A DNA stretch of 54,785 nt, filler included, from a bacterium (GTDB lineage Bacteria > JALSQH01): assembly GCA_026985515.1 (NCBI GenBank). It is 3 parts of 3 records of this genome, joined end to end, with 100 filler letters (N's around TTAATTAATTAA, not from the genome) between each part and the next. Parts side by side here need not be neighbours in the genome. Positions count along the whole stretch, not along the records: positions 1 to 15,456 come from JALSQH010000262.1; 2 more parts are not named here. One strand, written 5' to 3'. The stretch's first letter is position 1. Each line of letters opens with the position of its first letter. Position numbers and translations under genes: made by a program. This document shows, in pieces, positions 1-54,785 of the stretch. The notes under the pieces were generated by a model. That model saw only the letters and a program-made list of their open reading frames with translations, made no database searches and was not told the origin of the DNA.

Positions 1-1287
<1,287 letters not shown>

Positions 1288-1297
1288 GGAGGTGAAG

Positions 1298-2272
1298 ATG
1301 GAAGAATTTAACGAGGGTTATGTGAAGAGTCCAGTTGATGGAACAAGAATCTGGTACAGATTCTATCCTGAAGGGGAAAAACCTGTGATAATCTTCTCCA
1401 ACGGAATAGCGTGCGATACCTCCTACTGGAGGTATCTTGTCAGAGATTTTATGGGGAAACATCCCATGCTGATATGGGATTACAGGGGGCATGGTAACTC
1501 CGATTTACCTTCCGACTTCACAAAATCCTCAATGGATATTCTTGTGGAGGATCTTCATGCGATTGTAAAACACCTTGAACTTAATAATTACATCCTTGTT
1601 GGCCACAGCATGGGAGTTCAGTTTAACTATGAGTACTACAAACATTATCCAGAAGATGTAGTGGGCCTGGTTCCTATTCTGGGAACATACGGCTATCCCT
1701 TTAAAACTTTCTTCGATATGGACATAATGGAGAAGATCTACCCCACCCTGCTCTACCCCTTTCTGAAAAAATTTGGAAACCTGCTGATTTCAACAATAGC
1801 ACCGATTGCTTCAACATCCATTCCTTTTTACATTGGTCTGGCACTGAAAAGTATCAATCCATGCCTCTCTTCAAAGGAGAAAATGAGACCCTACTTTGAA
1901 CATCTTGCAAAACTCAATATGGAATTTGCAGCTGAAATGTTTTTACATATGAGCAGACACACAGCTGAGGATGTACTTCCTGAAATAAAAGTTCCGGTGC
2001 TTATAATTGCTGGAGAAAATGATACATTTACACCTCTCTGGCTTTCTCAGAAAATGAAAGATATGATTCCCACAGCTGAAATGATAATCCTTGAAAAGGG
2101 AAGTCACGCTGCACTGGTTGAATACCCTGACCTCATTCACTGCAAGATAAAGGAGTTTATTCAGGAAAGAGTGATTCCATACATACAGCAGCAGCACAAG
2201 ATTTTGAAAATGCCTCAGCAGAAGAACAACATAAGAACCAGAAAAACCCGCAGGGGAAGGGAGGAAAAATGA
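1298..2272 (+). CDS. Alpha/beta-fold hydrolase
   Basis: WDYRGHGNS, nucleophile elbow GHSMG, Asp in GENDTFTP, His in GSHAA. ATG 1298 follows AAGGAGG (the ORF track starts at GTG 1292). Confidence 0.9.
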   Translation: MEEFNEGYVKSPVDGTRIWYRFYPEGEKPVIIFSNGIACDTSYWRYLVRDFMGKHPMLIWDYRGHGNSDLPSDFTKSSMDILVEDLHAIVKHLELNNYILVGHSMGVQFNYEYYKHYPEDVVGLVPILGTYGYPFKTFFDMDIMEKIYPTLLYPFLKKFGNLLISTIAPIASTSIPFYIGLALKSINPCLSSKEKMRPYFEHLAKLNMEFAAEMFLHMSRHTAEDVLPEIKVPVLIIAGENDTFTPLWLSQKMKDMIPTAEMIILEKGSHAALVEYPDLIHCKIKEFIQERVIPYIQQQHKILKMPQQKNNIRTRKTRRGREEK

Positions 2273-2823
2273 ACCCGGGATGGATAATTTTAGGCTTAAT
2301 CATTCTCGCAATTCTATGGGTGGTGGTCACCTACAATTCACTTGTTGCACTGAGAAACAGGGTCAGGAACGCCTGGAAACAGATCTCTGTGCAGTTGAAA
2401 AGAAGATACGACCTTATTCCCAATCTTGTGGAAACAGTGAAAGATTACATGGAGTATGAAGAGGAAACACTTGAAAAAGTTATCAAGGCAAGGAACGCAG
2501 CAACATCTGCCACTACCCCGGGGGAACAGGCAAGGGCTGAAGGAGCAGTTACAGCCGCACTGAGACAGTTATTTGCAGTTGTTGAAAATTACCCCCAGCT
2601 GAAGGCAAATGAAAATGTGGCACAGTTGATGGAAGAGCTCACTTCAACTGAAAACAAAATAGCCTTTGCCAGACAGCTCTACAACGACCTTGTGATGAAG
2701 TACAACACACGGATTGAGCAATTTCCCTCAAACATAGTTGCAAACTGGTTCGGTTTCAAGCCCTTTGAATTTTTTGATATACCGGAAGAAGAAAAAGCTG
2801 TGCCGAAAGTAGATCTGAGATGA
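2269..2823 (+). CDS. lemA: LemA family protein
   Basis: N-terminal TM, YNSLV..RN, QLKRRYDLIPNLVETVK, ENYPQLKAN, TENKIAFARQLYN. Confidence 0.96.
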   Translation: MNPGWIILGLIILAILWVVVTYNSLVALRNRVRNAWKQISVQLKRRYDLIPNLVETVKDYMEYEEETLEKVIKARNAATSATTPGEQARAEGAVTAALRQLFAVVENYPQLKANENVAQLMEELTSTENKIAFARQLYNDLVMKYNTRIEQFPSNIVANWFGFKPFEFFDIPEEEKAVPKVDLR

Positions 2824-3893
2824 GTCTGGAAGACAGAATTCCCTGCCCCCACTGTGGCTTTCTGAACAAACCTGACGCCGAATATTGTGAACTCTGCCAG
2901 AAGCCTTTAAAAAAACAGGCTTCGAAGAGTAAGAGAATCAACTTTGCTGCAATCCCGGGGGCTCCTGTAAAACATGGAAGAATTGATTTTTACCAGGTAA
3001 TATCAAAAAATAAAAGAAACACATTTCTTTTAGTCACTCTTTTTGTTATTCTTTTTGCATCTGTTGGAGCTGCCATTGGATATCTCAATGGTAGTTACGA
3101 AACGGGCATTATTATTTCAACTGTAATTGCAATTGTATGGGTCACTGTTTCTCTATTATTTGGTGACAAAATATCTCTTAAGTTTATGAATGCACACAAA
3201 ATATCTCACGATGATGAACCACGACTTTTCAATGTAGTGGAGGAGATGTCAATTGCAGCTGGCATACCCATGCCTGAGATCTATGTCATTGAATCCGATG
3301 GAATGAATGCCTTTTCTGTTGGTTTTAAACCGGAAAAATCTGCCATAGCAGTCACACGGGGATTGCTGAAGAACCTCACAAGGGAGGAACTTCAGGGAGT
3401 GATTGGTCACGAAATCTCCCACATAAGATTCTACGATACAAGATTGATGGTAACAATCTCGGTTCTGGCAGGAATCATTGTTATTTTCTCTGATGTGGCT
3501 CTGAGAAGTTATTTTGGCTTTGGAAGAAGAAGGTACTACCGTAGAAGCAGAGAAAGAACAGGGGAGGGAAACATTTTAATCCTGGTTCTCATGATAATAT
3601 TCATTGCAGTTTCACCAGTTATCGCCACCATCCTTCAGATGGCTATTTCGAGGAAGAGAGAGTACCTTGCAGATGCAGGTTCAGTGGAACTCACAAGAAA
3701 TCCAGCAGGGCTGAGAAAGGCTCTGGAAAAGCTTAAAAACGGAAATGTCTATATTGACACTGCAAGCAGAGGCAACCAGCACCTGTTTATTGTTAACCCC
3801 CTTAAAGCAGACAGAGATATAAGGGACACACTTTTTGAAACTCATCCCCCAATTGATAAAAGAATTGAGATTCTGAGAGCCATGGAAGCCTGA
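2820..3893 (+). CDS. htpX: HtpX-like M48 zinc metalloprotease with N-terminal zinc ribbon
   Basis: HEISH (HExxH), NAF, AVTRGLL, SRKREYLAD, THPPI.KRI. N-terminal CPHCG-x8-CELC. Follows lemA, a common pairing. Confidence 0.9.
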   Translation: MSLEDRIPCPHCGFLNKPDAEYCELCQKPLKKQASKSKRINFAAIPGAPVKHGRIDFYQVISKNKRNTFLLVTLFVILFASVGAAIGYLNGSYETGIIISTVIAIVWVTVSLLFGDKISLKFMNAHKISHDDEPRLFNVVEEMSIAAGIPMPEIYVIESDGMNAFSVGFKPEKSAIAVTRGLLKNLTREELQGVIGHEISHIRFYDTRLMVTISVLAGIIVIFSDVALRSYFGFGRRRYYRRSRERTGEGNILILVLMIIFIAVSPVIATILQMAISRKREYLADAGSVELTRNPAGLRKALEKLKNGNVYIDTASRGNQHLFIVNPLKADRDIRDTLFETHPPIDKRIEILRAMEA

Positions 3894-3920
3894 ACTTTTC
3901 ATTTATAAATTTGTCATAAT
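3892..3920 (+). promoter_or_regulatory. Putative ECF (RpoE-type) autoregulatory promoter GAACTT-N16-TCATA
   Basis: GAACTT at 3892-3897 and TCATA at 3914-3918, just upstream of the ECF sigma GTG start at 3926. Also overlaps an extended -10-like TGtCATAAT. Confidence 0.6.
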
Positions 3921-3925
3921 TTAAC

Positions 3926-4558
3926 GTGAATGGGGAATTGATAGAATTGACAATTAACAGATTAAATGATCCAGATTTCGAGCTGGTCAATGCAGCCAAA
4001 AGGGGTGAAGAGGAAGCCTTTACAATGCTGGTGGAGAAATACTCTCATCAGGTTTTTTCTCTTAGCATGAGAATGTTAAACGATTATGGTGAGGCTGAAG
4101 ACCTGACGCAGGAAGTTTTTCTCAAGGTTTTTAAAAACATCAAAAGATTTAAAGGGAAATCAAAATTTTCCACCTGGCTATATCAGATAACACTTAACGC
4201 CGCTATAAACCGAATAAATTACCTTAAAAAGAGAAGACACTATGATTCTGATAGTGTTAACCAGACCTCTGCAAGAGGTAACGACGAAAATTATGGAGTT
4301 GATCTACCTGATCTTTCTCCATCGTCGGAAGATGAGGTGATAGGAAGAGAAACTTACACGAAGATCCTTGAAGAAATAAACTCTCTTCCAGAAGAATTCA
4401 GAGTGGTGATAGTATTGAGGGATCTCGAAGAGAAATCATATCAGGAAATTGCTGAAATTCTCAATATACCAGAGGGAACTGTCAAATCCCGGATTCACAG
4501 AGCAAGGGAAATATTAAAAAAGAAACTTGAACCATACCTGACAGGTGAAAAGAAATGA
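3926..4558 (+). CDS. ECF RNA polymerase sigma factor (RpoE/SigW-like)
   Basis: Region 2 AEDLTQEVFLK, FKGKSKFSTWLYQI; region 4 LPEEFR..SYQEIAEIL.IPEGTVKSRIHRAR. Confidence 0.95.
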   Translation: MNGELIELTINRLNDPDFELVNAAKRGEEEAFTMLVEKYSHQVFSLSMRMLNDYGEAEDLTQEVFLKVFKNIKRFKGKSKFSTWLYQITLNAAINRINYLKKRRHYDSDSVNQTSARGNDENYGVDLPDLSPSSEDEVIGRETYTKILEEINSLPEEFRVVIVLRDLEEKSYQEIAEILNIPEGTVKSRIHRAREILKKKLEPYLTGEKK

Positions 4559-5340
4559 GAAAGGAAGAACTCCTTGAAAAAGTTGATCTTTACCTCGAAG
4601 GAGAACTGAGCGAAAAGGAGATGACAGAATTTGAAAAATTGCTTAACTCATGTCCAGAGTGCAGAGAGGAGGTTGAAAAATACAGAAAACTGCTGATGAT
4701 CACAAGAGTTATTGCAAGGAAAAAGCCCCTCCCTCCCCCGGATCTCAAAACCAAAATTCTGAATCAGATCGAAGCAGAACTTTCATCAAATGGAAGATTC
4801 ATTTTTCTGAAATTAGCTGCACTTACCCTTTCCCTGGTAATTGTGGTCTTTGGCATTACATACATTCCTGCAATTCTGAATCAGGGCGGAGAAAGGAGAG
4901 TTACAACCACATTAACAGATGCTGGATCTTCTCATTCATCTGGTAAAAGAACTGTTCAGAATCCACTAACAGCTGAGAATGTAATGCAGGTTTCTCCTGA
5001 AATTCTGAAACTCGCAAATGATCAGTTCGTTTCTTACACATCTGAGGTTCAGAAAAGATTAAACCAGACATCTTCATACACCTATATTGTACCTATCACC
5101 TCCTCTGAATCGTGGAAAAAAGTTGCAAAATTTCTCAGACTCTACAGAAACGGCTACAGAGTTGCCGTTAAACCTATAATCAGAGACAGAAGAAGCAACT
5201 ACAGAGATGTAATAGCTACCCTTAACCGGGTGAAAGAGGAAAACCCCGGTGTAACCGTTGAAGATGTATCATTCAATCCTTCATACTCCGCCGGGAATTA
5301 CAACGCAGGAGTGATACTTCAAATCAGCGTTCAGAGATAA
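4555..5340 (+). CDS. Transmembrane anti-sigma factor (zf-HC2/ZAS-like, degenerate)
   Basis: Overlaps the sigma stop. YLEGELS..E...FE.LL.SCPEC, one TM helix, extracytoplasmic C-terminus. Confidence 0.85.
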   Translation: MRKEELLEKVDLYLEGELSEKEMTEFEKLLNSCPECREEVEKYRKLLMITRVIARKKPLPPPDLKTKILNQIEAELSSNGRFIFLKLAALTLSLVIVVFGITYIPAILNQGGERRVTTTLTDAGSSHSSGKRTVQNPLTAENVMQVSPEILKLANDQFVSYTSEVQKRLNQTSSYTYIVPITSSESWKKVAKFLRLYRNGYRVAVKPIIRDRRSNYRDVIATLNRVKEENPGVTVEDVSFNPSYSAGNYNAGVILQISVQR

Positions 5341-6052
5341 GTCTTTTTAATTCCCTGACATATCTCAACTCTTCTCTGCTGAACTTTCTCAGTTCGCCTT
5401 TTCTCATATCATCAAGGTAAATTTCTCCAAAAGAAATCCTTATTAACCTTAAAATCCTGTATCCAAGGACTCCAAAAACTTTTCTTATCTCATGATATTT
5501 TCCTTCATGGAGAGATAACTCATACCAGCTGGTATTTTTCAGAATTCTCACAGGGGCTATTGCATCAAATCTTCCCGTTACACCTCCTCCTATTTTAACC
5601 CCTGTTACCATCTTATCAAGATCCTCTTCACTTACTACACCCCTTATTTTAACTTTGTATCTCCGGGGTATTTCAAATTTAGGGTGTGATAGAACATATG
5701 AAAACTCACCATCATTTGTGAGAATAACAAGACCTTCCGTGTTAACATCCAGCCTCCCCACAGGGAAAACTCCCCTGGGGAGCTCAACCAGGTCAGATAA
5801 GGCAGGTATATCACCTCTCCGATTTATAACAGTTTCATAACCAGCAGGTTTAAATAGCTTCAAATAGATCTTTTTCTTCTGAGGCCTTATGATATTGCCT
5901 TCTATCTCCACAATATCTTTTTCTTCGTTCACATCATACCAGGGTTCCGTAACTACTCTGCCGTTAACTTTAACTCTTCCATTAAAAATCAGATCATCTG
6001 CTTTTCTTCTTGAAGCATACCCTGAGGCTGCTATAAACTTATTCAATCTCAT
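5324..6052 (-). CDS. rluB: 23S rRNA pseudouridine synthase (RluB/RsuA family)
   Basis: S4 domain RLNKFIAASGYASRR, catalytic VGRLD.NTEGL..LTNDG, EGKYHEIR. Lies downstream of scpB. Confidence 0.92.
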   Translation of the reverse strand: MRLNKFIAASGYASRRKADDLIFNGRVKVNGRVVTEPWYDVNEEKDIVEIEGNIIRPQKKKIYLKLFKPAGYETVINRRGDIPALSDLVELPRGVFPVGRLDVNTEGLVILTNDGEFSYVLSHPKFEIPRRYKVKIRGVVSEEDLDKMVTGVKIGGGVTGRFDAIAPVRILKNTSWYELSLHEGKYHEIRKVFGVLGYRILRLIRISFGEIYLDDMRKGELRKFSREELRYVRELKRLISER

Positions 6053-6599
6053 CTATGGATAACTCCTGCTGAACCGGTCTGTCTGCCAGTGCAAGTTCTT
6101 TCAATTCTTCAAATGAAGGAAGGTCCTTTACAGATTTTAAATTGAACATCTTCAAAAAATTGTCTGTAACCGCAAAGAGTTGTGCACCACCAGAGCCGGG
6201 TTTCTTACCAACTATTTTGAGAAGATTTCTCTCTACTAATTGTTTTACAACTGCATCGGAATTCTGTCCCCTCAACTCATTTATCTCAGCCCTGGTTACC
6301 GGCTGTTTCAGAGCCACTATTGCAAGCACTTCCAGTGCTGCTCTACTCAGTTTAATTTTCTTAATATCCCGAATTTTTCTTATCCATGGTGAAAATTCTT
6401 CAGCAGTTACAAAGTGGTAGCCATTTTCAACCTTAATAATCCTTATTCCCCTCTTTCGGTACTCCCCCTCAAGTTTACGCAGTGTATTTTCCACCAGCTC
6501 TGCACTTTCTTCCACGATTCTGCTTATCTCTGATACACTGAGAGGTTTAGGAGAAGCGAAAAGCAAGGCCTCAATCAATTCTTTTAAATTTTCTTTCAC
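6039..6599 (-). CDS. scpB: SMC-Scp complex subunit ScpB
   Basis: IEALLFAS.KPLS, LSRAALEVLAIVA.KQPVTRAEI..LRG, FL..F.L.S..DLP. Confidence 0.96.
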   Translation of the reverse strand: MKENLKELIEALLFASPKPLSVSEISRIVEESAELVENTLRKLEGEYRKRGIRIIKVENGYHFVTAEEFSPWIRKIRDIKKIKLSRAALEVLAIVALKQPVTRAEINELRGQNSDAVVKQLVERNLLKIVGKKPGSGGAQLFAVTDNFLKMFNLKSVKDLPSFEELKELALADRPVQQELSIDEIE

Positions 6600-7378
6600 A
6601 GTGAAATCTCCCCTATTCCTTTACACTCATTAATCTTGGGGGTGGGAAGAATCAGGATTTCTCCATCAATACTTTCCTGAATAACTCTTATAGCCCCTCT
6701 TTTTATCAATTCAAGAAGAGCAAGAAAAATTTCAATTATGTCCCTCAAGGCTGGAGAGTCAGGCAGTAACCGTGAAAAAAATTCTGAGTTTTTCTCCCTG
6801 AGAATTTTAATAAGCTCAAGAATTCTCTTTTTAATATCAATGGCATCATCCTCAATAACTTCGCCAGGATTTGATACTGATTCCACTCTTTCCACTATTC
6901 TTTTGACAGCAAGGAAAAGATCATTAAGATTGTGGGTGTAATTTTCATCAACCCCAAGTTGAGCTTTCCATGAGGGAAAATGGTCCCAGAAAAGTTTATT
7001 TTTTCTTTCAAAAAAATTCACAAGAACTTCTAAATTTTCCCTGAACTTCTGTTCTTCTTCATTCCTTTCCTTTCTCGACTTTATCTCCTCCTTTAGCTCC
7101 TCCTGAAAAGCAATGATTTCATCATTTTTCATTTTCCATCTGGGCAGTAACATTTTTGCCTTTAGCTTTATCAACTTTGCAGCAAAAAGCATGTAAATGC
7201 TTTCAACTGCAAGATTTTCCCCCTGCAACATTCGGACATAATCCAAATACTGATCAATTATTTTGACGAGGGGAAGATTGTCTATATCATACTTGTTTTT
7301 CTCAACTATTTCAACTAAAACATCAAGTGGTCCCTCAAATTCGTCGAGTATAACTCTAAACTTTGCTCCCTCATTCAT
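6596..7378 (-). CDS. scpA: Segregation/condensation protein ScpA (kleisin)
   Basis: FEGPLDVL, IIDQYL, KAKMLLP, FLALLELIK. Lies between trpS and scpB. Confidence 0.93.
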   Translation of the reverse strand: MNEGAKFRVILDEFEGPLDVLVEIVEKNKYDIDNLPLVKIIDQYLDYVRMLQGENLAVESIYMLFAAKLIKLKAKMLLPRWKMKNDEIIAFQEELKEEIKSRKERNEEEQKFRENLEVLVNFFERKNKLFWDHFPSWKAQLGVDENYTHNLNDLFLAVKRIVERVESVSNPGEVIEDDAIDIKKRILELIKILREKNSEFFSRLLPDSPALRDIIEIFLALLELIKRGAIRVIQESIDGEILILPTPKINECKGIGEISL

Positions 7379-8361
7379 AGATCAAGCAGAGAAACTGCCT
7401 CCCTGACCTCTTCCATAGTTTTTGATGCAACTTTCCTTGCTTTTGAAGTACCTGTCCGTATTATATCAATGAGATCATCTTTTCTTTTCAAATAATCTTC
7501 CCTTTTTTCTCGTATGGGTGCAAGGACACTTTCAATTTTTTCAAATAACTTTCGCTTGCATTCAACACATCCAATAGTACCTGCCCTGCAGTTCTTTTCT
7601 ATCTCTTCTACCTCCTCTTTAGAAGAAAATAGAGAGTGGTAGTGAAAGACATTGCAAACCTCGGGATGTCCAGGGTCATGTCTCCTCACTCTGGCAGGAT
7701 CTGTTACTGCATTCATTATCTTTTCCTTAACAACCTCAGGTGGATCTGAAAGGTATATGGCGTTGTTATAAGATTTACTCATTTTCCTTCCATCAAGCCC
7801 CCTGACCCTTGCCGCTCTGTTTATCAATTCCTGTGGTTCAACAAAAATTTCCTTTTTAAAAATATAATGAAAGCGCCTTACAATTTCCCTTGTAAGCTCA
7901 ATATGAGGGACCTGATCCTCTCCAACTGGCACATATCTGGCTTTGTAAATAATAATATCCGCTGCCTGTAAAACTGGATAACCAAGAAAGCCATAGGTGT
8001 TAAGATCTTTTTTGAGCTGAGCTTTGAGCTCCTTATATGAGGGAACCCTCTCGAGCCAGGAGATAGGGGTTATCATTGAAAGTATGAGGTGCAGTTCAGC
8101 ATGCTCTTTAACCTGAGACTGAACGAAGAGTGTACTTTTTTCGGGATCCAGACCCGATGCCAGCCACTCAGCGATTATTTCAAGGGTGTTTTCCTTTATT
8201 GCAGTGACATTGTCATACTCTGTCGTGATTGCATGCCAGTCAGCAATAAAATAGAAACATCTGTACTTTTCCTGAAGTTCCACCCAGTTTTCCAGAACCC
8301 CTTTTAAATGACCTATGTGAAGATTACCAGTGGGTCTCATTCCACTTAAAACAATGTCCAT
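7375..8361 (-). CDS. trpS: Tryptophan--tRNA ligase
   Basis: SGMRPTGNLHIGH (HIGH), YPVLQAADI, VPVGEDQ, KMSKS. ATG 8361 follows AGGAGG. Confidence 0.98.
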   Translation of the reverse strand: MDIVLSGMRPTGNLHIGHLKGVLENWVELQEKYRCFYFIADWHAITTEYDNVTAIKENTLEIIAEWLASGLDPEKSTLFVQSQVKEHAELHLILSMITPISWLERVPSYKELKAQLKKDLNTYGFLGYPVLQAADIIIYKARYVPVGEDQVPHIELTREIVRRFHYIFKKEIFVEPQELINRAARVRGLDGRKMSKSYNNAIYLSDPPEVVKEKIMNAVTDPARVRRHDPGHPEVCNVFHYHSLFSSKEEVEEIEKNCRAGTIGCVECKRKLFEKIESVLAPIREKREDYLKRKDDLIDIIRTGTSKARKVASKTMEEVREAVSLLDL

Positions 8362-8372
8362 CTTAACCTCCT

Positions 8373-9080
8373 TCACAACAGGATGGAAAGAGCAAGGGAA
8401 ACAATTGGATTCAAAATAGATGAGATAAGTCCGGGAACAAGAAAGAGAATTAAAAGAAGAATCATCATACCATACGGTTCAAGTCTTGCGTAAAATATTC
8501 CAACAGATGGTGGAGCAAGTCCCACTACTATTCTGCTCCCATCAAGTGGTGGAAATGGAATCAGGTTAAAAAAGGCAAGAAAAAGATTAATAATCACCCC
8601 GAAAAAGGCCATCTGGGTAAGAGGAAGAAGTATCCTGATAAGAACAGGAGCATCTGAAAAATTTATGTACCCGGGCATCCTCAGGTAGTAACCAAGTGAA
8701 GGTTCAATGAGAAAAAAAGCTCTTATTAGAAGTGCATAGACAACCGCCTGAATTATATTGGCAGCAGGACCAGCTGCGGCAACATATACCATATCTCTCT
8801 TGGGATTTCTGAGAGCCAGAAAATTTATCGGAACCGGTCTGGCCCATCCAAAAAAGATTCTTCCCACTGTCAGGAGTTCAAGTAGTGGTAATATAATTGT
8901 GCCCACAGGATCAATATGATGAAGCGGATTCAATGTGAGCCTGCCCTTTAATTTTGCAGTGTAATCCCCCAATTTGTAAGCCATCCATCCGTGTGCTATT
9001 TCGTGCAACACCACCGCAAATAATAGAGGAATACCATACAAAAAGAGTTTAACAATAAATGCGCCAATTCCGTGTCCCAT
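8373..9080 (-). CDS. Site-2 protease family (M50) membrane metalloprotease
   Basis: HEIAHG, GRLTLNPL.HID, GWARPVP, AAAGP..N, FNLIPFPPLDGSR. Confidence 0.95.
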   Translation of the reverse strand: MGHGIGAFIVKLFLYGIPLLFAVVLHEIAHGWMAYKLGDYTAKLKGRLTLNPLHHIDPVGTIILPLLELLTVGRIFFGWARPVPINFLALRNPKRDMVYVAAAGPAANIIQAVVYALLIRAFFLIEPSLGYYLRMPGYINFSDAPVLIRILLPLTQMAFFGVIINLFLAFFNLIPFPPLDGSRIVVGLAPPSVGIFYARLEPYGMMILLLILFLVPGLISSILNPIVSLALSILL

Positions 9081-9087
9081 AGATATT

Positions 9088-9115
9088 AGAATACCATTAT
9101 TTCAGATTCAGTCAA
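9088..9115 (-). promoter_or_regulatory. Sigma70-type promoter for the S2P-trpS-scpAB-rluB operon (likely leaderless)
   Basis: Minus strand TTGACT-N16-TATTCT with extended -10 TG. Seven nt separate the -10 from ATG 9080; no SD. Confidence 0.6.
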
Positions 9116-9184
9116 TGAGAGGAACCCCGTGACGATCGCCACGGGGCCAGGTGGGGCAAGAAGGCGGGAAATTTTAAGGCGGGC
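9116..9184 (-). ncRNA. Candidate sigma54-dependent small RNA (~70 nt, C-rich)
   Basis: Starts at the predicted +1 of the sigma54-like promoter at 9195-9210. Contains CCCGCCTT x2 and CCCCACCT, and ends in an 11-bp GC hairpin. No credible ORF. Confidence 0.45.
9123..9148 (-). terminator. GC-rich hairpin, probable intrinsic terminator
   Basis: GGCCCCGTGGC-GATC-GTCACGGGGTT. Three G-U pairs form only on the minus strand. Weak pyrimidine tail. Confidence 0.6.
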
Positions 9185-9194
9185 ACAAACTATA

Positions 9195-9210
9195 TACAAT
9201 ACTCATGCCA
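9195..9210 (-). promoter_or_regulatory. Sigma54 (-24/-12)-like promoter TGGCATGAGTATTGTA
   Basis: Correct TGGCAY-N5-TTG spacing. The -12 reads TTGTA instead of TTGCA. Confidence 0.55.
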
Positions 9211-9260
9211 TCGTTTTCTCATCCTGTAATGAAATTTTCTGAAAAAATTTCAGCAAAAAG

Positions 9261-9275
9261 TGACAAAAAATGTCA
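9261..9275. promoter_or_regulatory. Palindrome TGACA-N5-TGTCA, candidate enhancer-binding-protein site
   Basis: Perfect 5-bp inverted repeat centred ~84 bp upstream of the predicted sigma54 +1. Confidence 0.45.
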
Positions 9276-9277
9276 AA

Positions 9278-12200
9278 TTATCTTATGGGAGGGGCAAGTC
9301 CTTCAAATTTCACAAAATAGATTTTGTGCCCAGTAACGGAATATTCTCCAGATCCTATTATTGAATAGTAGAAAAAGTTTCCAGGATGCTGCGGATCTGG
9401 GGAAACGAAAGTATCTATAACAGTAGGTGAAAAACCTTTGTTATCCGCAACTATTTCTGGATGCTCGTAATTGGAAATGTCAAAAACAAACAACCCAATG
9501 GAACCAAGGGAAACAAAGAGATACTGAGCAGTTTTATCAATTGACTTGATAACAGCCCCCTGGGTCTGCTCCTGCTGATTCAGATAATCGTTTATATCAA
9601 TTTTGCTCAAAAGATAGGGTTGAGATGGATCGGAAATATTGTAAAGAAAAATTGTTTTTGAAGTGGCAGTTATCAACAGATCCCTCTGAATATAGTTGTC
9701 AACCACAGAACTATTCGCCGCTTCCCCTGACAGAAATGTCACAACTGGTGGAGCGCTGAGGGTGTAGGAAAGAATACTTCCTGAGATAGTGATCAAATTA
9801 CTGTTGTCCCTGGCCACATAGATGGGGGCATCCTGCCTCATACAGTAGGAATACCCACCAACTATGGAAGGATTCATCTCTGCTCCCAGTCTCTGATAGT
9901 AAAGTCGAGGGGAAGTGTTGCTGTCATCACAGAAGAATACAAAGTTTGAATTATCACCGGAAAGTTTTTTAATTTTTTTATCAGGTCCCCACTGATTCAA
10001 AAATACAGGTTTACGGAAGTTTCTGAAGTCGTATTCGTAAACTCCATAATTGTTTGAAGCAATGTAAAGATGGGAGCGGGAACGATCAAAATAGAGTCCG
10101 GTTGCTTCACCATCTATGTCAATATGGGAAACAACTTCCGGGTGAGATATGTCAGTTATATCAATCAGGTCAACACCACCATAACCCTTTGCTGCGAAAA
10201 CATAATTCTTACCAAAACTTTTAAATGACTGGAAAGCGAAGGGAATACCACCAATATTTATCTCTCTGCGAATATTATAACTACTGTCAATTACCGAGAG
10301 TCCTCTGTAATAATTTGATGCATACTTCATATCTGAGAAATCCTGCATATCAGTAAAATCATTTGCGGGACACTTTCCATTAGTGGAGTAACAATCTGAA
10401 ATGGGACCCGCATCTGTCCAGTTGTCAGTTTCCGCTACGAAAATTCTATTATCTGAATGCCAGTTTATATCAGGTGTGGCTGGTTGATAGGGATCAGACA
10501 CATTCAGAAATCTCAACTCATTTCCAGAGAATGTATATGCAATGGGCCATGCAACCCTTATGGGATCAATAAATAATCTATCCACAGAACCGAGATAATC
10601 TTTGTACTCTTTCACTCTACAGGAAGAAGGATCAGAAACAGGTTTGTTCAGACAATTACCATTTAAAAATAAAGGCCTGTCAGGTTCAGTGACATCTATT
10701 ATAAAAAGTGGAACACTATGGTGATCAGGAGGGTAGTTCTCACTGGCATTTATTCCAACGAAAAGGAGATCAGCCTTTTTATATGAGGCAGTATAATATG
10801 CCCATGGATCCCTCAGATAGAATAATGGATCAACCGCAACTCTCTTTTCATCAATGAGATGCCAGTACTCTCTCGGCACCTCAATACCATTTCTGTAAAG
10901 GATAAAATCCTCTGGAGAAGTAACATGGGCAACATACTGGATTCTGGCAATGTAGGAGTGATATTTATCACTGTAATTGAAATAGAGGGGTTCATCTTCA
11001 ACCTGTCCCCCTTTCAGCAGGAAAAGAGAATCTGCAATCCAGTAACTCATAAAAGGAGGTCCTCTGTAAGAATCATAGGGTCCCACAGTTATGAACCTTG
11101 GCTGGAAACAGCTGTAACCAGCTGGACAAATGGATGAATCTTTGACCGCGTAACATCTGGATCCCTGAGGGCATTTCGTCAGAATATCTTTCATACTCAC
11201 AATAACAAGGCCATATTTGTCCGCTGCAATAAAAAAATGTTTTTTAAAGTAAAGGGAATCAAGTATCCTGGAACAGAAGATATCCTGTACATTAAATGGA
11301 CATACTTTCACCTGTTTTACCACATCAAACAATCCTGACGATTTTTCAACACAATCCGGGATGCTGAAATTGGAAATATTCAGTGCTCCAACAACATTTC
11401 TCGCTGAGAACCAGGAAGCATAAACAAAACTCCTGCCGTTATAAAATCCGATGCCTGAGTGACCATGATAATTAAATGATCCCTGTGCATTTGTAAAGAG
11501 ATTGGTATCCTTTACCACAGGTGAAGTTATCCCGTTTTTGAAACTAACAGAAAGAGTTGTGTAAGGTTCTCCAGATTCACCACCTCCACCAGAGACAATA
11601 AGACATCTGTCTCTGTAAAACATTGATACTGCCCCACCTCTCTCTGTATAACTCAAAGGCACCCGGAATCTCTTGAGAAAATATATCGAGCCGGGATCCT
11701 CAGGATTATTCATATAGAAGACATCGATGTTACCATATGATTCACCTAAAAAAAGGAGGTAGTACTTTCCAAGACCGATTCCCTGGAATTCCGGCGGCAG
11801 AATGTTTCTATCATAAAAGGGGCCGGTTACCAGTACCGAATAGGCAAAGGAATCAAGGTCCATGTATCTGGAAACCATCACCGGTGATACATAGACTCTT
11901 ACCTTTGTCCTTCCAGTTACAGATGCGCCACTATCATCATATATTTTCACAATGATTGAAAACTCTCCCGGGCTTGTATAGGCCCAGGAAAGGTTGAGAT
12001 TGGATGGACGATTCTTGACATAATCCACCACCCCGTCGCCATTCATGTCATACTCTACTTTCTCAATTTCTCCATCGGGGTCATGAGCCGATAGATACAG
12101 CATGACGCTCAGCTTTCCATTTGAAAGTGAACCTTCCCGTGGAGAAACATAAAAGGAGTCAATCACCGGTGGCTTATTGCTGGTGACCTTTATAACTTTT

Positions 12201-12586
12201 TCCGGTGGAGTAGCAACAGTGCCCGTCTTCTTATCCTTGATCAGGGCCCTTAAGTTGTACTCTCCAGGCAACTTATATGTGTATGAAACATTCAAACATT
12301 CGCTTCCAGTGTAATCCCACTTCCCATCACCATTAAAATCGACATAATAGGCAAGATCTGTGAAACTTCTGTATTCCTCACCGGCAATCTTTCCAATGAG
12401 AGTAACCTTTACAGTGAGGGGTGCCTTACCCTCCAGGGGATCAACTGTAAAGGCAGTGATAAGAATCACTTCGTTTGAAACTGGCGGTGTTATACGTCCA
12501 TCATTATCTTCCCCTTTCTTTTTACAACCCGATGATATTGAAATTAAAGTTAGAAAAATAGCAAAAAGAAATGTTACTCTTTTCAT
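9278..12586 (-). CDS. Large lipoprotein with two PKD domains and LVIVD-repeat beta-propeller
   Basis: Lipobox ISSG-C. Two PKD repeats (DFNGDGKWDY..YTYKLPGEY; DMNGDGVVDY..YTSPGEF). LVIVD repeats (YVFAAKGYGGVDLIDITD..HP; YLFVSLGSIGLFVFDISN..HP). Cys-rich inserts. Confidence 0.85.
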   Translation of the reverse strand: MKRVTFLFAIFLTLISISSGCKKKGEDNDGRITPPVSNEVILITAFTVDPLEGKAPLTVKVTLIGKIAGEEYRSFTDLAYYVDFNGDGKWDYTGSECLNVSYTYKLPGEYNLRALIKDKKTGTVATPPEKVIKVTSNKPPVIDSFYVSPREGSLSNGKLSVMLYLSAHDPDGEIEKVEYDMNGDGVVDYVKNRPSNLNLSWAYTSPGEFSIIVKIYDDSGASVTGRTKVRVYVSPVMVSRYMDLDSFAYSVLVTGPFYDRNILPPEFQGIGLGKYYLLFLGESYGNIDVFYMNNPEDPGSIYFLKRFRVPLSYTERGGAVSMFYRDRCLIVSGGGGESGEPYTTLSVSFKNGITSPVVKDTNLFTNAQGSFNYHGHSGIGFYNGRSFVYASWFSARNVVGALNISNFSIPDCVEKSSGLFDVVKQVKVCPFNVQDIFCSRILDSLYFKKHFFIAADKYGLVIVSMKDILTKCPQGSRCYAVKDSSICPAGYSCFQPRFITVGPYDSYRGPPFMSYWIADSLFLLKGGQVEDEPLYFNYSDKYHSYIARIQYVAHVTSPEDFILYRNGIEVPREYWHLIDEKRVAVDPLFYLRDPWAYYTASYKKADLLFVGINASENYPPDHHSVPLFIIDVTEPDRPLFLNGNCLNKPVSDPSSCRVKEYKDYLGSVDRLFIDPIRVAWPIAYTFSGNELRFLNVSDPYQPATPDINWHSDNRIFVAETDNWTDAGPISDCYSTNGKCPANDFTDMQDFSDMKYASNYYRGLSVIDSSYNIRREINIGGIPFAFQSFKSFGKNYVFAAKGYGGVDLIDITDISHPEVVSHIDIDGEATGLYFDRSRSHLYIASNNYGVYEYDFRNFRKPVFLNQWGPDKKIKKLSGDNSNFVFFCDDSNTSPRLYYQRLGAEMNPSIVGGYSYCMRQDAPIYVARDNSNLITISGSILSYTLSAPPVVTFLSGEAANSSVVDNYIQRDLLITATSKTIFLYNISDPSQPYLLSKIDINDYLNQQEQTQGAVIKSIDKTAQYLFVSLGSIGLFVFDISNYEHPEIVADNKGFSPTVIDTFVSPDPQHPGNFFYYSIIGSGEYSVTGHKIYFVKFEGLAPPIR

Positions 12587-12599
12587 CTCATCTGATTAT

Positions 12600-12615
12600 T
12601 ACAAAATGCGTGCCA
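12600..12615 (-). promoter_or_regulatory. Sigma54-like promoter TGGCACGCATTTTGTA for the PKD/LVIVD lipoprotein
   Basis: Consensus TGGCACG -24 box with correct spacing; -12 is TTGTA. Predicted +1 ~12589, 3 nt before ATG 12586. Confidence 0.6.
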
Positions 12616-12633
12616 GACCAGAGTAGTTGTAAA

Positions 12634-15456
12634 TCAATTTTTTATCTTTCTAAACAGTCCATAACCGGTAAGCCACAGGAAAGTAAGAAGAATTATTACT
12701 ATGTAACCTGCAGGATTTCCAGAGGTACAACCAAACCCCTCAGACCTGATCTCAAAAACCAGACCTTTCTCTGAAACATTTCCTGCCTCGTCACGGGCTC
12801 TGACAATTAATCTGTGAGTTCCGCTTTTTAAACCATCAAGAGGAATGATCCTTGAAGTTGTCCAGGGTGAAAAATCTCCATTATCTATCTTCCATGAAAT
12901 CGTTACATCAGACATATCTTCGGTACCAACAACGATAGAGTCACCATTTGAAAATACAGTTTCAGGATTAAGGAATGAAATTTCAGGTGGAGTTCTGTCC
13001 ACAATAAATTCAACCTTTGCAGGTGTGTAGTCCATCCATGTATACCCGGCATAGGATTGAATGGCTGCAACCTCAAGAGTGTGTTTTCCGTCAAGAAGTC
13101 CCTTTAAATTTACCGAAACCTCTTTTGTTTTGACGGGTGGATGCCATAATCCTCCATCCAGTCTGTATGTGTAAAGAAGATTATCTGGATCAACGAGTTT
13201 ACTTGAACCATTGTATTTGAATATCAATTCATCTTTGTTGGTCACAAATTTACTCACATATGAAGCTGGCAGAAATACCTCATCCCCCTGGGCACCGGGT
13301 ACCTCAATCGTTGTATCTGGATGCAAATCAGCCGGCGACGCACCGGAAAGAGAAAGATTACCCAGGAACTGAAAAATGTTAACATTACCGAGCAGAGTTA
13401 TATACAGACTGAACCACTTATTATCTGGTCCATCTGGACCAGAATAGTGAAGGTCAAAAGTTAATCCCGCCAGTCTGAATCTTGTTTCAACATAAAACTG
13501 AACATATGAGGACATGAGAACAGGAATCAAATTGGAAAATTGATCTTTCAACAGTGAAGTATTAACATCTATTTCAGATGATACCACTTCTATGGGGGTT
13601 ACTCCATAGCTGATAAGAGAGGGACTGTTTATCTCTCCGTAAAGCATTATATAGCCCGGGACATAATCTGGCAAATAATCGTAATTGGGATCACACTCAG
13701 GCTGTCCATAGTAGGGATCAAGGGGACTGCAACCTTTGTGAAATTCAAGATCAAATCCCGCTGTAAGGTTCCACCTCAACGTCATTATTCGTTTCTTGAC
13801 GTTATATTTATCAGTAAACCAGAACTCAAAATCAAGTGCGGGGAAATAAAAGGCAACATCAAATTTCCCGGTCATCCCCTGACCGGGCCCACTGGAATTG
13901 TTGTAGGTTCCAACTCCAACTGCAGCAGTGGGAGTAGCTCTCGGCACCATTTTGATTTCAACATATGAATTATCTTTTGCAAGTCTTCCCAGGACCGGTA
14001 TAAGATTCTTCCATACATCTACTTTTAGAAAATCTTTAAAAGGTGTTTCCTTACCATTTTCATCGTATGGAGTCATCTCAAACTCCACTATTCCTGCTGC
14101 AAAGGCTGCATAGAGGACCTGCTTGAGAAAGTTCTCATGGATTGAAAGAGCCATATCGTAATTGAATACATTTGATGAACCATCATCCTTAATCCCATTA
14201 TGATTGGCATCATACATTACTGTCCTGAAGCCTCCCCAGGTGTTTACTCCATACTTTATGAGAGTCAGACTACCAAGAGATGGAGGAGTCACATTGGGTG
14301 GAGGAACATCTGATTTGTCTATAAGCGGTGGACCAAAATCTGTGGGACCGGAATCATCATCAAACTGCTGGTCCTCGTCAACTCCATCGTTGTGATTGTA
14401 AAGTGCACAAATTCCAAAGAAATCTGTTGGTTCAGGATTATTTAAGTCAATATCCCTGGAGCAATCCGCATTAAACAGAATTGGTTCAGCTGCTGCGTTC
14501 AAACGAATATCCATTGCACAATTTGTGTATGTGGAAGGCTTCCACAATCCATTGGAGTCGTAAGTTCCATTTACTTCATGATACTGCGTACTTGAACTGT
14601 ATGAAGAATCCACCACATCAGGATTCTGACCGTAGAGACCAACATCTACCAGTCCCTTTCCTATTTTCCATGGATCACCCAGGAGATTATTCATATCAAT
14701 GGGTAGTGCACCAGCAAGTGCGCTTTTAAGGCTGTTATTCAGGATATTTTGAAATTTACTTTCTAATATAGGTTTTAACAAATTTAACAAATCATCAGTC
14801 AATGAACCCGGATCAATATTCAAATCAAATTTTGCATCTTTTAAATTACTTAATATCACATCAGTAACATTAATATCAACATCCAGAGCATCAGGATTAT
14901 AAATTCCATCATTTGAATTATCAAAGAAAAAGAATTTCATTGAGGCAACTATATCAAAATAATACCACTCTACAAAACCTCCTCCTCTACCGATTGTATC
15001 ACCCGCGTCTATGCCTAACTCCGCATAAACATCTGGAATACTGATCCTGAATACTATTGAATCTGCTGGAAAATCGCCACAATTGCCAGGCCCAGTACAA
15101 AACCCAAATTTTGTTATATCTGCACCATCCCAGACATTATGACAGGGAGAAGGTTTTGGATAATTATAACAACTTCTTCCGTTAGATTGCCTCGGACCAG
15201 GAAAAGTATAACCGCTGTGATAGGGAGGAGTGTGATGAAAATCCCTCAAAGTTTCATATGATCCATCAGCTTTTAATACAGTAGGACTATTAGTCCATGT
15301 AAAATATAAATGGGTCTCGTCCACATATACTGCCTGGTCATCACCAGGAAAGCAATAGTAGCCATCCGTATTATCTCCTCCTCCATGTTCATAATGAGAA
15401 GAACAATAACAACAGGAATAACCATAACAGCTTCCGCTACAATGACCCCTACAACT
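12634..15456 (-). CDS. Large surface protein: Cys-rich N-part, BPI/LBP(TULIP)-like core, two Ig-like domains, MYXO-CTERM/GC_trans_RRR-like anchor; 5'-truncated by contig end
   Basis: Frame is open to the contig edge (SCRGHCSGSCYGYSCCYC... precedes the track start at 15324). Ig-like YRLDGG..DGKHTLEVAA and DRTPPEI..GTHRLIVRARDEAGN. C-terminus GFGC-linker-TM-RKIK. Confidence 0.8.
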   Translation of the reverse strand, partial: SCRGHCSGSCYGYSCCYCSSHYEHGGGDNTDGYYCFPGDDQAVYVDETHLYFTWTNSPTVLKADGSYETLRDFHHTPPYHSGYTFPGPRQSNGRSCYNYPKPSPCHNVWDGADITKFGFCTGPGNCGDFPADSIVFRISIPDVYAELGIDAGDTIGRGGGFVEWYYFDIVASMKFFFFDNSNDGIYNPDALDVDINVTDVILSNLKDAKFDLNIDPGSLTDDLLNLLKPILESKFQNILNNSLKSALAGALPIDMNNLLGDPWKIGKGLVDVGLYGQNPDVVDSSYSSSTQYHEVNGTYDSNGLWKPSTYTNCAMDIRLNAAAEPILFNADCSRDIDLNNPEPTDFFGICALYNHNDGVDEDQQFDDDSGPTDFGPPLIDKSDVPPPNVTPPSLGSLTLIKYGVNTWGGFRTVMYDANHNGIKDDGSSNVFNYDMALSIHENFLKQVLYAAFAAGIVEFEMTPYDENGKETPFKDFLKVDVWKNLIPVLGRLAKDNSYVEIKMVPRATPTAAVGVGTYNNSSGPGQGMTGKFDVAFYFPALDFEFWFTDKYNVKKRIMTLRWNLTAGFDLEFHKGCSPLDPYYGQPECDPNYDYLPDYVPGYIMLYGEINSPSLISYGVTPIEVVSSEIDVNTSLLKDQFSNLIPVLMSSYVQFYVETRFRLAGLTFDLHYSGPDGPDNKWFSLYITLLGNVNIFQFLGNLSLSGASPADLHPDTTIEVPGAQGDEVFLPASYVSKFVTNKDELIFKYNGSSKLVDPDNLLYTYRLDGGLWHPPVKTKEVSVNLKGLLDGKHTLEVAAIQSYAGYTWMDYTPAKVEFIVDRTPPEISFLNPETVFSNGDSIVVGTEDMSDVTISWKIDNGDFSPWTTSRIIPLDGLKSGTHRLIVRARDEAGNVSEKGLVFEIRSEGFGCTSGNPAGYIVIILLTFLWLTGYGLFRKIKN

Positions 15457-15556
15457 NNNNNNNNNNNNNNNNNNNNNNNNNNNNNNNNNNNNNNNNNNNN
15501 TTAATTAATTAANNNNNNNNNNNNNNNNNNNNNNNNNNNNNNNNNNNNNNNNNNNN
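15457..15556. other. Artificial contig linker (N44-TTAATTAATTAA-N44)
   Basis: A six-frame stop spacer inside an N run; an identical copy sits at 38104-38203. Confidence 0.97.
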
Positions 15557-15609
15557 CTTATGCTTCGCCTTCCAAATATCACCTCTTCTATGAACTTTCT
15601 CCCTTCCAT
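15557..15609 (-). CDS. N-terminal fragment of a probable nitroreductase family protein (3'-truncated by contig end)
   Basis: ATG 15609 reads MEGRKFIEEVIFGRRSI(R/S), matching the FMN-binding RRSIR motif. Preceded by a promoter-like element. Confidence 0.6.
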
Positions 15610-15617
15610 ACAGGTTT

Positions 15618-15645
15618 ATTTTACCAGAATCTGGTTCGGGGTCAA
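15618..15645 (-). promoter_or_regulatory. Sigma70-type promoter TTGACC-N16-TAAAAT (extended -10), likely leaderless
   Basis: The -10 is separated from ATG 15609 by 8 nt; no SD. Confidence 0.5.
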
Positions 15646-15669
15646 ACAATTCAGGATATGATAAAAATT

Positions 15670-15698
15670 TTGCAAATAGAAGTGGCTTATAGTAAGAT
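15670..15698 (+). promoter_or_regulatory. Sigma70-type promoter TTGCAA-N17-TAAGAT
   Basis: Upstream of a GAGGAGG SD and ATG 15727. Confidence 0.5.
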
Positions 15699-15726
15699 GA
15701 AAGAAAAATTGAGGAGGTTTTTTAAG

Positions 15727-16671
15727 ATGAAACGAAGATTTATTTTTGTACTGCTTTTAGCTGTAGTTTTTACATTTACTTATGGTAGTTGCAGTAAAAA
15801 CGAGGCCAGGGGTGGGGAGGAAACTGGTGGTAAAACAGAAAGTGTGAAATCTGGAAATCTTGCAGAATCAGACATTCCCAGAATAAAAAAAATTGCAGAA
15901 GATTTTGTTTTAAAAATGGCAAGGGGGAATAAAAACGCCCAGATAAGAGTTCTGAAAGTTACGGAATCGGTTATTCCTGGAGTTGCAAAAGTCAGAGTGG
16001 AATGGAAACAGGGAGGATATGGAAAGAGATTCAATCTCTATGTTACGAATGATGGAAAATATATTTTTATGGGTCCCATTGTTCCGGCAAATGGTGACCT
16101 CTCTGGAATTCAGTCGGAAGAAGTTGATTTTGTAGATGAATCAATGATAAACACAAAAGGTGCACCCTCTATAGGTCCCAAAGATGCACCCATCAGAATT
16201 GTTGAGTTCGCTGATTTTCAGTGTCCCTACTGCGGAATGATGTATAACACCATGAAGCAGGTTCTTGAGCAATATAAAGGGAAAGTAAGATTTACCTTCA
16301 AACACTTCCCGCTTTCTTTTCACAAATGGGCGGAACCTGCAGCTCTTGCTGCTCAGTGCGCATACAACCAGAAACCCGATGCATTCTGGGACTTCTACAA
16401 CTACTTCTACCAGAATCAGAGAGAATTCACTCCACAGAACATCGAGGAAAAATCAATAGAAGAGGCAAAGAAAATTGGACTCAATGTTAAGAAGTTCAAA
16501 AAATGTCTCAAAGATCCTTCCACAAAAGATCAGATAAAAAAATCTTTTCAGGATGGTCTGAAATTGCAGGTCAGATCAACACCAACCCTCTTTATCAATG
16601 GCAGATACATTCCCGGTGCCCTTCCCTTCAATCAGATCAAATCCATAATCGACAGCGAGCTTCAAAAATAA
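15727..16671 (+). CDS. DsbA/Com1-like thiol:disulfide oxidoreductase lipoprotein with DsbC-like N-terminal domain
   Basis: Lipobox-like TYGS-C; EFADFQCPYC; KHFPL.FH; STPT cis-Pro loop; N-domain ESVIPG..V..LYVTNDGKYIF.G. Confidence 0.9.
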   Translation: MKRRFIFVLLLAVVFTFTYGSCSKNEARGGEETGGKTESVKSGNLAESDIPRIKKIAEDFVLKMARGNKNAQIRVLKVTESVIPGVAKVRVEWKQGGYGKRFNLYVTNDGKYIFMGPIVPANGDLSGIQSEEVDFVDESMINTKGAPSIGPKDAPIRIVEFADFQCPYCGMMYNTMKQVLEQYKGKVRFTFKHFPLSFHKWAEPAALAAQCAYNQKPDAFWDFYNYFYQNQREFTPQNIEEKSIEEAKKIGLNVKKFKKCLKDPSTKDQIKKSFQDGLKLQVRSTPTLFINGRYIPGALPFNQIKSIIDSELQK

Positions 16672-16700
16672 AAAAAGGCGGGATTTCCCCCGCCTTTTTT
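16671..16700. terminator. Bidirectional intrinsic terminator
   Basis: AAAAAAGGCGGG-ATTTCC-CCCGCCTTTTTT between convergent genes. Confidence 0.9.
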
Positions 16701-18519
16701 AATCAAATTTCTCCTCGTAAAGGGAATCAAGAAGATCTCTGTACTTGTTCAGAATCACCTTTCTCTTCATCTTAAGAGAGGGAGTTAACTCCCCTGTTTC
16801 GATGGAAAAATCAGTTGGGAGAATTATAAACTTCTTTATCGTTTCGTAGGAGGCCAGCTGTTTGTTTCTCTCCTCAATCTCCTTTCTTATGAGCAGTTCA
16901 ATCTGGGGATCCTTTGCAAGATCCTCAAGTTTCTCATATCTGATCCCATGTGCATCTGCATATTCTTTAACCTGCTCATAATCGAGAGTCACAAGGGCTG
17001 TAAGATACTTTCTCTTATCCCCATACACAAAACACTGGCTGATATAGGGAGATGTCTTCATGAGATTTTCAATGTACTGCGGTGCAATATTCTTTCCTCC
17101 AGCAGTAACAATTATATCCTTCTTCCTGTCTGTAATTCTCAGAAACCCCTCTTCATCAAATTCTCCTATGTCCCCTGAATGGAACCAGCCATCCGGGTCA
17201 AGGGCTTCCTTTGTTTCTTCAGGATTCCTGTAGTAACCTGTCATCACACCCGGGCCTCTGATCAGAATTTCACCATCCTCAGCTATCTTTTCCTCCGTGC
17301 CGGGAATGGTGGGACCAACAGTTCCAAATTTGTACTTATCTGGCCTGTTTACATTGGCAGGAGCGGTGGTTTCAGTTAAACCGTAACCCTCAAGAATAAG
17401 GACATCAGCTGCGTGGAAAAATTCTGCAATATCTTTGGATAATGGAGCTCCTCCAGAAACAAAGAACCTTATTCTTCCTCCGAAGAGATCATGAATTTTA
17501 CTCAAAACAAGTTTATAAGCGAGATTGTACTGTAACTGCAGAGAGAGGGGAAGGGGTTTATTTTTCTGTTTGTACTGGCTCACCTTTCTTCCCACTCCCA
17601 TACTCCAGTTAAAAAGAGCTCTCTTAACAGGACTTGCACTTTCAAGACCCACCTTTATCTTTGTGTAAATCTTTTCATAAATCCTTGGAACACTGACAAC
17701 AAAGGTAGGCTTTGCACTCTGCATATCTTCAAGAAGGGTGTCTATTCCTCTGGCAAAACTCGTGCACACCCTTGCCTGAATAATTGAATACTGAACAGCC
17801 CTCCCAAGAATATGTGCATAAGGCAACCAGGCAAAATTCTCATCGTAGTCAGGATCAAAATCAACTATTTTCAGAATGGCAGCACCAATGTAGATAAAAT
17901 TGCGGTGGGGAAGCATAACACCCTTGGGAACTCCAGTTGTCCCTGAGGTGTAAACTATTGAGGCGAGATCCATAAGATCCAGTGATTCAGCAACCTTATA
18001 AAATTCTTCGTCATTTATCTGAGACCTTCCAAATTCAAGGAAGTCGTCAAAGCCTATTATGAGATCACCACCATTTTCCGGAACCTCATTACTGAAAACA
18101 ATGATCTTCTTTAACTCCGGAAGTTCATCCTTTACTGTGAGGATCTTTTCAAGCTGAAGTCTATTTTCAACAAAGATAAACTTTGAGCCGGAATGATCAA
18201 TTATATAGTGACTCTCCCTCGCTGTATTTGACTGATAAATGGGTACCGTCACACCACCACCAATTATTATTCCAAGATCCGTTATAACCCATTTATGGTT
18301 TGTGTTGGAGAGAATGTTTACCCTGTCTCCCTTTTCCATTCCAAGAGCCATCAACCCCTTTGCAATGCTCTTTGACATTTCAAACCACTCATTCCAGGAA
18401 ATGGGAATCCACTTCCCGTCCTGAAGATATTTCAGACCAGGTTTATCACCTCTTGCCTCCACAGAAGCCTTAAACATATGGTAGATACTTTTGTAGGGGA
18501 TCAGATCATTTTGTACCAT
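16699..18519 (-). CDS. fadD: Long-chain fatty acid--CoA ligase (AMP-forming)
   Basis: YTSGTTGVPKG, SGGAPL, EGYGLTET, GWFHSGDIG, ITDRKKD, ELTPSLKMKR. Confidence 0.92.
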   Translation of the reverse strand: MVQNDLIPYKSIYHMFKASVEARGDKPGLKYLQDGKWIPISWNEWFEMSKSIAKGLMALGMEKGDRVNILSNTNHKWVITDLGIIIGGGVTVPIYQSNTARESHYIIDHSGSKFIFVENRLQLEKILTVKDELPELKKIIVFSNEVPENGGDLIIGFDDFLEFGRSQINDEEFYKVAESLDLMDLASIVYTSGTTGVPKGVMLPHRNFIYIGAAILKIVDFDPDYDENFAWLPYAHILGRAVQYSIIQARVCTSFARGIDTLLEDMQSAKPTFVVSVPRIYEKIYTKIKVGLESASPVKRALFNWSMGVGRKVSQYKQKNKPLPLSLQLQYNLAYKLVLSKIHDLFGGRIRFFVSGGAPLSKDIAEFFHAADVLILEGYGLTETTAPANVNRPDKYKFGTVGPTIPGTEEKIAEDGEILIRGPGVMTGYYRNPEETKEALDPDGWFHSGDIGEFDEEGFLRITDRKKDIIVTAGGKNIAPQYIENLMKTSPYISQCFVYGDKRKYLTALVTLDYEQVKEYADAHGIRYEKLEDLAKDPQIELLIRKEIEERNKQLASYETIKKFIILPTDFSIETGELTPSLKMKRKVILNKYRDLLDSLYEEKFD

Positions 18520-18615
18520 TTCTTACCCTCCAGAAAAGTTTTTACAATTATAACATTTTGAAAAATTTAATTCCAAAAGTAGAATAAATAATTAAACTGC
18601 ATGACGGAGGTGGAA

Positions 18616-20685
18616 ATGGAAAAACTATTTTACCCGGATAGCATTGTGGTATTCGGAGTTTCACCACGTGAAGGGAATCTTGGAAAAATCATTGTGGGGA
18701 ACCTTCTCAGATATGAATACCCGGGAAAAATCTACATGTACTCTCCCAGGGGAGGTGTAATTTATGGTCAGCAAATTATCAGCAATCTTGACGACATACC
18801 ACCGGGGGTGGATCTGGGAGTCATTATCACGCCGGCGCTCACCGTCCCACAGATCCTGGAAACCTGCGGGAAAAAGGGAATAAGAAGAGTTGTTATAGAA
18901 TCGGCAGGATTTGGAGAGTACTCAGAGGAGAGAAAAGCTCTCGAACAGGAACTGGTGGACATTGCAAAAAAGTATGGCATCAGATTTGTTGGGCCAAATG
19001 GTCTTGGAATAATCAACTTTGAAAAGGGAGTGGTTCTTCCATTTTCCCACTTCTTTCCTGAGAGAACAAAAACCGGTCCCATATCAATACTTTCACAGAG
19101 TGGTGGAATCGGAATTTCCTACATAGATCTTCTCTCCTTTGAAAACCTTGGAGTTAACAAATTTGTCAGCCTGGGGAATAAAACCAATATGGATGAAACA
19201 GATTTTCTGGAATACCTCAATGCTGATCCGAGTACAAAAATTATTGCCATGTACCTTGAGGGAATCAAAGATGGAAGAAGATTCATGGAGGTAGGGAAGC
19301 ATGTCAATAAACCTGTGATCGTTCACAAATCAAATATTGGTAAGTCGAGCCAGAATATTGCAAAATCCCACACAGCTTCTCTCGCCGTTGATGACAAGAT
19401 TGTTGATGCAGCCCTCAAGCAGCTGGGTTTTGTGAGAGTCCACACCCTCAACAACATGGTCAATGCAGCCAAAGTTTTCTCACTTCCTCCAATGAGGGGA
19501 AACAAAATTGCTATCATATCAAGGTCGGGGGGTCATGCAGTTGTTGCTGCAGATGCTGTGGACAGGTACGGATTTGAACTGGCAGAATTTTCTGAAAACT
19601 TTTTAAAAGAAATACAGAAGCACTTCAGAGCCAATGTCATCAATCCAACAAATCCCCTGGATCTGGGAGATATGTTTGATTTTGGATTATACGCAGCAAT
19701 TATTGAGCAAACTTTGAAGGAAACAAATATAGATGGACTTGTATTTCTACACATTTACTCATCAACCCAGGCAGAAATCTCAAGACCTCTCATTCCAAAG
19801 ATCAAATCACTCTCCGAGAAGTACAACAAGCCCATTGCAGTGGTTATCTTCAGTACTCAGGATGAGGTTGCAACTGTTAAGAAGATGTATGATTTCCCAA
19901 TCTTTGACGAACCGGGGGATGCGCTGAGGGCCCTGGCAATCAGCAGAGACTACCATCTCTACAGACCTGAATTTCTGGATATGAGAAATCCTGAAGAAAT
20001 TGACACCGAAAAGATAAAATCAATACTTGAAGGTAAAAAGAATCTTGATCTTGTGGAATCTCTGCAGGTTGTTGAGGCAGCAGGAATTCCTGTGGCTCCC
20101 TACGCCTTTGTCCCTGTGGGTGAGGATCCGGTGAAGTTCAAAAATGATCTTAATTATCCTCTTGCTATGAAAATCGTTTCTGAGGAAGGAATCCACAAAA
20201 CAGAAGTTGGGGGCGTTATCCTCAACATCAAGGATGATGAAATGCTTGTGGCAAGATATGAAGAAATCATAGAAAACGCAAAAAAATCTGGAGTCCCATT
20301 TAAAGGTGTTCTGCTTCAAGAGATGGTAAAGAGCAAGAGGGAGCTGATCATCGGAGCCAATGAGAATGAACTTTTTGGACATATTGTACTCTTTGGACTC
20401 GGCGGGATTATGGTGGAAGTTTTCAAAGATGTGAGTTTCGGGATTGTTCCCTTCGGAGAGACATGGGCTGACTTCATGATAAAAAATATAAAAGGTTACG
20501 ATATGCTGGAAGCCTTCAGGGATGAACCCAGAGCGGACATTGAAGCGATAAAAAGGAGCATCCTGAGAATTTCAAAACTTGTGGAAACCTTTCCTCAAAT
20601 AAAGGAGCTTGATATTAACCCAATTTTTGCTCTCCCTGAAGGAAAAGGAGTGGTGGCAGTTGACGCAAGGATAATTCTGGGATAA
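18616..20685 (+). CDS. ADP-forming acetate/acyl-CoA ligase family protein (fused alpha-beta)
   Basis: CoA-binding domain, GPNGLG, SQSGG, phospho-His SHTASLA, NPLDL, ATP-grasp HKTEVGGV, ELDINP, VDARI. ATG 18616 follows GGAGG. Confidence 0.92.
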   Translation: MEKLFYPDSIVVFGVSPREGNLGKIIVGNLLRYEYPGKIYMYSPRGGVIYGQQIISNLDDIPPGVDLGVIITPALTVPQILETCGKKGIRRVVIESAGFGEYSEERKALEQELVDIAKKYGIRFVGPNGLGIINFEKGVVLPFSHFFPERTKTGPISILSQSGGIGISYIDLLSFENLGVNKFVSLGNKTNMDETDFLEYLNADPSTKIIAMYLEGIKDGRRFMEVGKHVNKPVIVHKSNIGKSSQNIAKSHTASLAVDDKIVDAALKQLGFVRVHTLNNMVNAAKVFSLPPMRGNKIAIISRSGGHAVVAADAVDRYGFELAEFSENFLKEIQKHFRANVINPTNPLDLGDMFDFGLYAAIIEQTLKETNIDGLVFLHIYSSTQAEISRPLIPKIKSLSEKYNKPIAVVIFSTQDEVATVKKMYDFPIFDEPGDALRALAISRDYHLYRPEFLDMRNPEEIDTEKIKSILEGKKNLDLVESLQVVEAAGIPVAPYAFVPVGEDPVKFKNDLNYPLAMKIVSEEGIHKTEVGGVILNIKDDEMLVARYEEIIENAKKSGVPFKGVLLQEMVKSKRELIIGANENELFGHIVLFGLGGIMVEVFKDVSFGIVPFGETWADFMIKNIKGYDMLEAFRDEPRADIEAIKRSILRISKLVETFPQIKELDINPIFALPEGKGVVAVDARIILG

Positions 20686-20841
20686 TACCTGACTTTGCCG
20701 GCAGTTGAATCCTGATGATAAGGGGAAGGGGGGTGTACCTCTTTTGAGTAGGTGATCCGTATGTTCCCTGCTCTTGAAAATTCCAGTTTTGCATAAATGA
20801 ACAAAAAACTATCCATCTCCTAATTGAGTACACATATTTTG

Positions 20842-20872
20842 AAAAACGGAGAAGGATAAATCCTTCTCCGTT
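20842..20872 (-). terminator. Intrinsic terminator of the ior-paaK-ACT operon
   Basis: 12-bp inverted repeat AACGGAGAAGGA-TAAA-TCCTTCTCCGTT with a T tract on the minus strand. Confidence 0.85.
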
Positions 20873-21302
20873 ACATATTCAGAAGTTCCTGGGAGGAAAT
20901 AAGAGTTACATTTGCCTTTTCAAGGACCTTTATTGCTGATTCCGGATCTTCAAATCTGAAAATTATAATTGCATCATCTTTATGTTTTGCAAGAAAGGCA
21001 TACATGTACTCAATGTTGATCCCGGCGTCCCTCAGGGGGACAAGAATTGAGTGAAGTCCACCCGGCTTATCAGGAACAACAACTGCCACAACATTATTTG
21101 TAGACACTGTTATCATCTTCTCCTTCAGCACTTTCTCAGCCTTATCTGGATCATCAACTATCAGTCTCAGGATTCCAAAGTCGCTTGTATCTGCAAGGGA
21201 AAGTGCCCTGATATTCACATTATTCTCTGCAAGGATTCCTGTTATTTCTTCAAGCCTCCCCGATCTATTCTCAAGGAATATTGACAACTGTTTTACAAGC
21301 AT
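20871..21302 (-). CDS. Tandem ACT-domain protein
   Basis: KQLSIFLENRSGRL, ALSLADTSDFGILRLIV, PDKPGGL, INIEYMYAF; the usual neighbour of paaK. Confidence 0.93.
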   Translation of the reverse strand: MLVKQLSIFLENRSGRLEEITGILAENNVNIRALSLADTSDFGILRLIVDDPDKAEKVLKEKMITVSTNNVVAVVVPDKPGGLHSILVPLRDAGINIEYMYAFLAKHKDDAIIIFRFEDPESAIKVLEKANVTLISSQELLNM

Positions 21303-21316
21303 ATCACTCTCCTTTT

Positions 21317-22615
21317 TTAAATTTTTCTCTTATCTATGACCCTCTTTGCCTTGCCCATGCTCCTCTCAATTGTTTTGGGCTCAACAAGTTTCACCTCTGC
21401 ACTTACACCTATGAGATCCTTAATATCATTCTCAATTTTCTTTGCCAGCCATTCAAGTTTCTTGATCTCGTCGGAGAAAATCTCCTCTGTTACCTCAATC
21501 TGTATCTCCATTGTGTCAAGAGCTCCCTTCCTGTCTACAATAATCAAATAGTGGGGGCTCAGGCCTTCATATTCAAGAAGGATATGCTCAATCTGGGATG
21601 GAAATACATTTACACCTCTGATAATCAGCATGTCGTCAGTTCTTCCTGTTACCCTTGCCATCCTCACAGTTGTTCTGCCACACTTACACGGTTCAGGGTT
21701 CAACCAGGAAATATCTCTGGTCCTGTATCTTATCAGCGGGAAAGCTTCCTTGGTCAGGGTGGTAAATACAAGTTCACCCTTCTCCCCATAGGGTAGAACC
21801 TCACCAGTTTCTGGATTTATGATTTCCACGAGGAAATGATTTTCAAAAACATGAAGACCCTCCTTTGCCTCAATACACTCACTGGCAACTCCAGGACCAA
21901 TTATTTCACTGAGGCCATAAATATCTATGGCGTCTATCCCCATTTTGGATTCTATTTCCCTCCTCATATTCTCAGACCATGGCTCTGCACCAAAAACTCC
22001 TACCCTGAGAGGTAATTCTTTAATGTCCACCCCCATCTCTTTTGCAACTTCGTAAATATTCAGGGAGTATGAAGGGGTACAGGCGAGCACAGTGGATCCA
22101 AAATCCTTCATCAACATGACCTGCTTCTGGGTGTTACCACCTGACATCGGAACCACAGTTGCTCCAAGCTTTTCCGCACCGTAATGTACGCCGAGACCTC
22201 CCGTAAAAAGACCGTAACCGTAGGCATTCTGTACTATATCCTTCTTCGTTACACCCGCTGCAGCAAGAGTACGTGCCATCACTTCAGCCCAGAGTTCAAT
22301 ATCGTTCTTTGTATAACCCACAACTGTTGGTTTACCTGTGGTTCCTGATGAAGCATGCACCCTCACAACATCTTCAAGATCAACTGCAAACATACCAAAA
22401 GGATAGTTATCCCTCAGGTCATCCTTGGTGGTAAACGGTAGCTTCTGGATGTCCTGCAGGTGCTTTATATCTTCCGGCTTCACCCCCGCTTCATCAAATT
22501 TCTTTCTGTAAAAAGGAACTCTGTTGTAAACCCATTCAACTATCTTTTTTAATCTTTCAAGTTGCAATTTTTCCAGTTCTTTCCTTGGTAATCTTTCTGC
22601 CTCGTTCCAGATCAA
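21317..22615 (-). CDS. paaK: Phenylacetate--CoA ligase
   Basis: [64 protein letters not shown] start follows AGGAGG. Confidence 0.95.
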
Positions 22616-22630
22616 GGTACCCTCCTTTCT

Positions 22631-23212
22631 TTAAAGTTCTATGAGTTCTCTTCCCCTTTCAAATGCCTTTAAGTTAAGTTCAAGAAACTGAGGTTTAACA
22701 CTTTTTCTGATTGCATTATAGTATGAAGACACTTCAAATGTCAAGAATCTGGAGAGCATACCCAGAAGAATGATATTTGTAACCCTTGGATTACCCAGTT
22801 TTACTGCTTCATTTGTTACCCTTTTTACGAAAACCTTTACATCTTTTTCTCCAAATTTTTCTTCAATCCCCTCCGGATACTTTTCAATTCCCATTGCAAC
22901 TCCGGGAGGTGGTAACCTGTAATCATTTATGAGAGCAGTTCCTCCATTTTTCACATACTCAATCCACCGCAACGATTCCATAAGCTCCATTGAAACAAGA
23001 ATGTCTCCCTTCCCCACGGGAATAAGAGGTGAAAAAATTTTTTCTCCAATTCTAACAAAGCTCACCACTGAACCACCCCTCTGAGCCATCCCATGAACTT
23101 CGCTTTTCTTAACATCCAGGTTATTCTCAAGGGCAAGATTGGCAAGAACATTACTTAAAAGTATGATTCCCTGTCCCCCAACTCCGGAAATTATGATGTT
23201 GACAGTTTCCAT
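22631..23212 (-). CDS. iorB: Indolepyruvate:ferredoxin oxidoreductase beta subunit
   Basis: GVGGQG, SEVHGMAQRGGSV, NLKAFERG. Confidence 0.95.
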   Translation of the reverse strand: METVNIIISGVGGQGIILLSNVLANLALENNLDVKKSEVHGMAQRGGSVVSFVRIGEKIFSPLIPVGKGDILVSMELMESLRWIEYVKNGGTALINDYRLPPPGVAMGIEKYPEGIEEKFGEKDVKVFVKRVTNEAVKLGNPRVTNIILLGMLSRFLTFEVSSYYNAIRKSVKPQFLELNLKAFERGRELIEL

Positions 23213-25047
23213 TATTCACTCCTCTCAGGAAAAATTATTGCATCAAAGGGACATGATTGTGCACAAACCTCACAACCTGTACAGTTCAACTGATCAATCA
23301 CCACATACCCTTTTCTCCTGTGTTTATTACCCTTTTTGTCAACCCAGTAACCTTCTTCCTCCACCCATGAGAGAGAGGGGCAATTTACATTGAGGCATAT
23401 CTTGCATCCAGAGCATTTTTCAGGATCAACAACCATTGGTTGCTTCTGGTAATTCTTTCTGTATTCAGGTAACAGAGCACAGGGTCCCTTGTGAATAATT
23501 ACAGAAAGCCCATCATAATTTTCTGCCTCATCAAGGGCCCTTGAAACACTTTCCATATCCCACGCATTGGTTTCAATGATATGCTTCACGCCAAAACTTT
23601 CCGCAAGGGATTTGAAATCAATCTCAAATGTTTGCTCTCCCATAAGAGTCACACCTGTTGCAGGGTTAACCTGTTGTCCGGTCATTGCAGTTGTTCTGTT
23701 GTCGAGGATTATTATTGTCCCCTTTGTTTTGTTATAAGCCATATTAAGGAGATGGGTCATACCACTGTGCATGAAGGTTGAATCACCAATAACTGAAACA
23801 ACCTTTTTTCTCTCCCCTTCAGGTAACACTTTGAACATACCGTGCCCATGTCCCAGACTTGCCCCCATATCAAGGGTGGTATGCATTGCAGATAAGGGTT
23901 TGTAATACCCAAGGGTGTAACATCCTATGTCACCTGTTACGAAATACTTTTTTCGGTTCAACTGGTAAAACATGCTTCTGTGTGGACAACCTGGACAGAG
24001 AATCGGCGGTCTGACAGGTAAATCGGGGGATCTCTTTAATTCAAGGGTTCCACATTCTGGTACATCACCATATCTAACAGCTCTGTAAACTATGTCGGGA
24101 TCAAGTTCCCCGCAGCGTGGAAATATCTCCTTACCAGTAACCTCTATTCCCATCTTTTTTATCTCATCCTCCCAGAAGGGATCAAGTTCCTCCACCACAT
24201 AGAGTTTTTTTACTCTGGAGGCAAATTCCTTTATCATCCTCTCCGGTAAAGGGTATGACATACCAAGTTTGAGAAATGAGGCATCGGGGAAGGCCTCCTT
24301 TGCATACATGTAGCTTACGCCACCTGTGATAAATCCGATCTCCTCGCTACCCCACTCTATCCTGTTTATTTCAATGTTTTCAGCAAGTTCCCTCAACTCC
24401 CTAAGTCTCTTTTCCACAACAGGATGCCTTTTTCTTGCATTGGAGGGAAGCATGGTCCATTTTTCCGCATTCTCCTTCCTTGCCCTCAATTCCCTTACCG
24501 GTGATACGGGATCTTCAAGGGTAACCACACTGAATCCGTGGGAAATTCTGGTGGTGGTTCTGATAAGAACAGGTGTATCATATTTTTCACTAAGGAAAAA
24601 GGCGAGTCTGGTAAACTCCTTTGCCTCCTGACTGTCAGATGGTTCAAGCATGGGAATTTTTGCAAATTTTGCATAGTGTCTGTTGTCCTGCTCATTCTGG
24701 GAACTGTGCATATGTGGATCATCCGCAGTAACAATTACAAGTCCCCCTACAATTCCGGTGTATGGAAGCGTCATGAGAGGATCAGCAGCGACATTCAACC
24801 CCACATGCTTCATCGCCACAAGGGATCTGGCCCCTGCATAGGAGGCACCTGCAGCAGATTCAAGTGCCACTTTCTCATTTATACTCCACTCAGCATAAAT
24901 GGAATCACCATACTTCTCAGCAATGGTCTCCAGAATCTCGGTGGAGGGTGTTCCGGGATATGCCGCTGCAAATTGACAGCCTGTCTCATAGGCTCCCCTC
25001 GCAATGGCCTGATTTCCCGAAAGGACTTCTTTCCCTTTTGCAGCCAC
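23212..25047 (-). CDS. iorA: Indolepyruvate:ferredoxin oxidoreductase alpha subunit
   Basis: YPGTPSTEI, MKHVGLNVAAD, SSQNEQD, CPGCPH, GDIGCY, IGDSTF, C-terminal ferredoxin-type Cys motifs. Confidence 0.96.
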   Translation of the reverse strand: MAAKGKEVLSGNQAIARGAYETGCQFAAAYPGTPSTEILETIAEKYGDSIYAEWSINEKVALESAAGASYAGARSLVAMKHVGLNVAADPLMTLPYTGIVGGLVIVTADDPHMHSSQNEQDNRHYAKFAKIPMLEPSDSQEAKEFTRLAFFLSEKYDTPVLIRTTTRISHGFSVVTLEDPVSPVRELRARKENAEKWTMLPSNARKRHPVVEKRLRELRELAENIEINRIEWGSEEIGFITGGVSYMYAKEAFPDASFLKLGMSYPLPERMIKEFASRVKKLYVVEELDPFWEDEIKKMGIEVTGKEIFPRCGELDPDIVYRAVRYGDVPECGTLELKRSPDLPVRPPILCPGCPHRSMFYQLNRKKYFVTGDIGCYTLGYYKPLSAMHTTLDMGASLGHGHGMFKVLPEGERKKVVSVIGDSTFMHSGMTHLLNMAYNKTKGTIIILDNRTTAMTGQQVNPATGVTLMGEQTFEIDFKSLAESFGVKHIIETNAWDMESVSRALDEAENYDGLSVIIHKGPCALLPEYRKNYQKQPMVVDPEKCSGCKICLNVNCPSLSWVEEEGYWVDKKGNKHRRKGYVVIDQLNCTGCEVCAQSCPFDAIIFPERSE

Positions 25048-25158
25048 TATTTTCTCCTTTCAGCATTCAGATTTGATAAAATAACTATACTGTAAGGGTG
25101 AAAAATTTCAAGGGAAAGAATTTGCAACAGTAACATAATTGACTCTCTCCTGCGCCTT

Positions 25159-25187
25159 TTGACAGCAAACTGAAGGTGTACTATCAT
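25159..25187 (+). promoter_or_regulatory. Sigma70 promoter TTGACA-N17-TATCAT (likely leaderless)
   Basis: Near-consensus promoter; 7 nt separate the -10 from ATG 25195; no SD. Confidence 0.65.
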
Positions 25188-25194
25188 AATTGTG

Positions 25195-25671
25195 ATGCCA
25201 GACTTAAATTTCAATGGCAGAGAAATAATTGAAAGGAGACTCCAGGTTCTCAATATTGTGTGGATTTCTATGCTCAGCTCCGTCTTTCTCGTTATCATAA
25301 TCAAGGAGAGTATTGTCAATCCCGCAATGATACAGCACATTCTCCCGGAAAAACAGCTATCAATTATCCTGTATGTGATTGGTGTCTCTGCGCTTTTAGG
25401 TGCAGGATTTATAAAAAATGTACTGATTCATCAGAGAAAAGAAAATAACAATCTTGGGATTATCGTGCAGAACTACATGAGCGCTGTTATCATTTCAATG
25501 GCCATTTCTGAGTCCGTCATTTTCTTTGGTTTTGTAGGACTCATGCTTGGAGCTACCGATGAAACCTTCTATATTATGGCTCTCATCTCCCTTGCGGGAT
25601 TGATTTACTTCAGACCCCGGCGGGACGAAATTCTCTCAATGATTCCTCCTGAGATTCTCAGGGACGAATAA
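25195..25671 (+). CDS. Hypothetical integral membrane protein (~4 TM)
   Basis: Four hydrophobic segments and its own promoter. No family recognised. Confidence 0.7.
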   Translation: MPDLNFNGREIIERRLQVLNIVWISMLSSVFLVIIIKESIVNPAMIQHILPEKQLSIILYVIGVSALLGAGFIKNVLIHQRKENNNLGIIVQNYMSAVIISMAISESVIFFGFVGLMLGATDETFYIMALISLAGLIYFRPRRDEILSMIPPEILRDE

Positions 25672-25678
25672 TAAATTT

Positions 25679-26827
25679 TCACACTTTTGCGGTGACAATT
25701 TCCCCAATGACCTGAGGTGTTACTTCCACAATGTTGTTTTTCATCTTGAAATCATCAAGTGTTTTCAAAAATATCTCAAACAAATCTTCCTTTTCAGCCT
25801 CAATTCCTGCTTCATTAAAGGTTGAAGGTAGATTCATTCTGCTTCTCACTTTCAGGATTTTTTCAAGGAGTTCCTCGGAGTTTTTATGTCCGGTTATACT
25901 GGCAACTCTGTCAAGCTTCCTTTTCACCTCAGGATTTCCCGCGTTGAGTTTCCACACATCTTCAATGAAAAAAGCACAGGCAGCCCCATGAGGAAGATGC
26001 CATTCCTCTGAAAGGGGAAAAGAAAGAGCATGAATGGCTGCCGTTCCGGTAAGATTAAAGGCAATACCTGCCTTTGTCGCGGCACACAGCATCTCATCTC
26101 TCCCATCTATTGAACCACTCAGGGAGGAATCAAAAGCCCTTTCCATTATTCCTGTAATTTCTGCTGCAACGCCGATGGCAAGTTCATCAGTAACAGGATC
26201 AGAATTTCTATTCCACAGAACCTCCAGAGCATGTGTCAGAGCATCAAAGGCAGTTGCTGCAGTTATGGCAGGTGGGAGGGTGTAAGTAAGAGAAGGAATC
26301 AATACTGCATAATCTGGCTGGAGAAAGGATGAAGCAAGGGAAATTTTTCTTCCATTTCTATCTGTGTAAACACCAAACCTGGTAACCTCTGCACCTGTAC
26401 CCGCTGTGGTTGGAGTGGCTATAAGAATTCTGGTTCTCTTTTTGAAACTTTTTGCTCCATGAAGAAACTCTTCAAAATCACCCTCATTATCAAGCATAAG
26501 AGCAACTGCCTTGGCGGTATCCATCGTACTCCCACCACCAATTCCCCAGATTATATCGGGATTTTCATTCCTGTAATTCTCCACAATCCTGTTAATCAGA
26601 TCCACATCGGGATTCTGCCTTATCCCGGTAAATACTACGGAACCGGTTCTTCTGGAAATTTCTTCTGCAAGTTCAACTGCCATGGAAACAGCGGGATCAA
26701 CAAGAAAGAGAATATGAGGGGAAAGTTTTTTAGTGGTGAATAGAGAAATCCTGAAACTTTCATCAATTATTTTCTCTTTCACAAAGAGGATTTTCGTACT
26801 GGAAAAAATTGATTCAACAAAATTCAT
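25679..26827 (-). CDS. Iron-containing alcohol dehydrogenase family protein
   Basis: GGGSTMDTAKA, PTTAGTGAEVT, DALTHALE, HALS..L..HLPHG metal ligands. Confidence 0.9.
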   Translation of the reverse strand: MNFVESIFSSTKILFVKEKIIDESFRISLFTTKKLSPHILFLVDPAVSMAVELAEEISRRTGSVVFTGIRQNPDVDLINRIVENYRNENPDIIWGIGGGSTMDTAKAVALMLDNEGDFEEFLHGAKSFKKRTRILIATPTTAGTGAEVTRFGVYTDRNGRKISLASSFLQPDYAVLIPSLTYTLPPAITAATAFDALTHALEVLWNRNSDPVTDELAIGVAAEITGIMERAFDSSLSGSIDGRDEMLCAATKAGIAFNLTGTAAIHALSFPLSEEWHLPHGAACAFFIEDVWKLNAGNPEVKRKLDRVASITGHKNSEELLEKILKVRSRMNLPSTFNEAGIEAEKEDLFEIFLKTLDDFKMKNNIVEVTPQVIGEIVTAKV

Positions 26828-27798
26828 CTCCTATGCCTTATTACTCTGTTCTCTGCGAATATCATAAAAACTTCTCTGGAACTCTTTGGAGTATATCCAA
26901 ATTCCCTGATAAGTTTTTCGTTGGAAAGTACGGGCCTGTACTTGAGAAAAAGCACCTGTTCCGGACCATATTCCGTTAAGTGTAGCCTGTTCAAAATGAA
27001 AAGTGCACCTCTCAGAAACCATTCAGGCAAAGTTATAACAGGTTTATTTATGATTCTTCCAATCTCCCTCATACTCAGAGCCCCCGACCCAGCAAGGTTG
27101 TAGATACCCTCCTTCTGCTCCAGCAGTCCCTTTACTATTATGCTGGCAACATCCTCATCCCAGATAAACACAAATCTTGAATCACCTCCCTTTACCTCTA
27201 TCAAAAATTTTCTCTCAAAAATGGCTGATATCTGGTTATTAACATCCTTTCCAAAAATTGTGCCGGGACGGAGAATAAGCTGTTTTAGCTGTGGATACTT
27301 TTTTCTGTACTCTGCAAGCATTTCCTCCACAAGGCGTTTGTGGTAGGCGTAGGCAAATTCTTCATTACCCCTGAGGGGATCAGATTCTTTTATCCATTCA
27401 GGATTATCGGGATGATATCCATAGGCAGCACCACTGCTCGTCACTATTATAAATTTTACTCCCTCTTTAACAGATGCTTCAAGTACATTTCTGGTTCCCT
27501 CAACATCCACAGAATATAGAAAATCCCTGGTCATCCACTTGGCAGGGGTCACTATTGCTGCAAGGTGAATTACGGCTTCTACTCCATACTCCCTGAAGGT
27601 ATTAATCAAAGTGGGATCACGAATATCCTTCTCAACATAGATTACTTCTGGATGCCTTTTCTCTGCAGGAGGAGATTTTATGTCAAGGGAAACTATTATT
27701 TCCGGTCTCTCTTCTCTCTGGACCAGTTTAGCAATAACCTTACTTCCAATGTAACCTGAACCACCTGTAATCAATACAGATTTAAACGGCTTATTCAA
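26824..27798 (-). CDS. Extended SDR / NAD-dependent epimerase-dehydratase family protein
   Basis: TGGSGYIG, HLAA, SSGAAYG, catalytic YAYHK. Confidence 0.9.
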   Translation of the reverse strand: MNKPFKSVLITGGSGYIGSKVIAKLVQREERPEIIVSLDIKSPPAEKRHPEVIYVEKDIRDPTLINTFREYGVEAVIHLAAIVTPAKWMTRDFLYSVDVEGTRNVLEASVKEGVKFIIVTSSGAAYGYHPDNPEWIKESDPLRGNEEFAYAYHKRLVEEMLAEYRKKYPQLKQLILRPGTIFGKDVNNQISAIFERKFLIEVKGGDSRFVFIWDEDVASIIVKGLLEQKEGIYNLAGSGALSMREIGRIINKPVITLPEWFLRGALFILNRLHLTEYGPEQVLFLKYRPVLSNEKLIREFGYTPKSSREVFMIFAENRVIRHRR

Positions 27799-28717
27799 CT
27801 CCTATCCCCCTTTTTCTGTCTCTCCATGCCCAGAAGGTTGCCACACTCAATCCTGCAATAATGTGCCATACCCCCCACCACGCTGCTACGAGTGCCATCC
27901 CTCCAAGACCATGAAAGAAAGTGAAGATCAATACAAGACCAAGTGCGGAATTCTGAATCCCTACTTCAATTGACACAGCCCTTGAGTCCCTGTCGTCCAG
28001 ACCGGCAATTTTTGCTGCAAGATAACCGGTTATGAGAGCAGTGGCATTATGGATAAAAACAACAATTGCAACATAACCAACATACTTCAGAAAATATTGC
28101 CAGTTAGCCTTTATGGCAATAACAACGAAAAGGATAAACACGATTATTGAACCAATTTTGAAGGGCCTCTTTGCCTTTGCGGCAAAATCGGGATACCTTC
28201 TTCCAACATAAATATCGAGGGTGAGAGGGATACCAAGGATCAATACTATGGTCATGAACATCTGCAGAGGATCAACACTTACTGCATGGTAGATGGGTGC
28301 TGTCCTGTGATTGAGGGTTCCCCAGAAAAAGAGATTGAATGGGGTCATCACAACGGCAAATGCTGTGGATATGGCTGTCATTGTAATGGATAGAGATACG
28401 TTCCCCCGGGCAAGATATGTGATAAAGTTTGAAATATTTCCGCCTGGACAGGCAGCTACAAGAATCATTCCAAGAGCGATGCTGGGGCGAGGATTGATTA
28501 TGAGGGTAAGCAGATAAGTAAAGGCAGGAAGAAGAATGAACTGACCTGTCAGGCCAATTAACGGAGCCTTTGGCTTTCTGAAAACATCAACAAAGTCTGA
28601 AACTTTTATGTCAAGGGCTATCCCGAACATGATTATTCCCAGTATGACATTCAGCAAAACAAGACTTTGAGGACTGAAATTCAGCCTGAGCTGATCGACA
28701 CTGGAAGAGATATCCAT
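27791..28717 (-). CDS. Bile acid:sodium symporter (BASS) family transporter
   Basis: MFGIAL, QFILLP, CPGGNISN, GNVSLS, IEVGIQNS, WWGVWH. Confidence 0.93.
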   Translation of the reverse strand: MDISSSVDQLRLNFSPQSLVLLNVILGIIMFGIALDIKVSDFVDVFRKPKAPLIGLTGQFILLPAFTYLLTLIINPRPSIALGMILVAACPGGNISNFITYLARGNVSLSITMTAISTAFAVVMTPFNLFFWGTLNHRTAPIYHAVSVDPLQMFMTIVLILGIPLTLDIYVGRRYPDFAAKAKRPFKIGSIIVFILFVVIAIKANWQYFLKYVGYVAIVVFIHNATALITGYLAAKIAGLDDRDSRAVSIEVGIQNSALGLVLIFTFFHGLGGMALVAAWWGVWHIIAGLSVATFWAWRDRKRGIGVE

Positions 28718-30440
28718 TAACCCTGTGGCTCCTCATGCATCATTTTGAAAGCCATCAATCCGGGTGGCCACTTGTGTTCTACTGGATCAACATCCACATG
28801 AATAACTGCACACCTGCCACTTTCAACGGCGTCTTTCAGAGCCTTTCTGAAATCATCCACATTATCCACCCTGACCCCAAAGGCTCCCATGCTTTCAGCC
28901 AGTTTATCCCACTTTATTTCTGAAAAATCTGTGTTTATCAGCTTTTCCTCAGGCAGTTTTCTCTTCATCATGGTGGTATTTTGATCAAGCATCATCTCCT
29001 GTGTCAGCTTGGCCATACCCCACTGTCTATCAGATACAACTATGAAAATCGGCTTAAGACCATTTCTCACAGCAGTTTCTATCTCCTGAGGATGGAAACC
29101 CATTGCTCCATCACCAATTATGCAAAAAACTCTTCTATCTGGAGCAGCTATTGAAGCACCCAGGGTCTGACCAACTCCCGCACCAAGCATTCCGAACTTA
29201 AAAGTCGTTATGAGAGTATTGGGCTCATTATGGCGGTATCACCACCATCAACAACACAAATCGCATCATCACCAAAGAACTCCCTCGCTACCTTCGGTAT
29301 AAAAGCTGTAATCATGGGCTTCTTACTTCTGTTTTCTTCACTCAATTTTTCATCATACAGTTTTCTTCCCTGCTCTTTCATTTTGACAAGCTCATCTATC
29401 CTTGCCTCTCTGGAATTTCTGTCAATCTGGTCCTTTCTCTTTTCCACTTCCTCAATCAGCATTTCAAGAAAGAGCTTTATGTCTCCAAGAATATTGAGCT
29501 CAGCTGGCCTGTTTAATCCCAGGATAGAATCGTCAACATCCACTCTTATCATTTTCTGAGTGGAGGGATCTCCCCACATTGGAACCTTGCCCCAGAAATC
29601 TGTTTCACCCAGTCTTGAACCCAGCACAAGCACAAGATCAGATTCTGTCTTCACCTTCAAAACCACATCCACATAAGGTAGTGGAACAGCATATCTGCTG
29701 TCATCAGGGATTGAACCTCTGGCTCACCAGCTCGTTGTAACTGGTGACGAGAGTAACTCTGCAAGCTTTTTCAATTCCATAAATGCCCTCGCATGAACCA
29801 CTCCCGTTCCAGCATGAATAAGAGGCTTTTCAGAATTTACCAGCATATCTGCTGCTTCCCTTACAAGATCAGGAGGCGGGTAGATCCTGTGAATTCTTCT
29901 GTACTGATGGGGTTCCCAGAGGGGTGGTTCTTCAACCTCGGCATTCATAAAATTTTCAGGAATATCAATATGAACCACCCCGGGTCTCCCCTTCCACACT
30001 TCCCTCAGCGCCTTCATGACAATTTCAGGAATTCGCTCCAGAGAATTTACCGAGGCACTCCACTTTACAACGTTCTTAATCGTGTCAACCTGGTTGAAAT
30101 ACTGATATGCACCACCTATGTCTGGATCTGTAATCTGCGGTCTTCTTTTGCTTGTGATGAGAAGAACCCTGTTCCCCTCTGCATTTTCAACAGTTATACC
30201 TGGTAGAATATTTGCAACACCTGGACCATTAGATGCCATACATACACCAATTTTTCCCGTAACCCTGTAATAGGCACCAGCCATGTGGGCTGCCATTGAT
30301 TCATGCCTCGGGGAAATCAGCCTGATACCATACTTCTTAAGAGTTGAGTAAAATCCGAAGTAGGTTCCATCAATTATGCCAAAGACATACTCCACACCCT
30401 CCCTGGCAAGAATTTTTGAAATTATTTCTCCACCATACAT
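28717..30440 (-). pseudogene. TPP-dependent enzyme (acetolactate synthase/2-hydroxyacyl-CoA lyase superfamily), disrupted
   Basis: Three track ORFs form one gene: RHE..AAHMA, GPGVAN, GRPGVVHIDIP, middle domain, GDGAMGF. In-frame TGA at 29724-29726 (TTSW*ARG) and a frameshift near 29229 (DGGDTAI / NEPNTLITTFKFGMLGAG). Confidence 0.9.
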
Positions 30441-30458
30441 GAATATCCTCCTTTTTTC

Positions 30459-30494
30459 TTAACAAATGTTAATGGAAATCCCTCTAAAAGGCAA
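30459..30494 (-). promoter_or_regulatory. Promoter TTGCCT-N17-TAACAT overlapped by palindrome TTAACA-N2-TGTTAA
   Basis: Upstream of the AGGAGG SD of the TPP enzyme operon. The palindrome at 30459-30472 covers the -10. Confidence 0.4.
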
Positions 30495-30577
30495 GAGAAG
30501 AAGAGAAATACCTTCCCTATCAGTTACAAAATAGAACTAAATAAGGGTGAAATCCTTCGGCTCGGCAATTTTTACTT

Positions 30578-31243
30578 CTACTCTGGTTCTATGGGAGCAG
30601 TTTCAATACTTTTATCCGCCTCTTCCGGAAGGGACTTAGTCCCTTTCAAGATGTTGTAAACATGCACAATTGACATCCAGGAAAGCGGAATTGTGACAAG
30701 GAGACCTATCCCGGCAAAAACTCCGCCGATAAAGTTGATTACCAGAAGAACAAGTAACAGCACAAAAATTCTCCACTTTGCTCCCTTAGTTATTTCTCCG
30801 CTCCTCTTCAGTGCCTCAATGGGAGAAAGATTTTCATCAACTATAAGAAAAGAGAAAAACAGATATTTTATTGCCCATATGATACCGGGGATAATAAGCA
30901 AAAGTAACCCAACATCAACAATCAGTATATACAGAACTGATGCTATAACGTAAGATGGAAGATAATTGAAAGCTGTGAAGAGATCTTTTATCTCCGCCTT
31001 TTCCCCCCTGCTGAGTTTTAAGAGGAACTTGACCAGTCCAACCCAGACTCCCACTTCAAAAATCAAATATGCCAGAGGAATGATGGCCAGGGGTCCTGCA
31101 AAGAAATGTGTTGAAAGGAAAATGCCGATGTAATAAATGAGAAACACAATAATTACTGTTAAAAGTAACAACCAGAAATTTTTCGTCGTGGCAGTCCAAG
31201 CATACTTGATAATTTCATTGCTTGTAAAATTTTTTTCACGCAT
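30578..31243 (-). CDS. DUF975-like integral membrane protein
   Basis: Multi-TM; GLLLLIIPGII..IKY.F, IEALKRS.EITKG.KW. ATG 31243 follows GGGAGG. Confidence 0.8.
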   Translation of the reverse strand: MREKNFTSNEIIKYAWTATTKNFWLLLLTVIIVFLIYYIGIFLSTHFFAGPLAIIPLAYLIFEVGVWVGLVKFLLKLSRGEKAEIKDLFTAFNYLPSYVIASVLYILIVDVGLLLLIIPGIIWAIKYLFFSFLIVDENLSPIEALKRSGEITKGAKWRIFVLLLVLLVINFIGGVFAGIGLLVTIPLSWMSIVHVYNILKGTKSLPEEADKSIETAPIEPE

Positions 31244-31346
31244 ATGGCATCCTCCCCAGATTTTTCTTTGCATTTTATCATTAAATTTTAATTTTTGCAA
31301 CACATAAAATCTGGAACTATGCGATAAAATTAGCTATAATTTCCCT

Positions 31347-33077
31347 GTGAAGCTGAAAAGTTCTGTTCTGTTGCTTACAATTTTAACAATAATTATAAAC
31401 AGCTGTGGAGAGACTTCTGAAAAAATAATCTTTCCCCAGGGGGTAGCATCCGGTGACCCCACTCCTGAAAGCATCATTATCTGGACAAGGGCGGTTCCAT
31501 CAGAAGAATCCAGTGTGATGGTAAATTACCAGATTGCAAGGGATCCTGATTTCAAAGAAATTGTTAAATCAGGCGTTGTCACAACCTCAATTGAAAGGGA
31601 TTACACCATACATGTTAAAATTTCAGGGCTATCTCCCTTCACCCATTACTATTACAGATTCATATCAGGTAAATACACTTCTCCCACGGGAAGAACCCTC
31701 ACTGCACCAGCTCCGGATTCTGATGTACAGGTAAAATTCGCCGTTGCCTATGGACAGTCGTATGTTGGAAGATACTTCAAAGCCTATTCCCTTATGCTCA
31801 CCAGGGACAGCGACATTGACTTTGTACTTTTCCTGGGAGATTATGTTTATGAGGCTACATATGTAAAGGATGCAATTGTTCCAACACCCGATAGATTTCT
31901 CAAATTTCCAGACGGAGGAATGATTATATCCTCCGGTTACTATGGAGCAACCAGAGTGGCATGGACCCTTGAGGACTACAGAACTCTGTACAGAGTATGG
32001 AGAAGTGACCCAGATCTGCAGGAGATTCACAGAAACTTCCCATTTATCGTTATGTGGGATGACCATGAATTTGCAAATGATTGCTGGAGAGACCATGCGG
32101 AAAATTTCAATGGAAGAATAGGGGACGAGAATGAAACCGAAAGGAGGGAAGCTGCCACAAGAGCCTTTTATGAATATATGCCTGTGGATGTGGAGTATCA
32201 TCCAGAAAAAGGTTATCCCGATGATATAACCCTGTACAGGAGCTTCAGATATGGGAAAAATGTTGAAATCTTCCTGACCGACCAGAGATACTACAGAGAC
32301 CCACCAGCAATACCACCCGGACCGGTAAATCTTGAAACTGGTAAAATAATGGCAAACAATATTCTGGGAGCGAGAATTCTTGTCCCCAAAGAAGCTTATG
32401 ATTCCATCGAGAGTAAAGCCAGACCCACCATGCTGGGGCACAGGCAACTCAACTGGTTAATTTCAGGCATAAAAAACTCCACTGCAAAATGGAAGGTGAT
32501 TGGAAATCCCACCATGTTATCACAATTCCTCATAGATCTCAGAAATTATGATCTGCCTCCCAACCTGAGAAAATTATTCTACTTTAAACTTGACCAGTGG
32601 GATGGATACAGAAGTGAAAGAAGGTATCTTCTGAAAGAGCTTGAAGGAACAGAAAATGTGGTTTTTCTAACCGGAGACCTCCATGCCTCAATAGCATCCC
32701 CTGTTTATGTTGATTACGATCTACCTGTTACACCTGTTGCTGTGGAATATATGGGACCAAGTATATCTTCAGTCTCTCTCCAGGAACAGTTAAAGGCGGC
32801 TCTTGATTCCTCACCTCTCCTTCAAATTGTTGGAAAAATTTCCAGACTAAATCAGATTATATCAAGTAGTGAAGAAGTTGTTCTAAGAAGCAACCCATAC
32901 TTTAAATTTGTAGATCTGTCTGATTATGGATACGCTGTCGTCAGTTTCAGTGCTGAAAAACTCACGGTCGAGTTTGTGTTATTTAGAGATGTCTTTTCAG
33001 GTAAGATCCCGGAAAATTACAGAGTGGTGAGGTTTACCACCCCTGCAGGGAGTCACGAAATTTTACCCCAACGGTAA
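31347..33077 (+). CDS. phoD: Alkaline phosphatase D (PhoD) family lipoprotein
   Basis: FPQGVASGDP..IIWTR, LGDYVYE, WDDHE, DQWDGY, LTGDLH. Lipobox-like IINS-C. Confidence 0.9.
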   Translation: MKLKSSVLLLTILTIIINSCGETSEKIIFPQGVASGDPTPESIIIWTRAVPSEESSVMVNYQIARDPDFKEIVKSGVVTTSIERDYTIHVKISGLSPFTHYYYRFISGKYTSPTGRTLTAPAPDSDVQVKFAVAYGQSYVGRYFKAYSLMLTRDSDIDFVLFLGDYVYEATYVKDAIVPTPDRFLKFPDGGMIISSGYYGATRVAWTLEDYRTLYRVWRSDPDLQEIHRNFPFIVMWDDHEFANDCWRDHAENFNGRIGDENETERREAATRAFYEYMPVDVEYHPEKGYPDDITLYRSFRYGKNVEIFLTDQRYYRDPPAIPPGPVNLETGKIMANNILGARILVPKEAYDSIESKARPTMLGHRQLNWLISGIKNSTAKWKVIGNPTMLSQFLIDLRNYDLPPNLRKLFYFKLDQWDGYRSERRYLLKELEGTENVVFLTGDLHASIASPVYVDYDLPVTPVAVEYMGPSISSVSLQEQLKAALDSSPLLQIVGKISRLNQIISSSEEVVLRSNPYFKFVDLSDYGYAVVSFSAEKLTVEFVLFRDVFSGKIPENYRVVRFTTPAGSHEILPQR

Positions 33078-33084
33078 ATCCCTC

Positions 33085-33113
33085 TTGACATTCCAATCAA
33101 TTTTTCCTACACT
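33085..33113 (+). promoter_or_regulatory. Sigma70 promoter TTGACA-N17-TACACT
   Basis: Consensus -35, upstream of the acyl-CoA dehydrogenase SD AGGAGG. Confidence 0.7.
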
Positions 33114-33142
33114 TAATAAGTAAGTAAAGACTTACTTATTAA
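33113..33142. promoter_or_regulatory. Perfect 13-bp inverted repeat, probable repressor operator
   Basis: TTAATAAGTAAGT-AAAG-ACTTACTTATTAA spanning the predicted +1. Confidence 0.65.
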
Positions 33143-33161
33143 AATTTAAAAGGAGGTTGTT

Positions 33162-34334
33162 ATGGCTCTTGACTTCAGTTTAACACCTGAGCAGGAACAG
33201 ATAATGGAAGCAGTGAGAAAATTTGCAGAGAAGGAGATATCTCCCGGAGTCATTGAAAGGGATATCAAAGGAGAATTCCACTGGGAAGGATGGAAAAAAG
33301 CTGCTGAATTTGGACTGACGGGTATGCCCATCCCCGAGGAGTATGGTGGTCAGGGTTACGATGTTATAACCACAATGGCTGCCATGGTGGGTCTGGGAAA
33401 AGGATCAAAGGATCAGGGATTCAACCTCTCTCTTGGGGCCCATCTTGTGATATGTACAATTCCCATCTGGCAGTGGGGAACAGAGGAGCAAAAGAAAAAA
33501 TATCTGCCCAAACTGGCATCTGGTGAATGGATCGGTGCCTTTGCCCTCACGGAACCAAATGCCGGTTCAGACGCCTTTGCACTGAGGACAAAAGCGGAAC
33601 CAACACCTGATGGAAAGTACTACATACTCAATGGTACCAAGATGTTCATAACAAACGGACCAATTGCCAATGTTGTCCTTGTGGCTGCAAGAGTTGGAGA
33701 AGGAAAAGGTGCTCAGGGTCTGACAGTTTTTATTGTTGAAACAGGCTATCCCGATTATGTGGAAGGTTTCTCAGTGGCTCAGAAACTTGACAAAATTGGA
33801 ATGAGGACCTCTCCCACAGGAGAACTTGTTTTTGAGGATCTGAAGGTTCCAGCTGAGAATGTTCTTGGTGGAGTGGGAAATGGAGCCATGGTTCTCATAG
33901 ACACACTTACATGGGAGAGAAGTCTCCTGATTGCGCCTGCCATAGGCAGTATGGAGCTTGGTCTTGAAAGGGCTATTAAATACTCTCTGGAAAGGTACCA
34001 GTTCGGTAAACCCATTGCCAAATTTCAGGCAATACAGCACAAGATAGCAATGATGAAGGTTTACCTTGAGGCAGCAAGGTGGCTGGTCTACAAAAGTGCA
34101 TGGTTGAGGCAGCAGGGGATTCAATCAGTCCTTGATGCTTCTATTGCCAAACTTTTTCTATCAGAAGTGGGAATTAAAATGGCCCTCGACGAAATTCAGA
34201 TCCATGGTGGATATGGTTTAATCAGAGAATATGAAGTGGAAAGAGGTTTGAGAGACGCACTCCTTGCATCCATAGGGGGAGGTACATCAGAGATACAGAA
34301 AACAATCATAGCAAGAACACTTCTTGGAATTTAG
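33162..34334 (+). CDS. Acyl-CoA dehydrogenase
   Basis: FALTEPNAGSDA, LNGTKMFITNG, GMRTSPTGEL.F, RYQFGKPI..FQ, QIHGGYG, IGGGTSEIQ. Confidence 0.95.
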   Translation: MALDFSLTPEQEQIMEAVRKFAEKEISPGVIERDIKGEFHWEGWKKAAEFGLTGMPIPEEYGGQGYDVITTMAAMVGLGKGSKDQGFNLSLGAHLVICTIPIWQWGTEEQKKKYLPKLASGEWIGAFALTEPNAGSDAFALRTKAEPTPDGKYYILNGTKMFITNGPIANVVLVAARVGEGKGAQGLTVFIVETGYPDYVEGFSVAQKLDKIGMRTSPTGELVFEDLKVPAENVLGGVGNGAMVLIDTLTWERSLLIAPAIGSMELGLERAIKYSLERYQFGKPIAKFQAIQHKIAMMKVYLEAARWLVYKSAWLRQQGIQSVLDASIAKLFLSEVGIKMALDEIQIHGGYGLIREYEVERGLRDALLASIGGGTSEIQKTIIARTLLGI

Positions 34335-34335
34335 C

Positions 34336-34362
34336 CCCGTTACCAGGGAAGGGTATGACGGG
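34336..34362 (+). terminator. Imperfect hairpin between convergent genes
   Basis: CCCGTTACC...GGTATGACGGG with a downstream T-rich tract. Confidence 0.35.
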
Positions 34363-34372
34363 AGGGGGGATT

Positions 34373-35260
34373 TTATTTTTCTTCAATAAGAAAATTTAGA
34401 GGGTTGACGGGAACTCCGTTGACCCTAACTTCATAGTGCAGGTGTGGACCGGTGCTCCTTCCAGTGGAACCAAGCAGCCCTATTACATCCCCTCTGTTTA
34501 CATGGTCGCCCTGCTTGACCAGGATCTTCTCAAGATGTCCAAACACCGTAGAGATCCCATATCCGTGACCCAGGATAATCACATTTCCATAACCCCTCGC
34601 CCAGCCGGCATAAAGGACATATCCTTCCGCAGGTGCCTTTACAGGAGTCCCGGGAGCATTTGCAATATCAACACCCTCATGAAACTGAAGGGTGTGAGTA
34701 AAAGGAGAGATTCTGTAGCCAAAACCAGAAGTAATCCACCCCTTAACAGGCCATATGGAGGGTACGGAAGTTAAGTAACTGAGACGATCGTGGAAAGCAT
34801 CTATTACACTCTCAAGATCCTTTTTGATTTCATCGTAGTAAAGTCTTGGGTCTGAAAGAGAGTCGTCTATTTCTGAAACAACCCTGCTTTCAACATTCAG
34901 GTTATCCTCCTGGGCTCCGTCACCCCTTGCCACCGTATCACCAGAAACCACATTCCAGTGTACAAGCTTCTTAACCCTTTCTGCAAAATTTCTGAGGGTT
35001 ATCATCTCACCCTTCATAACTTCGGTATGTTTCTGCAGTCTGCTGATAATCAGTTTAAGTTCCGCGTTCTTTCTGGATAAACTTTCATTTACCGAATAGT
35101 ATCTGTAAAGGGAAATCCCGAAAACCACCGCTGATACTGAGAGAAAAATCAGTAGAAAAAACAGAGACTTAATAAGAAAATATTTTCTTCTGTCAAAGGA
35201 AAATTTTACTTTTCTGCCCTTTTCAAGATCAAAAACAACTACTTCCACTCTCTTTTTCAA
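34373..35260 (-). CDS. M23 family metallopeptidase with N-terminal TM and coiled coil
   Basis: PSIWPVKGWITSGFGYR, HEGVD, GSTGRSTGPHLHYEV. Probable TTG start at 35260 after GAGGT (the track starts at 35341). Confidence 0.92.
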   Translation of the reverse strand: MKKRVEVVVFDLEKGRKVKFSFDRRKYFLIKSLFFLLIFLSVSAVVFGISLYRYYSVNESLSRKNAELKLIISRLQKHTEVMKGEMITLRNFAERVKKLVHWNVVSGDTVARGDGAQEDNLNVESRVVSEIDDSLSDPRLYYDEIKKDLESVIDAFHDRLSYLTSVPSIWPVKGWITSGFGYRISPFTHTLQFHEGVDIANAPGTPVKAPAEGYVLYAGWARGYGNVIILGHGYGISTVFGHLEKILVKQGDHVNRGDVIGLLGSTGRSTGPHLHYEVRVNGVPVNPLNFLIEEK

Positions 35261-35337
35261 ATCCCACCTCTCTTGCACTTTTAAAAATAAAACACAAAAC
35301 GGCTCATTTGTCAAGTATTCATCAGAGAAAACAGAAT

Positions 35338-36120
35338 TCACTCCTTTTTATCAGAGAAAAACTGCTTTTCCATTTCTCTATGACGCGGTGAGTCCCATAA
35401 TTCTGCAAACAACTTTCTCTCCAGCAGGAATGCCTTCTCAGGTGTTCTACTGGAGTAATCATAAATTATCTGCTTGTAATATCTGATAGCATCCCTGTCG
35501 CTACCAGATAGAGAGGATATTATCTCAACTGCCCTCTTTTCCGTTTCATTCACTCCAACAAGAAAATCAACAAGACCTATTTCATGGGCAAATCTACTGT
35601 TCACAGGGGCACCTGTGGTGAGCAGGTAGAGGGCTCTGGAAGGACCAACAATTTTATCAAGACGGGTGGCACCTCCCCATCCCGTTATAAGGCCAAGTTT
35701 TACCTGCTTGAACTGAAAAACCGCATCGCTTCCCGCGATTCTCATATCAGCAGCAAGAGTTAACTCCGCTCCACCTCCAATAGCATAACCCTCCACGGCA
35801 GCAATTATAAGAAGAGCCCTCTTCTGCCAACCACTCAATTTTTCCCCGTAATATCTGGCCATCTCGTAACCCTTCTGATAATCATCAAGGGATAGAAAAT
35901 ATTTGAGGTCACCACCCGATGAAAAATACTCATGAGAAGTGGAAGAAATCACCACTCCATATTTCCCCTCTTCTTCTGCCTTCTTCACAACAAGATCAAT
36001 TTCATCCAGCATATCCGGATCAATGGCATTTTTCACTTCCGGTCTGTCCATCTTCACAATGTAGTATTCTTTCCCCTCTACCAGTTTGATTCTGCTGAAT
36101 TCATACGAGGTCAAACTCAT
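35338..36120 (-). CDS. Enoyl-CoA hydratase/isomerase family protein
   Basis: RPEVKNAI, FSSGGDL, GYAIGGGAEL..AADMRI, GWGGATRL. Confidence 0.92.
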   Translation of the reverse strand: MSLTSYEFSRIKLVEGKEYYIVKMDRPEVKNAIDPDMLDEIDLVVKKAEEEGKYGVVISSTSHEYFSSGGDLKYFLSLDDYQKGYEMARYYGEKLSGWQKRALLIIAAVEGYAIGGGAELTLAADMRIAGSDAVFQFKQVKLGLITGWGGATRLDKIVGPSRALYLLTTGAPVNSRFAHEIGLVDFLVGVNETEKRAVEIISSLSGSDRDAIRYYKQIIYDYSSRTPEKAFLLERKLFAELWDSPRHREMEKQFFSDKKE

Positions 36121-37258
36121 GTTTCACCAACCTCCTTCCTATTATCAATCTCTGTATTTCACTTGTACCCTCAATAATCGTCATCAATCTCGCATCCCTG
36201 AAGTATCTTTCCACTGGAAATTCCTTAGTGTAGCCAAAACCACCAAAAACCTGAACGGCGTCCCGGGTTACCTTCTCCGCCACTTCTGTGGCAAATAATT
36301 TTGCCATGGATGCCGCCTTGGCATAATCCATTCCCATATCCTTCTTCCACGCCGCCTTGTAGATCAGCAACCTCGCAGCTTCAATATTTACTGCCATATC
36401 CACTATCTTATGCTGAATTTCCTGAAAATCGTAAATCTTCTTACCAAATGCTACTCTGTCCTGTGCATACTGGTAGGCAGCTTCATATGCGGCAATGGCT
36501 ATACCAAGAGCCCTTGCAGCAACAACTATTCTTCCATCATTCAGAAGATGCATGACAGAGTAAAAACCTCCCTCATCAGGACCGAGTCGGTTTTCCTCAG
36601 GTATAACACAATCTTCAAAGATCAATTCAGCTGTAGGGGAGGGATTATTCCCCAGTTTTCTGATTATTCTTCCAATTCTGAAACCTGGAGTCCCCTTTTC
36701 AACCAGAAACAAACCTATTCCCTTATATCCTTTGGAGAAATCTGTCTGAGCAACGAGTGTGATAACATCGGCTATGGGTCCATTGGTCACAAGAGTTTTT
36801 ATGCCATTGATAATGTATTTATTCCCCTGCTTTTTCGCAACAGTTCGTATGCTTTTCAGATCAGAGCCTGCGGATGGTTCAGTGGAGGAAAAGGCAAAGA
36901 TTTTCTCCCCTTTCATGGCAGGAATAAGATACTTCTGCTTCTGTTCCTCCGTACCGAGGTGAAGAATTGCTTCAGTTCCTATGGAAGATTGCACAATGAG
37001 AGGACCTGCGATTCCTGAATTTATTCTGCCAAGTTCTTCTGCATAGATGGCGAATGTAACCATATCCAGGCCTGCCCCACCATATTCAGGAGGATAGGTT
37101 ATTCCCAAAAGTCCAAGTTCTCCAAATCTCTTAAAAAGTTGAACGGGAAATTCACCTTTTTCCTCTGCTTCCTCCACATAAGGAAGAACTTCCTTTTCAA
37201 AGATTTTTCTGAACTGCTCTTTGTAAATCTTCTGCTCTTCAGTTAACTTGAAATCCAT
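36101..37258 (-). CDS. Acyl-CoA dehydrogenase
   Basis: STEPSAGSD, INGIKTLVTNG, RVAFGK, QVFGGFGY, IEGTSEIQR. Confidence 0.95.
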   Translation of the reverse strand: MDFKLTEEQKIYKEQFRKIFEKEVLPYVEEAEEKGEFPVQLFKRFGELGLLGITYPPEYGGAGLDMVTFAIYAEELGRINSGIAGPLIVQSSIGTEAILHLGTEEQKQKYLIPAMKGEKIFAFSSTEPSAGSDLKSIRTVAKKQGNKYIINGIKTLVTNGPIADVITLVAQTDFSKGYKGIGLFLVEKGTPGFRIGRIIRKLGNNPSPTAELIFEDCVIPEENRLGPDEGGFYSVMHLLNDGRIVVAARALGIAIAAYEAAYQYAQDRVAFGKKIYDFQEIQHKIVDMAVNIEAARLLIYKAAWKKDMGMDYAKAASMAKLFATEVAEKVTRDAVQVFGGFGYTKEFPVERYFRDARLMTIIEGTSEIQRLIIGRRLVKHEFDLV

Positions 37259-37284
37259 AATACCCTCTCCTGGTTTTTTAATTG

Positions 37285-37313
37285 ATTATAATGTCAATTT
37301 TTCTTTCTGGCAA
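37285..37313 (-). promoter_or_regulatory. Sigma70 promoter TTGCCA-N17-TATAAT
   Basis: Upstream of the AGGAG SD and ATG 37258. Overlapped by the imperfect palindrome AATTGA-N8-TCAATT. Confidence 0.6.
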
Positions 37314-38103
37314 ACAGTTCCGGGTATTTTTCCCGCAAAAAGTGCAATTCCTCATCTCTATTTTTCAGCCCCTTTTCAATTTTCGCAATTTGCAGAGACC
37401 TCAAAATCTCCCCAAATACAGGACCCGGCTTCAGTCCCAGCTCAATTAAATCTTTTCCAGTTATTTCGGGTCGCTGATATCTCCACCTCCTGAGATATTC
37501 AGATATTTTCCTCCTGACATCATCCTCCGATACACTGAATATGTACAGCAGATATTCAACAGGAACATCCTTCAACTTAACAGTCAGCTCACCCGGAGAA
37601 AGGTTCATCAGAACAACCCGGTTAATTTCTTCACCCGTTTGATGGCCCGAAAGAGTTTCTCCTCGAAATTTTTCTCAGGAATTAAAATTGTGAAAAGATC
37701 CTTTAACTTCGTCTCACCAAGGTAATCTGCAAGGGCAATCCAGTAGACAAATTTTTCTTCAATCTTTTCACCTGTGTAAAGCATTCTGAACCAGGAAAGA
37801 GTGTTTCTTACTTCGTAGAGAATATTTAGGAACTCCCCTTTTACTCTGATTCCCCTGATGAGTCTCTCAATTATGCCTTCTTTCTCCATTATAAGGAATA
37901 TCTCGGGTACCCTCTCCTCCTCCATAACCCTGTCAAATTCGTGAAACAATCTACCTGTGGGAAATCTTCTGAATATATCCAGCTGGAGAGCACTTCTCAT
38001 GATTTTCCTCGTTCCTCTGCCTATTCTGAATTCCAGCTTCCCGGCAAATCGCGCAGCTCTGATTATCCTTGCAGGATCCTCTATGAAGGAGAGTTGATGG
38101 ATC
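37294..38103 (-). pseudogene. C-terminal half of a class II tRNA nucleotidyltransferase (probably A-adding type), frameshifted; 5'-truncated by contig end
   Basis: From the contig edge it reads IHQLSFIEDPARIIRAARFAGKLEF (EDxxR motif), in frame with 37608-38000. The tail ITGKDLIELGLKPGPVFGEIL is in another frame (37294-37608, TGATG overlap). Could be a sequencing error. Confidence 0.75.
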
Positions 38104-38203
38104 NNNNNNNNNNNNNNNNNNNNNNNNNNNNNNNNNNNNNNNNNNNNTTAATTAATTAANNNNNNNNNNNNNNNNNNNNNNNNNNNNNNNNNNNNNNNNN
38201 NNN
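38104..38203. other. Artificial contig linker (N44-TTAATTAATTAA-N44)
   Basis: Identical to 15457-15556. Confidence 0.97.
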
Positions 38204-41200
38204 CCCTCCTTCGATACCTGCTGTGATATATCAGAATCAGATCACAAATCAGGTTGATTATGTTTTGAAGAGGAGCGGAGGAAGTGTTGATAGCAATTTC
38301 CTTTTGTGGGAATGTCAGGGTGGAGACAGGGCAGATTTTGTACCATGTGGAGGAAGTGAGTCCACCACAGATTTTTATTACAGGTTGCTTACGGGAACTC
38401 CCCAGAGAATAAACATGCTACGATTAAGAGCAGTGGATAAAGCTGGAAACACAGGAGATTCTGCCATTGTTCAGATAATTTATGATTCAACTCCGCCCAC
38501 AAGACCGCTTTTGGGTCATAGAGGAAGTAGAATCTTTGTTAATACTGATAGTTACCTTGTTGAAATAACCACACCTTCCAGTGATGTGAATTTTGATCTT
38601 TACCAGTACTGTGTTGAGGATGGAGATACTTCTTACTGCCCTGATTCAGATTTTGTCAATTCTTCTCAGTCTCTTGAGATACCCGTTCCTCTTGAACCTG
38701 ATAAGGTAGTGAGTGTGTTCATAAGGGGAAAGGATAAGGCGGGTAATGTGTCTCAATATGATAGAGTTGTCATAGAGCAGGATTCAGATCCACCATCGGC
38801 CCCACAGCTTCTGTTAAACGAGGTGTATGTAAATGCGATTTCTATACCTGTTTTCCTCTCAAGAGGGTCTGTTGATCCTTCTTTGGCTGATCCGGGAGAG
38901 GATAATTTTGATCACTATGAAGTTTATGGAGGATTAAACTGCAAAACAGGGGACGTTTATAACAACGATTCAATAGGAAGGAATGAAGGTCTCTGGGTAT
39001 GCCTTTTCAGAGAGGGAGGGATCCCCCTGCTGAAAAATGGAGAAGTGGATGTGGAGATATATGCTGTGGATAAAGCGGGAAACAGGAGTTATCCTGCTTT
39101 GTTGAGAATATTTGCCAGAAATTCGGAACCTGTTTTTACTGATTCAAATTTATCGGATCTTATTACAATTGCTTCTCACGGAATTTTTTACAGGAAATAC
39201 AGTGACAGCAAGGTCTTTTTTTACAATTTTGATGATGAGAAAATTTATTCAGATGATATTTACAGCAGGTTCGCAAATTGCTCTGAAGGTACTGATTACC
39301 TGTATGTTGAGAGTCTGAAATCAATTACAAACTATGATGGTAATGAAATTTTGCTGGGGTCTGGAGGAGGTCTGTTGCCAAATTTTCTTCTTGCAGACAA
39401 GTTTGAAATGAGTGATAATAGCTGGAGTTCCTATTCATATCTCTTCCCTACAGAGGAAAGGATTGCAACACTTGCTACCAATCAGGGTGGGGTTGCCTGG
39501 GTGACTACTGGAAAAGGTATAATTATGGCGCCATCGGTAACTTCTTCTACTTTCTATAATGTTGATAAGTGGAGATGCTATTTCAATTATTATCGTGTCA
39601 CATCTGAAACACAAATATATGGTTTTTATCAGCTGGTAAATCTCAGCAGGGAATCCACAGATGGTCTTTACGGAATGTATGGGAATGTTTATGGTGATAG
39701 TGCCTATGTGAGCCTTATACCTCTCAGCTGTCTGGGGACCGGTTACGGGGAAAATGGTTTTATGGAGAAAACATGGGTCATGGTTCCTGTTGATGCGAGA
39801 GTTCAGTTTGGTACGGTGTTTGTTGCTGGTATCTGTACTGATGGAAATAATAGATTATCCTGGAAAACTCTATCCAGAGATGATAACTTTCCTGGAGTTG
39901 TGACAATGCCAGATATGGAATTGATCGGTTCTTCTGAATCATATAATCCTGCTATTACTGAGGACAATCATGAAATAGCGCATATTTCCGTTGATGATAG
40001 CAGGGCATACAGTCAGATTCTTCTCCTTCAGAAACATAAGGTTGCAGATTACATAAACCTTTACTACGCTCCTGAATCTATCAAGGATTTTACGCAATCA
40101 GAAAGATCTTATAATACCTATAAGACTCCTTTTACACCTGGCGAGGTAAGGGAGATCCTTGAGATTCCTGAAGTAATCAATGGTTACGAAAGATTATTTT
40201 TCGACAGCGACTCCTACACCGGAACCGACAGGTTGAGAGGTATTGAAATTTCATTTAACAGTAGCTATAAGATTTCTGCTATACGTGCTTATCTGAAGTG
40301 CAGCGGCAATACTACAATACGGGGAGCCATCTATAAGGAGACATCTTCAGATACTTATTCCCGTATAGCATCCACCTCCACGGTAAATTCATTTACAAGT
40401 GATTTTTTTGAGTATGTTCTTCGTTTTGACGAGCCTGTACATGTTGATAGTGATGCTCCTTATCTCATTGTGTTTCAGTGGCGGGGTGATAGTTGCGAAT
40501 ATTATGCAGGGGGCAACAATCCTATTGAAAGGCCATATGGAGTTGTTGAGAGACGGGTAATGGTTAACAATGTTTCTGAAGTTCCGTTGACAATAAGTAG
40601 CAGCAGTATTCAAACTGGATATTTTTATGAAATAGGCTTTGACATCAGTGAGGGAGGCGACATAATCAAAGATCCCGGCCGCATTCTGGATCTTTCTGGA
40701 AGATATCTTTTCCTTGCAACTTCCTTTGATTCATCAAATCCACTGACTTATTCAACCCTGAGAGTTATTGATCTGGGGGAAAATTTCCTTTATGACTCTT
40801 CCGATAGGCAGTGCATAATCCAGAGCGGAGACGGGATTGAGTTCGGTATCCTTGATGCTACCGGAAAAAGTTTTACATATGTTTATACCACCAATGATGG
40901 AACCATCAGACATGTCTTTTATGATTTTGGCAGTGATGGAATTCCCTGTACAGGCGATGATGAGAAGATTACCACAGATATTTCCCGATGGGTTGATTCG
41001 GAAAGGATATATCCCTCTCTTTCAATGATAGCTTCAATGGAACCCGATGTCGTCTCTCTGAGGACCGGGATTTACTGGTATGACCTGGCAAAGGTGAAGG
41101 ATTACGGTGATAACTGGTATGGAAATATTCAGCCTGAAAAAAAGAGTGAAAACGGATTTGCCGGGGATTCTTATCTTCTCGGGGATATACCTTTCGTACT

Positions 41201-42260
41201 CCAGGAAAATTATGGGAACGAAAATTATACTATTTACAGAGAAAATCCAGAAATTTTCTATCCATTTGGATCAACTTCTGTAGATAATGGTTTTAAGATA
41301 TCGAGCAACGGCGATTATGTGGTGGTAACAGGTTTTGATTATTATAATAACCTTATTCAGGGCAGCACGCTATATGTTTTCGATAGAATCACAGGAAAAT
41401 ATATTGGAGGAATAAAAAGCGAAGACTCCTTTTTTGTCTCTGTTCCTGCTGGTAATGAGGTTTTTATTAATGCAAATTTCACTAATTTTACTCAAGGACA
41501 ACAAAAGTATCTCATGTATGATATTCACACAGGCAATCTTTTTGAACCTTCAAACATTTCTGGTGGGTACAAACTAAAGTGGGGCGATTACGAATTTTTA
41601 ATCTCTAATTTCAATGTACCATCAGGTACAAGGTTTCTTTTCAGCAGTTATGAGAATGACAGGTATGTTGTTCACATTTATGACCTGGGGGATGATGGAA
41701 TACATGTTGATGAAGGTTCTGGCGATGATAGAGAAGACTGGATCGATCCATTTCCTTTTGAAATGAGTGTTACAACTCCTGTTGGATTTTATCTTACAGA
41801 TACTTACTTCGCTGTTGAGGTAACAGAAGCGGACTTTGTACATGATGTTTTATATGGAAAATTGGGAAGTACCCAGATTAAAAGTATACACGATATTGAT
41901 GTTTTCCTGGGTATTTCTGGTGAAGACATGTATTACATCGCTGATAGCTATTTGCACAGGAGAAATCTATCCTCTGATGATGATAGGATAATGAGAGTTG
42001 CTTATATACATGACTTCTTTCCATACAATGTGGGCAGGAAAGGTGACTGGATATTTTTTGCATCTGACGACAATATCTTTGGAATAACTGCTATTAATCT
42101 TTTTTCTAATGAGGAAATTCCCATATTTGCAGGTAACAACCTTCCACCTTTTACGGGAAGTGTTTATCCTGGAAAATTTATTGAACCTGATGGTAATGGT
42201 TTTATGTTCAGTCTACAGAATGGCAAAAGGATTCTCATGAGGTATGAGATTGGCAGATAG
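38204..42260 (+). CDS. Very large extracellular protein with Ig-like (DKAGN) repeats and beta-rich C-terminal region; 5'-truncated by contig start
   Basis: Frame is open from 38205 (PPSIPA). Three DxxPP..DKAGN Ig-like units, a DUF4082-like segment and repeated D(L/F)GxDG...DD loops. Confidence 0.8.
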
Positions 42261-42288
42261 TTGACGCGAGAGCTCCATATGGTATTAT
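42261..42288 (+). promoter_or_regulatory. Sigma70 promoter TTGACG-N16-TATTAT (extended -10), likely leaderless
   Basis: Six nt separate the -10 from ATG 42295; no SD. Confidence 0.6.
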
Positions 42289-42294
42289 TAAAGT

Positions 42295-43188
42295 ATGAAA
42301 AATCCAGTGATCGTAAATGGGAATGCGAAAGGGATACGAAAGAGATATGCCAGTATATTAAAGGAGCTGAAAGAAGATTTTGATTTTGAATTCATACTCA
42401 CATCTTCCCTTGATGAACTTAACAGTGTTAGCAGGCAACTGAGTGAGCAAAAACCTGAACTTATCGGAATCTGGGGTGGAGATGGGACACTTTTTCACAC
42501 CCTTAATGCCATTTTAAAATATTTTTCCGAACCACCCATCTTTTTTTATCTTCCAGGAGGAACCTTCAATACAGTTGGAAGAAATCTTGGATATTCAGGC
42601 TCACCTCTCAGGATATTGAAACATCTTGGAGGTAATAAATTTGATGTGCCCACTCTCAGGATTAAAACGAGGGATAAAGAATACACCGGTTTTATTTTCA
42701 CCAGCGGTCTTCCATACAAATCAATGGAACAGTACTACTGCTGTGGAGAGCCCAATCTTTTCACAGGAATCAAAGTTGCCCTGTGGCCCCTGGTGTCATT
42801 TCTCTTTCCCTTTCTTGTGAAGAATAATAATTATTTTGATGCACCTGTTATGAAAGTTGAGATAGACGGTAAATTCCTCTGGGAGGGTCCCACATTAACT
42901 GTAACGGTTTCAACTGTACCCAACCTTGGGCTCTGGATTGCTCCTTTTTCTGAAGAGGGAGAAGGTTTTTATACCCTTGCCAGCTCTGTACCGGTGAAAG
43001 TTATTATGAAAGATTTCTTCAAGGTACTTCGCGGACGTTTCAGTCACCCTCTACACTATAACAGAAGGAGCAAAGAGGTAAAAATTACTCTTTCTTACGG
43101 ATTTCTTATCGATGGGGAGATGTTCCCCCTGAAGGATATGGAAGAAATAATCATAGTTGAGGGCCCCGTATTAAAATTTGCACGATAA
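42295..43188 (+). CDS. Diacylglycerol/sphingosine kinase family protein
   Basis: GGDGT, LPGGTFN, IDGE motifs. Confidence 0.88.
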   Translation: MKNPVIVNGNAKGIRKRYASILKELKEDFDFEFILTSSLDELNSVSRQLSEQKPELIGIWGGDGTLFHTLNAILKYFSEPPIFFYLPGGTFNTVGRNLGYSGSPLRILKHLGGNKFDVPTLRIKTRDKEYTGFIFTSGLPYKSMEQYYCCGEPNLFTGIKVALWPLVSFLFPFLVKNNNYFDAPVMKVEIDGKFLWEGPTLTVTVSTVPNLGLWIAPFSEEGEGFYTLASSVPVKVIMKDFFKVLRGRFSHPLHYNRRSKEVKITLSYGFLIDGEMFPLKDMEEIIIVEGPVLKFAR

Positions 43189-43269
43189 ATGTTGTTTGTC
43201 CGGGCTTTTATTTGAAAATCCCTCACTTTATGTATAAAATTAAAGAAACCAGAAGGAAAGGAGTGTGAG

Positions 43270-44424
43270 ATGCAGTTTGAATTAACAGAAGAGCAGAAGA
43301 TGGTTCAGCAGTTAGCAGCAGAATTTGCCCAGAAGGAACTGCCGTATGAAAAAGTGAGGGAATGGGATGCCAACAAAGTCTTTCCTGAAGAGGTTGTAAA
43401 GAAGCTGGGAGAACTTGGATTTATGGGAGTTGCCATTCCACCTGAGTATGGTGGAGCCGGATTCGACACCATTTCCTATGTCCTTGCAATGATTGAGATC
43501 GCAAAATATGATCCGGGTACAGCTGTAATTATGTCTGTCAATAATTCTCTTGTTTGTGATCCATTAAACAAGTTTGGAACTGAGGAGCAGAAGAAAAAAT
43601 ATCTAACCCCCCTTGCCAGCGGGAAAATACTTGGATGTTTTGCCCTCTCTGAACCTGAGGCTGGCTCAGATGCGGCGGAGCAGAGAACCACTGCTGTGAA
43701 GGATGGAAATTACTATGTTCTCAATGGCGTAAAGAACTTTATAACCAACGGTCCCCAGGCTGATGTGGCAATAGTTTTTGCCATGACAGATAAGTCCAAG
43801 AGGCATCATGGAATAAGCGCTTTCATCGTTGAAGCGGATACACCCGGTTTCAAAATTACTCATGTTGAGGATAAAATGGGAATAAGAACCTCAGGCACTG
43901 CAGAAATCACCCTTGAAGATGTGAGAGTGCCTGCTGAAAATATGCTCGGAAAAGAGGGGGAAGGATTCAAAGTTGCCATGGTAACCCTTGACGGAGGAAG
44001 GATCGGTATTGCTGCTCAGGCTGTGGGGATTGCAGAGGGGGCTTTTGAAGAGGCAATAAAATTTGCTCAGGAAAGGGTTGCCTTTGGTCAGAATATCATA
44101 AACTTTCAGGCTATCCAGTGGATGCTTGCAGATATGCATGCAAGAATTGAAGCAGCCAAATTGCTTACCTTGAAGGCTGCGTATCTAAAAGATAAAGGTG
44201 TAAGGCACACGAAGGAATCTGCTGTTGCAAAAATGTACGCATCTGAAACTGCTGTCTGGGTGACAAACAGGGCTGTTCAGATCCATGGTGGCTATGGTTA
44301 CATTAAAGATTACAAGGTTGAGCAACTGTACAGAGATGCTAAAATTACGGAGATTTATGAAGGAACAAATGAGATACAGAGGCTTGTCATTGCAAATCAA
44401 CTCAGGAAGGAATACCAGATATAA
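43270..44424 (+). CDS. Acyl-CoA dehydrogenase (short-chain/butyryl-CoA-like)
   Basis: FALSEPEAGSDA, KMGIRTSGT, TLDGGRIGIAAQAVGIA, QIHGGYGY, IYEGTNEIQR. Confidence 0.96.
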   Translation: MQFELTEEQKMVQQLAAEFAQKELPYEKVREWDANKVFPEEVVKKLGELGFMGVAIPPEYGGAGFDTISYVLAMIEIAKYDPGTAVIMSVNNSLVCDPLNKFGTEEQKKKYLTPLASGKILGCFALSEPEAGSDAAEQRTTAVKDGNYYVLNGVKNFITNGPQADVAIVFAMTDKSKRHHGISAFIVEADTPGFKITHVEDKMGIRTSGTAEITLEDVRVPAENMLGKEGEGFKVAMVTLDGGRIGIAAQAVGIAEGAFEEAIKFAQERVAFGQNIINFQAIQWMLADMHARIEAAKLLTLKAAYLKDKGVRHTKESAVAKMYASETAVWVTNRAVQIHGGYGYIKDYKVEQLYRDAKITEIYEGTNEIQRLVIANQLRKEYQI

Positions 44425-44914
44425 TGGCTAAAATAGCCTATGTTAAAAAGTGTCCATTGTTTAAAGATCTTACCGACAAAGAGCTTGCGGTTCTTGCAAA
44501 ATTGATGGAAGAGAGAAGCTACAATGTGAACTCCTTTATTTTTGAAGAGGGTATGCAGGTTTCCGCTTTCTATCTTATAAAGAAAGGGAGAATAAAGCTT
44601 TCAAGAAAGATAAATCCGGGGGTGGAGAACCACCCCCTTCTTCTTCTCGGGCCGGGGCAGTTTTTTGGCGAACTATCACTGATTTACGCAATGCCCAAAA
44701 TTTACACTGCCAAGGCACTGGAAAATGTAGAGCTTCTGGTTCTGACGAGGGAAAAATTCCAGTTTTTATCTGAGAAAGTTCCATCACTTGCTTTGAAGAT
44801 TATCAAACAACTTCTCATCAATACCCTTATGCGCTGGGAATTAATAACCAAGAATTTCGCAGATGATATGATAACCTGTCTTGTTGAAAAAGCACTTTCC
44901 GGGAATGAACCTGA

Positions 44915-44918
<4 letters not shown>
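44424..44918 (+). CDS. Stand-alone cyclic-nucleotide-binding domain protein
   Basis: PLFKDL, IFEEG, FYLIKKG.I, GQFFGELSLI. No HTH. Confidence 0.85.
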
Positions 44919-47306
<2,388 letters not shown>

Positions 47307-47309
47307 TAA

Positions 47310-48857
47310 ATGAAATTTGACAGAATACTGATTCTTGATTTTGGTTCACAGTACACACAGCTTATTGCCAGGAGAATCAGGGAACTTGGAGTTTACAGCG
47401 AAATACAGCCATTTAATTTCCCGGTTGAAAAAATAAAAGAATTCGGTCCCAGGGGGATAATCCTTTCAGGTGGTCCCTCCAGTGTCCTCGATGAGGGGGC
47501 ACCTGTTGTGGATAGATCTATTTTTGATCTGGGAATACCTGTGCTCGGCATCTGTTACGGGATGCAGTTAATAACCAGACTTCTTGGCGGCGAGGTGGAG
47601 TATTCACCTGCAAGGGAGTATGGAAAGTCTGAAATGATAATACTAAGCAATGAGGATCTCTTCTCTGGCTTCTCTTTGAATGAAAGGATAACAGTCTGGA
47701 TGAGCCACAGTGACAGAATAAAATCGGTTCCTGAGGGTTTTGAAGTAATTGCAAAAAGTGAAAATTCTCCAGTGGCCGCATTTCGCCACAGAGAAAGAAA
47801 GATATTTGGAGTTCAGTTTCATCCTGAGGTGGTTCATACACCCCGTGGAAAGGAGATCCTATCCAATTTTGTTTTTAAAATCTGTGGAGCAGAAGCCAAC
47901 TGGAATATGAGTTCATTTATTGAGGAAGAGAGTAAGAGAATAAGAGAAACGGTGGGGAAGAGCAACGTTATTCTTGCTCTCAGTGGAGGAGTCGATTCTT
48001 CAGTTGTCGCTGCACTTTTAAACAGGAGTATAGGTTCTCAACTTTACGCAGTTTTTGTGAATAATGGGCTTTTGAGAAAGGGAGAACCGGAACAGGTGAT
48101 TGAAACTTTCGAAAACAGGATGAAGCTGAAGAACTTCATATATGTTGATGCCTCTGAAGAGTTTCTTGATGCACTCAGGGGAGTAGTTGACCCGGAGGAA
48201 AAGAGAAAAATAATAGGAAGAAAGTTCATTGAAGTTTTTGAGAGAGAGGCAAAAAAGATTGAAAATGTTGAATTTCTTGCACAGGGCACACTTTATCCCG
48301 ATGTCATAGAGAGTGTTAGTTTTAAGGGTCCATCAGCAAAGATAAAATCGCACCACAATGTGGGTGGATTGCCGGAGAAGATGAATTTAAAACTTATTGA
48401 GCCACTCAGGGAATTGTTTAAGGATGAGGTAAGAAAACTTGGTCTTGAACTTGGTCTTCCCGAAGAAATTATATACAGACACCCCTTTCCCGGTCCGGGT
48501 CTTGCTATCAGAATAATTGGTGAAGTGACAGAGGAGGACCTTAATATACTCAGGGAAGCTGATGACATTGTCACGGAGGAAATTAAGGCTGCCGGTTTGT
48601 ACCGTAAGGTCTGGCAGGCTTTTGCAGTTTTACTTCCAGTCAGAAGTGTGGGAGTTATGGGAGATGAAAGAACATATGAAAGGGTTGCTGCTATAAGAGT
48701 TGTGGAAAGTAAAGATGGAATGACTGCAGACTGGAGCAAATTGTCATATGATCTCCTTGAGAGGATTTCAAACAGAATAGTTAACACAGTGAAGGGAATT
48801 AATCGGGTTGTTTATGATATCACTTCCAAACCACCATCAACAATTGAATGGGAATAG
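47310..48857 (+). CDS. guaA: GMP synthase (glutamine-hydrolysing)
   Basis: [49 protein letters not shown]. Confidence 0.99.
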
Positions 48858-48860
48858 AGG

Positions 48861-51800
48861 ATGAGTTTCGTTCATCTTCATCTGCACACAGATTACAGTC
48901 TACTTGATGGTGCAATAAGAATTGATGAACTTGTTGAAAGGGCCAGAGAATTCAATATGGAAGCTGTGGCAATTACTGACCATGGAAATATCTTTGGGGC
49001 TGTGGAGTTTTTTCTCAAGGCAAAGGAAAAGGGGCTCAAGCCCATAATTGGTGCTGAAATGTATCTTGCACATGGAAGCAGGTTTGATAAGAGAAAATTG
49101 CCCAATGGCGAACCTGCTTTCCACATTGTTCTCCTCGTTCAGAATAGAAAGGGGTATGTAAATCTCAATAAGTTATTGACTGCCTCCTATCTTGAAGGTT
49201 TTTATATGAAGCCAAGGATTGATCTGGAACTTCTGAGAGAGCATAATGAAGGATTGATTGCTCTCAGCGCGTGTTTACAGGGACCTGTGGCGTATTATCT
49301 GAAAAATGATAATTATGATGAGGCAAAGAAATGGGCTGAGACTCTTGCTCTCATTTTCCCTGACAGATTTTATCTTGAATTACAGGAAAATGGAATTGAA
49401 GAGCAGAAAAAAGTTAACCAGGGGCTGCTGGAGCTGAGCAAGGAACTTTCCCTTCCCATTGTTGCAACCACTGATGCCCACTATCTGAGAAGGGAAGATG
49501 CTCCCTATCATGAAGTCTTACTGTGCCTCCAGACAAACAAGAGGCTGTCAGATGAAGACAGAATGAGGTTTCCCACAGATGAATTTTACTTCAAATCACC
49601 TGAAGAGATGAAGAAGGCATTTTCCTATGCTCCGGAGGCCATATCCAATACTGTGGAGATAGCGAGAAGAGTTGAGTTTGAATTTGACATTGAACATGTG
49701 CATATGCCCAGATTTCCTGTTCCTCCAGGGGAAAGCGAAGAATCTTACTTTGAAAAACTTGTATGGAAGGGTTTCAGGAAGAGGCTGGAGGAAATAAAGA
49801 AGAAAAAAGAATTTACAGAGGAAGATGAAAGAATCTACCAGGAGAGACTCAAAAAAGAAATCGAGATAATAAAGCAAAAAGGTTTTCCGGGATATTTTCT
49901 CATTGTTCAGGATTTCATTAATCATGCGAGATCCCATGGAATTATGGTGGGACCGGGGAGAGGATCAGCTGCGGGAAGCCTTGTGGCTTACTCTCTGGGG
50001 ATTACAAGTATTGACCCCATTGAGTATGGACTGCTCTTTGAGCGTTTTTTAAATCCAGAGCGGAAAAGTTTGCCTGATATTGATGTGGATATTGAGAAGA
50101 TTAAGAGAGAGCAGGTAATAGATTATCTGGCAGAAAGATACGGAGGTGAGGAATATATCAGCAGAATTATCACCTTTGGTGTGATGAAAACAAAGCAGGT
50201 GATAAAGAATGTTGGAAGAGTTCTGGGTATACCCTTTCAGGAAGTTAACAGGCTTTCCAAGATGATTCCTGACAATGTTAAGAGTGTCGAAGATGTACTG
50301 AAAGAGGAGAGAATCAGAAAGATTGTGGATAAGGATCCAAGATTTCAGGAACTTTTTAACTATGCCCGGAAACTTGAAGGGTTAAAAAACAACGCCTCTA
50401 CCCATGCAGCTGGAATTGTTGTTGCAGATAAACCCCTCACGGAGTATCTCCCCCTATTTGTTCAGAGAGAGGAAAAACCCACCACACAGTTTGATAAGGA
50501 TTATGTTGAAAAGATTGGTCTTGTTAAATTTGATCTACTGGGACTGGCAACCCTGACACTTATTGAAACGACTCTTAAACTCATTGAAAAGTACAGGGGG
50601 GTTAAAATCAATCTTGATGAAATTCCCCTTGATGACCCTGAAACCTATAAGCTCCTCTCCTCGGGAGATACGGAAGGGGTATTTCAGCTTGAGAGTCAGG
50701 GAATGAAGAGAATTCTTGTTGAACTTCAACCAACTAAGTTCACAGATATCATAGCTATTCTCGCTCTTTACAGACCTGGACCTATGCAGATGGTTCCCGA
50801 TTTCATCAATAGAAAACATGGTCGCGTCCCAATTGAGTATCCTCATCCGGACCTCGAGCCAATTTTAAAGGAAACATATGGAATAATCGTATACCAGGAA
50901 CAGGTTATGCAGATTGCCTCAGTTATGGCTGGTTATTCACTTGGAGAAGCGGACATTCTCCGCAGGGCAATGGGTAAGAAGAAAAAGGAATTGATGGAGC
51001 AGCAGAGGGAAAAGTTTATTGAAGGTGCCTTAAAGAAGGGTTACAGCAGGGAAAAGGCAGAAGAAATTTTTGCCCTGATCGAAAAATTTGCAGAGTATGG
51101 TTTTAACAAATCTCACAGTGCCGCCTATGGAGTTATCTCTTTCTGGACCGCTTATCTGAAAGCTCACTATCCCATTGAATTTATGACGGCTCTTCTCACT
51201 ACCGAAGAGAAACCTGACAAGGTTGTTTCCTACATAAACTACTGCAGGAGCAGGGGAATTGAAATACTTCCCCCCGATATCAACAGGAGTGATAAGGATT
51301 TTACCATTGAAGGTAACAGCATTCGCTTCGGTTTTAATGCCCTGAAGAATGTTGGGTCAAGTGCCATCTCTGCTATTTTAAAAGCAAGAAAAGAAGTTGG
51401 AGAGTTCAGGGACCTGTTCCATTTCTGTGAATCGGTGGACCTCAGAAAGGTGAACAAAAAAGTTATTGAAAGTTTGATTAAAGGGGGTGCTTTCGACAGC
51501 TTTGGTAAGAGCAGAGAGTGGCTTATGCGAAATATTGAAATAGCAATGGAATATGGTGAAAAGGTGAGAAAAACTAAAAAGACCGGTCAGGCTTCCCTTT
51601 TTGGTGGTACCAGTGAGGTTGAGGTAAACACTTTTGCCACAGTGGATGCTGGTCCATCCTGGAGTGAAGAACAGAAACTCCAGTATGAGAAGGAAATACT
51701 GGGCTTCTACCTGACGGGCCACCCACTATCAAGGTACAGGGAGTACATAGAGCTTTTTTCCAATGCGACAACAAGTACATTGTCTGAGAGGGAAGATGGT

Positions 51801-52304
51801 GATTTCATAAAAATGGTGGTGATGTTTGATAAGGTTGAGATAAAGAAGTCCAAAAATCAGAAAGAGTTTGCAAGAGTTGTTCTTGAGGATATGTTTGGTT
51901 CGGTGAACGGAATTATCTGGTCAAATGTTCTTGATGATTTTGGGGGAGAAATAGTGGAAAACAGGGTTGTCTATGTTGAGGGACATCTTGATAAACAGGA
52001 AAATGACATGACGCTGATAATTGAGAATATCGTTCCAATCGGGGAAATAATGAACAGAAAGATAAGAGAGATTAACATAATGTTGAAGGATGGAGAAGTA
52101 ACTGAGGAAGGTATTAACTTTCTCAAGAAGATGATTGATAACCACCGTGGAAAGACAAGGCTTAATTTTCATCTGCTGAGGGACGAGAAAGAGATCATAG
52201 TTGAGGTTCCTGAAAGATACTGGGTTAATCCTTCAATGGAACTCATCAGAGCCATAAAGGATCGTTTTGGTGAGGACTCCATTGAGGCTGTAACGGGAGG
52301 TTAA
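48861..52304 (+). CDS. dnaE: DNA polymerase III alpha subunit
   Basis: PHP HLHLHTDYSLLDG, GRGSAAGS, PDIDVD, KFDLLGL, YGFNKSHSAAY, C-terminal OB fold. Confidence 0.99.
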   Translation: MSFVHLHLHTDYSLLDGAIRIDELVERAREFNMEAVAITDHGNIFGAVEFFLKAKEKGLKPIIGAEMYLAHGSRFDKRKLPNGEPAFHIVLLVQNRKGYVNLNKLLTASYLEGFYMKPRIDLELLREHNEGLIALSACLQGPVAYYLKNDNYDEAKKWAETLALIFPDRFYLELQENGIEEQKKVNQGLLELSKELSLPIVATTDAHYLRREDAPYHEVLLCLQTNKRLSDEDRMRFPTDEFYFKSPEEMKKAFSYAPEAISNTVEIARRVEFEFDIEHVHMPRFPVPPGESEESYFEKLVWKGFRKRLEEIKKKKEFTEEDERIYQERLKKEIEIIKQKGFPGYFLIVQDFINHARSHGIMVGPGRGSAAGSLVAYSLGITSIDPIEYGLLFERFLNPERKSLPDIDVDIEKIKREQVIDYLAERYGGEEYISRIITFGVMKTKQVIKNVGRVLGIPFQEVNRLSKMIPDNVKSVEDVLKEERIRKIVDKDPRFQELFNYARKLEGLKNNASTHAAGIVVADKPLTEYLPLFVQREEKPTTQFDKDYVEKIGLVKFDLLGLATLTLIETTLKLIEKYRGVKINLDEIPLDDPETYKLLSSGDTEGVFQLESQGMKRILVELQPTKFTDIIAILALYRPGPMQMVPDFINRKHGRVPIEYPHPDLEPILKETYGIIVYQEQVMQIASVMAGYSLGEADILRRAMGKKKKELMEQQREKFIEGALKKGYSREKAEEIFALIEKFAEYGFNKSHSAAYGVISFWTAYLKAHYPIEFMTALLTTEEKPDKVVSYINYCRSRGIEILPPDINRSDKDFTIEGNSIRFGFNALKNVGSSAISAILKARKEVGEFRDLFHFCESVDLRKVNKKVIESLIKGGAFDSFGKSREWLMRNIEIAMEYGEKVRKTKKTGQASLFGGTSEVEVNTFATVDAGPSWSEEQKLQYEKEILGFYLTGHPLSRYREYIELFSNATTSTLSEREDGDFIKMVVMFDKVEIKKSKNQKEFARVVLEDMFGSVNGIIWSNVLDDFGGEIVENRVVYVEGHLDKQENDMTLIIENIVPIGEIMNRKIREINIMLKDGEVTEEGINFLKKMIDNHRGKTRLNFHLLRDEKEIIVEVPERYWVNPSMELIRAIKDRFGEDSIEAVTGG

Positions 52305-53425
52305 TGAATAGAAATCTGGAAGTGGAAAGGGAAAAAGCAGTAATAGTTTACGGTGTTCTGAAAAAGGATAAGAGCAATGTACGAGAATTTGTTTACGAGC
52401 TGAAGAGTCTTTCAGAAACTGCTGGTGCCAGAGTTCTTGAAGTTTTTGTTCAGAGAGTTGAGCGATTCAATCCATCACTGCTGGTAGGGAAAGGAAAATT
52501 AAATGAAGTGAAAGAGTTTGTTCATAAAAATGGTATTGATGTGGTGATATTCGGGAATGATCTGACCCCCCTTCAGCATGAAAACCTCGAAGATTTCCTG
52601 AAAACTAAGGTTGTTGACAGAACTGAGCTGATTCTTGACATATTTGCCCAGCATGCGAGAAGCAAAGAGGGTAAGATTCAGGTTGAACTTGCCCAGTTGA
52701 GATACAGGTTGAACCAGCTGGTTGGCAGAGGTAAAGAGTTATCAAGGCTGGGAGGTGGAATTGGAACAAGGGGTCCTGGTGAAACGAAACTTGAAGTTGA
52801 TAGAAGAAGGATTAAAAACAGGATAAGCAAACTCCAGCGTGAACTCGAGAAAGTTAGAAAAAGTAGAGCAGAACAGAGAAAAGGGAGGAAAAGGTCTGGA
52901 ATACCCCATTTTGCACTGGTCGGATACACCAATGTTGGCAAATCTTCTCTTCTGAATCTGCTTGCAAAGAGCAATGTTCTTGTGGAAGATAAACTCTTCG
53001 CCACTCTTGATCCAACTACCAGGAGAGTTTATATTGGGGATGGGATGGTTGTTCTGGTGAGTGATACTGTGGGTTTCATTGAAAATCTTCCTTCCGATCT
53101 TTTTGAGGCTTTCAAGGCCACTCTTGAGGAAATAGAAGAGGCGGATTATGTGATTCATGTAATTGACGCTTCAAATTTCGACATTGGAAGAGAGCTTGAG
53201 AGTGTAAACAGGATACTGAATCTCCTTGATGTGACCGATAAACCAGTCATTCATCTCTTCAACAAAATTGATCTGGTGGATGAGGAACTTTTAAGAAAGA
53301 AATTCGAAAAGAGGTTAGAAAACAGCGTTTTTGTCTCAGTAAAGGAAAAAAGGGGGATCGAAGAGCTTAAAGAGATGATGAGAAAAATGGTGGAGAGGAA
53401 GATAGATGAAATCAAGGTTGGTTAG
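52304..53425 (+). CDS. hflX: GTPase HflX
   Basis: GGGIGTRGPGETKLE.DRR, GYTNVGKS, LFATLD, DTVGF, NKID. Confidence 0.98.
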   Translation: MNRNLEVEREKAVIVYGVLKKDKSNVREFVYELKSLSETAGARVLEVFVQRVERFNPSLLVGKGKLNEVKEFVHKNGIDVVIFGNDLTPLQHENLEDFLKTKVVDRTELILDIFAQHARSKEGKIQVELAQLRYRLNQLVGRGKELSRLGGGIGTRGPGETKLEVDRRRIKNRISKLQRELEKVRKSRAEQRKGRKRSGIPHFALVGYTNVGKSSLLNLLAKSNVLVEDKLFATLDPTTRRVYIGDGMVVLVSDTVGFIENLPSDLFEAFKATLEEIEEADYVIHVIDASNFDIGRELESVNRILNLLDVTDKPVIHLFNKIDLVDEELLRKKFEKRLENSVFVSVKEKRGIEELKEMMRKMVERKIDEIKVG

Positions 53426-54434
53426 CATTGTAATTTTTATTTTACTGCTTTTTAAATTCGCATCAGATACTTATGCCCAGCAGTGCGTTATGACAAAGGG
53501 CTCTGCCATATTCAGAGAGAATGTTGAGGAGGGAATTGAAAGGGCAAAAAAGATAGCTCTGGCCAGGGGAGTTATAAAGGTTCTTGGGAAGAAAATACCA
53601 CTGCAGTTTCTCAAAGCCAGATACGCTATTATAAAGAAGCATATTGTTAGTCGGGCGGAGGATTTTGCAACAGATGTTAAAGTCGTAAGAAAGATTATTC
53701 ATGGACACTCTGTTAAACTTCTTTTGTGTGTCAAATGGAATGAAAATTTATTAACCACCACTCTTGAATCACTCACGATCATTCCTGAGGGGATTCTTCC
53801 TCCTCCTCTGCAACTGAAAATTGTGGTGAAAGATTTTAGTTTCCCTGTAACAGAAAAAGCTCTTTATTCTTTTTTATCTGACTATATCAGATCTTATGGC
53901 TTCCCCATTACAACGGATAATTACCGCTATGCTTTTCTAATTAAAGTGAGCTCCCGCCCCATCAGGCCTTTTCCACTTATTGTCTCTCCCTCTGAGATCA
54001 GAATAAAACTTGTGGTTACCGGTAACAATAATTTCAGATTTAACTCTGGTGAGGTGGCACTGTATCCTTTTGCAACGTCTGATTTCATTATGGATGAAAT
54101 AAAAAGTGTTATAAGAGAAGGACTTGAGAAGGTAAGGCTCAACTGGTTCATGCATATAAAGAAATTGAACAGACTTGTAATAACTGTTCCTGTGAAATTC
54201 AAAAATAAATTTGTAAGAATAATGACTGATCTCATGAAAAATTCAAGTTATGCTTCCCTCGTTAGGGCAGGACAATTTTTCCCTGATGCTCTTACTCTTG
54301 TGGTCTATTATGGAAAAAGTGTTTCAAAAGATGAGGTAATTGAAGAGATATCTTCCGTTCTTGCCCGGGATCTTGGATTGACATTGAAGAAGACGGAGGG
54401 TGGAATAGAAGTTGAAGAATCTGCATCGAAGTAA
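53406..54434 (+). CDS. Secreted hypothetical protein, FlgT-N-like N-terminal domain
   Basis: Signal peptide ending TYA/QQ; KGSAI....GIERAKKIAL..GV pattern. The family call is tentative. Confidence 0.65.
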   Translation: MKSRLVSIVIFILLLFKFASDTYAQQCVMTKGSAIFRENVEEGIERAKKIALARGVIKVLGKKIPLQFLKARYAIIKKHIVSRAEDFATDVKVVRKIIHGHSVKLLLCVKWNENLLTTTLESLTIIPEGILPPPLQLKIVVKDFSFPVTEKALYSFLSDYIRSYGFPITTDNYRYAFLIKVSSRPIRPFPLIVSPSEIRIKLVVTGNNNFRFNSGEVALYPFATSDFIMDEIKSVIREGLEKVRLNWFMHIKKLNRLVITVPVKFKNKFVRIMTDLMKNSSYASLVRAGQFFPDALTLVVYYGKSVSKDEVIEEISSVLARDLGLTLKKTEGGIEVEESASK

Positions 54435-54785
54435 AATTTTTATCATTTTTTTTGCTCTGGCTGTTTTGACTGTAAATCTTTACCCTTCTGCCTATTCCGA
54501 TTATCAAAAGGCGGAGTTTCAGAAAAAGAAATTGCTAAAGAATACCAGATTGAGGCAGTATCGAAGCAACTGGATAAAAGTAATAGATATGTTTCTTTCC
54601 ATTCCCTCCAGATATCCTCATTCTCACTATATCTCCTGTGCGTATCTTGAAGCAGGAAAATTATACCTTCAACTTTTTAAATTTTCCCGTACGAAAAAAG
54701 ACAGGGAGAGTGCCAGATATCTTTTCAGAAAAGCTTACAGAAGTGGAATCAAAAATGATTGTACTGCCGAAGCTCTTTACAGGGC
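54412..54785 (+). CDS. Signal peptide plus TPR-like N-terminus, probably an N-acetylmuramoyl-L-alanine amidase; 3'-truncated (not in ORF track)
   Basis: TTG 54412 is open to the window end: MKNLHRSKIFIIFFALAVLTVNLYPSAYSDYQKA...RQYRSNWIKVIDMF...YP...AYLEAGKLY.QLFKFS..KDRESA. Resembles the N-terminus of deltaproteobacterial amidases; the catalytic domain is outside the window. Confidence 0.7.
   Translation, partial: MKNLHRSKIFIIFFALAVLTVNLYPSAYSDYQKAEFQKKKLLKNTRLRQYRSNWIKVIDMFLSIPSRYPHSHYISCAYLEAGKLYLQLFKFSRTKKDRESARYLFRKAYRSGIKNDCTAEALYR

Follow-up and report, generated by a model that had tools for sequence, protein, structure and literature searches.

A sigma54-type promoter motif and a candidate short C-rich RNA between a PKD-protein gene and an M50 protease gene in an uncultured hydrothermal-vent bacterium

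We analyzed a 54,785-nucleotide stretch of DNA (here called the window) from an uncultured hydrothermal-vent bacterium belonging to a phylum-level lineage. Intergenic sequence makes up 4.4% of the window. Linkers of the form N44-TTAATTAATTAA-N44 at positions 15457 to 15556 and 38104 to 38203 mark joins between contigs, so the gene neighborhood across these joins is not real. The spacer studied here separates a gene for a PKD-domain protein from a gene of the M50 family (Table 1). The M50 gene is the first in an operon and is followed by trpS, scpA, scpB, and a pseudouridine synthase gene. Directly upstream of the PKD gene lies an open reading frame (ORF) of 896 aa without a Pfam match (12634 to 15324, minus strand); its own promoter is out of sight because the ORF abuts a contig linker. 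An ORF of 1,345 aa at 38223 to 42260 on the plus strand is likewise without a Pfam match. At 28717 to 30440 on the minus strand, a thiamine-diphosphate enzyme is spread over three successive ORFs, which carry N plus the start of M, the rest of M, and the C domain, respectively; this is either a broken gene or the product of assembly errors.

Table 1. Features at the locus, in positions of the window
Feature	Position	Strand	Remarks
PKD-domain protein gene, 1102 aa, secreted	9278..12586	-	5' neighbor of the spacer; stop TAA at 9280-9278
Spacer between the PKD-protein gene and the M50 gene	9277-9081	-	197 nt
Palindrome TGACA-N5-TGTCA, candidate enhancer-binding protein site	9261..9275	.	about 77-91 nt upstream of the predicted start
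AT-rich inverted repeat TTTTCTGAAA/TTTCAGCAAA and A/T tracts	9235..9257	.	arms 9235-9244/9248-9257, 10 nt, 90% complementary
Sigma54-type motif TGGCATGAGTATTGTA, TGGCAT-N5-TTGTA	9195..9210	-	GG 9209-9208, GT 9197-9196; pattern scan and conservation in G001
Predicted whole RNA, about 62-69 nt	9116..9184	-	inferred from its parts; both ends predicted
Predicted 5' part of the RNA, C-rich GCCCGCCTTAAAATTTCCCGCCTTCTTGCCCCACCT	9149..9184	-	36 nt, 17 C and 4 G
Hairpin of 11 bp with 3 G-U pairs and GAUC loop	9123..9148	-	stem 9148-9138/9133-9123, -19.5 kcal/mol
Sigma70-type promoter of the M50 operon, TTGACT-16-TGgTATTCT	9088..9115	-	upstream TG; 7 nt to ATG 9080
M50 (site-2 protease family) gene, 235 aa	8373..9080	-	3' neighbor of the spacer; ATG at 9080

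For comparison, we searched with the M50 protein and kept 80 loci. The closest relative was found at locus L001 of genome G001, where the M50 protein is 70% and the PKD protein 53% identical to those of the window and the gene order is the same. All other loci were at most 51% identical, and no M50 relative above 51% identity was found among 40 genomes related to G001. The reference collection searched contains no other genome of the G001 phylum. A metagenome scan with the C terminus of the PKD protein gave 172 pattern matches, which came down to a single relative, identical to the window. Among DNA contigs from sequencing runs, one near-identical copy had an unchanged spacer, and a second, about 80% alike, stopped at 9154.

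Sigma54 promoters carry GG at -24 and (T)GC at -12, with exactly 10 bases between GG and GC. The initial annotation had proposed such an element at 9210 to 9195. The GG at -24 is present and its spacing to the -12 element is exact (10 bases), so that these parts of the claim stand; the -12 element, however, reads TGT instead of the canonical TGC. The consensus is described as GG/TGC (PMC3844500). The pattern TGGCAYN5TTGYW matched the window three times against 0.28 matches expected, and none of 100 shuffles reached three. Two of the three matches are intergenic and oriented in the same direction as the neighboring genes, namely, the one at 9210 to 9195 and a second motif, TGGCACGCATTTTGTA, at 12615 to 12600 on the minus strand. 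Only 13 nt separate the latter from the PKD-gene ATG (12586), so that this mRNA would be nearly leaderless. In front of the PKD orthologue of G001 we found TGGCATGTTTTTTGCT (L001, 424 to 439), followed by 27 nt containing an AGGAGG site and a GTG start codon.

The motif in the spacer is conserved. Between the PKD and M50 genes of G001 lies TGGCACAAAAATTGTA (TGGCAC-N5-TTGTA), in which all 11 specified bases are kept within a spacer that is otherwise unalignable; conservation at the orthologous position rests on this one comparator. BLAST of the spacer against G001 returned only AT-rich chance matches (E values of at least 0.07). The initial annotation had named a genome lacking rpoN as an argument against the promoter. 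G001 encodes RpoN, with a full Sigma54_DBD match of 151 bits in a 544-aa frame, and has 11 Sigma54_activat matches to enhancer-binding proteins, 6 of them above 50 bits. Within the window, rpoN was not found among the 45 ORFs scanned, and no window ORF gave a Sigma54_activat match.

Across G001, the sigma54-type motif matched 14 times, compared to 2 matches for a reversed control. Half of the 14 matches, the M50 site included, are intergenic, co-oriented with the next gene, and placed directly before it. At the six sites other than M50, the start codon follows 11 to 45 nt after the motif, the shortest distance being that at L134, which is 11 nt before an ATG. The -12 element of these seven gene-proximal motifs (loci L121 to L134) is TTGT in five cases and TTGC in two. 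Since five of the seven carry TTGT, T at -12 appears to be normal for this lineage in spite of the GG/TGC consensus, which suggests that its RpoN tolerates or prefers T at the canonical C position. Judged from the sequence comparisons, the sigma54-type promoter is a well-supported part of the locus: the motif is above chance and is kept in a genome that has both rpoN and enhancer-binding proteins, and TGGCATGAGTATTGTA is probably a real sigma54 promoter.

Sites for enhancer-binding proteins are expected about 70 to 150 bp upstream of a sigma54 promoter. The palindrome at the upstream end of the spacer, initially put forward as such a site, lies at a suitable distance and has no second exact copy in the window; if one mismatch is tolerated, the count rises to 3, versus 2.5 expected. 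It is, however, absent both from the orthologous intergenic region of G001 and from the whole G001 assembly, and this part of the annotation gained no support. A search for a motif shared by four sigma54-type promoter regions, two from the window and two from G001, recovered only AT-rich 9-mers. The AT-rich inverted repeat is present as annotated, but it occupies 9235 to 9257 and not 9230 to 9252. Together with the A/T tracts, it may bend the DNA. The interval between the palindrome position and the promoter is also AT-rich in G001, but it cannot be aligned.

Downstream of the motif, the layout differs from that of the other sites. The next start codon is 114 nt away, compared to 11 to 45 nt at the PKD gene and the six G001 sites, and the intervening sequence holds a strong hairpin and a complete second promoter. 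The latter supports the earlier proposal that the next gene has a sigma70-like promoter of its own: the hexamers and spacings are identical in G001, where they read ATTGACTG-16-TATTCTAAT-4-ATG. No Shine-Dalgarno sequence precedes the M50 ATG, in contrast to many other genes of the window, where AGGAGG-type sites are present. The M50 mRNA is thus probably leaderless and made from the proximal promoter. Because its ATG is without a Shine-Dalgarno sequence and sits a fixed 7 nt from the -10 element, a transcript reading through from upstream would translate M50 poorly. Leaderless-looking layouts were also seen on the plus strand at 31329 to 31349 (TATAAT-6-GTG, with the GTG at 31347) and at 42261 to 42297 (TTGACG-16-TGgTATTAT-6-ATG, with the ATG at 42295). 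Leaderless or near-leaderless mRNAs seem to be in use in this lineage, those from sigma54-type promoters included.

These observations bear on the possibility that the M50-trpS-scpA-scpB operon has in this motif a second, distal promoter dependent on sigma54, with the C-rich stretch and the hairpin forming a 5' leader of about 104 nt, perhaps an attenuator. The motif does point toward the operon, both genomes have conserved it upstream of the M50 gene, read-through is plausible at a hairpin that has no U-tract, and paired sigma54 and sigma70 promoters are described for glmY and glmZ (PMC3844500; PMC3045617). On G001 contig C183, a gap of 10 N falls exactly between the sigma54-type motif and the M50 promoter, over the body of the predicted RNA; were this gap short in reality, the motif would lie about 56 nt from the ATG, near the 11 to 45 nt of the other sites. 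However, 69 kb of G001 loci (L001, L082, L115, L126, and L130 among them) contain three N-runs, each of exactly 10 N, which indicates a scaffold placeholder that is silent on the true distance. Expression of the operon from the motif would also have to contend with a very stable hairpin between promoter and gene, and the M50 start codon, in its fixed position behind a conserved -10 element and without a Shine-Dalgarno sequence, fits leaderless proximal expression better. Moreover, a sigma54-type motif was found within 400 nt upstream of none of 107 distant M50 loci, so this housekeeping operon does not generally come with a promoter of this type. We regard a distal operon promoter as unlikely.

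The hairpin is strand specific. It is the second most stable 30-nt window on either strand of the whole window, and at this site the minus strand folds 4.7 kcal/mol better than the best 30-nt plus-strand fold (-19.5 versus -14.8 kcal/mol); the hairpin does not form in the plus-strand fold. This agrees with the preference for the minus strand claimed initially, with the small correction that the hairpin ends at 9123. There is no U-tract; two closing G-U pairs are followed by the tail CCUCUCAUU, and a terminator scan made no call at 9148 to 9123 because the site has no T-run. As a whole, the 82-nt stretch folds as expected for its composition (z of -0.74, with 45 of 200 shuffles folding as well). 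The window contains two other strong intergenic hairpins, at 16671 to 16700 and 20844 to 20873, and both sit at the 3' ends of genes. The first is a canonical two-way terminator with hairpin and T-run, AAAAAAGGCGGG-loop-CCCGCCTTTTTT, between convergent genes; the second is another strong two-way hairpin. By analogy with these positions, the hairpin in the spacer, which lies 129 nt 3' of the PKD-gene stop codon, is most simply the terminator of the PKD gene. It is likely a terminator common to the PKD-gene mRNA and the predicted short RNA, and termination there may be leaky given that it has no U-tract.

Between the motif and the hairpin lies the C-rich stretch, for which we infer a start near G9184 from the promoter spacing. 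Its 36 nt are unpaired in both the minimum-energy and the centroid folds, and a comparable C-richness is reached by 189 of 108,960 windows of 36 nt. It contains CCCGCCUU twice (9183 to 9176 and 9168 to 9161) and then GCCCCACCU; the two former sites form an exact direct repeat of CCCGCCTT, which occurs five times in the window against 0.57 expected. Both arms of the terminator at 16671 to 16700 carry this same 8-mer.

Rho loading sites are C-rich, G-poor, and unstructured, and the 17 C and 4 G in this unpaired stretch would fit one. The hairpin, perhaps with such a site, could then be the terminator of the PKD mRNA and nothing else, with the motif being silent or holding sigma54 holoenzyme in a closed complex that shields the housekeeping operon from transcription arriving from upstream. 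The positions of all three strong intergenic hairpins of the window, downstream of gene ends, are consistent with this account, as is our failure to find an enhancer site, the palindrome being absent in G001 and no motif being common to the promoter regions. Repression and transcriptional interference have been raised as roles of sigma54 binding sites (PMC3844500). The conservation of every specified motif base fits this account less well, since 11 conserved bases in an otherwise unalignable spacer argue for selection on the motif itself. A used promoter is also a simpler account of a 129-nt gap between stop codon and terminator that holds a well-placed promoter. Rho_RNA_bind was not found in G001, which counts only weakly because this metagenome-assembled genome is incomplete. 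Overall, we consider a pure terminator quite unlikely.

No protein appears to lie behind the promoter, as had been proposed: the minus-strand frames here are limited to one of 24 aa starting with GTG and one of 37 aa starting with TTG, neither of which has a ribosome-binding site, and the TTG sits within the sigma54-type motif. The 24-codon frame (9186 to 9112, MPALKFPAFLPHLAPWRSSRGSSH) could in principle be a tiny near-leaderless gene. It begins no more than 2 nt from the predicted start of transcription, near-leaderless sigma54-type cases exist with 13 nt (PKD gene) or 11 nt (L134 of G001) from motif to ATG, and a TATAAT-6-GTG layout is found at 31347. Its GTG, however, follows the -12 base by 10 nt and precedes the expected start; in the two near-leaderless sigma54-type genes, the ATG comes 13 to 15 nt after that base. 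The frame also runs through the hairpin, chance alone would be expected to leave 24 codons open in C-rich sequence, and there is no homologue for comparison. The small peptide, which we set aside on account of the position of the GTG, is hardly credible.

Nor is it at all probable that the repeat acts as DNA, with AAGGCGGG-N7-AAGGCGGG (plus strand, 9161 to 9183) serving a regulator of the M50 promoter as its operator. The direct repeat is exact, its 8-bp copies are spaced at 15 bp, it lies about 80 to 100 bp upstream of the M50 start, and the 8-mer is over-represented in the window (five copies versus the 0.57 expected), all of which would suit such a role. Against this, the two arms of the terminator at 16671 to 16700 account for two of the three remaining copies, which shows that the 8-mer is not promoter specific; at a spacing of 15 bp, the copies face opposite sides of the DNA helix; and G001 has no paired CCCGCC repeat.

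We also considered what the C-rich stretch might do as RNA. The initial annotation had suggested that its C-rich motifs pair with G-rich ribosome-binding sites. With the 43 translation-start regions in the window, the best pairing was -28.1 kcal/mol, and 133 of 300 shuffled C-rich sequences did equally well or better, so that the window gives this suggestion no backing. The repeated motif is CCCGCC, and the anti-Shine-Dalgarno sequence, CCUCC, has U where CCCGCC has G. A paired CCCGCC pattern gave no matches in G001. An Rfam 15 scan of positions 8800 to 9600 found no covariance-model match at or above the gathering score; the best match was to a eukaryotic snoRNA model (22.9 bits versus a gathering score of 61), and all other matches were at chance level (E values of at least 4.6). 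ARAGORN detected no tRNA or tmRNA in the whole window.

The explanation we favor, tentatively and at somewhat less than even chances, is that the motif drives an RNA of about 62 to 69 nt that shares the terminator of the upstream gene. According to this model, a sigma54-dependent promoter in the 3' untranslated region of the PKD-protein gene would start transcription near G9184 on the minus strand. Because the promoter is placed before the terminator of the PKD gene, the transcript would be short and would share that 3' end, finishing at the GC-rich hairpin 9148 to 9123, which would also end the PKD-gene mRNA. The product would be a small noncoding RNA consisting of a 36-nt single-stranded C-rich 5' part and a 3' stem-loop, and it would be made only when an enhancer-binding protein is active. 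The C-rich stretch might bind a protein or base-pair with target mRNAs at their G-rich ribosome-binding regions. As far as sequence allows one to say, a complete transcription unit with a C-rich stretch and a hairpin is plausible.

A wider proposal would be that sigma54, recognizing TGT at -12, drives in this lineage both near-leaderless mRNAs for large secreted proteins of the PKD type and, from a promoter within the 3' region of one of these genes, an RNA of about 65 nt, rich in C, that pairs with Shine-Dalgarno-like sequences or binds a protein. We hold this combination to be rather doubtful. If it were true, the expression of cell surface proteins would be coupled to posttranscriptional control elsewhere. 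In proteobacteria, GlmY/GlmZ, Qrr, and other small RNAs that depend on sigma54 are key switches, and we know of no such RNA described from deep-branching uncultured lineages. A confirmed case would extend this design to such a lineage and would provide a handle on the signal of its sigma54 regulon, which is apparently centered on large secreted proteins. Even so, it would add one more case to a known kind and would not establish a new principle.

Among known systems, the Qrr1 to Qrr5 RNAs of Vibrio are described as short RNAs that depend on LuxO and sigma54, strictly require an active enhancer-binding protein of the NtrC type for their transcription, and act by base pairing. Unlike them, the candidate has no Rfam homology, was not found in multiple copies (the paired CCCGCC pattern has 0 matches in G001), and has no recognized LuxO-type site. 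The activator of GlmY/GlmZ is GlrR/QseF. These sigma54-dependent small RNAs of the Enterobacteriaceae are described with overlapping sigma70 promoters (PMC3844500; PMC3045617). The candidate resembles them in combining a sigma54 promoter, a short noncoding RNA ending in a stem-loop, here a predicted one, and a sigma70 promoter nearby. It differs in that this sigma70 promoter is that of the next gene and is located downstream, whereas in GlmY/GlmZ it overlaps the sigma54 promoter. Furthermore, the candidate has GT at -12, comes from an unrelated uncultured lineage, has no activator site that we could find, and matches no Rfam family in sequence or structure.

In RsaE/RoxS, 6C, IsrR, and LhrC, unpaired C-rich motifs are described as pairing with G-rich ribosome-binding regions. 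The candidate is similar in having three C-rich motifs in a stretch predicted to be single stranded, and C-rich pairing as in RsaE/RoxS, 6C, and IsrR is a fair analogy for what it might do. These RNAs mostly show their C-rich motifs in loops and are not known to be sigma54 dependent. In contrast to them, the candidate motif CCCGCC has G for the U of the anti-Shine-Dalgarno sequence, and its predicted pairing is at the level of shuffles.

The 3' end invites comparison with two further systems. Compared to an intrinsic terminator, such as the canonical one at 16671 to 16700, the hairpin has no U-tract, continues into the tail CCUCUCAUU, and received no call in the consensus scan; like an intrinsic terminator, it has a GC-rich 11-bp stem with a 4-nt loop, lies downstream of a gene, and is strand specific. 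Small RNAs of the MicL/DapZ type arise from 3' untranslated regions, with a promoter of their own and the terminator shared with the mRNA. Their promoters are usually inside the coding sequence and use sigma70-family factors, unlike the candidate promoter, which is sigma54-type and sits beyond the stop codon, in the 129-nt spacer. The arrangement is nevertheless alike: the promoter is near the end of the upstream gene and before its terminator, and the mRNA and the predicted small RNA would share their 3' end.

Follow-up and report, generated by a model that had tools for sequence, protein, structure and literature searches.

The question raised by this locus is whether a gene cut short at the end of a bacterial contig encodes a surface protein with the lipid-binding fold of BPI, LBP and CETP, as had been suggested from the sequence alone, and what such a protein might carry. 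The gene lies at 12634..15456 of the window (the whole stretch of DNA that was analysed, 54,785 nucleotides), on the minus strand, as do all coding features given below. It comprises 940 codons plus a stop, and its 5′ end is open at the contig boundary: 15456 is the last base of the open ORF, directly before a run of Ns at 15457..15556, a scaffold join that contains a six-frame stop linker (TTAATTAATTAA) at 15501-15512. Because the ORF stays open up to this run, the gene is 5′-truncated, and the first strand and helix A of the N-terminal barrel fall outside the window. Measured against the full-length relative P0005, which is 76% identical, the product is short of about 183 residues at its N terminus; lost beyond the join are the signal peptide, the first strand, helix A and some of an insert. 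The gene-caller offers an alternative start, a GTG at 15324, which corresponds to 896 aa. The 3′ ~84% of the gene that remains probably encodes a secreted, surface-anchored protein whose ~700-residue core adopts the BPI/LBP/CETP double-TULIP fold according to structural models, and for which a lipid-carrier mechanism is proposed below.

Translation recovers the peptides that had drawn attention to the locus, on the minus strand and in their expected places. In the 940-residue product, YDMALSIHENF... begins at residue 433 (nt 14160), ...VPRATPTAAV ends with residue 513 (~nt 13918), and the first residue of LTDDLLNLLKPILESKF is 219. The range originally assigned to the lipid-binding core, 13380-14960, corresponds to residues ~166-693, and model residue 693 is also where the structural alignment to BPI stops.

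Searches at the level of sequence do not reveal this fold. HMMER found no significant Pfam profile match, which the original prediction had formally set down as an outcome that would count against it. PF01273 and PF02886 gave no hit in the window protein at E ≤ 1 and none in 14 relatives at E ≤ 0.01; when all 17 members were scanned at E ≤ 10, PF01273 was found in 0/17 and PF02886 in 1/17, at E 0.29. Scans of the window protein with Pfam and NCBIfam yielded Ig, PKD and OmpL47 models only, all of them sub-threshold, and a profile search of the PDB yielded PKD/Ig chains only. The best phmmer match of the core in the PDB, lactate dehydrogenase at E 0.45, is ascribed to chance. Alignment of the N half of the family to its C half with hhalign was not significant (E 0.26); the top local alignment of this non-significant comparison pairs both strand + helix A motifs.

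The fold becomes apparent in predicted structures. The window protein and P0005 were both modelled from one shallow 17-sequence alignment, with no templates; as this alignment is common to both, the two models are not independent, and they are of moderate confidence (mean pLDDT 59.9 and 58.4, pTM 0.46 and 0.50, respectively). Both predicted models display a double-TULIP topology, namely two tandem barrels, each with a strand, a helix A, a long twisted antiparallel sheet and a helix B, the two being linked by a central sheet. In the P0005 model, the N barrel consists of strand 57-64 and helix 65-76, a sheet at 296-387 and a helix at 399-429, and the C barrel of strand 614-623 and helix 624-636, a sheet at 683-811, a helix at 817-832 and strands at 836-874. 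The window model has the same topology without the first strand and helix A.

What the window retains of the N-terminal part begins with the remainder of a Cys-rich insert between helix A and the N-barrel sheet (15121..15456, residues 1-112; nine Cys), which is modelled with a pLDDT below 50. The predicted N-terminal TULIP barrel (14713..15120, residues 113-248) has long twisted strands at 113-120, 133-150, 157-178, 190-202 and 205-210, followed by helix B at 217-248. A long amphipathic helix had been expected after these strands; the helix is indeed long, but its amphipathic character is not borne out, since its hydrophobic moment of 0.18 is reached by 34% of 2000 shuffles, and none of the hydrophobic-moment tests on helices and strands was significant. 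The inter-barrel region (14164..14712, residues 249-431) provides the central-sheet strands 263-276 and 319-325, and also contains an acidic, Cys-containing insert of low model confidence. The best-modelled part is the C-terminal TULIP barrel (13378..14163, residues 432-693; pLDDT ~75-87), in which strand 432-440 and helix A′ (441-453) are followed by long strands in 500-573 and 602-627, helix B′ (634-648) and then strands in 652-689. The first strand and helix of this barrel are placed exactly where its start had been proposed.

Structure searches with these models lead to the same group of proteins. Foldseek searches with the AlphaFold model of the window protein, one of the routes by which the original prediction was to be checked, gave BPI as the top PDB match (1ewf, E 7.8e-9 over 628 columns), with further matches to 1bp1 (2.6e-7), LBP (4m4d, 2.2e-6) and CETP (2obd, 5e-6). 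For the P0005 model, ranks 1-4 are taken by BPI twice (2e-11 and 4.2e-11) and LBP twice (1.7e-9 and 6.6e-9), and CETP is at rank 7. TipA, a bacterial BPI-like protein discussed below, is absent among the PDB matches listed. A Foldseek-independent search of 48,161 chains placed CETP and BPI at ranks 1 and 2 for P0005 and at ranks 3 and 4 for the window model; these two were the only ones on the core among the 50 matches listed. Full-length superposition of the predicted models on solved BPI, CETP and LBP is prominent PDB-wide. In an alignment-free language-model search, residues 425-700 fall with PF02886 clusters at 0.91 (18/30 hits), and residues 100-735 gave values of 0.84 and 0.81. The structural part of the original prediction, a BPI/LBP/CETP-like core, holds at the level of predicted structure.

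It might be argued that such matches are an artefact of modelling, the core having some other beta-rich fold that is beyond AlphaFold2 when only 17 sequences are available. This is highly improbable. The barrels are the best-modelled regions (pLDDT 75-87 at 433-590 and 60-80 in the N sheet) of models made without templates, and BPI is matched along the whole chain, in the same order, over 403-423 residues. The resemblance also emerges without Foldseek, as well as in the language-model search.

The protein belongs to a family that can be followed by sequence. Three word-based homologue searches retrieved 5, 5 and 9 proteins; the ones that first appeared in the last of them (P0156-P0161) carry Ig-type Pfam domains and cover only 2-15% of the query. 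An exhaustive search returned 1095 proteins at E ≤ 1e-3, and relatives were taken from the best 150 of these 1095; only 14 of the tested proteins from this set match the core. In P0015 the match is limited to residues 664-731, and P0046 and P0076, which have no core match, were nonetheless retained for the alignments, P0046 also being without the Cys tail. P0006 and P0008 are each listed with a contig of 25,779 bp and may be neighbours. Relatives of 1450-2040 aa conserve the strand + helix A motif, helix B and the C barrel, with 24-29% identity, and a signal peptide is present in all full-length members. P0040 contains a Ricin_B domain (E 5.4e-30, best stretch 675-765), located after helix A, which ends at 103, and before the N sheet, which starts at 928. 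Neither the window core nor alignment A3 gave a match when genome contigs were scanned, and a scan of metagenome contigs was negative as well. All members found are unnamed or annotated as 'hypothetical'. Judged by its modelled fold, this is a divergent new family, and a variant of bacterial BPI-like proteins that have already been published.

Beyond the core, two Ig/FN3/PKD-like beta-sandwich domains form a 'stalk' (12742..13332, residues 709-905), and a tripartite C-terminal sorting tail completes the protein (12637..12741, residues 906-940). The tail consists of a G-F-G-C motif, a hydrophobic helix at 916-939 and a basic end, read from the sequence as GFGC, a hydrophobic stretch and RKIKN. 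Its cysteine, Cys910 (nt 12727-12729), is invariant in the 17-sequence alignment A1. The window protein thus has the tripartite MYXO-CTERM layout of an invariant Cys motif, a membrane helix and a basic cluster at the very C-terminal end. The corresponding model, TIGR03901, has a curated cut-off of 20 bits and gave no hit in the window tail; all CTERM models failed on this tail, the best being JDVT-CTERM with 16.2 bits against a cut-off of 27. Among the tails of relatives, 5/9 pass TIGR03901 with 20.2-26.0 bits and that of P0040 scores 17.9, while those of P0005, P0006 and P0008, the closest relatives tested, gave no hit. Cys910, helix 916-939 and the basic tail are positionally homologous to the MYXO-CTERM tails that pass, and the surface tether of the original prediction is accordingly upheld as a predicted feature. 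No match to the CPBP-type protease family was found among the scanned ORFs of the window.

A co-oriented gene lies downstream, 47 nt away (9278..12586), and encodes a predicted lipoprotein of 1102 aa that contains a pair of PKD domains as well as a weak LVIVD/propeller-like region. The 47-nt gap holds no terminator-like site, and the gene is a possible operon partner. A gene for a small beta-sandwich protein resembling TipB, the adaptor of TipA, was not found adjoining; the downstream neighbour is the PKD lipoprotein, and upstream the sequence breaks off with the contig. The 'lipid catabolism' genes that had been mentioned in connection with the protein are on other contigs of the scaffolded window. 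The metabolism genes of the window resemble those of an anaerobic fermenter, and the genome has a G+C content of 41%.

In the mechanism proposed here, the protein would be exported through the N-terminal signal peptide seen in full-length relatives, and its C-terminal tag would be cleaved by a CPBP-type 'myxosortase'-like protease; the conserved Cys would then keep it on the outer cell face, as has been described for MYXO-CTERM proteins. The Ig stalk would keep the tubular module clear of the surface, and the variable Cys-rich head at the far tip of the N barrel, which includes a Ricin-B lectin in one relative, may contact the target. The hydrophobic tubes could pick up lipids, or hydrophobic molecules of other kinds, from membranes or particles outside the cell and ferry this cargo to the cell's own outer leaflet, or away from it.

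The nature of the cargo is bound up with the question of whether the protein is instead a weapon or sensor of the BPI type, which would bind the lipopolysaccharide (LPS) of other Gram-negative cells and permeabilise or recognise their outer membrane. In the structural comparisons BPI comes out best or close to best, and one relative, P0040, has a lectin head. Myxococcota and Bradymonadales, in which MYXO-CTERM systems are found, are predatory lineages. BPI's grip on LPS requires a strongly cationic N-terminal domain. No such domain, a feature of the LPS-binding BPI/LBP subfamily, is found here: the N barrel (residues 113-248) has K+R 9 versus D+E 21, a count that applies to the part without the missing first ~183 residues, and each of the remaining segments is net acidic too. 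TipA from Bdellovibrio, a predator, binds bilayers and destabilises them, as stated in the preprint (bioRxiv 10.1101/2025.09.09.675085); the metabolism genes of the window, for their part, look fermenter-like. The acidity of the N barrel speaks against a cationic hold on LPS like that of BPI, and a weapon or sensor of this type is unlikely; with such an N barrel, a phospholipid or neutral-lipid carrier of the CETP/TipA kind is more probable than a BPI-like cationic binder of LPS.

An adhesin or structural surface protein, in which the TULIP-like scaffold acts just as a stiff spacer carrying the Cys-rich or lectin head, with no lipid cargo of its own, is comparably improbable, even though typical adhesin parts flank the core (Ig/PKD domains, the Cys-rich module, the Ricin-B lectin in P0040), the neighbouring gene likewise encodes a large PKD surface lipoprotein, and the lipid pocket is a putative one. 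Against this, both barrels and helices A and B are retained across wide evolutionary distances, among the 1450-2040-aa relatives at 24-29% identity, and lipid binding is common to all characterised double-TULIPs in the published accounts.

The favoured lipid-carrier reading can be taken further, speculatively and with a rather low chance of being right, to a tethered 'lipid-harvesting arm': a BPI-like tube held ~20 nm out on its Ig stalk, with a swappable head, for contact-dependent lipid extraction. The head (Cys-rich in most, Ricin-B in one) would dock on the envelopes of other cells or on lipid particles. Such an arm would parallel the secreted TipA of Bdellovibrio in surface-bound form, would serve in predation, scavenging or outer-membrane exchange, and would occur in Myxococcota-type organisms as well as in a low-G+C anaerobe unrelated to them. 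Extracellular lipid uptake and hand-over by bacteria are poorly understood; the family would add a cell-surface-anchored BPI-like form with a modular recognition head, and is a tractable candidate for the study of lipid binding and transfer. That BPI-like proteins invisible to Pfam exist also matters for annotation.

The eukaryotic double-TULIP lipid carriers are represented by human BPI (1bp1, 1ewf), LBP (4m4d) and CETP (2obd), and by Pfam PF01273 and PF02886. In contrast to these, the present protein has no Pfam-level sequence match, with an identity of 8-13% in structural alignments, and its core spans ~820 residues rather than ~456, owing to two inserts: a Cys-rich one of ~220 residues that follows helix A, and one of ~100-150 residues that separates the barrels. 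It further differs in its acidic N barrel, two added Ig domains and an added membrane-sorting tail. The view that BPI, LBP and CETP are known mainly from eukaryotes, on which the original prediction relied, is outdated: with DUF4403, AlphaFold-database clusters and Bdellovibrio TipA, bacterial double-TULIPs have already been published, and a BPI-like fold in bacteria is therefore not new.

MYXO-CTERM surface proteins, such as TraA of Myxococcus xanthus, are sorted by the myxosortase MrtX (PMC11980579; see also bioRxiv 10.1101/2023.06.07.544157 for MYXO-CTERM biology). The present family shares their tripartite tag, in which an invariant Cys is followed by a membrane helix and a basic cluster, whereas the window tail contains just one Cys, ends in Lys-rich rather than Arg-rich sequence, and belongs to a 41% G+C genome. 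No literature joining MYXO-CTERM with TULIP or BPI was found; Haft's table S1, which lists MYXO-CTERM proteins, and figure EV2 of the TipA preprint, on fusion architectures, might already include members.

DUF4403 is a predicted bacterial full-length BPI homologue (Levine 2019, PMC6791001), and a BPI cluster has been described in the AlphaFold database (Barrio-Hernandez 2023, PMC10584675). Like these, the present protein is a bacterial pseudo-dimeric TULIP recognised by remote homology or predicted structure; they are compact and findable by Pfam or the AlphaFold database, whereas it has no Pfam model match and carries extra inserts, a stalk and an anchor. To our knowledge, TipA is the only bacterial BPI-like protein solved so far. 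The preprint describes TipA (bd2538) of Bdellovibrio bacteriovorus as a crystallised BPI-like double-TULIP, and bacterial double-TULIPs as lipid-binding and also fused to accessory domains (bioRxiv 10.1101/2025.09.09.675085). As described there, TipA is soluble, has ~570 residues, forms homodimers and is encoded alongside a small beta-sandwich adaptor, TipB; compared with this description, the present protein is distinguished by its C-terminal tether, its large inserts and its neighbour, the 1102-aa PKD lipoprotein.

The target family is divergent, rare and invisible to Pfam, and its members are predicted to be surface-anchored double-TULIP proteins with large inserts. The gene caller places the window copy on the minus strand at 12634..15324 (896 aa from GTG); the reading frame is open upstream as far as nt 15456, the final base ahead of an N run (15457-15556). 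This run contains TTAATTAATTAA, a six-frame stop linker, at 15501-15512; a second copy is found at 38148-38159. These N runs and linkers indicate that three contigs lie end to end and that the target gene has lost its 5' end; because the contigs are joined artificially, gene order across 15457-15556 and ~38148-38159 is uninformative on synteny. Residues are numbered here from nt 15456 down to 12637 (940 residues). The peptides quoted in the original prediction of a BPI-like core occur where it had located them; YDMALSIHENF... is present at residue 433 (nt 14160, minus-strand translation) and LTDDLLNLL... at residue 219. Residue 184 of the relative P0005 aligns to window residue 1 (local phmmer), so the window copy lacks ~183 residues.

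Two AlphaFold2 models were obtained without templates, for the window protein (mean pLDDT 59.9, pTM 0.46) and for full-length P0005 (mean pLDDT 58.4, pTM 0.50); they share one 17-sequence alignment and so are not independent. The pLDDT is highest in the barrels (75-87 for window residues 433-590, 60-80 for the N sheet) and poor in the inserts. The P0005 model starts with a signal helix, followed by a strand (57-64) and helix (65-76), a low-confidence Cys-rich insert (77-293), long strands (296-387), and a helix (399-429) that leads into central strands and a second insert. Then come another strand (614-623) and helix (624-636), long strands (683-811), a helix (817-832) with strands 836-874 behind it, two β-sandwiches (898-1087) and a helix (1100-1123).

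In Foldseek searches of the PDB, BPI was the top match for both predicted models (E 7.8e-9 for the window protein, 2e-11 for P0005), with LBP and CETP close behind. A Foldseek-independent structure search (48,161 chains) ranked CETP first and BPI second for P0005, with the two at ranks 3 and 4 when the window model was the query; among the best 50 rows per model, they were the only matches on the core (2/50), the other 48 being Ig, FN3 and PKD on the stalk. BPI residues 1-28 have a partner in the P0005 model and none in the window model, which fits the 5' truncation. In an alignment-free language-model search, whose scores count as leads only, residues 425-700 matched PF02886 clusters at 0.91 (18/30 of the matches listed), below an unnamed bacterial cluster at 0.95 (commonest phylum Myxococcota); for residues 100-735, scores were 0.84 and 0.81. 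The structural interpretation of the original prediction is supported by the predicted models and by both structure searches.

Pfam and NCBIfam gave only sub-threshold Ig, PKD, Big_13 and OmpL47 matches near the C-terminus of the target, and likewise on 14 relatives, plus Ricin-B lectin in one of them, P0040. At E<=10, PF02886 was detected in 1/17 aligned members (E 0.29) and PF01273 in 0/17, and PDB sequence and profile searches gave no match in the target core. At the sequence level, HMMER does not place the target in the Pfam BPI families.

The only relatives recovered by word-based searches were P0005 (1124 aa, 76% identity, 100% coverage), P0006 (1203 aa, 43%), P0007 (850 aa, partial, 45%), P0008 (1250 aa, 38%) and P0155 (1237 aa, 39%). 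HMMER run exhaustively against 1.84 billion representatives returned 1095 proteins at E<=1e-3, and nearly all of the best 150 cover residues ~735-905 (Ig-like domains) only. Core matches (local phmmer, query residues 1-740) occur in 14 of these best 150 of 1095, including P0017, P0021, P0026, P0028, P0032, P0037, P0040 and P0051, proteins of 1450-2040 aa that have helix B (residues ~216-280) and the C barrel (residues ~405-720) in common. All full-length members have an N-terminal signal peptide and a conserved strand and helix motif within ~40-90 residues of the start; the latter is missing from the window copy because of its truncation. P0006 and P0008 share the same largest contig size (25,779 bp) and may be paralogues on one contig; if so, the family can occur as two copies per genome. 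Just ahead of the C barrel lies an acidic loop, DANHNGIKDD (residues 416-425, window 14182-14211, minus strand), with several positions invariant in six close relatives (alignment A3) and low model confidence; we take it to resemble calcium-binding DxNxNG-type loops.

The downstream gene (9278-12586, minus strand) is 47 nt from the target, with no terminator-like site between, and encodes a 1102-aa predicted lipoprotein with a lipobox (...SSGC) and two PKD domains. Weak LVIVD/FG-GAP-like signals were also seen in it and, oddly, its residues 437-507 matched phycobilisome linker proteins (E 1e-4, PDB phmmer). Scans of genome and metagenome contigs for loci related to the target's gave no match. 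Other genes on this contig are housekeeping (LigA, TrpRS, ScpAB), together with an ECF sigma factor and its anti-sigma factor, and M48 and M50 peptidases. The 'lipid catabolism' genes (acyl-CoA dehydrogenases, CoA ligases) invoked earlier as context are on the other two contigs, not on the target's.

Elsewhere, an indolepyruvate/2-oxoacid:ferredoxin oxidoreductase-like cluster (20871-25047, minus strand; TPP, POR and 4Fe-4S domains), which also includes a phenylacetate-CoA-ligase-type AMP-binding enzyme and an ACT-domain protein, and an ADP-forming acyl-CoA synthetase (18601-20685) suggest an amino-acid-fermenting anaerobe. A thiamine-diphosphate enzyme at 28717-30440 (minus strand) is divided among three consecutive ORFs (N domain with the beginning of the middle domain; remainder of the middle domain; C domain), which may reflect a frameshift, a misassembly or an enzyme that is truly split. 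The 1345-aa ORF at 38223-42260 (plus strand) is probably 5'-truncated, since it begins directly past the second join; it has no Pfam match at E<=1e-5. Repeated '...DKAGN...PP' motifs in its N-terminal part resemble the Ig-like domains of the target, and the ORF probably encodes a further large surface protein.

The best-supported reading has the modelled target as a tethered module that binds or transfers lipids. All characterised double-TULIPs hold lipids, as summarised in a preprint on TipA, the double-TULIP of Bdellovibrio bacteriovorus (bioRxiv 10.1101/2025.09.09.675085). TipA, for which that preprint reports crystal structures, binds bilayers and has lipids inside its lumen. In the target family, helix A and the N sheet are separated by ~220 residues in P0005, by ~450 in both P0017 and P0021, and by ~825 in P0040, whose intervening segment includes the Ricin-B lectin; this variable length and content suggest that the end distant from the anchor bears a swappable recognition head. 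BPI grips LPS through cationic surfaces. All target segments are net acidic (N barrel: K+R 9 vs D+E 21), and this composition argues against a BPI-type grip and favours a CETP- or TipA-like carrier.

A literature search found no paper combining MYXO-CTERM, a C-terminal surface-sorting tail, with TULIP or with BPI. Bacterial TULIPs were described in 2019 in an article covering P47, OrfX2 and YceB, with DUF4403 as a predicted full-length BPI homologue (PMC6791001), and bacterial BPI look-alikes emerged in 2023 in an account of AlphaFold-database clustering (PMC10584675). The TipA preprint describes bacterial double-TULIPs fused to β-rich, helical and enzyme domains (bioRxiv 10.1101/2025.09.09.675085). 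Double-TULIP proteins in bacteria are thus already known, and the target family, as modelled, is a divergent form with large inserts and a surface anchor.
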